A stretch of DNA of 64,000 nt from Macrostomum lignano (GCA_002269645.1 NIVC01002184.1:1-64000), one strand, 5' to 3'; shown: positions 1 to 64,000, counted from the first letter of the stretch. Made by a program: numbers and translations. Notes: generated by a model from the letters alone, not told the origin.

Positions 1-1019
1 AAGCCAAGGAAATTCCGTGGAAATACCGATTTTCGAGAGTACTACAATAAACTCATTGCTTTCCATAACCCTTTCAATTACAATTTAGGAAAGGAGCAGA
101 GTACGTAGCTAGGATTGGACAACGAAAGGACTGAGTAGGGATAATGTTGGGGTTCAGCCTTGAAAGTCTTTGACTGTCGGGCGTTCGAGCAAAGAAACTA
201 TCGCTTAAGTTCTACTTTCCTTTCACTGGCTTCGTGCACGTCGTGCCAAGACATTTTATACGCCCTCAAACTGGATGTCAATCCTACACGGACAGAGAGA
301 AGCTTTCTAGGGATCATTAAATGCACTTGATCTCTACTGAGTTTTATGGTTGATAAGCAAAGTTTTTGGCCTGAAATGTCTTAACGAACTTATCGTAGCG
401 CTGATGTAGAATAATTAGACTCAGAGGTCAAAGCTATGAATTAAAAGTACATTTGTTCGTCGCCGGCTGCCTGGCGTGGTTTATAAGTGCAAAATTTGAC
501 TAGAAATAGCAGAATTGAGATACTTGAATGAATTATTTCGCTTTCTAGTCCCACTAAAACTTTACATTTTTATATTATCCAGGCCCTAGAACGAGTGCAC
601 TCTACAATAATAGTACATGTATGAGAGAGTAAACAGGACGGTATCTTATACGCGGTACTTTAGCCTATAATCACGAAACAGAAAACCCGCAGCAATTCCA
701 TGACTATGCGTTGCGACCTAATTTTAAACCATGAATATAGCCCATTTTTGCACATAAAAGTGCCAGAAATTTACGTTTTAATAACTTGGTCTGATAAGTA
801 GAGTCGAAAATGCGCTCAAACAACAACAGAAACTGTGTTGCGATGACACGAACTTTGGATTTTGTAATTTATTTATTTCTGCAAATATTCTGCGGATGGT
901 CAACTTGTTCTGAATTTTTTTATTATTAACATGGCTGCTTAGCGACACTGAAAATTAGAACACGTGTCATATGTTCCCCTCTAATAATCAGAACATTAGC
1001 AGAACAAGGTAGTACTTTG

Positions 1020-2170
1020 TAAATAATAAAGGAGGCAATTCCACGGAAATTCCACGGCCATTCCATTCAACATTTCAAACACACTCCTCATACTCTTCAA
1101 TATAAAAACTGAGGAGCACGAGAATTGCCCTCAGACGAATTGCGCCGCCGAGATTGGCCGCAGATCTGGGGCAGATTTTGTCTGAATTGCCACCTAATGC
1201 TTAGTAATTCTTAGTAAAGAGATCCGGGCTCGTCTTACGAGGCTCGTAAAGAGATGCAATTTACTATCGAAATGTTTTGATTGGTAAATCTCTTTATGAA
1301 GACTTCTAAGCAGTGAGGTCATGTAGAGACTGTCTCGCGCTGCAGGAATGCGCTGCAGGAAAAAGCATTGGCGGGCAAAACTCGGCGGGCACCTCTCACC
1401 CGAGCTCATCACAGACCTCGTAAAGAAGGCAATTCCACGGAAATTCCATGGCTATTCAACACATCAACACTGTATAAAAACTGTGACCTAAAATTGCTAA
1501 TACAAAACAACAGAAATGCAGAATGCCCGAATTATACACACACCTCTCACCCGAGCTCATCACAGGCCTTGTAAAGAAGGCAATTCCACGGAAATTCCAC
1601 GGAAATTCCATGGCTATCTAACAACTCCAACATACTTTAATATAAAAATTGTGATTATACATTTGCTTATGCAAAACAGCAGAAATACAGAACGCCCGAA
1701 CCCTACGCACTTCTCATCCGAGTAATCTCCGACCTTTGTAAGAAGGCGTACCCGAGAAATTCCAAAGCAATCTAACACTCCGACACTGAATAATAACTGA
1801 TTTAAAACTACCAATGCAAAACATCAGAAATGCAGAATGCCAGAACCATACACGCACTTCTCACCCGAACTCATCTAACCTGACTAACACCACCTCCACC
1901 TCAGCCTAACAGCAATTTTATTTATGCAAAACATCAGAAATGAGAATGCTTGAACCATCAACGCACTTGTTACCTCAGCTAATCTTAGACTTGTAAAGAA
2001 GGCAATTCCACGGAAATTCCATAGCTATTCACACACTGTGAATAATAACTGTGACTTAAAACTACTATGCTACACACCAGAAATGCAGAATGCTTAAACC
2101 GTACACGCACCCTGAGCCCTCGTCTCAGACACTACTAACTTCACCTCCACCTCAGCCTCACACAGCGATC
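1020..2170. repeat. Degenerate ~150-170 bp tandem repeat in an ACSF3-like intron
   Basis: Core GTAAAGAAGGCAATTCCACGGAAATTCC recurs at ~1027, 1420, 1571, 1738 and 1993, each followed by similar AC-rich spacers (CAGAAATGCAGAATGC, CTCTCACCCGAGCTCATC). Confidence 0.75.
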
Positions 2171-2185
2171 TCACATGCAGCTCAC

Positions 2186-4390
<2,205 letters not shown>

Positions 4391-7140
4391 TTGACAGCTA
4401 CATTGGGAGTTCAAGACAAATTACTTTAATTAGGCGGAAGAAAAAAAGGGAAAAAACATTGCGGGCGAAGTTGGTTCTATTTATTCAATTTGTGGTTAGT
4501 ATGGAGGCAAATCCGCGGCAATTCCTCGGGTATTCCTGGAGGACAATACAAATACAACAGTGCTGTGTCAGACCATAATTGGCAGCGAAAAAAACTTTTA
4601 TCAATTGTTTTGCAACTGTGGTTTGCTACAAATGATGAAAGTTACATTTAAAAGCTTACTGAGTTCATAAGAAGCACAATTTCCGCTTATTCAATCCTTT
4701 TATACATGAACGAATGCTCTTATTCTCAACAGATTATAGCTAGTTAGAGTAAGTTAAGTTATTCCATTTGGGAATTAGACTATCCACCTATTAACCTCTG
4801 AGATTCTGCAGAGTTCAATGTGCATTTAGACGGACTCCAGACGGATTTATGTAAGCTCATGATTTTTTAAATATAATTTCTGTGGAAATTCCATGGCAAT
4901 TCCATGGATTAGCCAAAATATACTATAGTAAATGTTCCAATTCTATCACATTCAGGATTGCAACGTTTTTTTCTATAGGCCCCTGTCGAATAATTGCACT
5001 GTATAAACGTGACTAATGCTGCACGTGAAAGACTCAGTGTAAAGCACCTGAGCTTAGACTCAGTGTAAAGCACCTGAGCTTACATGTGATACGTATTTAA
5101 TTAACCAGTTAATTCCTTACCCTCTAGGATCATTAAGAGTTGAAAATTGCTGAAACTATGCAGAATAAGTGTCTTAAAAAATTATCATTACTCTTAATCT
5201 GACTTTCATTTAGAAAAAAAATTGCGAGTACTTGGTTAGAGTGCAGGTGAAAGAATAGTGACTTTTTTTGCCTAAAACGAAACTCCAGAATAAAAGTTGT
5301 TTTGTATCTCCTGCCTGACCAAGTCGGTCCACGTGGTTGTACCTTGTATAGGTAAATCCACGGAAAAGCCGTGCAATTGGTGGGTTAGGATTGTACAGCG
5401 GCGGCCTTATGGCTGTCGCGTCTGCGAGTCTTCACCATAGCTACTACCTAGCACCAACGGTAGTTTTCAAGCTACGCATTTTTGTTTGCAGGTTGACTTG
5501 TAGCGATAAACAGAAGTCCACACTTTTATAACTTGTATTCGTTTGAGCTGTCAATTACAGCGATTTCAACGTACGCGAGATGTTGGCAAAGCTATTGTAC
5601 TAATGGAATTCACTGCGATTCTTTCGAATTTCTTCTACTTGCTCCGCTATGACTGCGCTCACTACTTTTAAGTAGGAGAATAAGAAGATTAAGTTCAAAA
5701 CATCTTCTAGACTTCCGACAACTTCGATCTGACCATTGGGGGCGGTAATCTGATCCTAATTTGGAAGGCAATTTTATGACGAGACAATCGGTTGTCTAAA
5801 GACTATTATTTCATTAACTGGCCTCTTTTAACTAGTCTTTTAACTACTCCTAATTACGGAAAATCAAGAAGATTGAAGTGGCTCTCTGTATAAATTTTGT
5901 TTATCTCAAATTTGGCTGCCTTGTTGAAGCAAATTTTCGTCATTACTTGCATTCATCTCTCTTTTACCGCGTCACAGTCCCAGACAGGCTGGCAGTGAAA
6001 TGAGCTGCTTGGTTGTATTAACAGCGCCTGTGGGCAAAAGGTGCGAATTGCGATGGTTTATAAAACGACCTACCGCTCCCTTCAAACCCCTGAGCTCTCG
6101 GCTCGGACGGGTTGGAGAGCAGCGCGATGTTGAACTCAACTCCGGTGTCGCCGCTTCCGCAGTACGCATTCTATGAGAGGCTGGTTTCCCTGCTGCAGCT
6201 GAAATGCTTGAGCAAGGGGCCGAACAGCTCGGTAGCCTGCGCAGTCTCCAGCATTATCGGTGTCTTCTGCGGCTGTCTGGTCCCTCTCGAGCAGGCAATT
6301 GCAGGGTTGGATAAAATTGCATGGAAATAGGGAGCAGCTTCGGGAGCACCAGAATGCATGATGCGGACAAAACTACATGCAAAAATAATTCAGAATTTCT
6401 CGGTTGATATTTGATATGCCAAAAAACTACTAGTAGTATTATGCATCGTGTTTAAAATTTTCTGATTCGGCTAAACACACAGCAGGTGAGAATTGCATAC
6501 AAATTGCTCACAGTACTGCTTACACATTCCCTATGATTTGGAAACAGCTCAAGAAATAAAAACCCGAGAGCCTTGCCCCGACCGTACACGTTATTTTTAC
6601 ACGTTTTTTGTAGTCAACAAAATTACTAAAAATTTAGAGGACTGTGTCTGTTGGAGTGCTCGTTTGCTCGATAACTTCTGAACAGCTGGCTGGTTCAAAC
6701 TTGACCTGGTGGGCTCTGTGCGGTGTAACAAACTCGGGCATGTTATTATAAGCTATTAAATTTCATCTGGGATCTTTAAATACCGGTATGTTTTAACTGA
6801 GTCAGACATCTGAGACTTCAAAATTTATTCAATGGACACTAGACAAAGGGGAGGCAGGGTGCTCAAAATTTGATCATTAAAATTCAAACTTGCTTACGAA
6901 GAACTTGCTAAATAACAGAGCTTATATTAGGGTCTACCTCACTGATCTTACATGTAAACTAATCACTAATGTCCATTTCACTTTTTAAATACATTGCATT
7001 GTTGCTAACTTGCTACACCTTTAAAGTACAAATTTGAAGGTTGACATCCATGTCATCAAGGGATACTGAAACTTGAGTGTATCCTGGAAAAAGATACCAC
7101 TTAATCTGGACACTATTACTACAGCCTGCCCATCTAGTCG

Positions 7141-7398
7141 GACACTATTACATGCACTTTGCTCCAATATAGCTGGCCCATCTATTCGGACACTATTACA
7201 TGCACTTTGCTCCAATATAGCTGGCCCATCTATTCAGACACTATTACATGCACTTTGCTCCAATATAGCTGGCCCATCTATTCGGACACTATTACATGCA
7301 CTTTGCTCCAATATAGCTGGCCCATCTATTCAGACACTATTACATGCACTTTGCTCCAATATAGCTGGCCCATCTATTCGGACACTATTACATGCACT
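7141..7398. repeat. 48-bp tandem repeat, ~5.4 copies
   Basis: Unit GACACTATTACATGCACTTTGCTCCAATATAGCTGGCCCATCTATTC(G/A). The G and A variants alternate, giving a 96-bp higher-order period. Confidence 0.95.
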
Positions 7399-8021
7399 TA
7401 ATATTTGTTAAATGATAAGAACTATGAACAGGTCGTATTTGAACTATTCATTCTGGGCTTTCTATTTCGCATGTATTGTAAGAGATTTTATTCTTATTTG
7501 ACACAAGAGTTTTTTCATTCTTTTAATGTGTTTGTATCGAAGCTGTACAGTACAAATAATAAAAAATAAAAGTTTCAAATATTTACATAGCGAAAAGCAA
7601 TAGAGATAGGCAGAAAGATAAATGAAAAACAAAAAATTGGAAAGAGCAAAAGCAAGCAAACAGAAAAGCAAAAATGCAAAAACTAAGTAAGAAAGAGAGC
7701 AAAAGGATAGACCGTTTGTAGGAAGAAAATTTTACAATGCTTTGCAAACACTGAAGCAAAATTTAGTGATCAGGGGCAGGTAAAATTTAGTTATTTACAG
7801 TGAGCTAAAAATTAAACGGACAATTGAAAAGTTTATAGAAAATTCGAAAAGGTTCATTAGTTAAGTAGTAATCTAAATAGTTAGATTATTTAAAATACAA
7901 ATTTTTAAAAGCTATTATACGTACTTTATGTGACTATGGTATGTAAAACTATTATACGCACACGTATATTATTATATCATTATAACCCGAAGAGTCTTAA
8001 AAACTGAAAAACTTACTCTTT

Positions 8022-8168
8022 TTATAGCGGCCGAAACGATTTTATCAACGATACGGGCCCGGCACGCCGATACGCATCCGTGTGAACCTGGTAGTGTGCC
8101 ATGGCAACCTCGGTGCTGTGGTTCAGGCGGTTACCAAGGACTTTCAGGTCGTGTCCTTCCAGTAGACC
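8022..8168 (-). CDS. YR gene terminal exon (box II His/Tyr)
   Basis: Acceptor TTATAG| then GLLEGHDLKVLGNRLNHSTEVAMAHYQVHTDAYRRAGPVSLIKSFRPL*, phase 0 with the preceding exon. NHS...HY fits the YR C-terminal His and nucleophile Tyr. Confidence 0.8.
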   Translation of the reverse strand, partial: GLLEGHDLKVLGNRLNHSTEVAMAHYQVHTDAYRRAGPVSLIKSFRPL

Positions 8169-11100
8169 CTATAATTTTTTATTGTTTCATTAAAGAAACT
8201 TATAAACTGTCGCCTTTTTTCTTCAAGATAAATAAGTGACCTGATGACGCTAAATGTGACTGAATTGCTGAATGAGTGAACAGGGGGATCGGCAGAGTGA
8301 ACGCATTGCTGAATGAGTGAACAGGTGATCGGGAGAGTGAACAGGTGATCGGGAGAGTGAACGCATTGCTGAATGAGTGAACAGGTGATCGGGAGAGTGA
8401 GTGCATTGCTGAATGAGTGAACAGGTGATCGGGAGAGTGAGTGCATTGCTGAATGAGTGAACAGGTGATCGGGAGAGTGAGTGCATTGCTGAATGAGTGA
8501 ACAGGTGATCGGGAGAGTGAACGCATTGCTGAATGAGTGAACAGGTGATCGGTAGAGTGAACGCTTTGCTGAATGAGTGAACAGGTGATCGGGAGAGTGA
8601 ACGCATTGCTGAATGAGTGAACAGGTGATCGGGAGAGTGAACGCTTTGCTGAATGAGTGAACAGGTGATCGGGAGAGTGAACGCATTGCTGAATGAGTGA
8701 ACAGGTGATCGGTAGAGTGAACAGGTGATCGGGAGAGTGAGTGCATTGCTGAATGAGTGAACAGGTGATCGGGAGAGTGAGTGCATTGCTGAATGAGTGA
8801 ACAGGTGATCGGGAGAGTGAGTGCATTGCTGAATGAGTGAATAGGTGATCGGGAGAGTGAACAGGTGATCGGGAGAGTGAGTGCATTGCTGAATGAGTGA
8901 ATAGGTGATCGGGAGAGTGAACAGGTGATCGGAGAGTGAGTGCATTGCTAAATGAGTGAATAGATGACTGGGAAAGTGAATGCATTGTTGAATGAGTGAA
9001 CCCTTATTGCCTAAGAATGTGACTAAGTCAGAGAATAGGCAAAATTATATTGTCGTTTAGACGAAAGTGTAGAAACTTACCCTAGTCTCGACAAATTTGC
9101 GGAAGTCTGTGTGTGTGACGCCACTGAGAATCGGGTTGAACTTTTCTCTGTAAGCCGCAAATAGTCTGCCGAAATCGCCATAGGGAATTCGAAGCAGAGG
9201 CTCCGTAGGGCCTTCTTTGACACGTTCTTCAACGACCCGCTGGAGCAGCTGGCGACACTCGCTCACGTTTATCTTGGCGGAGCCGTATTCGGAGTCCGTC
9301 TTGTGGCTTTCCACCTGAAGAAAGGGACGTTTTGCTGTCGTTACAATTTCGAAATAATGTAACTTAATTAGGTTTGTTACTGATATAGAACAGTTTGTCG
9401 TCATTAACAATGAATGGTTTTTTATTAGTTAGGTTGATGACTGAGTACACGGTTAGAGGTAAAGACAGTAGGCCTGAATAAAGTCAGTGGGAAGATGGCG
9501 GCAGGATGCTAATTGGTTTTCTGGTCATTCCTAACGGAAGTTTAGCACTTGATAAAAATTCTGGTCATTATTTCCACTCACCTTTAGTTCCTTGTCGGGA
9601 TCCTCGAGCCATCTGATGCCGTCCGCGACCGTACAATTAACAACGTCTTTAAGTTTGCTCTTAAAAGTCTAAAAATGTTTAATAAATACTTTAGTGAAAC
9701 CCTACGAGGACATCGCTAGCTCCAGTGTAGTGTACTTCTTTAAAAATAATTTTTTGCACTTTAATGCGAGTGATTGTAACATGTTAAATTTGCTTACCCT
9801 GCGGCGAGCCTCGTAAACTTTCTTTCTTCGAAGGTAGTATTTCATCCACAGGGTGCAGCACGCGCCGAAACTTTCTAAATCAAGTTGGAGCCCAGAAGCA
9901 GCAACGTCTTGCAACCTATAGGCTCGCAGAAACGTAGCCACCTTCTGCAGGACGCTGACTGTTTCCTTCAGCGGACCGAAGCTCTGAGCCGGCAAATATT
10001 CGTTGATCTAACAACAATTAGGTAATAAAAATAACTATTTGAATCACAAAACAAAAATGCACTGCTGAAAAACCACATAACCGTGATAGCTGGCTAGTTA
10101 TGACAAAATATATGAACAGGTGACTGGGACAGTGAATGAATTGGTGAATGAGTGAACAGGTGACTGGGACAGTGAATGAATTGGTGAATGAGTGAACAGG
10201 TGACTACGGGGTACTGCGGGCCGGCCACCGGCGGAGGGGAACCTAGGGAGGGCGAGGCTGCTGTTGGGCCGAAAGGAACCACAGCAACCCCTGCCCCCCA
10301 GGATACAACCCCCGCTGGTGAGCCACCCAGTATACCTGCTACAAGCGCGGCCGGGCCTTCGGGAACCGCCGCCACCAACTACGCCTCAAAGGTCAAGCTC
10401 CAACCGGCGGTCATCGTCTTCGGGGAAGAGCAGGACCTCACGGCCGACGAGCTCGACAGTGCCTGGTGCACCATCGATGCTGCGCTCATCGACCAGCTCC
10501 TGGCGGGCCGCCCTGTGAGCGTGGTCAAGTCTGCCAAGACCGACGGCTGCATCTTCATCTGGTGCAGCTCGGAGGAGAGCAGCCGCAATCTACGCGAGCT
10601 TCTGCCAAAGCTGAACTGGCCCAAGAAGCTCGGCAAGCTCGTCTTCGCTAGCGAGGGCGAACGACAAAAGACCCAGCGCTTTCGCGTCTGGATCCCGGCC
10701 GGCAGTGCCATTAAGTCCGGAGATCAGCTTAGGCAAAAATTGCTAAAGCTGCACCCCACCTTGAGGTCAACGGGCTCCTACACCACGCCACTTCCCGCAA
10801 GGAGAAGGGGGCTACGGTGATCCTAGGGCTCTCTGATGACTGGGCTAAGCGCTTTCCGCCTAAGCCACAATTCATATTGGTCTGACTCAGCTGACCATCC
10901 TCCGCTGCGAGGAGCGGAAAGCTGATGAAGCCAAGAATGCCAAGGCTTCCGAAACCGGAACTGGGGCCCGGGCTCCTCCGGCAAAGAAGCCGAGGCAAAC
11001 GGCCGATCCTATGCCCGGTAAGGCAGTTCGCGCTGCTGAAACCGGAAATCGCAATCGCAGACCCGCCAGGAGCACCCGGAGGTCCGGCCTGATCCAGCGC

Positions 11101-14100
11101 GCGCTGGACCAGGCCAAGAACCTTCGTGCGCATCGTGAGCGGGCCCGCGCTTCTCGCGCTCCACCCCAACAGCCAGAAGGCCAGACTCTAAGCGGGGAGG
11201 CTCCGACCGACTGGTTCGAGTCTGTGACTCACCAGGAGGCTGGCGCCACCCGCATCGACCTGACCGACGAGGCAAAGGGGACGGGCAGTGACAGCACCGA
11301 AGCACGCAGGGGAGGCGACGGTAACGTCCACGCTGGGCTCACGTCCGCGGAGGACTCCACAGCCACCCTAACTGCTGAGGACGCTGAAACTCCCATGGAG
11401 GTCTGCGGGTCACCCACCACTGAAAAGGAGGAGGATGACCTGCTCAACGATTCCCCAACTGCGTGATAATGATCAGCAACCAGGGAATCCATTGCCTGCA
11501 GATTAATCTGCAGCACTGCGTCGCAGCCTCGGTCAACCTTATGCGTTACGCCGAGCTCGACAAGCCGGGGCTCATCCTCGTCCAGGAACCCTGGACTCTC
11601 AGAGGTAAGCCTCAAAACGCCCCTGCTGGCTACAATTGTTTTTTTTTTACTTACCCTCGCGAGGCCAACCAGCCTCCCAGAGCTTGCATCTTTGCGAGCA
11701 AAACGCTCAGTGGTGGCTCAGATCGGACCTGTCCAACAGGGACATCTGCGTCATCCAATCCGAGGACCTTCTTCCTGGGAAGACCACCCTCATTGCCTCG
11801 GTTTACCTACCAGGCGATGCTGCGGTCGTCCCCAGAGCCCTCGCTACGCTGGTAGAGCTTTGCTCTGCCAAAAACTACGAGCTAATGGTTGCCGGCGACA
11901 TCAACGCCCACCACACTCACTGGGGCAGCACTGGCATTAATCAGAGAGGCGAAGACCTCCTAGCCTACGTTGCCTCTACGACCCTCGAGTTCTGCAACTC
12001 TGGGTCCACCCCTACCTTTGACAACGGACGGTGGTCGGAGGTGATCGACGCTACGCTCGCAACGCCCAGACTCTACCAGAGTATTGGGGCGTGGCGGGTG
12101 CTTCCAGTGTCCTCACTCTCGGATCACAAGTTCATCTCCTTCAACCTAATGGCCGCGCGTAGCGCAACTCGTGCTACGTGGAGACGGAACGCCAGAAATA
12201 CTGATTGGGAAACCTTCGGGCTCGCCCTGAATTAATTCCATCGGTCTCCTGGCCAACCATCCACGATCACGTCGTGCCGAGAGGCGGATGAGTGCGCGAC
12301 TGTTTTGAAAGAGACGCTAACCGCCGCCTTTGAGGCGTCCTGCCCTTTAAAAGCCTAGAAAGGGAAAAAATCGGCGCCGTGGTGGAATCCCGAGCTCGGC
12401 AACCTCCGTCGCAGGGCTAAGAGACTCCACCGCAGAGCAACTAAAACTAAGAGCCCTGCAGACCAGACCGCCTATCATGAAGCAATTCATGAGTTTAAAA
12501 GGCAGGTTAGGAATGCAAAGGCTCAAAAATGGCGACAATACTGTGAGGAGCTAGAGGGCTCACGCCCCACCTCCAGAGTTGTGAAAGCGCTCACGCTGGA
12601 CAAAATGTCTAAGCTCTCCTCGGTCAAACGCACCGACGGTACGTCCACGGACAACCCAGAGGAAACGCTTGATGTAATGCTCACTGCGTTTTTCCCCCAA
12701 CGAGCCAGCTAACCAGACCACTCCGGATCACTCGGAGGGAGGTCACGCGCTGGCTGCCTCTATCATCACGGAGGACCGCATCGTGAGAGCGGCAAATTCC
12801 TTCAAGCCTTTCAAAGCCCCAGGACCCGACGGCATTGTACCGGCCCTCCTAAGAGAGGCGGTTGAATGCCCAGGCTTCCTGCGCAAACTTTGCAGCCTTC
12901 TTCGGGCATGCATCACGCTTGGTTATGTCCCACAGGCATGGACCGAGGCAAAGGTGATCTTAATCCCTAAGCCAGGCCGCCCGGACTACCATTCTATCAA
13001 ATCCTTCAGACCGATCAGCTTGACCTCCTCCCTGGTCAAGCTGATGGAGAGACTGGTGCTTTGGCGCCTTCTCTCTGTTGAGCTGAAGAACAAACCTCTC
13101 AGCGAGAACCAGCACGCTTTTCGGGCGGGTCGCTCCACTGAAAGCGCGCTGCACGTCCTGGTCGATAAACTCGAGAAGGCCGTGCTTGGTAATGGCTTTG
13201 CTCTGGGGATCTTCCTGGACATCATTGGCGCCTTCGATAACGTCCTCTTTGAGGCGTTCCGAAGAGCTCTTTGTGAGAGGCAAACGCACTCACATCTCAC
13301 CAGATGGATCATGTACATGATCAGCCATCGCACGGCCACCGCCAGTCTGCTGGGCTACCAGAGGACGGTCCCCGTCTGCAAAGGTAGCCCGCAAGGTGGG
13401 GTGCTGTCTCCAGTTCTCTGGAATATGGTCATCAATGAGCTCCTCCGGGATGTTCGGCCTGACCCCATTCTGAAAGTTGGATATGCGGACGATGTCACCG
13501 CGGTGGCATCTGGTCCGTCCCCTGATACCCTCAGGGACCTTCTTCAGAACTTTATCTACGCCGCTGAGCAATGGGCGGAGCGCTGTGGTTTAAGGCTCTC
13601 TGAGACTAAGACCGCAGCGATCATGTTCACCAGCAGGACCAAGTGGCGGATTCGGCCGCTCACGCTTTACGGAAGGGAAATCCCCTTCTGCAAGTAGACT
13701 AAATGTCTGGGTATTACCCTGGACCACAGGCTGAACTGGTCACCCCACGTTCAAACAAAAGCCAAAAAGGCCTTCGCAGTCCTCGCGCAATTGCGCAGGG
13801 CTGTCGGCACCACCTGGGGGCTCACCCCCAAGCGCCTCTGGTGGATCTACACTGCAATGGTTAGGCCCGCTATCTCGTATGGCGGCCTGATCTGGGCTAG
13901 CGCCCTGCAGATAAAGACCTGTCTAGAGGCTCTCAGGAGAGCGCAAGGGCGCGCATGTCGCACGATCATGAGCGCCCCTCCGTCTGCTCCTTACGATGGC
14001 CTCAACGCCTTCCTTAACATTCCTCCGCTGGACATCTTTGTCCGCAGGGAAGCGGCTAAGACTGCCCGCCGTCTAGCTGACGCTGGCACTCGAATCCAGC

Positions 14101-17100
14101 CCCATAGGGCCATGGCTAAGCGCAAGCTTCTGCCCCACGCTGACCTCTGCCTCAAGGACTTGAGAGACAGCAGCGGGCTCCACGTCCTATCTGACGGCGA
14201 ACCCCGCACTCTCAATCTCTTTCAGCGCTACAAGGTCACCATCCCCTCTAGGGATGCTGCCAATGACCACTGGAATTTCCAGGAGGTCCATTGCTACACG
14301 GACGGATCCATCAAAGACGGTCGCGCCGGCTTTGGGGTCTGCATCATCATCAACGGCCGCGTAATTGCCACGCATGCCCAGCACACTGGTAGACTCTCCA
14401 CAGTCTTCCAGAACGAAGTCCTGGCCATCAGCTCCTGAGCTGCAGAGCTGAACGCCAAGGTTACGAGAGGAAAGACTATTGTCATCCACTCCGACAGCCA
14501 AGCGGCCTTACAGGCCCTTTGCCACACCACAACGAACTCCCGGACAGTCGCCGACTGCGCCCGGCAGCTCAACCTCCTGGCCAGAAGCAATACTGTCAGG
14601 CTGAAGTGGATCCCAGGGCACGCAGGGTTTCCGGGGAACGAGCTGGCAGACACCCTCGCCAAGAGGGGCGGCTCTGGCTCTTTCTTCGGCCCTGCCCCCC
14701 TGGTCCCTATGCCCTTGACAGTCATCAATCGTCAGATCGACGACTGGGCTGACTCCCTCCACAGGGACAGATGGGCGGGCACCCAAAACTGCCGGCAATC
14801 TCGTGCCGCGGTTCCTTGCCCGTCTCGCAGGCTCAGAAACATCCTTCTGAACCAGAATCGGAAGGATATTCGAGCCCTTGTCATGACCCTTACCGGCCAT
14901 GGCTACCTCGCCAGGCACTGCTTCCTCCGAGGCGACCTCGAGAGCGAAATTTGCCCCTTTTGCGAGTGCGACAATGAAGATGCTCAGCACTTTGTTTGTC
15001 ACTGCCCCTTCTTTAACAGAGACCGGCTACGCTACCTCGGGCCGAACCCGTCCATTGACGAGGTCTGCCAGCCCGACAGCATCCCACGGCTCATCCAGTT
15101 CCTTCGGGCGACTAGACGAGCCAGTTTCTTCCCCACGGAAGATCACGCTGCAGGACGGACCGGCGGACCACCCTGACCGGCCCCACGCCTCTGCCTGTCT
15201 GCGGGCCTTCAGGGGCTGGCGGAATGGGCGACCCTCGCCTCCCCGCTGTGTCTACGGACCACCCTGCAGCTAAGTCAAGTAAGTCAAGAACAGGTGACTG
15301 GGACAGTGAATGAATTGGTGAATGAGTGAACAGGTGACTGGGACAGTGAATGAATTGCAGAATGAGTGAACTGGTGACTGGGACAGTGAATGAATTGTGA
15401 ATGAGTGAACAGGTGACTGGGACAGTGAATGAATTGGTGAATGAGTGAACAGGTGACTGGGACAGTGAATGAATTGGTGAATGAGTGAACTGGTGACTGG
15501 GACAGTGAATGAATTGCAGAATGAGTGAACTGGTGACTGGGACAGTGAATGAATTGGTGAATGAGTGAACAGGTGACTGGGACAGTGAATGAATTGGTGA
15601 ATGAGTGAACAGGTGACTGGGACAGTGAATGAATTGGTGAATGAGTGAACAGGTGACTGGGACAGTGAATGAATTGGTGAATGAGTGAACAGGTGACTGG
15701 GACAGTGAATGAATTGGTGAATGAGTGAACAGGTGACGAAGATTGCAAAATAAATATGGAGGAAATTTGCATATTGAATCGGTATGCTGCTCACTTTTTC
15801 ACGAGCGTCCTGTCGGATGAGTTCGTTGAAGGTTGCCGATCCTGTCGCGTCCATCACGCGGACTAAGCAGCGGTCCATCTTGCCGATGGTGCTTTTGGCA
15901 AGAGTTCCGCCGGACGCACCACCAAGATGTTTCTGTGAAGGAAATCAGAAGATAAATATTTTTGCTACGAGCGTAGATATCGTAAATTATCACTTTTTCA
16001 ATTATCAATTGTCATGTTTAATTGCGAGGGGTGCATAAATTCCCTAAACTAAAATACTAAAATACTAAAATGAAATATATTTATAGTATATTACTGATTC
16101 AAGAAACAAGCGATTTAAAACGATTTTCATGAGATTTGCACTATTCGGTCAATTTTTTTCTCGGACCATACATATCTCCTTGTGGGTCGCCATAACTCCG
16201 AAAACTAAAATAGCATTATACATTGCTAGAACTTTCGTTGCTATGAAATTTCGGGTTTGTGATGCCCCCCACACTCTTAATTTTGTTTCGAAATTGTTTA
16301 TTTAGAAGGGGATTATATAGGCCCTAATCGTCGAAAGAATCTTAATAATTCAAAGGGCATTGAAAAAAAGTTTTTTTCTCACCAGAAAGTCGGCCATTTC
16401 AGGATTAGAATCTTTCATGCCGTCGAGTTTTGCCTTTTGGTCGGCCAAAACGGTCTTTATGTCCAAGACCTCAGGCTCCGGCTCCGACTTCTGAACCTCA
16501 GTCTCCGGCTTCTGATGGTGGCGCGCCTTGTGTTTTCGCAGGCTGTCTTTGCCGCCTTTTACGCACTTGCTGCACTCCGGGCAGACAACTGAATTCCTGT
16601 ACGCATTGAGGTGATAAAGTTAAGGCAATTTAGTTAACTATAAACTATCTAATGAAGTCTAGAATTAGGCCCTATGTCAATTCACAGCACAACTTGTAAT
16701 CTCCTGTAAACCTAGAGTAACATAGGGCCTAACAGCTGACTCAGCAAATTGCCTCACACCCACTTGCTGAAGCATTCAATAGACCCGACCGTGCGGACTC
16801 CTCTATATCAATTTTCAATACTTGGCTTTCTACCTCCTCTTCTGGAGCAAATTATAAAGCTCAATAACTTTCAGTGAATAAAATTTTCAGCAGAGAAGCA
16901 ACTAATGTCCAGAGAAAGTTACGAAAACATTTTTGACAAACTTGACATGAAATAATTTGTGATTTGAATTGGCCTAGTAAGTATAGTGAACTACTAATCC
17001 TAAAAAAACGATTTCTAATCGATTGATCACTAATTTCTTTTTAAAGCTTAATAGCTTGCTTAGGAAGAGACATCATCAGACACATGAAAAAACTCGCCAA

Positions 17101-20100
17101 ACAGATAATTAGTATGGACGGGAAAGACTTGGATTTTTTATCTAAAAACAGAAACAAGATAAATTAATACAGATGTACTCACTCGTCATTTAACTGGCTT
17201 GAAGAGATGGCGTTCGCATCTCTGATGAGCTGCTTCATCTGAGCCACGACAGCCTCCTGGGTCTTATTATACTTGCCCATCAGAAACTTGATGTCACGTT
17301 GGTGGCTCTGTTGGATGTGCTGCGTAATTCGCGAGTTGCGAATTACGCACTTAGTGCTGAACGCACAGAAAAGCGTTCGACCAGCCGATGTTGCTGCTGC
17401 CGCCGCTGGTGGTGCTGTTGATGTTGCTTCTTCTTCTTCTTCTTCTTCTTCTTCTACTTCAGCGCTCGCATTACCGGCGCGGCGGCGCCGAAATTTGCGG
17501 GGGCCATCGCCCCATGCTCCGAAGGAGCGAGAGACATTTTCCCGGGTTCCGGAGGAGCTCCTCGTGATCGTTCCCGACCAGGGCCATCCGTCGAGCGTCT
17601 CCCCGGTGGCAGTGAAGTAGCGCATGGGCGCTATCGTCGAGTTCTCCGCAATCCGGGCACTGCGGGTTATCGATCATACCGAATCGGTGCTGGATCTCGG
17701 CGCAGAGCATCGTCATGCCTGCGCGAAGCTGGTACACCGCCGTTTGCTCCCGCCGGTCTCTCGCTTTGAAGTCCGGCCAGGGTTGCGGCAGGGTTTCTTT
17801 CTCCAGTGTCCGGCGATCGCGGCGAATGGCTGCTTTTGCGGCGTTGAAAGAGATGGGCACATCCTCTTGGGGCAAGCCTCTTGCCATGCCGGCCGCGCGG
17901 TCCGCCGCTTCATTAAGGCTGATGCCGCAGTGGGCTGGCACCCAGATTAGTTCTATGTCGGCCGTTTCGCTGATGTCTAGCATGTGGCGCCAGCAGTCCG
18001 TACCGGTCTTAGTCGCCTGGGCTAGTGGTCCGGCCCCTAGTGCTGTCAATGACGATAATGAGTCGCTACATAGGCGAATCTTCTTTTCGCTGGGGCTGCA
18101 GTTGTTTCTAATAAAAACCAGTGCTTCGCGGATGGCTATCATTTCTGCGTCAAAGGAGCTACAGGTGATTCCGGCCGGGGCCTTGCGCACGTGACTCGCC
18201 AAGGTCGTGCAGATTATAGCGGCGCTGCCGCCGGGTCCGGTGCCGTCCGCCACCGATCCGTCTGTCCACGCGCAGATGTCGGCCTCAGGCAGTGACTGCA
18301 GGAACTCCGTTGCCGCCGTGCTCCGGGACTCCTGGAGGTCCGTGCGGCGGCATCGGGCCGAGATGTCCAGGCGGATGTTAATGTCCCGTGCGTCGCACTC
18401 CCACGGCGGGATGCCGGGGCTTACCGGGTCGCCTCTTTTGTGGGAATCCAAAATGGCGACCGACGGCAGTTCCAGTGCCGCCCTCCTCCAGCAGTTCCGG
18501 AAGGGGCGGGTGGCGTCCCGCGGGTCGATGAGGTTCAGCGGGTTCGACTGTGCTTCGTCGTCGGCGCCGCCGTCTCCCTGGGTGCGGCTGTGGTCGCGTG
18601 CCAGGGCTTCGTAGGTACGGTTTTTCAGTCTAGGCCTGGTGTTCCGCAAGGCTACTTGTCCCGCCGAGACACTCGGGTCGAGTCTTAGAACTCTTTCCCT
18701 TAGGCGTGCCGCCCGCCCTCTCGGACGCGATGAATGAGAGCGGTGTAAGCCCGGCCAGCTGTAGGACTGAGCGGATGTTGGTCGGCATGATACATCCCGT
18801 AATCAGTCTCGCGCACGCGTTCTGCTGCTGTTCAATAACTCGTCTGGTGGAGGGGGCGGCGCCGCATAGCCAGGTACCTGCGGCGTACTCGGCCACAGCG
18901 CGGACGGTACTGATGTAGGCTGTTCGGATCGTTTGTAGGTCAGCTCCGGTGCTCCTGCCGGCCATCGCTGCGAGCGGTCGGCGTCTGGCGCACATCTTGG
19001 CGCGGACTGTCGCGGCGTGCTGTGCGAAATTGAGTTGACCGTCTAGGCGAACACCGAGGTAGTTCGGGGCGGGGTCGAAGGATATTGGCTTATCATCGAT
19101 GAGCATATTGAGTCTCTTTTTGCCGTTTGACTCCTTTGCGTCCAGCGTGAAAGTGCCGTACACGCTCTTTTCCACGCTGAGCTCCACTTTCCATTCCTTG
19201 CACCACTGTGAGACGGCGTTCAGCGCGGGTTGCAGCTTCTCTCCACATGTGTCCAGAGACCTGTCAGAGGTCAGGAGGGCGCTGTCGTCGGCATACAGTT
19301 TGATGGAAACACCCGCGGCGGCGTCTAGCACCGCATCGACCAGATCGTTGACGTAGACTAACCACAGTGTGGGGGAGAGCACCGACCCCTGTGGTAGTCC
19401 TTCCCGGAAGATGCGTTCTTTGCTGGTGCAGTCGCCGACGCGAACGCGGGCTCTTCGGTCTGACAGGAAGGCCTTGATCCACCGGATGACATCGGCTGGC
19501 ACTCCCAAGTCTCGCAGCTTCGAGTAGAGAGCCGCCCTCCAGACTCTGTCGTAGGCGCGGCTAAAATCAAGCAGGCAGCACTGACCTGATGTGCGGGGTG
19601 TCCTCGAGCTTGTCGAAAATCTCCTGGGAGATGTCGGCAATGAGCTCCTCAGTGGAACGCCCCCGTCGGAAGCCCGCCTGGCTGGCGGTCAGCCGACCCG
19701 AGGCCTCCAGGGCGTAGCGGAGACGCTGGAGGACCATGCGCTCTGCGAGCTTAGCCACGCAGCTGGTGTTGCTGCTGCCGCCGCTGGTGGTGCTGTTGAT
19801 GTTGCTGCTGCCGCCGCTGGTGGTGCTGTTGATGTTGCTGCTGCCGCCGCTGGTGGTGCTGTTGATGTTGCTGCTGCCGCCGCTGGTGGTGCTGTTGATG
19901 TTGCTGCTGCCGCCGCTGGTGGTGCTGTTGATGCTGCTGCTGCCGCTGGTGGTGGTGCTGCTGCTGTCATTGTTGATGCTGCTGCTTGGCACTCAACAGC
20001 GATCAATTTCAAATTTTCCGAAGCCACTGGCGAGCTGCTTTGAGAAGGCTTCCAGTGAATAGCCGTTGGCGAAAAACCACTGCTTTGCTGTTGGCAGCAA

Positions 20101-20180
20101 GCTACAGTTGAACTGTTTTCCACTGGCAATTCACTGCCACTAAGTAGATCCTCAAGAAAACTATATTCTGTATCACCCAT
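8022..20180 (-). CDS. Spliced zinc-finger + tyrosine recombinase (Crypton-like/DNA_BRE_C) gene, interrupted by a LINE in exon 1
   Basis: Exons 20180-19767+17388-17183, 16596-16383, 15932-15795, 10007-9798, 9668-9582, 9314-9081 and 8168-8022. All have GT-AG boundaries and compatible phases, giving ~549 aa. Motifs: CPECSKC..RKHKARHH (C2H2), VESHKTDSEYGSAKI, THTDFRKFVET and LGNRLNHSTEVAMAHY. Confidence 0.8.
8265..9000. repeat. 40-bp minisatellite in YR intron 6
   Basis: Unit GAATGAGTGAACAGGTGATCGGGAGAGTGA(AC/GT)GCATTGCT, about 17 copies, with some 20-bp half-units. Confidence 0.95.
9081..9314 (-). CDS. YR gene catalytic exon (HKT lysine and xxxRK box)
   Basis: Acceptor TTCTTCAG|, 78 codons VESHKTDSEYG...THTDFRKFVETR, donor |GTAAGT. 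Confidence 0.85.
10115..10205. repeat. 40-bp minisatellite, left part (split by a LINE)
   Basis: Unit GAATGAGTGAACAGGTGACTGGGACAGTGAATGAATTGGT. The array continues at 15288-15736. Confidence 0.9.
10206..15287 (+). mobile_element. Near-full-length non-LTR retrotransposon (LOA/Lian-like; ORF1 + APE-RT-RNaseH-CCHC), degenerate
   Basis: ORF1 pieces at 10206-11466. ORF2 from ~11470: LQINLQH, LVQEPW, GDINAHH, SDH (APE); PGPDGI, QGGVLSP, YADD (RT); YTDGS...STVFQNEVLAI (RNase H); CPFC...HFVCHCP. Stops at 12233, 12356, 12710, 13695 and 14436, plus a poly-T frameshift at ~11640. Tail TAAGTCAAG. 12-bp TSD GAACAGGTGACT at 10194-10205 and 15288-15299. Confidence 0.95.
15288..15736. repeat. 40-bp minisatellite, right part
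   Basis: About 11 copies of the same unit as 10115-10205. Confidence 0.95.
15795..15932 (-). CDS. YR gene exon 3 (core-binding-domain start)
   Basis: TTCACAG|KHLGGASGGTLAKSTIGKMDRCLVRVMDATGSATFNELIRQDAREK|GTGAGC, 46 codons, phase 0/0. Confidence 0.75.
16383..16596 (-). CDS. YR gene exon 2 (C2H2 zinc finger)
   Basis: ACAG|g NSVVCPECSKCVKGGKDSLRKHKARHHQKPE...EMADFL|GTGAG. The entry phase matches the exon 1 donor GA|GTGAGT at 17183. Confidence 0.8.
17428..19766 (-). mobile_element. 5'-truncated non-LTR retrotransposon (I-group/Ingi-like; RT-RNaseH-CCHC)
   Basis: Begins mid-RT (CVAKLAERMV, QAGFRRGRST), then LDFSRAYD, GLPQGSVLSP, YADD; RNase H WTDGS, SSFDAE, CSDSLS, WVPAHCGISLNEAAD; and CPDC..HALLHC. 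(GAA)n tail at 17428-17454. The flanks 17389-17427 and 19767-19805 are identical (39 bp, but within a 33-bp repeat). Confidence 0.92.
19767..19975 (-). repeat. 33-bp coding tandem repeat (TSTAPPAAAAA)n in YR exon 1
   Basis: GCAACATCAACAGCACCACCAGCGGCGGCAGCA occurs about 5-6 times in frame with MGDTEYSFLEDLL. Confidence 0.9.
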
Positions 20181-20269
20181 GTTTAAGGTAATAAAGCGCG
20201 ACTTACGAGGTAGAAATAGAAAACTACGAGCTCGTAGCTCATGAAACACTTCTGTCAGCCCGAACAGCC

Positions 20270-20410
20270 CCTGCTTTTATCTGTGCAAAATACACTGGTT
20301 TCATCCCACTAGAGCTCCTATTGGCTGGCGCCGCAAGGGTGGGTTAACGCATTGCTTCAAACTGAAAGGGAATTCTGAGAACGAGGCCCCTTAAGCCAGC
20401 TCCAATTGGC
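20270..20410 (-). promoter_or_regulatory. Putative promoter of the YR gene
   Basis: Two CCAAT boxes on the - strand (ATTGGCTGG at 20320 and 20405 on +) and a TATA-like GATAAAAG at ~20273-20280, 90-230 bp upstream of ATG 20180. Confidence 0.35.
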
Positions 20411-20692
20411 TGGAGCGAAAGGGTCAAACTGAGGAGAAAAGAAAGACAAAAACTCCCCACCCCAACCCACACCCAGCCGAATGACTCTGCCTAAAATCCT
20501 TGGATAGCCTACTCAGTACTAGAGCAGTACTCTGAATCGCTAAAAAATATCCTCTACAAGTTCAACAGCGCATTTGTTTGCAATATTTCTAACAACATTT
20601 TCATCTATCATATATCCTATGTCTTCTTCTTATCACAAATTTTGCTCTTGCACTCCTTTAGGTGGTAGATAGGTATTAAAGAGTAAGGGGGT

Positions 20693-20862
20693 TGTAACGA
20701 TGTATACATACAATCACAGATGTAAAAAATATAAGGAGACTCACCCGCCTCAGCTTATCGCAGCAGCTAAGACTATCGATATATATATTTAGAACAAAGA
20801 GCCTGGCATGGACTAACTCTGCATATTCACTCAAACACAGGGAAGGTCTTGGGGCCGCTACA
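20693..20862. mobile_element. Possible solo LTR or short inverted-ended element
   Basis: Starts TGTAACG and ends CGCTACA (imperfect inverted termini). Its right part is duplicated at ~20925-20992. No TSD found. Confidence 0.25.
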
Positions 20863-21465
20863 TTATCTTCATCTAACTGATTCAGCCGCCTCTGTTAATC
20901 TCGCCAGCTCAGAGTCTCCTATACTTAGAACAGAGTCAGCTCTAAGTCAGCTTTTTCACTCGAACACACAGATATGGTCTTGGGGCCGCTATAACCCCTT
21001 TATCTATGACGGGAGCTGAGGTCTTAGTCTGTTTTCGGGCCTTTCTCTAAAGAGAAATATGAAATTAGAAGTTTGAGTAGTGCCACCTTGTCGATCCGTA
21101 CGTTGCCTTTTTTATTATTCTAATGTTTCTTTTTTGCTTATCTAGCAAAATTTCATGTTTATTATATTACTTTCTCTTTGTTCAAGTAGTAGCCTGGCTA
21201 GATAATTCATTCGAAATTCTCGAAGCCGTAAGAAATTGGATAAGAATTTTAGTCCCATAACATAGGTATGTAGTGAAACTACAACTTAACTTTGATTTGA
21301 ATTGCATATATTTTATGAGTTAAGGACGAGAGGGCTTGGGGCGAGAAACTTAACTGCGAGAAAGAACTGTAAAAGGAAATTAGTCTATGGTAATTTATGA
21401 CAAACTGAGTTGCAAATAAAAAGTACAACAAAATACCCATAGGTAATTTTGTCCGCCAGAGCCAC

Positions 21466-22912
21466 ATGCAATTTTGTCCGAGCTCATGTGATTGCCTCCC
21501 CCCACTGCTGGTCTGCCTCGGTCTGCTTGGCAACGGCCTGGTCGCGTACGTGACTCTGGCTCGGCTGCGCCCGCTGACTCGGCAGAATGTCTACTTTGGA
21601 TGCATCGCTGTGGTGGACTCGATCGCTGTCACTGAAATTGGCGTTGTGCAGCTCTTCCTGAGCAAAGGCCTGCCCTGGCTTAGCGGCGGCAGGCTCGGCT
21701 TCATCCTGCTTAACCAGGGAGACTGGGGCTGCCGGAGCCAATCCTACCTGCTGGGCCTGTGCCAGCTGCTGCCGGCCGCGATGCTTCTAGCCATGGTTGT
21801 CGACCGCACCCTGTCCATGCTGGCCCCGTTCCGGTTCCGCACCCTGGGGCCAGGTGTAGCGCTGCGCGTAGCTTTGCTGACTGCGGCCACTTCCGCTGTT
21901 CTGGCTGCTCCGATCCTGTTTTTAACTTCTCTGGTTGGTTGCGTGACCCCTCAAAGACCTCTAAAAATAATTTAGGTCCAATGGCATTGGAGTACAAAGG
22001 ATTTCGTACAAAAGGAGAAGGGGGCGCTTCATAAGACCTAAATTTCACACCACCTAAAGCACAAAACTTCGCATCGCCTAAACTTCATATCGTCTAAATT
22101 TCACACTGAATGTGAAGGAGAGAAGCACAGATTTTAGGCGATATGAAATTTAGGCGATGTGAAGTATGATGGTTTTAGGCGTTGTGAAATTTGGGTCTTA
22201 TGAAAACGTCCCAGAAGAAGAGCCACTACAACTTGTGCGATTTATGTGAAGATAGAGTCGAATTTTATCTCATATTGTGAACTTTTAATCTGCTCAGACA
22301 AACTGTTGAAACTTTAAACTTTTTTTTAGAATTCTTATTCTTTTATCGAAAATTTATTTATCGAAACTTTCGCTCCCACCGCAGGTGACGTTCTCTGGCA
22401 GCTCTGGCAATTTCTTCATCTCGTGCTACCTGACCAACCAGCGAGTTGAAGCTCTGCTCTACTGGAACTTGCTGTGCAGTCCGCCTACCCTGGCTCTGCT
22501 GGCCATCCTGCTGACCAACTGTCTATTGTTGTTCTGCGTCGCTCGTGTGGCCAAGGAGCGAAGGCGCCATCTGCAAGGTGGATGCGGCAGCGGCGGAGTC
22601 AGCGACGGCCAGAGCCTCAGCGGTGCCACAGCTGTACTGGCTCTGTCTGTGCTGATGCTGCTGTGCGACTTTCCCCTGATCGCCGTGTACTGGACACTCA
22701 GGTTCCTGCCAGCCCAGACCGATCCCACCGTCATGCATGCCCTATCTGAGTCGATCTCAGCCCTGATGGCTCTGCATCTGCTCAGCCAGGCGGGAAACTT
22801 GCCGGTGATGCTGCACCGCAATCGCCGGTTCAGACGATGCTTCCTAGAACTGGTGCGACTGAGATCGGAGCGCCCGACCAGTTGGGAGATGCGAGCCGGC
22901 ATTGCCGAGTGA
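21466..22912 (+). CDS. Orphan rhodopsin-class (peptide-receptor-like) GPCR, 2 exons
   Basis: Exons 21466-21933 and 22385-22912, phase 0 (CTG|GT..CAG|GTG). TM1 LGLLGN, TM2 YFGCIAVVD, extracellular Cys, TM3 AMVVDRT, TM6 LLCDFP, TM7 NLPVM, helix 8 RRFRRCF. The N-terminus may be incomplete. Confidence 0.85.
22021..22212. mobile_element. MITE in the GPCR intron (Merlin/hAT-like)
   Basis: ~38-bp TIRs GGG(G/A)CG..TCATAAGACC(T/C)AAATTTCACA, with internal CCTAAA(T/C)TTCA subrepeats in mirror orientation. 8-bp flanks AGGAGAAG / AGAAGAAG (1 mismatch). Confidence 0.75.
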
Positions 22913-23023
22913 TTGGCGATCGACATTTTGAGTTTCGCCAAGGATTCGACTCTACTACCAAAACAGACGAGAACTTGTTCAAGTTGTCAAATAAAACAAA
23001 GCAGGCCGAGTTATAGCCTTTGA

Positions 23024-23055
23024 ACTAGCAATCAGCGCCCCCCGTTGGGGAGCCA
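23024..23055 (-). mobile_element. Helitron-like 3' terminus
   Basis: The - strand reads GCTCCCC-AAC-GGGGGGC, GCTGATTG, CTAG|T. This is the same hairpin+CTAG layout as at 45101, 47770 and 51825. The 5' end was not located. Confidence 0.55.
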
Positions 23056-23247
23056 AAAATGCAGTACAAGTTTTTTTCATAAACTACATGTAGCGTCTCT
23101 TTGCAATATACCTCAGCAGTCCCTTGTAGGCCTTGACATGTCAGCAATTCCCCCCACAAGCTTTAACATATCAACTCCCCCCCATATGCCTTGAAATCTT
23201 AAAGTTTTTGTCTGCTGATCTGCATTTGTTTTCACTCCAACAAAGCG

Positions 23248-24168
23248 ATCGCACAAGCCGAATTGAGTTGACAGCACAGCCTCACACCTTATTTTAATTT
23301 TTGCTGAAATCCCAAATTATCAATGCAAAGAGATTTCCCATATTCTTAATAATTTATCTAAAGCGAATTTCGTAATTTTGAGGATCTCAAACAGCTCAAC
23401 TCATAAAACTGATCAAAGCTCCAAGCCTGTGTTTTGTCATCTTGTACTTGGGTTTGGAATTTTGATTTTTACTTATGTGCCCTGCTCATAAGTATACTGC
23501 CTCAGGCTTGGGGTGGGCGCTCAGCCTCTCAGTCCCTCAGCATCTCCGCAAATCACTGCTGTGAGAATGAGGATCATGAGCTGTGATGGAGAATGGGCTG
23601 GGATGTAGGGTGAGGGACAGGAGGAGAGAGACAGGCTGGGATGTAGGGTGAGGGACAGGAGGAGAGAGACAGGCTGGGATGTAGGGTGAGGGACAGGGAG
23701 AGAGACAGGCTGGGATGTAGGGTGAGGGACAGGAGGAGAGAGACAGGCTGGGATGTAGGTAGGGTGCAGGACTGGCCGTTGGCCAAGTGTGGGGCCACTA
23801 TCGATACTGATCGGACACCCACGACCACAAAAAATCGGGAATAAAACACATAAAGTCGTTGCTATCAATCTCTATGCATCGTTTCTTAGCCCTCGAAGCC
23901 AAATGGGGATATAGTCTATCAATGTAAAAAGATGTTTAAATCGCCGCACGCAATAACTCCTACAGTCAGCTACTCATAGAAGTAGTGCGGTAAGCATATC
24001 CTTGACATAAAGGAGAATGGCTGATGGCATTTTTGACGAAAATTTCTTTATACAAAATCCGCCATGCTAGCTATATTATTTTACTCAAGAGAGAGTAACA
24101 GATCTTTTGCACTACCTTGAACTGTGCCTTGGGCTCTCGGGGGTGGACTCTCTCTCTCCCTCCCCTCC

Positions 24169-24222
<54 letters not shown>

Positions 24223-24510
24223 TCCTTCTCTCTGACTGCTTACACAGCCATCCTTCAGGTAACCAACTAGCGCACAGGCCGAATTGAGTTGACAGCACAG
24301 CCTCACACCGTATATTCATATGTGCTGAAATCCCAAATTAGCTCGTATCTATTCAATGGGATTTCCTATATTCTTAATAATTTATCTAAAGCAAATTTGT
24401 ACTTTTTGGGATTTTAAACAGCTTAACTGATAAAACTGATTAAAGTTCCCTGCCTGTGTCTTTGTCATTTTGTACTTGGATTTGGAATTTTGATTTGTTC
24501 TTGTGCCCAT
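23248..24510. repeat. Direct ~250-bp duplication (23248-23490 / 24270-24510) enclosing a 38-bp repeat and (CT)n
   Basis: Both copies share CGCACA.GCCGAATTGAGTTGACAGCACAGCCTCACACC...TTCTTAATAATTTATCTAAAGC. 38-bp unit x4 at 23597-23765; (CT)n at 24149-24225. Confidence 0.8.
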
Positions 24511-25375
24511 ATTTCATGCACACAGCCATTGCTCATTTTCCACAATCTTCCTCAAGCCCAATAAAAACTGGGGGGGGGGGGTCAATAAAAATTTTTCCAG
24601 TTGCGAGAAGGCTAAAAAAGAAAAAAATTGCAGGCTTCCAGCTCAGCCTCCGCCCGTCATCTCTGAGCACAGAAGCGAAGGTGCAGTGAGGGGGCAGGAA
24701 GGGTGCTCAAGCACAACACAAAGGCTCCATTGTGCAAAGCTGGGGCTGCAACTCATGCTCATGAAGCAAGCCCTGCTCTTTCTGCAGCTTCAGCATCCCC
24801 CACTCCCCCAAATTTATTTTTTTATAAGCAGTTGAGTTAAAAAAACACGGCAGCCACTCAGTGCTGAGAGTAGGCAGTTCCGGTATGCTAGAGAGTCACA
24901 CATGAGTATATTTGATTAGATGATGACAAACAGCAAAGAGCTTGAGTACAGTTTGGTATTTAAACATCTCCACTGCTTGAGGGAATATTCATAAAACAGT
25001 TCTGGGATAAATCATCAGCAGGTAGATAAATATTTGAGTTCGATAGTTGAGCAGAGTTGAATCAATCAAATTTAATGTTTCAAGACATTTGCAAGTTTAA
25101 TTCAAAGCTTTCAGGCATTTCCAATCTGATGCAACGCTGCCGTCTCAATGCCCTCAAATTGAAGTTTCAGCACTGCAAAGACCGAAGCGTGTCAAAAAAT
25201 TCGGGAAAACGGAAAAACGCAGCAGTCAAGGGATGAATTTATAGAAACTTGAAGGCCAAGGATTGTAGTTTAGACTTTAAAAAGAACAATAGTAACTCAT
25301 TTTCAAGGGATTTTCTGGGACTCAAACGGCTGCTGATTCTGAATGAAGGCGAACCAGCAACCAGCTCAGCTTCTG

Positions 25376-28300
25376 TCATTTTCTTGCGGCGAGAAGCGAG
25401 CTAAGGAATCCCTTTTTCAGCTTCCCGCCCCGCAGAAACTCGTGCTCCAGCAGCTCCTCTGCGGATCTTCTCTTCCTGCAGTCCTTGGCGGTGCAGCGGC
25501 TGTAGAAATCCCTCAGCTCTGCGGACCGGCCGTCCGGCAGGGCGGGGGCGCCCCTCCTGTCGATCAGCTGGGCCATTTCTAACAGGCTTTTAGCGTTCGC
25601 AAATGGCCTTCCACCAGACGCCATCTGGAAGATCAAGCAGCCGAACGCCCAGATGTCCGACTCTCTGCTGTACTGCACGCTGTCCGATTCTCCCGCTCCG
25701 AGCAGCTCTGGCGCCATGAAGTTCAGAGTACCTTTGGGTGACTTAGTGGAGGCTGAGATGTGGCTGACTGACTGCTCCAGCTTGATTGACAAGCCGAAGT
25801 CGATCAGCTTGATTTGCGTGTTGTCAGAACACACAATTATGTTCAAGCAGTTGATGTCTCTGTGGATCACGGGCGGCTGCCGGCTGTGCAGGTAGAGCAG
25901 CGCGCGGCAGATCTGCGAGCGGTCGGTCAGTGAGCAGTCCTCACTCATGGGAACATGGAACAGGAGCATCAAGGATGCACAGTGCTCACCTGCTCGCTGA
26001 AGTCTCGAATAGTCAGCTCGTCTAGCGGCTTGTTGTCGATAAACCTCTCCAAGCTTCGGCCGTCCAGCAGCTCCATGAACACAACGACTGTGGCGAGTTC
26101 TGGCTGAGCGATATGCAAGAACCTGACGATGTTGGGATGCCGCAGTCGGCACAGGTTTCTCTCGCTCTCGATAGCTCTGTGGATCTCTGTGCTCACAGAG
26201 GTTTGGTCATCACCGAGCTGCACAGGCAGTCTGAGAGTCTTGGCAGCGCACGTGACGCCCGTGTCAGTTCGAACTTCGTGGACTTCACCGAAGCCTCCGC
26301 GGCCGATGAGGCGAATGGCATTCCAGCGCTTCAGGAACGGCGGGCCTTCGGGACTGAGGGGATGTGAGTTGAGACAATGAGGGATAATTTTCATGCTGTA
26401 GCTGTGTGCTTTAGCTGTGTGTGCTGTAGCTGTGTGCTTTAGCTGTGTGCTGTAGCTGTGTGTGTTGCAGCTGTGTGTACTGTAGCTGTGTGTTGCAGTT
26501 GTGTGTTGCAGTTGTGTGTTACTGTAGCTGTGTGTTGTAGCTGTGTGTGCTGTAGCTGTGTGCTTTAGCTGTGTGCTGTAGCTGTGTGTGTTGCAGCTGT
26601 GTGTGCTGTAGCTGTGTGTTGCAGTTGTGTGTTACTGTAGCTGTGTGTTGTAGCTGTGTGTGCTGTAGCTGTGTGCTTTAGCTGTGTGCTGTAGCTGTGT
26701 GTGTTGCAGCTGTGTGTACTGTAGCTGTGTGTTGCAGTTGTGTGTTGCAGTTGTGTGTTACTGTAGCTGTGTGTTGTAGCTGTGTGTGCTGTAGCTGTGT
26801 GTGCTGAAGGAACTCACGGCAGTGCCAGAGGCTCGTCGAAGTAAATCTTGCCGTCATACCTAAATAGGCAGTGCGGAGTCTGAAGTCAGGAGAATTCTGG
26901 TGGGAGCCCATATTGTGCTTCATTCAATTTATTCTATTTGTAATCATTTTGCTTTAACTGTCTAGCAGGTGAAACGCCAAATTAATATTCAATTGACAAT
27001 ATGCAGTCAAGCTGCACTGCAAACTCCCTCAATGCAGCTCAGTCAGTCCCTACTGCCCATTTAAACTAATGTTTTGCATAATTTTTATCAATAATAAATC
27101 AAAGTCAGACATTCTCTGTCGCCATGGAAACTCACCCACGCAGCAGCTCAGCCAGTTCGCTCCTTCCCTGCTGTGTGATCAAATCCAGCGCAGTCCTGCC
27201 ATATATGTTCTTCAGGCTCCAATCCGCCCCTGAGTCCAGCAGAACCCGACTGACTGCGGCGGCGGTGGCGGGGGGCGCAAATTTGGCTGCCTCCATGAGG
27301 GGCGTGGATTCCAACTCACTCCTGGCATTGGCGGAGGCTCCGGCAGCCAGCAGAGCGGAGGCTGCGGTAGAATTGCCAGCCATCGCTGCATGGTGCAGGC
27401 AACTGACAGCCCCTATATCCGCACAGGTGGGGTCACCCAGCTGCACAAGCTGCTCCCACAGTGCCTCATCACCGCACGAGCTGTTCTGAGCTGCCCACAT
27501 CAATGCGGTGAGACCCGCTCTGTGAAGCAGGTCGCAGCTGCCGCGGGTCGCCGCTCGCCGCAGCCCCGCCGAGTCGCCTGCCTCGGCCAGCCGCTGCAGT
27601 TCCTGTCGATCCGCCTCCTCCTGCAAAGGCGAGCGGGAAATTTGAGCACAGCTGCTCAGCTGCAGCCGCATCGGCACCAGTCGTGTCTCCCTGCAATAGC
27701 AAAAATGAAAAGCGAATTCGCAATTTTCCCAAATCCGACAACTGCGATCGCCAATAGAAATTTTAAGTTGTACGACATAATTTTCATCATAAGTTTAGTG
27801 AACAGAAATTCCTAATTATCTGAGCTGCTCGCAGATGGAGTTTCCAAGAGGACTGCAGCAGCTCTGCAACAATCAGCATTGGCGAGATCGCATCCGACTT
27901 GAGTTTCCCTCCATCTCACAATGTCTCACTAAGCACTCACGCACAGCCTCGCAGTTCTCCATCTGCAGCTCAACCCACATACTCTCACTGCAAACCAAGG
28001 ACCTACAGCATCCATTCTCATTTGAGATCAACCGGCACCCCATTGGCTGGGAGGCAGCCAGCCAATCACAGCTCTTGCCCATCAGGCAGTCAGCCAGAGA
28101 CAAGCTCAGCTGACTGGCTCTGATTGGCTGGCCGGAGACTGCAGCTCTGGCCACCCCAGCTGAATGCTGCAAAACTTGATGGACACAGCAGCGAACTGCT
28201 CACTCACCGCTCGATGTAGCTGGCCAGCTCTGAGTGGCCGCTGAGCCTCGCCGATTCCGACGCCGTCCGACCCTCGGGATTCTTCAGTCCGAGCAGCCGC

Positions 28301-29046
28301 GACCTCTTCGAGTTTCCGTGCTTGTCGCACTCATTGAACCTATACTGCCTGAGCAGGTGCAGCAGGTGCTTGGCGCATTTCCAGCTTCCAGTCCGCGCCG
28401 CCTCCATTAGCGGAGTGGCGCCGTTGTCGTTCCGCAGCCACTTCGCATCGAACGACAGCAGCGTCAGCACCCGCAGGTGGTCCCGCCGGGCTGCCAGGTG
28501 CGCAGCCGTGTCGCCGTTCGCGTCAGCTGCCCTTGGGTTCGCGCCCAGCTCAAATAAGTACAAGATGCACTTTTCAGTCTGCACGGGAGTCTCAGAAGCG
28601 TCGGCAACATGCATGAGGACGGTCCGACGAACTTCATCAGCGCTAGTGACCAGCTGGCGCGTTGCCAGCCGCCGCACCTGGCCGAAGTCACCTTGAATAA
28701 CGTCGTGGGCGAGAGTCCGGAGATCAGCTGCTGAGTTTCCGACGCTTGCCCGGTTGCTGGGGTCCGGCTGAGTGAGTTCCTGCAACTGCAATTGAGGCAC
28801 ACAAGCTGCACATTCAAACATGTGAGTGAGTTCCTGCAACTGCAATTGAGGCACACAAGCTGCACATTCAAACATATGAGTGAGTTCCTGCAACTGCAAT
28901 TGAGGCACACAAGCTGCACATTCAAACATATGAGTGAGTTCCTGCAACTGCAATCGAGCCTACAAATGTTCAATATGCTTCAATTTGCTCACTTTAATTT
29001 TACTCACTCTTTCGTCAGGAAATGGTGTTGGCGATTGCTCTGTCAT
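25376..29046 (-). CDS. Ankyrin-repeat + STE11/MAP3K-like protein kinase
   Basis: Exons 29046-29008, 28779-28208, 27690-27136, 26859-26818, 26395-25990 and 25912-25376 join in frame. ANK motifs GDTAAHLAA, GATPLMEAA, GLTALMWAA, ESTPLMEAA, GRTALDL. Kinase motifs GRGGFG, AAKT, HPNIV, HRDINCLN, DFG, GTLNFMAPE, SDIWAFG. The exon choice between 28208 and 27690 is the least certain. Confidence 0.8.
26396..26805. repeat. Compound (GCTGTGTGT/GTA)-type microsatellite filling a kinase-gene intron
   Basis: About 13-15 bp units such as GCTGTGTGTGCTGTA, with larger block repeats. Confidence 0.9.
28769..28952. repeat. 54-bp tandem repeat overlapping a splice acceptor
   Basis: TGAGTGAGTTCCTGCAACTGCAAT starts at 28769, 28823, 28877 and 28931. 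Confidence 0.95.
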
Positions 29047-31324
29047 GACTGGAAGCTCAGTCGCAGGTGTCTCAGCTTAGCCCGAGAGTCCGGCAGGGCA
29101 GTGGCCGCCTCTGCAGCAGGTTTTATTGGCCCTGGAGCAGCTGCAGCGAATTCCTTCTCACCCGGCCTGCTCAGATTGCGGCTGCTTTTGCTGGCTCGTG
29201 CGGCCGCCTCTGCCCAGGTTTCTGCCTCTCCCATTGGCTCTGAGGGAACAGCAGAACTGCTGCAATATCAGTGCGTGGCTACTTAAAGCAGTCAGTGTGC
29301 CACTGCGGATTTCCTTGCAAAATTGATGCAATTAAAATGCCAAATATGAATGATAATTTTGTATTTAGACCAACTCCATTTATCGATCGTGAATTGCTAA
29401 TTGGAAAATAATTTTTTTGCGATGAAGCCAGATCAGTGCAAACATAAACAGCTTGAGCACATTATTGTTCATTGAGTGCTCTGCTCAGGCTCAACTACAA
29501 GACTTGGACTCTGCTACTCAACAGTAGTCAGTAAGTGCTTTCGCAAGCTCAAAGCTGTCACTTCAGCTAGAAATTTCACACTGAAAAAAAGTGCTGCAAG
29601 TTGCAACTGCACTGGCAGGAAAGTTCACAAGTTCGACAAAATGAAATCTTTGCGGTGCCACTTGATAAGGGTGTGGAAATTTTTCCCTGAAATACGAAAA
29701 ATTCCTTCAAAGTTTTTGGATTTCTATAAAGATGAAAGAAACTTCATTTTACAATTCAACATCATATCAGAATCCCATTGTCAGCTTTCAGGTGCACTGC
29801 AGTCTCGTATATCCCCCCCCCAGGTATTCAAAATCGGATTCTCCGCCTCAATGGGGCAGATATTTTGCTGTCAAAAATTGTTAGAGCTGCTGTGAAGCAG
29901 AGGGTAGAGGCTGGAAGACTGCAATTTCCGGTAAATTTCAGTCGATTTGAACAAACTGGGATGCAGAGGGGAGCTCCGGCTGCTGAGTTACTCATGCTCA
30001 GTGGAGGGCAGGTCAGGGTGCACTCCAATGAAGACTGAAAATGCGCTGTCTTTTATTAAGTCGCGAGTTGAGCTTTATTCCCGCGAATGAGTTCTACGAG
30101 TATTAGACTGAATATCAAACAATTTAAACAGATAAACAAGGAAGCTAGGAAGTTTTTCCACTCGAGTCTGGCCGAGACGGGCAGCGCAGACTCTCAGATA
30201 GACTCTCGCAATCAATGGGGTGGGAAAAGGAAAGGAGGGTCAGCGAGTGAAACCAGCTGGTGAGAAACCAAAACGGGGGGGGCGTATTTTCAAGCCATTT
30301 CCTGAAAAGTTCCTCAGTTTCAGGAAAGAGCAGCTGAAGCTGCGGCTGAGCGACCCGAGTTGCTGTCAAAACTCTCGAAGGCTTGCCGAATTACAGTTGC
30401 TATGAAGACGGATCTACTTTGCCGAAGAAGTTGGTATTTTTGTACCGAATTATCTGAATTGAGGAATTCCCTGCGTAAAATCCGCAGGGTGTCGCTGCAA
30501 ATATCACAAATTCGCGGAGAAGAAAAGTAATATCTGGATCGCAAAATGGTCAGTGCTCTCTCACTCAGAATATACGAAGAACATGGCCTGCACCACTATG
30601 CTGGAGTTGCGTATTAAGGGTGGCTGACTGGTTTTTTTATGTACAAGGCTTCTAAGATCTTGAGCTTGTGATCCGATGGGGCATTGATCAATGATTTTAA
30701 AGTGTTCTTCACGTGTGCAATTGAAGCAACTGTTGCATTCAGAGGATGTCCATAGAAAGGGAGAATGCGTGTTGATTCACACAAGTCAATGTGATTAAGT
30801 TTGGTGGTAACTTTTTGTCCAAATGCTGGATCTGAAAGCTTAAAAAATAAGGAATGAGTAGGAATGAGGGCGTCACAGAAGTTTTGGGTGCTTATACCAG
30901 GAATTCAATGTTGCTGTACAAGAGCACTACTTGAGCGGCGTTCAGGGACGCTTTCAGGAGAGAAACTTGAAGATAGCGAAGATCTATAGCCTCGCTTTGC
31001 TCCAGCAACAGGGTATTTCTGGATTTGCGAGACTAGAGATGAGCGATACCATATTCCTACTCCTAGCGACCCACGCGATAAAGCGATGTTTAATAATTAA
31101 GATTAACTGTTCCAGTTTTACGCTCGTAGTTATTTGATGACGAATTTAGGAGGCTGTTTAATAGAAACATTGTGTTGTGTCGTCTAGAAGCTGTAAAACA
31201 AAAAATGAAATCTAAGCAGCATAAAATACAACTCGCTTGCAATTGTCAAAAATGCTTGCTTGGGTCAACTTAAATAATTAAAAATTACCTATAAAAGAGT
31301 AAAAGTGCTGCATGTAATACAGCT

Positions 31325-34300
31325 TCAGGTAATAACTGCCTGCTTCCTCAGAGACTTGGGAGGGTCGAACCGACCAGCCAGGAACACCAGAGATTCGTCA
31401 AACGACATCTGGCGCATTGTGTAGCGCTGAACGCCCAGCAGTTTTGTGTTGTTGGCGAGCCACCCGAGGACGTTCAACACGCCGCCAGTAGCAGACTTTG
31501 GCACGCAGATCTGCACGCATTGGCCCCAGTCGTTCAGCACAGACGTGCCCTCAAAGATCACAGCAAGCGAGCCCTTCAAGTTTTGCTTGTTTTGTTGCAG
31601 CTTTGCCAGGCCGACTCTTTCCATGGTCAGTTCCAGGGTGTAGGCTTCGTCAAACCTAGGGGAATTATGGTTAAAACCAAAATGTAATAAATATTTTACT
31701 GCCAACACATGAAGTTTAAATGCACGTGTGAAATGACGCATTGAAGCGAGCCAAAAACTCTAGCGTAAGAGAATTTGTCACTTACAGGGAGCTTAAACTT
31801 TGCACAGTGTTGAGGGCAATCATCCGGCCTCGGTTTAATACGCCAACCCGGTCGCAGAGGGCATCAGCCTGTTCCAGTCTGCGAGTGGAAAGAAGCACAG
31901 CTCGACTCTGATTTCTTAAAGCAACAACGGCGCCTCGGATGAGGCCGCGAGCCTTCGGATCCACGCCGGCTGTGGCCTCGTCGATGACGACCAGTGCCGG
32001 GTTGCCCAGCAGGGCTATTGCTAAGCAAAGCCGGCGCTTCTCTCCAATAGACAGCTGGTTAGTGCGGCTGTGCTGCCTGTTCAGCAGGCCCAGGCTGCTC
32101 ATCAAACTGATCGACTGTCTTTCGGCTAGAGCACTTGGGACGCCTAAAATTCTGGCGTACAGAATCAGGTGCTCTGACATGGTTATGCTGTCATAGAGGG
32201 GACAGTACTGTGGGCAGTAGCCCACGGCGCCCAGCGGTACACTCGTCGAATTCAGCTGCCAGTTAGCGTTGCGGGATCGAACACCAAAGGTACCCTCCGT
32301 TGGCTTTTCTTTGCCGACAATAACAGATAGTAAGCTTGACTTCCCGGCGCCGCTGGACCCCAGCAGACCCAGAATTTCGCCAGTCATGACCCCAAAGGTG
32401 ACGCCTCTCACGGCTTCCACTCCGTTGGGATAGGTCTTTCTCAGTTTGGCAATCTCCAGTACGTTATCTCGATTCCTCAACGATTTCAACAGACGTTTTT
32501 CTTCGGTGTCCACGCTAGAATTTTTTGGCGCGTCAATGTCCAGGTCGTTGTAGTTTCCAGTTTTGCTGAATTTGTAATGGATGACGTCCCATTTTCTAAT
32601 CAAAATCATAATCCGGGATAGAATTATCAAATGGACAAGCATTGCCGCGATTGAAAGAAGATAAAAAATGTTGTTGCTCCAGACGTCGACATAAACGTTT
32701 GAGATGTCGGAGATGCTCTTCAGGTGATAGTACTCGAGCTTGTAGATTACCTGGATCATTCCAAAATAGGCCGTAGAAAACGGGGCCACGGAGGGCAGCA
32801 AGAAAATAAGAAGGGCAAAAAGTGGAATGCCCTGCAAGTGCATGGTTACTAAAATCCATTGCATCAACAGCGTGAAGATTTGATAGCATACCGTAGTGAC
32901 AGCTAATGATGAGGTTGACAAAGAAGCGATGACGTAAGCTGTCAGTTGATTCGATGCTGTGCCAAAAAGCAACACAGGCAGATATACATTTAATAGATAG
33001 AACAGACTCCTGTAGCGTTCCCAAATAATTGGCACCGAAGCCGCGATCGAAAAGCAAATTGCGTATTGGAACCAGTGCACAAAGAACGTATGGGCCCAAT
33101 ATGACCAGCGACTCATACCCGTTGCTAAGAATTGCAGCTGCACATTGCTAGTAATATCTTCGACAACATCTCTGATGAAAGAGGCCGAGAATAGACAGAA
33201 GAAAGCAAAGAGAAGAAGAATCTCAATATTAAAGTAACCGTATTGACTGAATGGCAGAAGATTTGATAGCGCAGTGGTATTTTTCACATCTCCAGCTCCG
33301 AAAAATTGTGAAATCTTTGCGAATCCTCTTCGCAACGCGTGAGACGTATCATCTACGGAGTTGGCATCCAAGAAGACGCCAATGGAAATCGAGCGCTGAT
33401 TATTGGGAAAACTCTGATTCCATACCGTTGAATAGTACACTATGCACGGCGGCATCACGTCTTCGATTCCCTTGCATCCTTGTCTTAACTGACGTATCGT
33501 GCTTGGTTGTTGCAAGAATTTTTTCATCGACTCAGTTTTTGGCTTCAATATAATTCGAGGCTTCACTAAAGTCTTTTCCATCAGCTGAAGTTTTCTGCAA
33601 AATTCTGTATCGTAAGTTTCAACTATTTCGCTGTCGCGCATGCACACTATTCTTAGGTTCGTTGCTTTTGAATACGTTTGAGACTTTACGCCAAAGAGTC
33701 CACTGTAGGTGTCCGTCTCCTGCATTTCCTTGACTGAATCAATCTTCGGCTGAGAGTTGTAGGCGCTCATCATTAATGGACACCAGACGCTCAAGCTCAA
33801 TAGGAAGATTAGAGGCAGTACAATTCGGCCAACAATTTGCCAGGCACTTCTCAACTGACGCTTCATATTGATAATAAAAATCCCACCAAATCTTCTTATT
33901 GAGGACGGTGATACACTCGATGCGCTCGTCTGCGATTGGCTCAGATCCGGATTGGTGCTGCTCATGTCGTTGTAGATGTCTTCCAGATATTCTGACAATT
34001 TTCCAGAGCGAAGATGTTGCGAAAATTCTGAAATTGTCATACCATCGAGCTTTTTGAAGACATCACCAATGGTGGTTTGTGAGACGCTGAATGATGCAAC
34101 AATATCTTTGCTGTTCTCCAGCTTTTTTACCACCTCATCCAGCATGCGAAGGGACCCGGAGTCCTTCACCTCAAGCTGAACTTCGACGCTTTTTCTTTGT
34201 TTGAGTCGCGTTTGAGGAAGTTCCATTAGCAATCTACTAAAATCCTTTTCTCGCTTTAACTTGACGTTCAAGGTTGCCCTACATCCGAATAGCCGCTGTA

Positions 34301-36643
34301 AAAACTGTGAGGTGCCGGCACAGACGAGGTCCCCATCGCACAATATCATTTTCCTGTCGGCAAGAAGATCCGCTTCGTGCATGGACTCAGTGCACACGAC
34401 TATCGATCGGCCCTGTTTTTCCTCTTGCAGCAGTCCCCACAGTTGTAGAGCGGATATTGGATCCAAACCGTTGGTGGGCTCGTCTAGAAACACGACGTCG
34501 GGATCGGCCAATAGAGCAATGACTGTGCTGAGCTTTCTTTTCTGACTGGCACTCAGTTCCCTTGTCTTGGCGGTTTCGATGCCTCGAACTTGCAGCTGTT
34601 CAAGCATAACTCGCGCCCTGTCCAGCTCGCTCGGAAAGTTTGCTCCCCTGCTGATCAGCGCTGCTTCGATGCACTCCATTGAGGTCAGCGAGCCACACAG
34701 CGAGTCAATCTGAGGGCAGACGCTGAAGACCCCCCTGGCCGCCAGCCGCTCCAACGGATCTGTCACTCTGAAGCCGGCTACGTAGGCGGTGCCGCTCGTC
34801 GGCTGCTCATCTCCAGTGAGAATCTTCAACATGGTTGACTTTCCGGAGGTGCTGTGGCCAACCAGAGCCGTAACTTGGTCCCGGTACACCAGGCCTGCAA
34901 TGGCATATTAAGCTTAGGTTTTACCTTGATCAATGACTTGCTGCAACCAACAAAGCAGCGAAATTTTACAGACATAGGTATTCCTATCGATATAGTTATA
35001 GCAAATTTCCTCAATGCACCCAATCCTTGTCCTGCCTACCCATATTAGAGGCAAAGGCAGTGCACGTACATGACATTCTGTGCAGAACTTCAGGACCAAG
35101 CCAGCAGCCGCAGCAGTTGTCGTATGACTTGCTAATCCTATCAGCGATGATAGATACAGAAAGACCGGTCACAACTTCAACGGCGGGATCTTCAACCACT
35201 TTGTTTGACAGGTGCACTCTGTCATCGTCTTTTGCCTTTTCTGGAAACCAGAATCTGCAAGTCAGAGGATAATACCATGGCAGATTGAGACCGTTGCCAG
35301 AATTCAACAAACCGTCAAGGTATGTAACCAGCAGGGAGAAAAACAGCACTGTGCCAGAAATTGATAAAAGCACGGATAGATGGGGAGAACTTTAGTTTGC
35401 AATTGGATCCTTGCCGGTCAGCCTGTGCCTGATGTCCGCACTCATGTGAGTGAAAATGTAGCTCTTGGTGTGCATTGGTGGAAAGAGGAACGGTAAAAAC
35501 GTCCCTGCTGTCTTCATCGCCGAATAGTATGAAAATCTGTCCGAAGGAGACCAGCAGGGTTATCATCAATGCGGCAAGTGCAGACGGAACCAAGAGTTCA
35601 ACAGTAAATATAATGCCAGCCCACACGAGACAGTAGAGGTTAAGGACTAGAAATACGCAGAGAACGTTTTTAGCGGGATAAATTCCCGGACATTGAAGCA
35701 CATAGGACATGACAAAAAATCCAGAAAAGACCAAGCATTCTACTAAAGTAATCAGCCAGATGACTGTCCAGTAGCTTGTCACAGACAGGCCGCTTAGAAA
35801 GAGCTGCTTTAGAAAGCCGTTCTGCTTGATGGCTCTCATGCGAAAAGCAGTCGCGACCAGAAAGTACAAGGCGATGCCAATTGTAGACAGAGATAACGAA
35901 GCCTCAATGTAGACTTCAAGGTTATCATCAAATACGGGCAAGCCTTTAATTATCCACTCGGAACATTTTGATCTTTTTAATTCCACATCATTGATGATTT
36001 TGTCATCGTTGTTGTTAAAATCTTTGAAATCCTTCAGGGTGAAAAACTGAACATCGTTGAATTCACTGTTTTCCGTGCCATTGGCACTAAAAATGGCTTG
36101 AACCATCAATTGGTAAGTAAAGACACACCTGAGGCTCGAATCTTTCACCCATAAACACTCCGATATGGCCCTAGTGACGTTGGAATTCTTGGAAAACCGG
36201 ATGTAAGCGCTGGTCTGTTCTCTTTCGGAAATTAAGCCCTCTCTGCACTTGCTCTCCGGTGTGCAGTCCACGAGCCAACCAGTAGTACCGCCTCGATCTT
36301 TGGCGATTCTCTCCAAGGCCGCGACCTCAGCTGGGAAGCTTTTCCGGTCAACTAAAACTCGTTTCTTTTCAGCAGTAAATTCCGATGTAGTGTAGATCCT
36401 GAGATTTTCCTTATAGCTTTCAGTGATCGGTTTGATAAGCATCGGCAGGTACATGTTGGATAGAAGCAACGATACCGGTAGTATAAGAAGCAGAAACCAC
36501 CAGGTTTTCAGCTTCAGCATTAACAAAAATAAGTAACCAAACTGCGAACATGCCGATGACTTGTAGTAGGAGCTGAAGCTCTCTACTGACGCGGCGTCGT
36601 CCTCCACTATTTGTTGTTCCGTTTTTTCTCCTTGTTTTTTCAT
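31325..36643 (-). CDS. Full-size ABCA-subfamily ABC transporter, 3 exons, with a frameshift and stop near 35390-35520
   Basis: TMD1-NBD1-TMD2-NBD2. Exons 36643-35070, 34894-31786 and 31655-31325 (introns 34895-35069 and 31656-31785, phases compatible). NBD1: GHSTSGKST, CPQ, LSASQKRKL, FLDEPT. NBD2: GSSGAGKSS, YCPQ, LSIGEKRRL, IDEATAGVDP. Confidence 0.85.
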
Positions 36644-37361
36644 TGTCGGCAGCTATAGGAATAATTCATTTGTCGATCACATAAATTTATATGCAAAAGT
36701 TATGCGTAGTTAGTTAACAACGAAAAGACAAATGGATGCTAAGCCATAGACAATGGATTGATAATCTTGCCATGCACCTATCTATTTTTCTATCCCAAAC
36801 ACCAAGTAACCAGTACTTCTGAATACAAAGTCAGCAAATATGATGGGGATGCCAAAACGGACCCGCGAACCGTTGGGGGCAGCAAGGAGAGATCGTTGGC
36901 ATACTCCCTCTAAGCTGCTTCTCCGGTCGACGTCAACCCACGAGTAGCCGCAGCAGGTGTGCACGCGTTAGTAGTTGTGGCTGTGGCTAATGCTATTGAG
37001 TGTAGGGGCAAATTATATATTGTGAAAAGTAAAAAAATCAATCAGTACTGTCAGCCTGTCACCAGCATGAATGCAGTGACATAGCAAATTGAGTGGAAGA
37101 AAGCTAAATACAAAATATTTCTCGTGTCTTACGAGCGATAAGCCTTCACTCAAGATATAGCCTCATAAAAATTTAGGAATAATTCCTCGTTTCCTCAAGT
37201 CAACGGTCACGGTTGGTCAAAGTACATGTCAACCATTGCGAATCTACGTTGCCTAAGCGTTTGGCAAATACATGTAGATCTCTAATATACAGGAAGCGTA
37301 ATAATACCCGAAAAGCAGGAATTTTGCCCAAAGATCTTATATAGACCTATGATTTAGCCTC

Positions 37362-37727
37362 AGGGGGCCGTAGCCCAGCGGTAGCGCAGCTGCTCTGGTG
37401 TGCCAGTGACCCAGGTTCGATTCCAAGTGCAGTCACATTAATTTGGGGCTGAATTGGAATGTCGGCTTGGCTCTGCTCGTGCAATTAACGGCCTTGAGGC
37501 CAACCCCCCAAGGCACAGTGAAGTGTACATGCCTAACGATAAAATAAAGTTAGGGCCGCTGTACACTCCTGTGTGAGTGTGTGCCTGCATACGTATCCGC
37601 GCGCTTGTATGCCTGCTCAGGGGAGTCGGCGGAATGGGCAGTAATGCCTCTCGCCGGTTGTGTGCCTATGTCGCTTAAAGTGCAGTGCGCCAGGGTGTAC
37701 ACAACCCCCCTGCCTCTAATAAAAAAA
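37362..37727 (+). mobile_element. tRNA-derived SINE
   Basis: A box TAGCCCAGCGG (37371), B box GGTTCGATTCC (37414), A-rich tail, and 13-bp TSD ATGATTTAGCCTC at 37349-37361 and 37728-37740. Confidence 0.9.
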
Positions 37728-38632
37728 ATGATTTAGCCTCGTATGTGAATTTAACCTGAGGCATTACATGTTTTTCTTTACTATAAAGAGCCTCGTTTTA
37801 AATACCGAATTTAAAATCTTTAGCGCGAGTTTGAATGCGAGTTTGAATTGCACGAAAATTTATAATATATATGTACACGATTTAATTTAATCATGCAGTA
37901 GGCCTAAAAGGTAAAAAGACAATCTTTTAAATGCATGTCTGCGGATTCTGTGAACTATGCGTGAGGATTATGGCATATCTATATCCTGATATCTGCTCGA
38001 ATTCATCTTATCTGTCGTCCGGTCGGCCCCGATATCCTGAACTTTATCGCAATGCTTCAGAAACTTTTCTTACTAAATTCTGTACCAATGCCATTAAAGT
38101 GATTTTTAACGTGTGAACAAGCAATTCGAAAATGCTTTCTTTTTGCAAACTGCCGTTGTCAACTCGTTTTTGGCCTGCTTTACCCTGGATCTGCAGAGGG
38201 GTGATTTAGATTGTAGTTATAGTAGACAGAAGAAACATAGACAGACTGTATTTTGGCAAAAATGTATTTGCCTCCCTTATTTTTTCAGGTCTCTGACAAT
38301 GGCGATTTCCCATCCCCTTCTCCCCACCTCTTGGATATGCCTTGGCCCTGGTCACTGGTCTCAACTTTTAATGAATTTTCATTTTATTAGTTGAATATTT
38401 ATTATACAGAAAGGACAGTTTTTCAATTGCGTGCACAGCAGCTGCATCTTCAACTTATACAGTATGACATTTGTCATATACTGTTTGAATTATTGGAAAT
38501 TGATATTCGAATTAACAAAAACAGCTATAAACGGAGATTAGGGCCTATATTTCCCACTCCGGATCATGAAGTATACGCCCGAAAATTCGGGCGTGCATTG
38601 GCCTTGCACGCCAAAATTAGGCGTGCACAGTT

Positions 38633-38922
38633 GGCGTGCATCACTCCTGAGAAAAATGCGTGCACACCTGGCGTGCATCACTCCTGAGAAAATAGTATGC
38701 GTGCACACCTGGCGTGCATCACTCCTGAGAAAATAGTATGCGTGCACACCTGGCGTGCATCACTCCTGAGAAAATAGTATGCGTGCACACCTGGCGTGCA
38801 TCACTCCTGAGAAAATAGTATGCGTGCACACCTGGCGTGCATCACTCCTGAGAAAATAGTATGCGTGCACACCTGGCGTGCATCACTCCTGAGAAAATAG
38901 TATGCGTGCACACCTGGCGTGC
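38633..38922. repeat. 41-bp tandem repeat, ~7 copies
   Basis: Unit GCGTGCATCACTCCTGAGAAAATAGTATGCGTGCACACCTG. Related GGCGTGCA motifs occur at 38590-38640 and 41290-41370. Confidence 0.95.
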
Positions 38923-40280
38923 ACTTTATAGAATCACGCGTAAGAGTTATTGTAAAGTGATGGGTTCGGCCTTTTTAAGCCTATAGCTTCGGGCCTCAGA
39001 ACTCAGAAATGAATCACTTAGAACTCTGGCCTCTCACTCCTGTCAGATGGTCAGCCCCATGGTAGCTAGATTGTGGGCGAGCAGTCTAGGTCCTATAGCT
39101 AAGAGAAGACAGCGAGAGACAAGCAGGGAGAAGTTGAAAGGTAGATTTAGCTAATCTGCAGATTAACTAACCCGCTGCCACCAGTCCGTGCGCCCCGGCT
39201 CACCAAACCGGAGCTATCGAAATCGGACTTCCGACTAGAGGGGCACTGCATTTATCTGCCATATAGTGTCTTTTAGCTGTCTATCTCGAAGTCATAGCCG
39301 AATAGAAGGGACGCTGCTGGGACTAGGATCGCATTGGCCATGCAGGGACAGAGAGGACTTCTGCAGGGGGTTCTTGCGCTGGCGAGCCTCTATACACTAC
39401 TAAATGTAAATCTCATTACCAAATTCCCAGATGTACATGTATAAGTACACGCAACTGCACGCTTTTGGCACTAAATGTGTTAACACGTCGACAGATAGCG
39501 ATGATGTAGATGTATTGTTACTTTTGGAGACCTTCTGACTAATATTTACCTCGTTTTAGCCGCTTAGCTGCCTGAGACCGCGCGAAAGCGCCAGTCTGGC
39601 ACTTAATTCGCATGCTTATCATGATTTCTGAGAACGACTGATTGACTGGGAACTGCGCCGCTTCCGGTCCACTGTGACCTCTGCCCCTAGATCTAGCCAC
39701 TCATCTCAGCTGGCATTGCGAAAAAGAAAGAAAACATTAAGTCTTTAACTTCCAGATTTAACTTTCTCACTTAATCCGCAATCCTAGACATTTTAGATTG
39801 AGTTAGAGCGAATGGCTATTTTTAATATTAACTGACACTTCTGCCTCGAGTTCGACAGACAAAAGCAAGCAAGCAAAAGTGCAAATCCTATCAGACTACC
39901 TAGGAAGGGGTCAGACAAAGGGCGCACCCACTTAAGCAGGTCAAGGAAGCCTCTCACCAAACCAATCAGAGGACCTATCTGCCGGTAGCCAAGGAATCCA
40001 CAGAGACCGAAGCGCTCAGATGGGATGCTGCTGCTGATCTTAACTGACGAGTGCCGCCGCTACTCTTCACCTGCCGATTGCTGTTGCTGATCTTCGTTCA
40101 CGGCCGAGAAGTACTGGTGAAACCTCTCAAGGGGAACTTGGCTGTTGAAGGTGAAGCTGCCGGGGGAAGGGGGATCAGACGTCAAAGACGCTGCAGAAGC
40201 CGAAGGGGATCAGGTCGGCAGGACTGGCCAAGGCCAAGGTAAGAAAACGACCGTTTCTTCGAGCGCGGTTCGAGTTGCCA

Positions 40281-40414
40281 CCTTTTATAGCTTTCACGCG
40301 GCCGATTTGTTATAACGCACGTCGAATTTTCTGATTGGCTGAGAGCTTTTGTTAAAATAGGCGCCGAATTTTCTGATTGGTCGAGCTGAGGGCAGTCAGG
40401 TCGATTCTGATTGG
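40281..40414 (-). promoter_or_regulatory. Triple-CCAAT + TATA promoter-like module with no assigned gene
   Basis: CTGATTGG at 40331, 40373 and 40407 (CCAAT on -), and TATAAAAG on - at 40282-40289. Confidence 0.4.
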
Positions 40415-41954
40415 CCGAGCTCAAGACCCAAAAACCCACCCCACCAGGTGGCCTTCAGACCCCAGGGAAGATGACAGGTGCGGTCATAAATCTTGCGCAA
40501 AACATAATAAAAGTCGCTTGTCTAGACATCCTGGCGCCAAAAGTGACAGCAAAACACCCATAAATTAAAAGAGAAAGTAACAGAGCGAGTGGGGAGATAG
40601 CTGGAAAGACCTCTTTGACCCAGACAGGCTGGAGCCAAAAGTGACAGCTAGACCGCCATAAATCACTGAAAACAGTGAAAAAGCCGCAAATCTGGGGGTC
40701 AGAATGGGGTTGAAACCATTCCTCCCAGACTTAGCGCACCCATCTAGACTGCTAGAGGTCAATCTGTCTCAAACCCAGACAGTCTGACCTTCAAAGATGC
40801 GTAAACAATCCAAAATTAGAATCCTAAGAGAAGTACATTGAGTATTTATCATAATTAATAGTGTGATGGCATAAATTAGTGAAGAACTTAGCCTGGATGA
40901 GAGAATGGAGAGAGATTCCTAAGCTAGCCTACTGACAGTAGGGGAAAGGCGCATCGAAGCGAAATGTGCGGTTTTAAGATTGCAAAAAGATGCGTCCTCA
41001 TCAGAAGTAGAAAAAAGATGAAAAAAGTTTATTCAAGGACTTCTAGACTAGCTAGTCTAGAAGTCCTTGAGTTTATTTTTAAGCGCAAATTTCAAGCTTT
41101 CCGGTCTTTTGAAGCTCGTAAAAGATAATTTAAACAAATCTTTGCGTGTATAATTTTTTCGCTGTAAATAGTATTACCAAAAAAGCATAAAAAGCAACCA
41201 AACTACCTGGTAATAAGGGTCTATTACGCAATTTAAAAAAGGTATTTTATTTTCACAACGTAAAAAAAGGTCATTTATTGTCGCAACACCGGCGTATTTT
41301 TAAGAATGGGCATGCAATTCATTGTTTTCGGCGTGCATTCGTAATTATTCAATTTTTTTCGGGCGTGCACCCAGCATAATATTATATATAGGATAAAACA
41401 AGTAATGAAGTCATAAATGATTAAATCAGTTCTGTAAGTAGCAACATGCAGATTTGAGAGAAAGGGTCCAGTTTGATATTTGCTATATTGCCCATCTGAG
41501 CACTGGCTACCATGCATGTAATTAAAAGACTAGGTAGATGGCTACTCTGCACACAATTAAAATACTAGGTGGCTGGGTTTTTTTTCGCCAGAGACAAGGT
41601 GCGAAATCACACCTTGTGCCAAATTTCAAGTTGCGATTTTAAGGCTCAGAGTGCAATTTCTCTTGAGTCTTGTTTCAGACAACTGGGAATATATATTTTA
41701 ATATCTTACATAAGGCTATAGCCATAGGCTATATCGCCTAATATGACTTAATAGGATTTAAAGAGTTATTTTGTTTCATATTTTAAGGCAGTGCATGAAA
41801 AATAGCTTAAGCATGGTTAAGCCTTTAAAGAAAAATGGTTATAAGACTGCACCTAAACTGCACCTACTTTTTTAATTTTAGGGTGCAATTTTAAAATTTA
41901 GGGTGCATATGCACACTCTGCGCACAAAAAACCCTGCCAAGCCTTATGGACGAA

Positions 41955-42170
41955 GACACCACCAACCCAATTTGTGGAATCAGGGATAGTGCCAAGACCA
42001 AGTCCACCCAAGCTACCACCCAGCAGACAAGTCTTAGGAGTGCGCAAAAAAATTGGAAAATGTTTGGGTTACTACTAAAAAGTGGTCCAAGAGTGGAAAG
42101 ACCCCGAAGTCTATAGAAATGGCTTAATTTTGGAGTGAGTCTGAAAGGCTTGTTTCTAAGGGCAAGTCTC
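41955..42170 (+). repeat. Dispersed repeat; second copy at ~52620-52835
   Basis: Both copies share CCACCCAGCAGACAAGTC..GGAGTGCGC and GAAATGGCTTAATTTTGGAG.GAGTCTG.AAGGCTTGTTTC in the same orientation. Confidence 0.8.
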
Positions 42171-42212
42171 CTATCAGGCTACCAGAAAACCTATAGGGCT
42201 GCAAGCCACAAG

Positions 42213-42607
42213 TAGAGGTCGGACGGGATCCCGATCCCGATCCCAAAATCTCGGGATCCCGAAGAAAATTGAATTCCCGCGGGACGAGAATCCCGACCCT
42301 AAAAAACTCGAGATTCGGGAACAGGTCTTTTGATTAAATAATTTATAGAATTAGTGATTACTTGAAGGTATTTTGCTTTAACTTGTACTCGTTACATTAT
42401 TTACTTTGTTGGTTACAAAACTTTATATCAATTTCGTTGTGTTTTACTTCTTGATCTTGACAATCTTTTCTCAATTTTGTTTAACTTTACATGGACAATA
42501 CACTAAAAGACCTGATCCCGATTCCCGAAATCCCGATCCCGATCCCAAGAAAAAAATTATTCCCGATCCCGATCCCGCCCGAAGATTTCAATCCCATCCG
42601 ACCTCTA
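42213..42607. mobile_element. hAT-type MITE
   Basis: TIR TAGAGGTCGGA(C/T)GGGAT at both ends, (GATCCC)n subterminal repeats, and a perfect 8-bp TSD GCCACAAG at 42205-42212 and 42608-42615. Confidence 0.92.
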
Positions 42608-43289
42608 GCCACAAGGGTGTCACCTATCTAGCTCTATATTAGAGGCTAGACCAAGGGGTCAGGAAGGGGCACAAGGAGCAAAAAGACTTGGACTTGGCCA
42701 GTATCCTTGATTCAAGATAAACATCAATCCTAGGACTCAAATCCACTATCAGGATGAGAGCCAAGGCACTAGGGCAAGGAGACAGCCAGAAGAGCTAGCA
42801 GGTAGACCAAGGAGAGCAAGATAGACTAGGCAGGGAAGGCAGAGCTCGAAATTCCAATGTTGGAATAGCAAACTAGGCCTAATGGCCAGCTAAAAACACA
42901 AAGGACTAAAACTAAGATGCCAGCCCAGATAAAAACACAGATATGTTTTTAAACAGATGTTGACAAATGTTTTGGTGACAAATAGTCATTTTGGTAACAA
43001 GTTGCTTTTATTACAGACACACTTCATTTTTGACAAAAAAATAAGAATTTATAAGTATACTCATTTGGGTGATAAGATGTGCTTCAGAATATTAGCTTGT
43101 AGCTTTTTTGTTAAGATTTATGTTTTGTTCAAATTTGAATTTTTTTGTCAAATACTGTATTTATCCATGGAAATCCATGGAAAATGAATGTACTAAAGAA
43201 ACTAGAAATGTGAAAAATCACCTCAACATACACAGAGAAAGAGAACTTAGTCAAAAGCTAGAGAATCAGCAACATATTAAATTCTACAA

Positions 43290-43530
43290 AAATGGCTATT
43301 TCTATAAAAAAAATCTGCAGGCCTAACCTTTCAGATTACTTTCCATGCATATTTAGAAACAAAAAATTCCTAACAACCCTCCTAAAACTAAAATGTGAGA
43401 TTACATCTAACATATTTTCTCAAGAAGTATGTAGACTATGTGGAGCGAGAAATGGTTCCAATATCCTATACTACTTGACCAAATGTCCACAAACTCAAAG
43501 GATTTGGATTAGAAAACATATAAATTAAAA
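43290..43530 (+). mobile_element. Possible AT-rich LINE 3'-end remnant
   Basis: LTTLLKLKCE...VCRLCGARN..NILYYLTKCP resembles a C-terminal CxxC...C knuckle of non-LTR ORF2; the His is replaced. Confidence 0.3.
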
Positions 43531-44680
43531 AAAGTGCAATTCTGTAAGTATAAATAAACAAAATTAAATAAATCAATACTTAACCATTGCCAAAATTATT
43601 GAAAAGAGGTTAAGGTTCAATATCCTTTAAGATTTTCAAGGTAATTTTCTGTTAAAAATAAAATGGCAATATTAGAAAAAGGTATTTCTCTTGTCACTGA
43701 AATGACTTTTGCTTATCACCAAAATGACTATCACCAAAATGTCTTGTCACTGAAATGACTGTAATCCGCTCATCTTATTAGATCTAGACTAGACTATGCC
43801 CTAGCCTATCTATAGGCCTAGCTTAGCCTAATTTAAAAACTTTTAAAAAATTTAATGTTTTAATTGAGCAAATAAAATTGAAAAAAACTTAATCAATGAT
43901 TATCATTTGATAGATCTATCATAAATGAAAAAAAACATATATATTTTTTTCAAAAATAAGGGTAGAAATCTAAATAATAAATAAATTAAAAAAAACTAGG
44001 CCTAGTGTTCCGCCATAGCTATGGCTATGGCTAGGAGATCCTAGACCTATGGCAAATATAGTAAAATAGGTGCCTATGGCAATTATAGATATGCTTATAG
44101 TAGATAGTTGCTCTTATGGCTACAACTATAGAAATATGGTAGTTGGTATCATATTCCATAGATTCCCATAGCTAGTAGCCATAGTTATTAATTAAAAAAA
44201 ATTTTTTACCTAGAAACATGTAGAGTAAAACATAGATACTTAGGTTAACTGTATTATAGACTTAGAAACTTATTATAGATTATATCTAATAAAGTACAAT
44301 AAAGCATTAGCAAACTAACTTTTATTACTGTGAAAAAGTTTAGCATTAGTACTATCAGTAGTGATTAAGTATTGTTGTTCTTTGTAAAAAGATAAAATAT
44401 AATCTTACAAAGGAAATCAAGTGTTTGTTTTATTTTCTACCTTATGTGCAGTTGTTTAAGCACTAGGTTATCCTCCTGATTCAAAATATTTTGTTTCTTA
44501 GACTTTTTGTTAAAACTATGGCTATGGCTATGGGAACCATGGGAATATGATAATATTAAGGTCCTTATGGCTATGGAATATAGAGAATTAAAATCTAGAG
44601 AATTAGAGAATATAGAGAATTAAAGTGCCTCTTTTGTGCATCTTGCTCACCTTATATGCTATGGTGCTTCTCGAAGGTAA

Positions 44681-47600
44681 TCTTATATACTAAATCTCTA
44701 ATCTATGTCTGTCTGTCTGTCCGTGTAAAATGCTCTACACATTGCAATTCTTGACCAATTTCGATCGCGTTTTCACCAAAAAGTTGCAACTCAACCAAGG
44801 ATTGTATGGTTAACATTTCTTTTATCTGCTTCACTTCTAAAGGTCTTAAATATTCAAAAAACTGTATTTTCCCTATCTAATTAGTGTATTTTTGTCGCAG
44901 TGAGAGCTCGAAAAATAATAATACGTCTATGGCCATAGACTAAACTTTAACTTCTTGAGCTGATGCTACGAGCTATAAATAATTAAATTATTCGCAAGCT
45001 TCAGAGTATGCACGTGGGAGATAAAAATATATTAAATTAATTTTTATTTATTTTTAGCTTGTGCCTGGACTAATCGAACATTTTTTGATTAAAAGCAACT
45101 ACTAGCAATTTAAGCCCCCCGTTGGGGGACGCAAGAATGACGCCAAGTGGTTTTTATTTTGGCCAATGAGTAATAACCTTACTTATTATTCAAAATCCAT
45201 TAATCAAAACTTACTTTTTCTCATTTTTGGCAAAAATAAATTGCCATGAATCAAAACCTTCACCAGCCAAAGGCTAACTGGGAGGAATTGCTGAGATGTC
45301 AAGGCTTACTGGGGGAATTACTGAGATGTCAAGGCTTACTGAGGAAATTACTGAGATGTGAAGGCTTACTTGGGGGAATTGCTGCGATGTCGAGGCTTAC
45401 TGGGGAAATTTCTGAGACTTCAAGGCTTACTGGGGGAATTTCTGAGATTTCAAGGCTTACTCAGGAAATTGCTGAGATTTCAAGGCTTTCTTGGATGAAT
45501 TGCTGAGTTGTCAAGGCCTACTGGGGAAATTGCTGAGTTGTCAAGGCCTACTTGGGGAATTGCTGAGTTGTCAAGGCCTACTGGGAGAATTGCTGAGACT
45601 TCAAGGCTTACTGGGGGAATTTCTGAGATTTCAAGGCTTACTGGGGGAATTGCTGAGACTTCAAGGCTTACTGGGGGAATTTCTGAGATTTCAAGGTTTA
45701 CTGGGGGAATTGCTGAGTTGTCAAGGCTTACTGGGGGAATTGCTGAGATGTGAAGGCTTACTTGGGGGAATTGCTGAGTTGTCAAGGCCTACTGGGGGAA
45801 TTGTGAGAAGTCAAGACTTACTGTAGGAATTACTGAGATTCGAGACTTACTGGGGAATTACTGAGATTTCAAGGCTTACTGGGGGGGATTGCTGAGTTGT
45901 CAAGGCTTACTGGGGGAATTGCTGAGACTTCAAGGCTTACTGGGGGAATTTCTGAGATTTCAAGGCTTACTCAGGAAATTGCTGAGATTTCAAGGCTTTC
46001 TTGGATGAATTGCTGAGTCGTCAAGGCTTACTATGGGAATTGCTGCAATCTCAAGGCTTACTGGACTGGGAGAATTGCGTAGATGCCAAGGCTCGAGTTT
46101 AATTGCTGCAATGTCAAGGCTTACTGGGGGGATTTCTGAGATGTCAAGGCTTAATGGGGTAATTGCTGCGATGTCGAGGCTTACTGGGGAAATTTCTGAG
46201 ACTTCAAGGTTTACTGGGGGAATTGCTGAGTTGTCAAGGCTTACTGGGGGAATTGCTTAGACTTCAAGGCTTACTGGGGGAATTTCTGAGATTTCAAGGT
46301 TTACTGGGGGAATTGCTGAGTTGTCAAGGCCTACTGGGGGAATTGTGAGAAGTCAAGACTTACTGGAGGAATTACTGAGATTCGAGACTTACTGGGGAAT
46401 TACTGAGACTTCAAGGCTTACTGGGGGGAATTGCTGAGTTGTCAAGGCTTACTGGGGGAATTGCTTAGACTTCAAGGCTTACTGGGGGAATTTCTGAGAT
46501 TTCAAGGTTTACTGGGGGAATTGCTGAGTTGTCAAGGCCTACTGGGGGAATTGTGAGAAGTCAAGACTTACTGGAGGAATTACTGAGATTCGAGACTTAC
46601 TGGGGAATTACTGAGACTTCAAGGCTTACTGGGGGGAATTGCTGAGTTGTCAAGGCTTACTGGGGGAATTGCTGAGACTTCAAGGCTTACTGGGGGAATT
46701 TCTGAGATTTCAAGGCTTACTCAGGAAATTGCTGAGATTTCAAGGCTTTCTTGGATGAATTGCTGAGTTGTCAAGGCTTACTGGGGGAATTGCTGCAATC
46801 TCAAGGCTTACTGGACTGGGAGAATTGCGTAGATGCCAAGGCTCGAGTTTAATTGCTGCAATGTCAAGGCTTACTGGGGGGATTTCTGAGATGTCAAGGC
46901 TTAATGGGGTAATTGCTGCGATGTCGAGGCTTACTGGGGAAATTTCTGAGACTTCAAGGTTTACTGGGGGAATTGCTGAGTTGTCAAGGCTTACTGGGGG
47001 AATTGCTTAGACTTCAAGGCTTACTGGGGGAATTTCTGAGATTTCAAGGTTTACTGGGGGAATTGCTGAGTTGTCAAGGCCTACTGGGGGAATTGTGAGA
47101 AGTCAAGACTTACTGGAGGAATTACTGAGATTCGAGACTTACTGGGGAATTACTGAGACTTCAAGGCTTACTGGGGGAATTGCTAAGATTTCAAGGCTTT
47201 CTTGGATGAATTGCTGAGATGTCAAGGCTTACTGGGGAAATTGCTTAGACTTCAAGACTTACTGGAAGAATAACTGAGATTCGAGACTTACTGGGGAGTA
47301 ACTGAGATTCCAAGGCTTACTGGGGGGAATTGCTGAGATGTCAAGGCTTACTGGGGGAATTGCTGAATTGTCAAGGTTTACTGGGGGGAATTGCTGAATT
47401 GTCAAGGCTTACTGAGAGGAATTGCTGAGATGTCAAGGCTTACTGGGGAAATTATTGAGATGTTATCAAGGCTTATGGCATATTGAGCTCCTGCTGCGGA
47501 CCAGAATATGCCTAGGCCAATGACGATATGCCCTAAGAGTTTGTGCTTGAAAGGATAAGTACTATTTGCTGAATGAGAAAGGGTTTTGGGCTGATGAAGG

Positions 47601-47770
47601 AAACTTTGGCTGGTGAAGGTTTTGATTCATGGCAATTTATTTTTGCCAAAATTTGAAAAAGTAAGTTTTGATTGGATTTTGAATAATAAGTAAGGTTATT
47701 ACTCATTGGCCAAAATAAAAACCACTTGGCGTCATTTTTGCGCCCCCCAACGGGGGGCTTAAATTGCTAG
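44681..47770 (+). mobile_element. Non-autonomous Helitron-like element carrying a 30-bp satellite
   Basis: 5' end A|TCTTATATACTAAA with (GTCT)n. 3' end GCCCCCC-AAC-GGGGGGC hairpin + 8 nt + CTAG|T at 47742-47771. Confidence 0.65.
45273..47470. repeat. 30-bp satellite (~70 units) with a 750-bp internal duplication
   Basis: Unit TCAAGGCTTACTGGGGGAATT(G/T)CTGAGA(T/C)T. The identical ORF-track translations at 46163 and 46913 are offset by 750 bp. Confidence 0.95.
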
Positions 47771-49069
47771 TCCTCCTCCTCCTCTCTCCTAATACTAAAG
47801 TTGGTGCGATGATTGTTTGTTTGTTTGTCTGTTTGTTTGTGTGTTGCATAACTCCTCCTAGAATACTTGCAAGTCAGCGTTGAAACTTATATGGGGAAAC
47901 TGCAAATTTTCCGGGGACTGCAGTGGGCTATTTCAATTTTTTATTTTCACATTTTAAGATCCCTAAAAAAGCAGAAAACTGATTTCCTAACCTTCTCTGG
48001 ACACTTTTTCTGCTCGGAGCCGAAAATTTGCATGATTTTGAGCGATTGCGCCACAACTTTCTCCTATCTCTGTAGTGTATTTTCTCGCCAGTGGGGGTTG
48101 GTCGCGTTCTCAGTGGCAGCGTGTGTACAAGCGGACCCCGGCTGAAAAATTGAACTGTGTGTATTTCGTGGGGTGGTGGGTAAGTAAGCGCAATTATATG
48201 GCTATTGTGCTGAGATTCAATTGGTTTTATTATCAGCGCCTTTCAATTGACTGCCCTGTGCATTGGTTAGACAGTGAAATTCAATGAATAAACTTGCGGG
48301 CCTCTTTAGCAGGCAGTGAACGTATGAACGTACACTCAATATTGCAATGCTATAAATCGGCAAATTTCAAACTCAGACTGTTGCTGGAGTTTTTAACTTT
48401 GAGAGGAGAGACTTATATTGCTGGAAAGAACTTGCAACGCTGAGTTCGGGGATATAAATTGTTTGCTTTAAATATGAAAACTAAATGCTCTGCATTGGAA
48501 AAACTATTTCCATACTTTTAACTTATTGCAAAGATTGTACTCATTTTAGGAGTTCAATGGTGTTCGACTGACCCCCAACAGTTGGGGGGGGGGTTCAATT
48601 TCTAATTGCCACTGCGTATTGGAAGGGGGTCGGTCGCTGTGTATTGGATGGAGGGTTGATTTAGATTGCGCAATATTTTTGTTAACTTTAACTGAGACTG
48701 ATACTGACTGACTTAGAAATACGAGCGTAAATTGCGCAATCTTTTGATTCAATTATCTCATTTTTTATCGGACCTTTTCAACACGCAGCTCTGTGCAGCT
48801 CCAACCCTAACCCTAACCCTAACCACTGAATCCTGAGAGTTTAGTTGTTTGACGGAGAAACTTTCGATTGAGTCCAGTTTCACGGAGAGGATTTCTGTTT
48901 CGCGGAGAGGATTTCGATCGTGTTCAGTTTCACAGAGAGGATTTTGATGGATTTGGAGAACAGTTAGATAATGGGATTCGGGTCTTGGGATTCAGCTGAT
49001 GGAGTTCAGGGAATGGAATTCCGGTGATGGGAGTTCTTCCCCTTTCTCCTCCATCGGAGGAGTTGGCCT
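47771..49069 (+). mobile_element. Second Helitron-like element, abutting the first
   Basis: Starts TC...TAATACTAAA with (GTTT)n and ends near hairpin CTCCTCC-ATC-GGAGGAG (49047-49063). The terminal CTAG appears to be lost at the junction with the next unit. Confidence 0.5.
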
Positions 49070-49664
49070 CGTATATACTAAAAATGAGTTGTCTGTGGGT
49101 ATGCAATAGATTTTAGAAAAAATGGCTCAACCAATTTTCTTCAAACTTGCACCATTTGATCAGAAATTTTCCTGGCACGGTACATGCATCCTGGCTAAGA
49201 AATTGCTCAATGTTAAAGGGATTAAATATTCGAAAAACATGCTTTTTTGTAAAGGTCAAGCCAAATTTTCGACTTGAAATGCATTGTAAGAATGCTAGAA
49301 AAAAAACTGACTGACTGAATTCCGATTGTGCTAAAGATTGCATCACAACAAGTTGAAAACAGTGTCAAAGCAATGCACACACGACTTGAATGAAATTGCG
49401 TAACCATATTGCCAACTTAAATTGAGACTGTTTCTGGCTGACTGAGAAATTGATTATGTCATAACTTTTTACTCCAATTGACTTGCTGTAAGAATTGAAT
49501 TATAAGGGCCACAATTCATGTTCTCCAATTGAAAAAAGATAGCCCTGATGCGAACAGACTGGAATGCTAATGTAGCGACCTGGGTTCGAATCTTAGTAGT
49601 GCAAAAAAGATTTTTTATTAAAACACCTTTAAAACACAAAACTGCTAAACATGTTGAACATTAA

Positions 49665-51335
49665 AGAGTTACCATGTCAAACATAAAAGAGCCACCATGT
49701 CAAACCTAAACGAGCCACCATGTCTAATATTTAAGAGCCACTATTTCAAACATCAAAGAGCCACTATGTCAAACATTTAGGAGCCACTTTTTTCGAACAT
49801 TAAAGAGCCACCATGTCAAACATAAAAGAGCCAACATGTCAGACATTAAAAAGCCACCGTATCAAATATAAAAGAGTTACCACGTAGAACAAAAAAGAGC
49901 CACCATTTCGAACATTAAAGAGCCACAATGTCAAACATTAAAGAGCCAACATGTCAAACATAAAAGAGCCAACATGTCAAACATAAAGAGCCACCATGTC
50001 AAACATTTAAGAGCCACCATGTCAAACATATATGTGACTTTATGTCAAACATTAAAGACCATTTCGAACATTAAAGAGCCACCATGTCAAACATGAAAGA
50101 GCTAAAACATGAAGAATATTAAAGAGCCACCATGTCAAACATAAAAGAGCCACCATGTAAAACATTAAAGAGCCACCATGTCAAACATTAAAGAGCCACC
50201 ATGTCAAACATTAAAGAGCCACCATGTCGAATATTAAAGAGCCACCCTGTCGAACATTAAAGAGCCACCATGTCAAACATTAAAAGTCACCATGTTAAAC
50301 ATTAAAGAGCCACCATATCAAGCATAAAAGAGCCACCATGTCAAACCTAAAAGAGCCACCATGTCAAAAATTTAAGAGCCAAAATGTAGAATATAAAAGA
50401 GCCACCATGTCAACCATATAAGTGACTTTATGTCAAACATTTAAGAGCCACCATGTTAAACCTAAAAGAGCCACCATGTAAAACCTAAAAGAGCCATCAT
50501 GTCAAACCTAAAAGAGCCACCATGTCGAACACTTAAGAGTCACAATGTAAAATATTAAAGGGCCACCATTTCGAACATATAAGTGAATTTATGTCAAACA
50601 TTAAAGAGCCATCATGTCAAACATTAAAGAGCCACCATGTCAAAAATTTAAGAGCCACCATGTCAATTATTTATGTTTCTTTATGTCAAACATTAAAGAG
50701 CCACCATTTCGATCATTAAGGAGCCACCATGTCAAACATTTAAAAGCCACCTTTTCAAACATTAAATAGCCACTTTGTCGAACATTAAAGAGCCACTGTG
50801 TCAAACATAAAAGAGCCACAGGTTAAACATTAAAGAGCCACCATGTCAAACATAGAAGAGCCACCATGTCAGATATTAAAAAGAGCCACCATGTCGAACA
50901 TTAAAGAGCCACCATGTCAAACATATATGTGACTTTATGTCAAACATTAAAGAGCCACCATGTAGAACATTAAAGAGCCACCATGTCGAACATTAAAGAG
51001 CCACCATGTCGAACATTAAAGAGCCACCATGTAAAACATTAAAGAGCCACATTGTCAAACATTAAAGAGCCACCATGTCGAACATTAAAGAGCCACCATG
51101 TCAAAAATAGAAGAGCCACCATGTCAAAAATAGAAGAGCCACCATGTCAAACATAGAAGAGCCACCATGTCGAACAATAAAGGGCCACCATGTAGAACAT
51201 TAAAGAGCCACCATGTCGAACAATAAAGAGCCACCATGTCAAACATTAAAGATCCACCATGTCGAACATTAAAGAGCCACCATGTCAAAAATAGAAGAGC
51301 CACCATGTCTAACAGTAAAAAGCCACCATGTCGAA
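49665..51335. repeat. 23-bp satellite (~70 units)
   Basis: Unit AACATTAAAGAGCCACCATGTCA. Confidence 0.95.
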
Positions 51336-51480
51336 CATAGGAGACGCAATTTTAAACGTAAAAAGAAGCGTCATGCCAATCACAAAGGAGCCATTATAAA
51401 GCTAAGGAAATTGTTGCACTTGCTACTTATTGTCCGGTGGATGCTTGCTATTTAAAGATCAATACTTGCTATCAATTGGT

Positions 51481-51675
51481 TGCTTGCTATCTGGGGTGCT
51501 TGCTATCTGGGGGTGCTTGCTATCTGGGGGTGCTTGCTATCTGGGGGTGCTTGCTATCTGGGGGTGCCTGCTATCTGGGGGTGCTTGCTATCTGGGGGTG
51601 CTTGCTAACTGGGGATGCCTGCTATCTGGGGGGTGCTTGCTATCTGGGGGTGCTTGCTAACTGGGGGGATGCTTG
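51481..51675. repeat. ~17-bp tandem repeat
   Basis: Unit TGCTTGCTATCTGGGGG, about 11 copies. Confidence 0.9.
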
Positions 51676-53077
51676 CTGTCTTAGGATGTTTTCTTTTTGC
51701 ATTGCACTTCATCTGAGCAGTTTTTCTATTGACCATGTGAAGGCTTTGTTTGGCCATCTTATTGATACTTGTAGAGAACAGAGATTCTATCTAGATGTCC
51801 CCCATCGGGGGGCGAAGATTGCTAGTTTTGTACTAAAAATGCCCAGAGAAACCATGATACCTATTTTTAAAGACACACTTAAAGGAAGGTTTTTTCATCA
51901 CTGATTGAAATCAGGGTGCCTGTCTTCATTTTCATTATTATCTAGAGTGCATTATGTGATAATGACTATAATGGCTTTTGCTTTTGTAGAAAAATATTTA
52001 CTTTATTTGTCTAAATAAAATTTTTTTTATTTGTCTTGTTTATTTTTGCTTGTTATGCCTATGTAGGTGCATAAATTTTCCAATGGGATGCAAGAGCAAA
52101 GCATTATTTGTTGGAGAAAGGCTCTTTAAATACAATTGTGACAATTTTGTGAAAAAATAAATTTGCACTGACAGTAAAGTTCAGGTTGCATATGTATGTA
52201 TTGTATTTTAATCACATAAGCTTGCTGTTTATTGTTTGTCTTGGAAAACTCATACCATAGATGTGTCTATGCTTGTAAATATGAAAAGATGACAATAATG
52301 ATTAGAATAAAATTTAATGAAATAAAAGTTGATAAAATCCTATTCACTTTAAATGCATGCTACATCAGCTGCATCAAACTAATTAATGAGAAAAATGAAA
52401 ATCAGCAAAATCTCACTGGGAAAGAACATTCGAGTGAAGACTCACTATGATGTTGGATATTTGTGCCGGTTTTCTTTTCTGGCTTTTCAAGTCTGTCTGG
52501 GACCATTGGTGGTTGGTAAGTTGTTGTTGTTAAACGGGGGTGGGACGCCGGGAGCTACCCGCGGGATTGGACCCTGACGTCTGGGCCAGGGGAATCTGCC
52601 AACCCAAACCTATGGACTAAGACACCGCCAACCCAAAAGTGGAATCAGAGACGGTGCTAAGACTGAGTCCACCCAAGCCACCACCCAGCAGACAAGTCCC
52701 GGGAGTGCGCGAAAAAGAATTTTAAAAAACTTGGAATACTACTGGAAGCGGTCCGAGAGCGGGGAAACCCTGAAGTCTCGGAAATGGCTTAATTTTGGAG
52801 CGAGTCTGGAAGGCTTGTTTCCGAGGGCTTGTTTTCTGGCTTTTCAAGTCTTTCTGGAACCATTGGTGGTTGGTAAGTCATTCCATGAACCAATGGGAAT
52901 CTAGAAGATGGAATGTCATTTCTGCGAGATACATTTGTGCATTGTTTTCATTTTCGTGCTACTTATTCAGTGCAATGAGTTTTTAGTGTTAACAACAAAT
53001 TTTAGACACTACTACTACTACTCTTCAATATCAGTAGGCGATCTCTACTTTTTTCGTCCCTCGAATCGCCTTGCCAG

Positions 53078-56000
53078 GTCACGTGATTGGTTTCTCCTCG
53101 CCCGCCCTGCCGGACTTGAAGCGCCAAGGCGCCATCCGCACGGCCTCCCAGGAGGCGCTGTTCGCCTCACTGATGAACATCGGCGGAATCATCGGCAGCG
53201 TGTTCGTTGGCGGCCTACTGGACCGTCTGGGCCGCCGCTGGTGCCTGTTCGTCAGCGTGCTGCCAGCCCTGCTCGGCTACATCTTCATCGGTGCTTCGCG
53301 CGGCTCCGTGCACGCCCTGCTGTTCGGCCGGGTGCTGACCGGCCTGACCTGCGGCTTGAACGCTGCCGCTACCAGTATCTATCTGGTTGAGATTTCGCCA
53401 ACAAGTTTTCGCGGCGTTCTTGGCGCGTTTAACCAGTTGGGAATAACGATCGGGATTTTCCTGTCCTACCTGGCTGGGGCATTCTGGTCCTACTCTGCCC
53501 TGGCCTGGCTGGGCTGCTGCCTGGCCGCCGGCCTAACTCTGTGCACCGGCCTGCCGTCCTTTCCGGAGTCGCCTCGATTCCTCATGCAGCGGCGGGACAT
53601 CCAGACTGCGGCCAAAGTGCTGGCCTATCTGCGGCCTTCGCACTACGATGTGCAGGTTAGTTAGCAGTGCATTGTGTGTTCGTACTTCTTAGAAAGATGT
53701 ACGATCTCTCTAATACCAAATATACATGTACCATGAATCAGCTGACACAATCCAACAGCCCAATTATAGATCTGTGTATTTTTAATTCCCCAGATGGAGG
53801 TGAAAACTCCAACAAAACGACTTTTAAATTAAGGAATCCCATCTGACATGAAGAATCACCATCTGACAATGACAAAAATCACCATCTGACATATAGAATC
53901 ACCATCTGACATATAGAATAACCATCTGACATAGAGAATAACCGTCTGACATAGAGAATCACCATCTGACATATAGAATCACCATCTGACATATAGAATA
54001 ACCATCTGACAATGACAAAAATCACCATCCGACATATAGAATCACCATCTGACATATAGAATAACCATCTGACATAGAGAATCACCATCTGACATAGAAT
54101 CACCATCTGACATATAGAATCACCATCTGACAATGACAAAAATCACCATCCGACATATAGAATCACCATCTGACATATAGAATAACCATCTGACATAGAA
54201 TAACCATCTGACATAGAAAATCACCATCTGACATAGAAAATCACCATCTGACAATGACAAGAATCACCATCTGACATATAGAATAACCATCTGACATATA
54301 GAATCACCATCTGACATAAAGAATAACCATCTGACATAGAATCACCATCTGACATATAGAATCACCATCTGACATAGAGAATCACCATCTGACATAGAAT
54401 CACTATCTGACATAGAATAACCATCTGACATAGAATCACCATCTGACATAGAATCACCATCTGACATAGAATAACCATCTGACATAGAAAATCACCATCT
54501 GACAATGACAAGAATCACCATCTGACATATAGAATAACCATCTGACATATAGAATCACCATCTGACATAAAGAATAACCATCTGACATAGAATCACCATC
54601 TGACATATAGAATCACCATCTGACATAGAGAATCACCATCTGACATAGAATCACTATCTGACATAGAATAACCATCTGACATAGAATCACCATCTGACAT
54701 AGAATCACCATCTGACATAGAATAACCATCTGACATAGAAAATCACCATCTGACAATGACAAGAATCACCATCTGACATATAGAATAACCATCTGACATA
54801 TAGAATCACCATCTGACATAAAGAATAACCATCTGACATTGAGTCACCATCTGACATAGAATAACCATCTGACAATGACAAGAATCACCATCTGACATAT
54901 AGAATAACCATCTGACATATAGAATCACCATCTGACATATAGAATAACCATCTGACATAGAGAATCACCATCTGACATATAGAATAACCATCTGACATAG
55001 AGAATCACCATCTGACATAGAATAACCATCTGACATATAGAATAACCATCTGACATATAGAATAACCATCTGACATCCCTTTCAATCAGGACGAGCTACG
55101 CGACATCTCCGCGTGCTCTGACGACGCCCTGCTGCCCATGACTGCGCCTCCGACTGCCGGATCCGCTGACTTGGCCGGCGACCCCTCAGCCGCTGGCGCA
55201 GCTTCTTCGTCATCAGATTCGGCAGCCTCCGCCGCAGCGGCCGGAAACCGTCGCTCTGAAGCGTCCGCCGACGTGTCCCTGCGCGAGCTGTACACCCGGC
55301 CGGAGTTCAGCCGGCCCCTGGTGGTGGCCCTTGGCCTCATGGCGCTGCAGCAGCTGTCAGGCATCAATGTCATCATGTTCTACGCGCAGGACATTCTAGG
55401 CAAGACTGGCGCCGTGTCCTCGCCTGCTCTCGGCGCCTGTCTTATTGGGGCTACGCAGGTGAGACATTTACCTCTCCAATGCAGAGCAGCTCTCTGCTGT
55501 GTACCACATTCGCCACTTCCCGCTCAATCCCCTCGCTCGTCTTTGTTTTCCACCCATTCGCTTTTTAGCCCTTTCCAACCCCCTTCACCTCCTCTCCGCC
55601 CCCTTCACCTCTTCTCCACCCCTTCTCCACCTCCACTCCTTCCCCACCTCTCCGCCCCTTCGCCTCCTTCCCGCCCCTTCACCGTCTCTCCACCCTCTAC
55701 CCTTCTCCACCCCTTTACCACCTCCGCCCTCTACCTCTCCTCTCCACCCCGTTCACCTCTCCGCCCTCTACCCCTCCTCTCCGCCCTCTACCCCTCCTCT
55801 CCGCCCCCTTCACCACCTCTCCACAGTCCACCCCTTCAACGCTTCTCCGCCCCCTTCACCTCCGCTCCATGCACCCTCTTTACCTCCCATCTGCCCCTTC
55901 ACTCCGCTGTCCCTTGCATCTCCTCTCCGCCCTTTCTCTCTGGGCGGAGAGAATCTTTGCTTATTTAGCTTCCTTTCTCCACCCCTTTATCACCTGTAGC

Positions 56001-56568
56001 TCCTATTGTTAATGTGCTTTCGCTGCACTTTTAGTTCCAAGTCAGTAGTTCTGACTCTCAGAACAGCTGCATCATGCAAGCCCACTTTCAGGTTGCCTTC
56101 ACCATCTTGGCTGCCTGCCTGATGGACAAGTTCGGTCGCCGCCAGCTGCTGCTGCTAGCCAGCCTCATCATGATGCTGGCCCAGCTTACGCTCGGCATCT
56201 TCTTTGCCGCCAATTCAACCCGCGGCTACGTTGCCGTGGTCTCCCTGGTCCTGTTCATCATCGGCTTCAGCCTGGGCTGGGGCCCTGTACCAATGCTCGT
56301 CACTGCAGAGATCTTCCCTACCCGAGCTCGGAGCGTTGCCAACGGCCTGGCCATCTGCAGCAGCTGGCTATTCAGCTTCCTCATCACTGAGACTTTCCCT
56401 GCCCTGCAGCTGCATCTTGGCACTGGCAATATCTTCTTCCTGTTCTCGGCCATGTGCTTGGCCGGACTGTACTTTGTGTGGCGCTACGTGCCCGAGACCA
56501 AGGGCAAGTCGTTGGAGGATCTCGAATTGCACTTTATTGGCACGCGGAGCAGCCTGCGATCGCTGTAG
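53078..56568 (+). CDS. Sugar porter, SLC2A8/GLUT8-Tret1-like; 5' exon not found
   Basis: Exons 53078-53655, 55090-55458 and 56092-56568. Motifs IGFSSP, DRLGRR, YLVEISP, RGVLG, PESPRFL, QQLSGINVIMFY, DKFGRR, GWGPVP, AEIFP, VPETKGKSLE. Confidence 0.9.
53844..55077. repeat. ~18-22 bp minisatellite filling a sugar-transporter intron
   Basis: Unit GAAT(C/A)ACCATCTGACATA(TA/GA), about 60 copies, running to within ~12 bp of the acceptor. Confidence 0.95.
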
Positions 56569-56769
56569 GGGAACTGCTGGAGACCATGCTTTGCTTGAAT
56601 ACGGTTGCACTGGACTCGTTTAACTGTCTTCATATTTTCAGTCTGGGCTCACTGTTCGTTACTCTGTCTAGGCCCACTTTGAGTATGCAGGGCCTGCCGA
56701 TGAAATCTGGAGTTTCTAGACTTACAGTCTTAACAACCTTTAGAGTCTCTGGGCTTGCCCTTAAAGTCT

Positions 56770-57770
56770 ATAAGCTCACCCTTAGAGTCTCTATAAGTTC
56801 ACCCTTACAGTCTCTATAAGCTCACCCTTAGAGTCTCTATAAGCTCACCCTTAGAGTCTCTATAAGCTCACCCTTAGAGTCTCTATAAGCTCACCCTTAG
56901 AGTCTCTATAAGCTCACCCTTAGAGTCACTATAAGCTCACCCTTAGAGTCTCTATAAGCTCTCTCTTAGAGTCTATAAGCTCACCCTTAAAAATCTCTAT
57001 AAGCTCACCCTTAGAGTCACTATAAGCTCACCCTTAGAGTCTCTATAAGCTCTCTCTTAGAGTCACTATAAGCTCACCCTTAGAGTCTCTATAAGCTCAC
57101 CCTTAGAGTCTATAAGCTCACCCTTAAAAATCTCTATAAGCTGACCCTTACAGTCTCTATAAGCTCACCCTTAGAGTCTCTATAAGCTCACCCTTAGAGT
57201 CACTATAAGCTCACCCTTAGAGTCTCTATAAGCTCTCTCTTAGAGTCTATAAGCTCACCCTTAAAAATCTCTATAAGCTCACCCTTAGAGTCACTATAAG
57301 CTCACCCTTAGAGTCTCTATAAGCTCACCCTTAGAGTCTATAAGCTCACCCTTAGAGTCACTATAAGCTCACCCTTAGAGTCACTATAAGCTCACCCTTA
57401 GAGTCTCTATAAGCTCACCCTTAGAGTCACTATAAGCTCACCCTTAGAGTCACTATAAGCTCACCCTTAGAGTCTCTATAAGCTCTCTCTTAGAGTCTAT
57501 AAGCTCACCCTTAAAAATCTCTATAAGCTCACCCTTAGAGTCACTATAAGCTCACCCTTAGAGTCTCTATAAACTCACCCTTAGAGTCTCTATAAGCTCT
57601 CTCTTAGAGTCTATAAGCTCACCCTTAAAAATCTCTATAAGCTCACCCTTAGAGTCACTATAAGCTCACCCTTAGAGTCTCTATAAGCTCTCTCTTAGAG
57701 TCTATAAGCTCACCCTTAAAAATCTCTATAAGCTGACCCTTACAGTCTCTATAAGCTCACCCTTAGAGTC
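56770..57770. repeat. 23-bp minisatellite downstream of the sugar transporter
   Basis: Unit CTCACCCTTAGAGTC(T/A)CTATAAG, about 43 copies. Confidence 0.95.
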
Positions 57771-58499
57771 TAAACCTTTTTAAAGTCGATCTAGGCCATT
57801 CTGTCGCGTCTCAAGGCCTCCTTAGAGCTTTTCTTGGTGTCTATAGGCTCCATTTGAGTCCGGGAGAGTCTACTTCAAAGCCTACTCCATATTTACTTTG
57901 CACTTTTTACTTCACTAAAGTACAACTGATCGCAGCAGCCAAGTGTTTATTGTCATTAATCAGACTATACTTAATATCAATAATTTGGTATTTGTGAATC
58001 ATTTGCTTATATATCAGTTTGTATATTCTTGCTTGTTAATTGTTTCCGAGGCTGTGCCCAGATGTTCCATTGACTGCAACGATTGATCAGTTCGTTTCTG
58101 TGTTTTTTTGCTACAAGTGATCGACTCAGTGTGACATAATCCAGTTTAGTTACTATAATATGTTGAATTCAATATAAACTGTCTGTGGAGTCTGTGTTCG
58201 ATCAAAACCACTTAAATCCCTTATATTCATATTTTTCGTTTCAATATTGTAAATTGTCTGCTTTGGTTTTAGATTTTTGTTATTATTCTTTTATCTTATG
58301 GTCTTACGCCGATGTTTGTTGTATAATAAAAATTTCAAATATTAGTTTTGTTATAGTTTGCGTTGCATATGAAACGCTCGGCTCGCAATCCTCACAAGAT
58401 TGCTTTGAGGTGTTTATTCGCGTTTGTTGTTCAATATCTCGAAAACGTAGCTTTAGCAGTCTTATTATTCGAGGTGCTTATTCAAATTTTTAATTAAAC

Positions 58500-58794
58500 A
58501 TTAGTAGTAGTAGTAGTAGTAAAAGTAGTTGTAGTAGTAGTAGTTGTAGTAGTAGTAGTTGTAGTAGTAGTAGTAAAAGTAGTTGTAGTAGTAGTAGTAG
58601 TAGTAGTAGTAGTTGTAGTAGTAGTTGTAGTAGTAGTAGTTGTAGTAGTAGTAGTAAAAGTAGTTGTAGTAGTAGTTGTGGTAGTAGTAGTAAAAGTAGT
58701 TGTAGTAGTAGTAGTAGTAGTAGTAGTAGTTGTAGTAGTAGTTGTAGTAGTAGTAGTTGTAGTAGTAGTAGTAAAAGTAGTTGTAGTAGTAGTT

Positions 58795-58827
<33 letters not shown>

Positions 58828-59013
58828 AAAGTAGTTGTAGTAGTAGTAGTAAAAGTAGTTGTAGTAGTAGTTGTAGTAGTAGTAGTAGTAGTAGTAGTAA
58901 AAGTAGTTGTAGTAGTAGTAGTAAAAGTAGTTGTAGTAGTAGTAGTAAAAGTAGTTGTAGTAGTAGTAGTAAAAGTAGTTGTAGTAGTAGTAAAAGTAGT
59001 TGTAGTAGTAGTT

Positions 59014-59049
<36 letters not shown>

Positions 59050-59143
59050 AAAGTAGTTGTAGTAGTAGTTGTGGTAGTAGTAGTAAAAGTAGTAGTAGTA
59101 GTAGTTGTAGTAGTAGTAGTAAAAGTAGTTGTAGTAGTAGTAT
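58500..59143. repeat. Long interrupted (TAG)n trinucleotide array
   Basis: GTA triplets with periodic AAA and GTT interruptions. This is the source of the spurious poly-T/L/V ORFs. Confidence 0.95.
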
Positions 59144-59214
59144 TAATACAGTAGGGCAAGGGACGTATTTGTAAGTCAACTGTTTTTCGATCACATACCT
59201 ACCTAGATAAATAC

Positions 59215-59247
59215 CGAGAGTCGACAGACCATTTTTAGTATATAGGA
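59215..59247 (-). mobile_element. Helitron-like 5' terminus on the - strand
   Basis: The - strand reads TCCTATATACTAAAAATGGTCTGTC, similar to the 5' end at 49070. The 3' end was not found. Confidence 0.4.
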
Positions 59248-59367
59248 AGTCAACTTTAGTTATGTAGACTAGATGATAGATAGACTAGACCGACAAACCA
59301 TTTTAGAGTGGGTGCATATCTTTACCTGTAGCATATACCTGTCCTCTCATGCCACCAACTGCCACAG

Positions 59368-62300
59368 ATGTGGACGTCGCAGAAGTCTCTCAACAGTCTG
59401 GTTCACTCGGTGATTGCCGAGGGACGGACCGACCGCGCCTACGAATTCGATGCCGAGCTCAAGAAGGCCAGGCCGAACTTTCACGCCCTGTTGAAAAATC
59501 CGGTGAGAATTTCCTCAGCTTTTTGTTCACTTTCATTGCTGCTCTGACACCTTTTCTGTCCGCTTTTTGGCTGTCCGTCTAGTCTCAGATTTTCTGAACT
59601 GTCAGTTCACTATGTCAGACTGTCAGCTCATTCTGTCATACTGTCAGCTCATTCTGTCAGACTGTCAGCTCATTCTGTCATACTGTCAGCTCATTCTGTC
59701 AGACTGTCAGTTCACTATGTCAGACTGTCAGTTCATTCTGTCAGACTGTCTGTTCACTATGTCAGACTGTCAGTTCATTCTGTCAGACTGTCTGTTCACT
59801 ATGTCAGACTGTCAGTTCATTCTGTCAGACTGTCTGTTCACTATGTCAGACTGTCAGCTCATTCTGTCAGACTGTCAGTTCACTATGTCAGACTGTCAGC
59901 TCATTCTGTCAGACTGTCAACTCATTCTGTCAGACTGTCAGTTCACTATGTCAGACTGTCAGCTCATTCTGTTAGACTGTCAGCTCATTCTGTCAGACTG
60001 TCAACTCATTCTGTCAGACTGTCAACTCATTCTGTCAGGCTGTCAGCTCATTCTGTCAGACTATCAGTTCATTCTGACCGGCACCCCACCCGAACCCGCA
60101 GCCGAAAACCGCCGCGGACCGCGAGCTGGTCCGCAAAGCCGCCAACCAGCCAATCACGGTGCGCCTCATTCAGCAGAAAATCTGCCTATCAGACGATTTT
60201 ATTGAGGAGGCCATCATTGTCAGCGACCTTTTTGAGCTGAATGAAATGGCCGCCGTGGAACTTCTGCTAACCGGTATGAATCAGGCTTTACTTTAGTCGG
60301 TGTGCAAATTAAATCCTAAAATTATCACTTTAGAAAATCTCCCCTCAGCAGCCTTGCAGCAGAAAATTCTCACTCAAAATCTTATTCCTGCTGCATTCAT
60401 TCTCAGCCGAAGGCCAGCAGCCGTCCTACCCGGACCTGACCCGCGGCCTGGTGGCGGTGCTGCTCTACTATGATCAGCAGCGCTGCATTGTGGACACCCT
60501 GCGCTGCCTTATTGAAGCTCGCGAAGGTCGCCGCTGGACAGTGGACAGCGTCACGGCCAGCCCGGAGGTCGCCAAGACCATCAACGACGTCACCGCCAGT
60601 CTGTGGCGCGACGGCCTACTTGGCGCCATCCTTGACCTGCTGCCCGCGGCCAACGAGCGCCTGGCCGCAGCTAAACTGGAGGAGCAGCGCGCCCTCGGCA
60701 ACGCCAGGCATCGGCGCCAGTTTGGCGCCCTGCAAAGCCAAGTGCGGCACTGCCTGGCCGATTGCGTCTTTCTGTGGGCCTGCCAGACTCCGCTGGGCGT
60801 CGAGGATCTGCTGGCCGTGATGCGGTTCCTGCAGCGGGACTTGCCGCCTGCCCCAGCTGCTATTGACAGGTGAGACAGGTGGCTGGGACAGACTAGCGAG
60901 GAGGAAGAGTGAGGCTAGAGATTGTGCATGTGCGATAGGTGAGGAGATAGAGGGAGAGTAAGGAGAAGGGGTTAGATTTGCTGGGAGGGGGATTAGTGTT
61001 GTTGGCGCGGATGAAAGTTGCCTGAAAGAGGGGTGAGAGTTGCCTGGGAGAGGAGTGGGAGTTTTCTGGGAGAGGGTGAGAGTTGCCTAGGAGAGAGGAG
61101 TGGGAGTTTTCTGGGAGAGGGGTGAGAGTTGCAGGGGAAGAGCGAGAACTGCCTGGGAGAGAGGTGAGAGTTGCAGGGAAAAGGGTGAGAATTGCCTGGG
61201 TGAGAGGTGAGAGTTGTAGAGAAGAGCGGTTCGAGATTTGCAGACGGTGAGAGCACTGGGCAGAGGCAGTACTTTTGTGAGGGTGAGATGTACAGTGGTG
61301 AGCACTTCTTGTCTCAAAGCCACTGCTTGGCAATGCTCGCCCCGCAGGTGCCACGCATCGCTAATCCTGGCCGTGCTGACTTCATTCGACTGCTCCGGTC
61401 CGGACGGCGAAGAGCCGGACGAGTCGCATCCGCTGTTGGCGCCCGCCGACTCTTCGGGTGGTCCCGGGTTCGCGGCCGCAATCCACCAAGCGGTAAGACG
61501 CGGCCCTCGCTGGCAGAACCCGGCCGCCCAGGGCCTGATCCGGTTCGCCTGGGGCGTGGCGCTGCGCCGGGCTCAGCAGACCGGCTTGGCGGGGCCCGCC
61601 GCCTACTCATTCTCCGCGCCATCTTCAGGCGCCGATGCCAGCGCTGCCGATGCCGACGACGACGATGGCGAACTGTCCGCGGAGGTTGGCATCGCCGATG
61701 GCGCGTTCGCGGCGCTGGGCAGCTTGCTGGCGCCGGCTGGCGAAGCTAGCGGCGGCGCTGGTGCCGGCGCCTGGTGCCGCGGCAACGAATGGGCGCTGCG
61801 CTGCCTGCACAACCTGCTGACTGACTATGTGTGCCTGATGCCTATGCAGGTGAGACTGGCTGGGGCTGTGGTGAGACTAGATGGTGTTTGGGTGAGACCG
61901 GATAGAGATTGGGCATTGGGGTGAGACTGGATAGGGAGTGGGGTAAGACTGGATGAGGATTGGAGTGAGAATAGATAGGGATTAGGGACTAGGGTAAAAC
62001 TGGATAGGGAGTAGGGTAAGACTGGATAGGGAGTGGGGTGAGACTGGATAGGGAGTGGGGTGAGACTGGATAGGGATTGGGGTGAAACTGGATTGGGATT
62101 GAAGTGAGAATAGATATGGACTGGGGTGAGACTAGATGAGGATTGGAGTGAGAATAAATAGGGAGTAGGGACTAGGGTAAGACTGGATAGGGAGTGGGGT
62201 GAAACTGGATTGGGAGTGGGGTGAAACTGGATAGGGAGTGGGGTGAAACTGGATTGGGAGTGGGGTGAAACTGGATTGGGAGTGGGGTGAAACTGGATAG

Positions 62301-63280
62301 GGAGTGGGGTGAAACTGGATAGGGAGTGGGGTGAAACTGGATAGGGAGTGGGGTGAGACTGGATAGGGAGTGGGGTGAGACTGGATAGGGAGTGGGGTGA
62401 GACTGGATAGGGAGTGGGGTGAGACTGGATAGGGAGTGGGGTGAGACTGGATAGGGAGTGGGGTGAAACTGGATTGAGAGTGGGGTGAGACTGGATTGGG
62501 ATTGGAGTGACAATAGATAGGGACTGGGGTGAAACTGGATAGGGACTATAATGAGACACTGAATAGATAGAAGGGCGATGCTGAAGTCACGTGACCCTAA
62601 AAAGCACTCGTCGGGACCCACCCCGGCCCTCGCAGGTGAAGTGCCTCCGTGACGGCACCGACAAGGCGGCCCGCATAGTCGCCAGCTACGCCGCTCAGGG
62701 CCTCCAACCTCCCGCCGGGCTGCGGCGCGACTTTGAAGACCTGCTGAGCATCCTGGCCAGCCTGTACCCAGCCGGCGGGGACTGCGAGCTCACGCTGGAC
62801 TACTGGCTGGGCGGCGAGGCCGTGTCCAACGATCTGTTCAATCTCAGCAAATCTCGGCCTAGCAATCGGCAAGTTGCCTTGGCCAAATTCCTTCGCTTAG
62901 CCAGCGATGTTGTGCTGGCTCCGTCGCTGTACATTCCGTTCCTGCGCCTGCTGGCCAGGCTGTCCTGCGGCCGCACCCAGGCCAGAGCCTGCTACGCCAT
63001 GCTGCGCGCCGGTAGCTTCTCGCTGAGCCGGCAGGCCTCTGTACTGTCCTGGGATCATTTCTATTCCAGTTTGAGGATGTACCTGAAAACTCTGCAGCAG
63101 GAGCTGCCGGCCCAGTTTGGCGCAGTGTCGTCTGCCAACGCTGTGGTTTATCCGCACCTGTACCAGACTCCCCAGCTGCAGCTGCAGTACCAGAGACAGC
63201 AGCAGCAGCAGCAGTTGGCGATGGGCAGACGAACCGGTGGCGCGGGGATCTCGCCATTGGAGCTGGAGGGTCTTATGCAG
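59368..63280 (+). CDS. NUP205: Nuclear pore complex protein Nup205, exons 1-5 (continues past the window)
   Basis: Exons 59368-59502, 60102-60273, 60407-60869, 61348-61849 and 62636-63280, all in frame. Nup205 motifs LLKNP|PK, EEAIIVSDLFELNEMAAVELLL, LTRGLVAVLLY, FLWACQTPL, LRRDFEDLL, RQVALAKF, LSWDHF. Confidence 0.95.
59598..60076. repeat. 21-bp minisatellite, NUP205 intron 1
   Basis: Unit CTGTCAG(C/T)TCA(TTC/CTA)TGTCAGA. Confidence 0.95.
61850..62550. repeat. 22-bp minisatellite, NUP205 intron 4
   Basis: Unit GGGTGA(G/A)ACTGGAT(A/T)GGGAGTG. Confidence 0.95.
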
Positions 63281-63299
63281 GTGAGATATCACCTATGCA

Positions 63300-64000
63300 A
63301 GTATCAGTGACAGTATCATTGACAGTATCAGTGACAGAATCAGTGACAGGATCAGTGACAGGATCAGTGACAGTATCATTGACAGTATCAGTGACAGTAT
63401 CAGTCACATTATCAGTGACAGTGTCAGTGACAGTATCAGTGACGATATAATAGACAGTATCAGTGACAGTATCATTGACAGTGTCAGTGACAGTGTCAGT
63501 GACGATATAATAGACAGTATCAGTGACAGTATCATTGACAGTATCAATGACGGTATCATTCACAGTATCATTGACAGTATCATTGACAGTATCAGTGACA
63601 GTATCATTCACAGTATCATTGACAGTATCATTGACAGTATCAGTGACAGTATCATTCACAGTATCATTCACAGTATCATTGACAGTATCATTGACAGTAT
63701 CAGTGACAGTATCAGTAACAGTATCAGTGACAGTATCATTGACAGTATCATTGACAGTATCAGTGACAGTATCAGTAACAGTATCAGTGACAGTATCATT
63801 GACAGTATCATTGACAGTATCAGTGACAGTATCATTCACAGTATCATTGACAGTATCAGTGACAGTATCAGTGACAGTATCATTCACAGTATCATTGACA
63901 GTATCATTGACAGTATCAGTGACAGTATCATTCACAGTATCATTGACAGTATCATTGACAGTATCATTGACAGTATCATTGACAGTATCAGTGACAGTAT
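63300..64000. repeat. 12-bp minisatellite, NUP205 intron 5
   Basis: Unit GTATCA(GTG/TTG/TTC)ACA, running to the window end. Confidence 0.95.

Follow-up and report, generated by a model that had tools for sequence, protein, structure and literature searches.

Cryptons, the eukaryotic elements that rely on a tyrosine recombinase (YR) alone, are divided into the groups CryptonF, CryptonS, CryptonA, and CryptonI (Goodwin 2003; Kojima and Jurka 2011, PMC3212892). In the literature searched, we found no biochemical reconstitution of any Crypton, and nothing relevant on Cryptons, or on YR elements with zinc fingers (ZnF-YR), in Macrostomum. Here, we describe a locus in a 64-kb stretch of Macrostomum lignano DNA, referred to in its entirety as the window. 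The locus is a genuine spliced seven-exon gene of this flatworm and belongs to a Crypton-like ZnF-YR family, probably as a member that is inactive or was exapted.

An initial annotation of the window had proposed seven minus-strand exons, running from 20180 to 8022, which would be joined at canonical GT-AG sites in agreeing phases to encode an uninterrupted protein of about 549 residues. When this gene model was checked base by base, all seven exons were present, all six introns had GT..AG boundaries, and the reading frame was consistent throughout. The protein is exactly 549 amino acids long after removal of a LINE in exon 1 together with a 39-bp target duplication; taking out a 6-bp duplication instead yields 560 amino acids, and both versions are in frame. 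Intron 1 is in phase 2 (exon 1b donor GA/GTGAGT), and the remaining five introns are in phase 0. Exons 1 to 7 provide ~1.65 kb of sequence with no stop or frameshift. The motifs HKT, THTDFRK, and NHSTEVAMAHY and two Cys/His fingers were likewise found as the annotation described them. Zinc finger 1, encoded by exon 1b, has the CHHC-like spacing C-x5-C-x9-H-x4-H (FCAFSTKCVIRNSRITQHIQQSH), a 33-bp coding unit (AAATSTAPPAA) occurs six times in exon 1a, and the His and Tyr of exon 7 are spaced as His-x8-Tyr. Coordinates are collected in Table 1.

Table 1. Positions of the gene's exons, selected introns, and inserted elements in the window.
Feature	Position	Strand	Description
Exon 1a	20180-19767	-	ATG at 20180; acidic low-complexity N-terminus
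Exon-1 LINE	19766-17428	-	5'-truncated non-LTR element in the gene's own orientation; RT and RNase H domains
Exon 1b	17427-17182	-	Final repeat unit, which is a copy of the target duplication; zinc finger 1
Exon 2	16596-16383	-	C2H2 zinc finger 2 (CPECSKCVKGGKDSLRKHKARHH) and charged linker
Exon 3	15932-15795	-	Beginning of the N-terminal helical domain (core-binding-like)
Intron 3	15794-10008	-	Holds a near full-length LINE and a 40-bp minisatellite array
Intron-3 LINE	about 10188-15280	+	Matches to APE, RT, and RNase H domains; antisense to the gene
Empty site	14098..14177	+	In the intron-3 LINE; ...CTTC TGCCCC ACGCTG..., uninterrupted paralog
Exon 4	10007-9798	-	Remainder of the N-terminal helical domain and interdomain helix
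Intron 4	9797-9669	-	129 nt, 31% GC, two in-frame stops; sits at the place of the missing segment
Exon 5	9668-9582	-	KSKLKDVVNCTVADGIRWLEDPDKELK; Leu/Lys at the Arg-Pro position of the family
Exon 6	9314-9081	-	β-Hairpin Lys (VESHKT) to Arg-II motif (THTDFRKFVETR); profile E = 1e-15
Exon 7	8168-8022	-	His-III and nucleophile Tyr (LNHSTEVAMAHY), C-terminus; TAA stop at 8024-8022

A profile built from eight foreign homologs only, run in six frames against the whole window, matches seven of seven exons. The matches are collinear on one strand, with per-exon E-values ranging from 1e-15 to 0.08; exon 1b corresponds to profile positions 1 to 45 (E = 1e-5), and exon 4, which ends in ...YEARRR/GTAAGC, to positions 186 to 244 (E = 7e-9). 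The spliced product matches the family profile at 4e-64, and, judged by these sequence comparisons, the exon signal of the seven-exon gene is far above chance. Exons are 46 to 56% GC, while introns are 28 to 37% GC. Introns 5 and 6 share both position and phase with those of a homolog from another organism (L007), and one intron position is common to the window gene and a further homolog (L008). The window gene has four more introns than its intron-bearing relatives.

The family to which this protein belongs is small, very divergent, and undescribed. With phmmer, exhaustive searching of 1.84 billion representative proteins turned up eight relatives and no more, and the clusters of two of them include five named M. 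lignano proteins, which belong to two families. As a collection of 15 billion proteins holds none with at least 50% identity to the window gene, the gene is unannotated. The window protein has 21 to 28% identity with every relative and forms the longest branch in the tree. A word-indexed homology search with the 409-residue core gave no match, and the same kind of search with the family alignment recovered the relative P0002 alone. Members share a layout of a low-complexity N-terminus, a CHHC-like finger, a C2H2 finger, a helical domain of the core-binding type, and a YR catalytic domain.

A hit to the integrase fold in searches of the HHpred/InterPro kind had been anticipated, and this expectation failed. 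Neither Pfam nor NCBIfam gave an integrase or DUF3504 match (no PF00589-type match) for the window protein or the eight relatives, and phmmer and profile searches of PDB sequences matched C2H2 fingers, GTSF1, and the N-terminal fingers of R2 but not a single recombinase. The sole recombinase match at the sequence level is a weak one between the window C-terminus and the PHROG integrase group phrog_1 (E = 2e-4); the relatives gave no integrase match in PHROGs. Using hhalign, the catalytic domain of the family was compared with alignments rebuilt from Additional file 4 of Kojima and Jurka. E-values were at least 0.1 for all of Crypton groups F, S, A, and I, against 1e-4 to 1e-17 for controls among the groups, and profile-profile comparison produced no significant score with either DIRS or the prokaryotic YR groups. 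Placement of the family in any described Crypton clade is not supported by such profile comparison. Weak alignments with the CryptonI and CryptonA profiles place Arg-II, His-III/Trp, and Tyr in register, with a Thr beneath His-II; with CryptonI, Arg-I and Lys are aligned too.

Structure modeling did recover the YR fold, through a family-based model only. Modeling the window protein from its sequence alone gave nothing usable (pLDDT 39), and the fold test was made on the family representative P0002, for which AlphaFold (AF2) with alignment A2 gave a model of pLDDT 81 from nine sequences only. Foldseek related this model to archaeal Xer, Cre, and poxvirus topoisomerase IB in the PDB, with probabilities of 0.99, 0.97, and 0.66, respectively, and to integrases or Tyr-recombinase proteins in BFVD with probabilities of 0.95 to 1.0. 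In both libraries, the top-ranked hits with a probability of >0.6 are all YRs, integrases, or type IB topoisomerases, unnamed BFVD entries aside. Foldseek E-values are just 0.006 to 0.07, and TM-scores are 0.26 to 0.52. Secondary-structure elements follow one another in the model as they do in a YR catalytic domain, and a helical core-binding domain precedes the catalytic domain, which has a β-hairpin and helices at its C-terminal end. The gene can be read as an N-terminal zinc-finger pair followed by a two-domain module of the YR type.

The YR-type domain claimed for this locus stands as regards its motifs and two-domain module, but it is incomplete, with ~57 family-profile positions gone. 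Family members have as catalytic residues an Arg (GNAxRPD), a Lys (HKT), Thr-x-x-Arg (the Arg of YRK), and His-x8-Tyr. Since Thr occupies the His-II position throughout the family, the set of Arg-I, Lys, His-II, Arg-II, His/Trp-III, and Tyr is not found in full. The window copy retains the zinc ligands, Lys, Arg-II, His, and Tyr and has lost Arg-I and the two helices that precede it. The missing piece, comprising helices αA-αB and the first catalytic Arg (GNAxRPD), falls at the junction of exons 4 and 5, and the family profile finds these positions, 245 to 302, nowhere in the window. Decay of a coding sequence into intron 4 was considered, as a read-through would be similar in length. This option was rejected in favor of whole-exon loss because the read-through adds nothing to the profile score and the GC content is intron-like. 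An alternative donor/acceptor pair, which would extend exon 4 by 31 residues and leave an intron of roughly 47 nt, provides no Arg either and was not adopted.

The LINE within exon 1 ends in a (GAA)n tail at 17428-17460, is bordered by the 6- or 39-bp target duplication, and brings a stop into the frame of the gene at ~19692. It could have inserted recently or be specific to one haplotype, and the low-complexity region that it entered could be dispensable. An in-frame ATG at 17625, in the tail part of this LINE, could act as the start of a ZnF-YR product. The LINE in intron 3 has several frameshifts and a sub-threshold zf-RVT match and is surrounded by the 40-bp minisatellite array (10113-10205 and 15288-15737). 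The two reverse transcriptases (RTs) of the interval come from separate insertions of APE-type LINEs, into exon 1 and, in antisense orientation, into intron 3, and the relatives have no RT. The locus is not a retroelement of the DIRS type, as the initial annotation had argued from the want of an RT partner and the spliceosomal introns.

Two relatives are the sole ORF of low-copy mobile elements of 7.5 to 10.5 kb in M. lignano. Their ORFs are intact, and each element carries one long ORF and no RT (L002:8481-16903 and L004:7203-16586). Three copies of one family and two of the other were found, each set at 99% identity in unrelated flanks and with sharp ends that are identical between copies. 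When the ends are joined, inverted arms surround CCCCATA in family 1 or CCTATA in family 2, a spacer of 6 to 7 bp, and the predicted circle junctions of the two families read ...GGAAAAGCC/CCATAC... and ...AAACGTGCCCC/TATAGGCACG.... Direct repeats of 4 to 7 bp flank the elements (CCAT, CCCAT, and GCCCCAT in family 1; CCCC and TGCCCC in family 2). The 6-bp repeat TGCCCC borders one insertion, a 10.5-kb ZnF-YR element in another copy of the intron-3 LINE (locus L006), and the matching paralogous empty site lies inside the window. For these relatives, the ends, the direct repeats, and the one empty site are directly seen.

As DNA elements that encode a YR and nothing else, the relatives do resemble Cryptons, and most likely they move as Cryptons do. 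We infer the circle, the catalysis, and the part played by the fingers as follows. The element would be excised as a circle, the joined ends of which would form the recombinase core site, with inverted arms around a 6- to 7-bp overlap. Recombination between this circle and a short target of matching sequence, of the CCAT type or TGCCCC, would follow and leave the target sequence as a 4- to 7-bp direct repeat on either side. The zinc fingers presumably contribute further recognition of DNA.

The locus in the window was first interpreted as a possible Crypton-like or unclassified YR DNA element or a domesticated recombinase. Its relatives are Crypton-like, but a working recombinase or live element at this position is unlikely because the Arg-I segment is missing and the LINE interrupts the gene. 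We favor, at a probability of roughly 55%, an old, intron-rich, fast-evolving paralog that lost its Arg-I exon, was broken by the LINE, and persists as a non-mobile, catalytically dead remnant; the loss of the exon-sized Arg-I piece and the LINE in exon 1 are what make a dead remnant the most likely state. Its death may have been recent, given that the other exons are still open. Open exons and retained zinc ligands, Lys, Arg-II, His, and Tyr are unexpected in a long-dead pseudogene and fit continuing selection.

A possible, if somewhat unlikely, alternative is a domesticated host gene, in which a ZnF-YR transposase, captured long ago, gained extra introns, lost Arg I, and became a non-catalytic binder of DNA or chromatin, with the LINE as a tolerated or allele-specific insertion and the DUF3504 genes ZMYM2-4, QRICH1, and KIAA1958 as parallels. 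Under domestication, one would readily understand why every exon is open and the zinc ligands and most motifs are kept at 21 to 28% identity, why there are four introns more than in intron-bearing relatives, and why exons and introns contrast strongly in composition. The missing segment has also been removed cleanly in phase 0, like a single lost exon, with the frame undisturbed, and genes derived from Cryptons have typically lost catalytic residues (PMC3212892). Inverted-repeat, k-mer, and flank-duplication searches for element ends near the gene, made on the single copy available, gave chance-level matches only (for example, 6309-6323 versus 21465-21479), which also suits a host gene, as does the in-frame ATG in the LINE tail. 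However, the LINE cuts off the ORF that starts at the native ATG, the protein sets searched do not contain the gene, and the retained Lys, Arg-II, His, and Tyr would be needless in a purely DNA-binding derivative.

The same four catalytic residues, together with the mobility of the family in the M. lignano genome, are what can be said for an autonomous Crypton-like element that is still live here, or for a locus that still encodes a functioning site-specific recombinase. With Arg I and two core helices missing, exon 1 broken, no second copy of the gene within the 64-kb window, and neither terminal inverted arms nor direct repeats found at the locus, we regard such an element as extremely improbable. 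It is also improbable, to a very high degree, that the C-terminal domain is no YR but some other, unrelated helical fold, with spurious motif likeness and Foldseek hits. A reader inclined to that opinion could point to the lack of any significant match to Pfam, NCBIfam, the PDB, Crypton, DIRS, or prokaryotic YR groups, whereas the Crypton, DIRS, and prokaryotic groups find each other at 1e-4 to 1e-17, and to the weak Foldseek E-values and the TM-scores of 0.26 to 0.52. Yet the Foldseek hits above 0.6 consist of YRs, integrases, and type IB topoisomerases (at top ranks, unnamed BFVD entries aside), the helix/strand order and His-x8-Tyr spacing are canonical, and the catalytic residues stay in register in the weak full-length alignments. 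The PHROG integrase match and element ends with the exact architecture of a YR core site, including short crossover repeats, likewise argue for a YR.

More broadly, the ZnF-YR proteins might constitute a new superfamily of eukaryotic YR DNA transposons that is still active in M. lignano, has compact core sites (14-bp arms, 6- to 7-bp overlap), and gave rise to the window gene by exaptation, a proposal we consider doubtful; it is similarly doubtful that, as this would entail, their sequence distance to CryptonF, -S, -A, and -I and to DIRS is as large as that to phage integrases. To our knowledge, Cryptons are rare and poorly bounded. The present family represents a highly divergent branch of YRs that carry zinc fingers at the N-terminus and occur in a flatworm ready for transgenesis, and its intact ORFs, 99%-identical copies, exact ends, core site, and empty site make the mechanism of excision and integration directly testable. 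The relatives are candidates for a new site-specific recombinase, while the window copy is an evolutionary snapshot, with one catalytic arginine lost and the rest kept, of a first step in domestication or decay.

Compared with Cryptons, the M. lignano relatives likewise have a single YR-type protein, no RT, and no long terminal repeats, are low in copy number, and are bounded by 4- to 7-bp direct repeats that match one empty-site copy. An extra DNA-binding module fused to the YR (GCR1_C in CryptonF) and possible introns are further points in common. In contrast, the whole ZnF-YR family has Thr for the His of the H-x-x-R box, its N-terminal pair of CHHC-like and C2H2 fingers is undescribed for Cryptons in the literature searched, and the window copy lacks visible ends and Arg I. 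Domesticated DUF3504 genes (ZMYM2/3/4, QRICH1, KCTD1, KIAA1958, and WOC) resemble the window gene in having a YR-derived domain, introns, zinc fingers, and partial loss of the catalytic set; they differ in that the window protein has no PF12012 match, is interrupted by a LINE, and keeps Lys, Arg-II, His, and Tyr, being without the Arg-I segment only. DIRS, Ngaro, and VIPER elements also use a YR for integration in eukaryotes, but they include RT/RNase H in the YR unit and have characteristic terminal repeats, whereas the related elements here are without RT. With recombinases of the Xer, Cre, and lambda Int type, the family shares the predicted two-domain fold, the spacing from His to the nucleophile Tyr, and a core site of inverted arms around a 6- to 8-bp overlap, and it is set apart from them by its eukaryotic host, zinc-finger N-terminal extensions, Thr in place of His-II, and the absence of a match at the sequence level.

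Between positions 8022 and 20180 on the minus strand, seven open segments are separated by six GT..AG introns, with phase 0 at every junction of introns 2 to 6 and a GC content of 46-56% in exons versus 28-37% in introns. Re-reading of the segments and junctions thus bears out the seven-exon gene with agreeing phases proposed in the initial annotation. Exon 1 is split by a 5'-truncated LINE that is oriented as the gene, carries a (GAA)n tail, matches RVT_1 (E=8e-24) and RNase_H (E=7e-11), sits within a 33-bp coding repeat, and has flanks duplicated over 6 or 39 bp. Taking out the LINE and one copy of the duplication (6 or 39 bp) leaves an uninterrupted ORF of 560 or 549 amino acids; the ~549 residues claimed for removal of the LINE and one TSD copy were reproduced exactly.

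Features of the window and copies of the family 1 and family 2 elements on other M. lignano contigs (L002-L006)
Feature	Position	Strand	Family profile positions	Remark
Exon 1a	20180-19767	-		ATG at 20180
LINE insertion	19766-17428	-		splits exon 1
Exon 1b	17427-17182	-	1-45	donor GA/GTGAGT, phase 2
Exon 2	16596-16383	-	58-123
Exon 3	15932-15795	-	125-173
Exon 4	10007-9798	-	186-244	donor AGG/GTAAGC
Exon 5	9668-9582	-	303-333
Exon 6	9314-9081	-	319-403
Exon 7	8168-8022	-	406-435	TAA stop included
GPCR-like gene	21466-22912	+
Kinase with ankyrin repeats	25376-28953	-
ABCA-type transporter	31782-36643	-		annotated Mlig028078g1
Sugar-transporter-like gene	53071-56568	+
Family 1 copy	L002:8481-16903
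Family 1 copy	L003:7692-15640
Family 1 copy	L005:4399-11902
Family 2 copy	L004:7203-16586
Family 2 copy	L006:7187-17691

A second LINE, frameshifted and on the plus strand (about 10188-15280), is inserted within a 40-bp minisatellite of the 5.8-kb intron 3. Related 40-bp minisatellites fill intron 6 (8264-9001) and lie on both sides of this LINE (10113-10205 and 15288-15737), indicating that the insertion went into the array. Each of the three minus-strand frames contains long spurious ORFs that stem from these repeats (SLIHQFIHCPSHLFTHSP...). A further piece of LINE 3' sequence lies at 2423-3069; its C-terminal zinc-knuckle region (CPFCG...HHVTFCPYF) is similar to the one in the intron-3 LINE (14709-15176). 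Coding or near-coding minisatellites also occur at 7128-7399, 58490-59194, 59567-60205, 61825-62621, and 63273-63935, and the ABCA-like ORF at 31785-34889 is 100% identical to M. lignano BOX15_Mlig028078g1, which assigns the window to this species. In the table, the GPCR-like, kinase, ABCA-type, and sugar-transporter-like genes are the host neighbors of the seven-exon gene.

A word-indexed search with the window protein detected no relative, and exhaustive phmmer against 1.84 billion representative proteins returned eight (E 3e-23 to 2e-4). A profile built from these eight alone, run against the six-frame translation of the whole window, matches 7/7 exons collinearly on one strand, and the spliced product reaches 204 bits (E=4e-64). 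Introns are shared as well: the homologue contig L007 (Logan, run SRR29257315) has introns at ...EFK/IAEHKT... and ...IETN/AKLK..., the same position and phase as window introns 5 (...ELK/VESHKT...) and 6 (...VETR/GLLE...), and L008 (ENA ERZ27271215) shares that of intron 5, so that the splicing model is supported by conservation across organisms. Approximate bounds are L007:1268/2400 and 2631/3228 and L008:~1325; the proteins called on both contigs were cut short at a GTAAG donor. Two of the eight relative clusters contain five M. lignano "hypothetical proteins" (family 1, PAA91811, PAA87763, and PAA93120; family 2, PAA84835 and PAA66829), and the remaining relatives come from short metagenome or Logan contigs. 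Nothing in the protein collection searched reaches 50% identity to the window product, so the window gene is unannotated.

In the nine-sequence family alignment, two fingers are followed by a helical domain and the catalytic motifs. Finger 1 (window 17340-17410; columns 1-30) has the CHHC-like spacing C-x5/12-H/C-x9-H-x3/4-C/H and weakly matches U11-48K (Pfam, E=0.09), GTSF1 (PDB, E=0.04), and R2 N-terminal fingers (E=0.025); finger 2 is C2H2. CHHC fingers of the U11-48K/GTSF1 type are usually associated with RNA binding, and one beside a recombinase is an unusual pairing. The C-terminal motifs run GNAxRPDV ... xHKT ... TxTxYRKxxET ... RLxHxxxVAxQSY, with His-x8-Tyr spacing. The integrase match expected by sequence did not materialize in Pfam, NCBIfam, or PDB, the sole sequence-model hit being PHROG phrog_1 "integrase" to the window C terminus (E=2e-4). 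A single-sequence AlphaFold model was unusable (pLDDT 39); modeling one relative on the family alignment gave pLDDT 81, with best Foldseek PDB matches to archaeal Xer, Cre, and poxvirus topoisomerase IB (probability 0.99, 0.97, and 0.66) and matches to six BFVD integrase/Tyr-recombinase proteins (0.95-1.0). Because E-values are just 0.006-0.07 and TM-scores 0.26-0.52, and flexible regions (fingers and linkers) are part of the model, this support is moderate, not overwhelming. The order of elements (αA, αB, Arg at a helix N terminus, β-hairpin with Lys, helices, Arg-II, His, and Tyr) is that of a tyrosine recombinase (YR) catalytic domain. The claimed zinc finger (ZnF)-YR architecture is supported, and we conclude that the family has a predicted YR fold with Thr in place of His-II, far outside described clades.

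The window copy departs from its relatives. It has six introns versus two in L007; in several metagenomic homologues and in the ORFs of the M. lignano elements, no intron interrupts the conserved core. The window copy forms the longest branch of a neighbor-joining tree, 21-28% identical to every relative, and lacks profile positions 245-302 (αA, αB, and the Arg-I motif), a segment that a six-frame profile search found nowhere in the window. Intron 4, 129 nt long with two in-frame stops, lies at this gap, and KSKLKDV stands where the family has NAxRPDV, so that Arg-I is gone. Intron 4 was rejected as decayed coding sequence, since read-through gains no profile score and its GC content of 31% resembles that of introns; the simplest account is that a single phase-0 exon was deleted.

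An inactive relic is the most likely reading of this copy (probability about 0.55). No second copy exists within the 64-kb window, a search around the gene turned up neither inverted arms nor direct repeats resembling element ends, and its native frame meets a LINE stop ~160 codons in. A long-dead pseudogene is nevertheless countered by approximately 1.65 kb of remaining coding sequence without stop or frameshift, by retention of all zinc ligands and of Lys, Arg-II, His, and Tyr, and by an ATG within the LINE tail (17625) that shares the reading frame of exon 1b. A transcript initiated in the LINE could, from the reading frame, encode both fingers together with everything downstream of them; the exon 1b frame is free of stops over 164 codons (17182-17673), reaching back into the 3' end of the LINE. 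That the gene was exapted for a noncatalytic role is a less probable alternative, and a working recombinase or live element is very improbable. The original interpretation is supported in part: the ZnF-YR gene, its separation from DIRS, and the Crypton-like relatives stand, but activity of the window copy is unlikely.

Both element families are low copy in M. lignano and encode intact ZnF-YR proteins; neither contains a second long ORF or RT. The three family 1 copies (7.5-8.4 kb, 99.2-99.4% identity) share identical sharp boundaries in unrelated contexts (intergenic, a UQ_con gene intron, and a TRAM_LAG1_CLN8 gene intron), each with an intact ORF of 726-750 codons, and differ in copy number of a 444/451-bp tandem repeat. 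This unit, present in 5-7 copies (L002:10448-13634 and equivalents in L003 and L005), repeats the recombinase ORF start including its ATG. The two family 2 copies are about 99% identical with unrelated flanks. Direct repeats of 4-7 bp flank each copy, being CCAT, CCCAT, or GCCCCAT in family 1. Family 1 termini read CCAT(A/C)CTTTCCAAATCGTTACAG ... CCTGTAATGGAAAAGCC, with TTACAG/CTGTAA repeats just inside, and family 2 termini CCCCTATAGGCACGTTTATGACAG ... CGTCATAAACGTGCCCC. Joined ends have a 6-7-bp spacer: inverted arms surround 7 bp in family 1 (TGGAAAAG-CCCCATA-CTTTCCA), and perfect 14-bp inverted arms surround CCTATA in family 2. The 10.5-kb L006 element lies within another copy of the intron-3 LINE (L006:7152-7190 and 17686-17730, ...cttc tgcccc/TATAGG...element...AAACG/tgcccc acgctg...), which is uninterrupted at window 14098-14177 (...CTTC TGCCCC ACGCTG...). 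By sequence comparison, the latter is a paralogous empty site for the L006 insertion, with TGCCCC once before and twice after. This anatomy suggests that mobility may involve a circular intermediate and catalysis by the recombinase.

Nothing on the ZnF-YR family was found in the searchable literature. Comparison alignments were rebuilt from Kojima and Jurka 2011 (Additional file 4, PMC3212892). Profile-profile comparison of the family with the prokaryotic, DIRS, CryptonF, CryptonI, CryptonA, and CryptonS groups gave nothing significant (E>=0.1); as a control, these groups detect one another at 1e-4 to 1e-17. Full-length alignment to CryptonI or CryptonA is weak yet brings Arg-II, His-III/Trp, and Tyr into register and sets the family Thr beneath His-II; with CryptonI, Arg-I and Lys align too. 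Cryptons encode a YR only, lack TIRs and LTRs, and end in direct repeats of 4-6 bp that are regarded as substrates for recombination (PMC3212892). Family 1 and family 2 elements likewise have only a YR, short direct repeats at their ends, and neither TIRs nor LTRs, and the whole family appears to be a new and highly divergent form of Crypton-type YR transposon.
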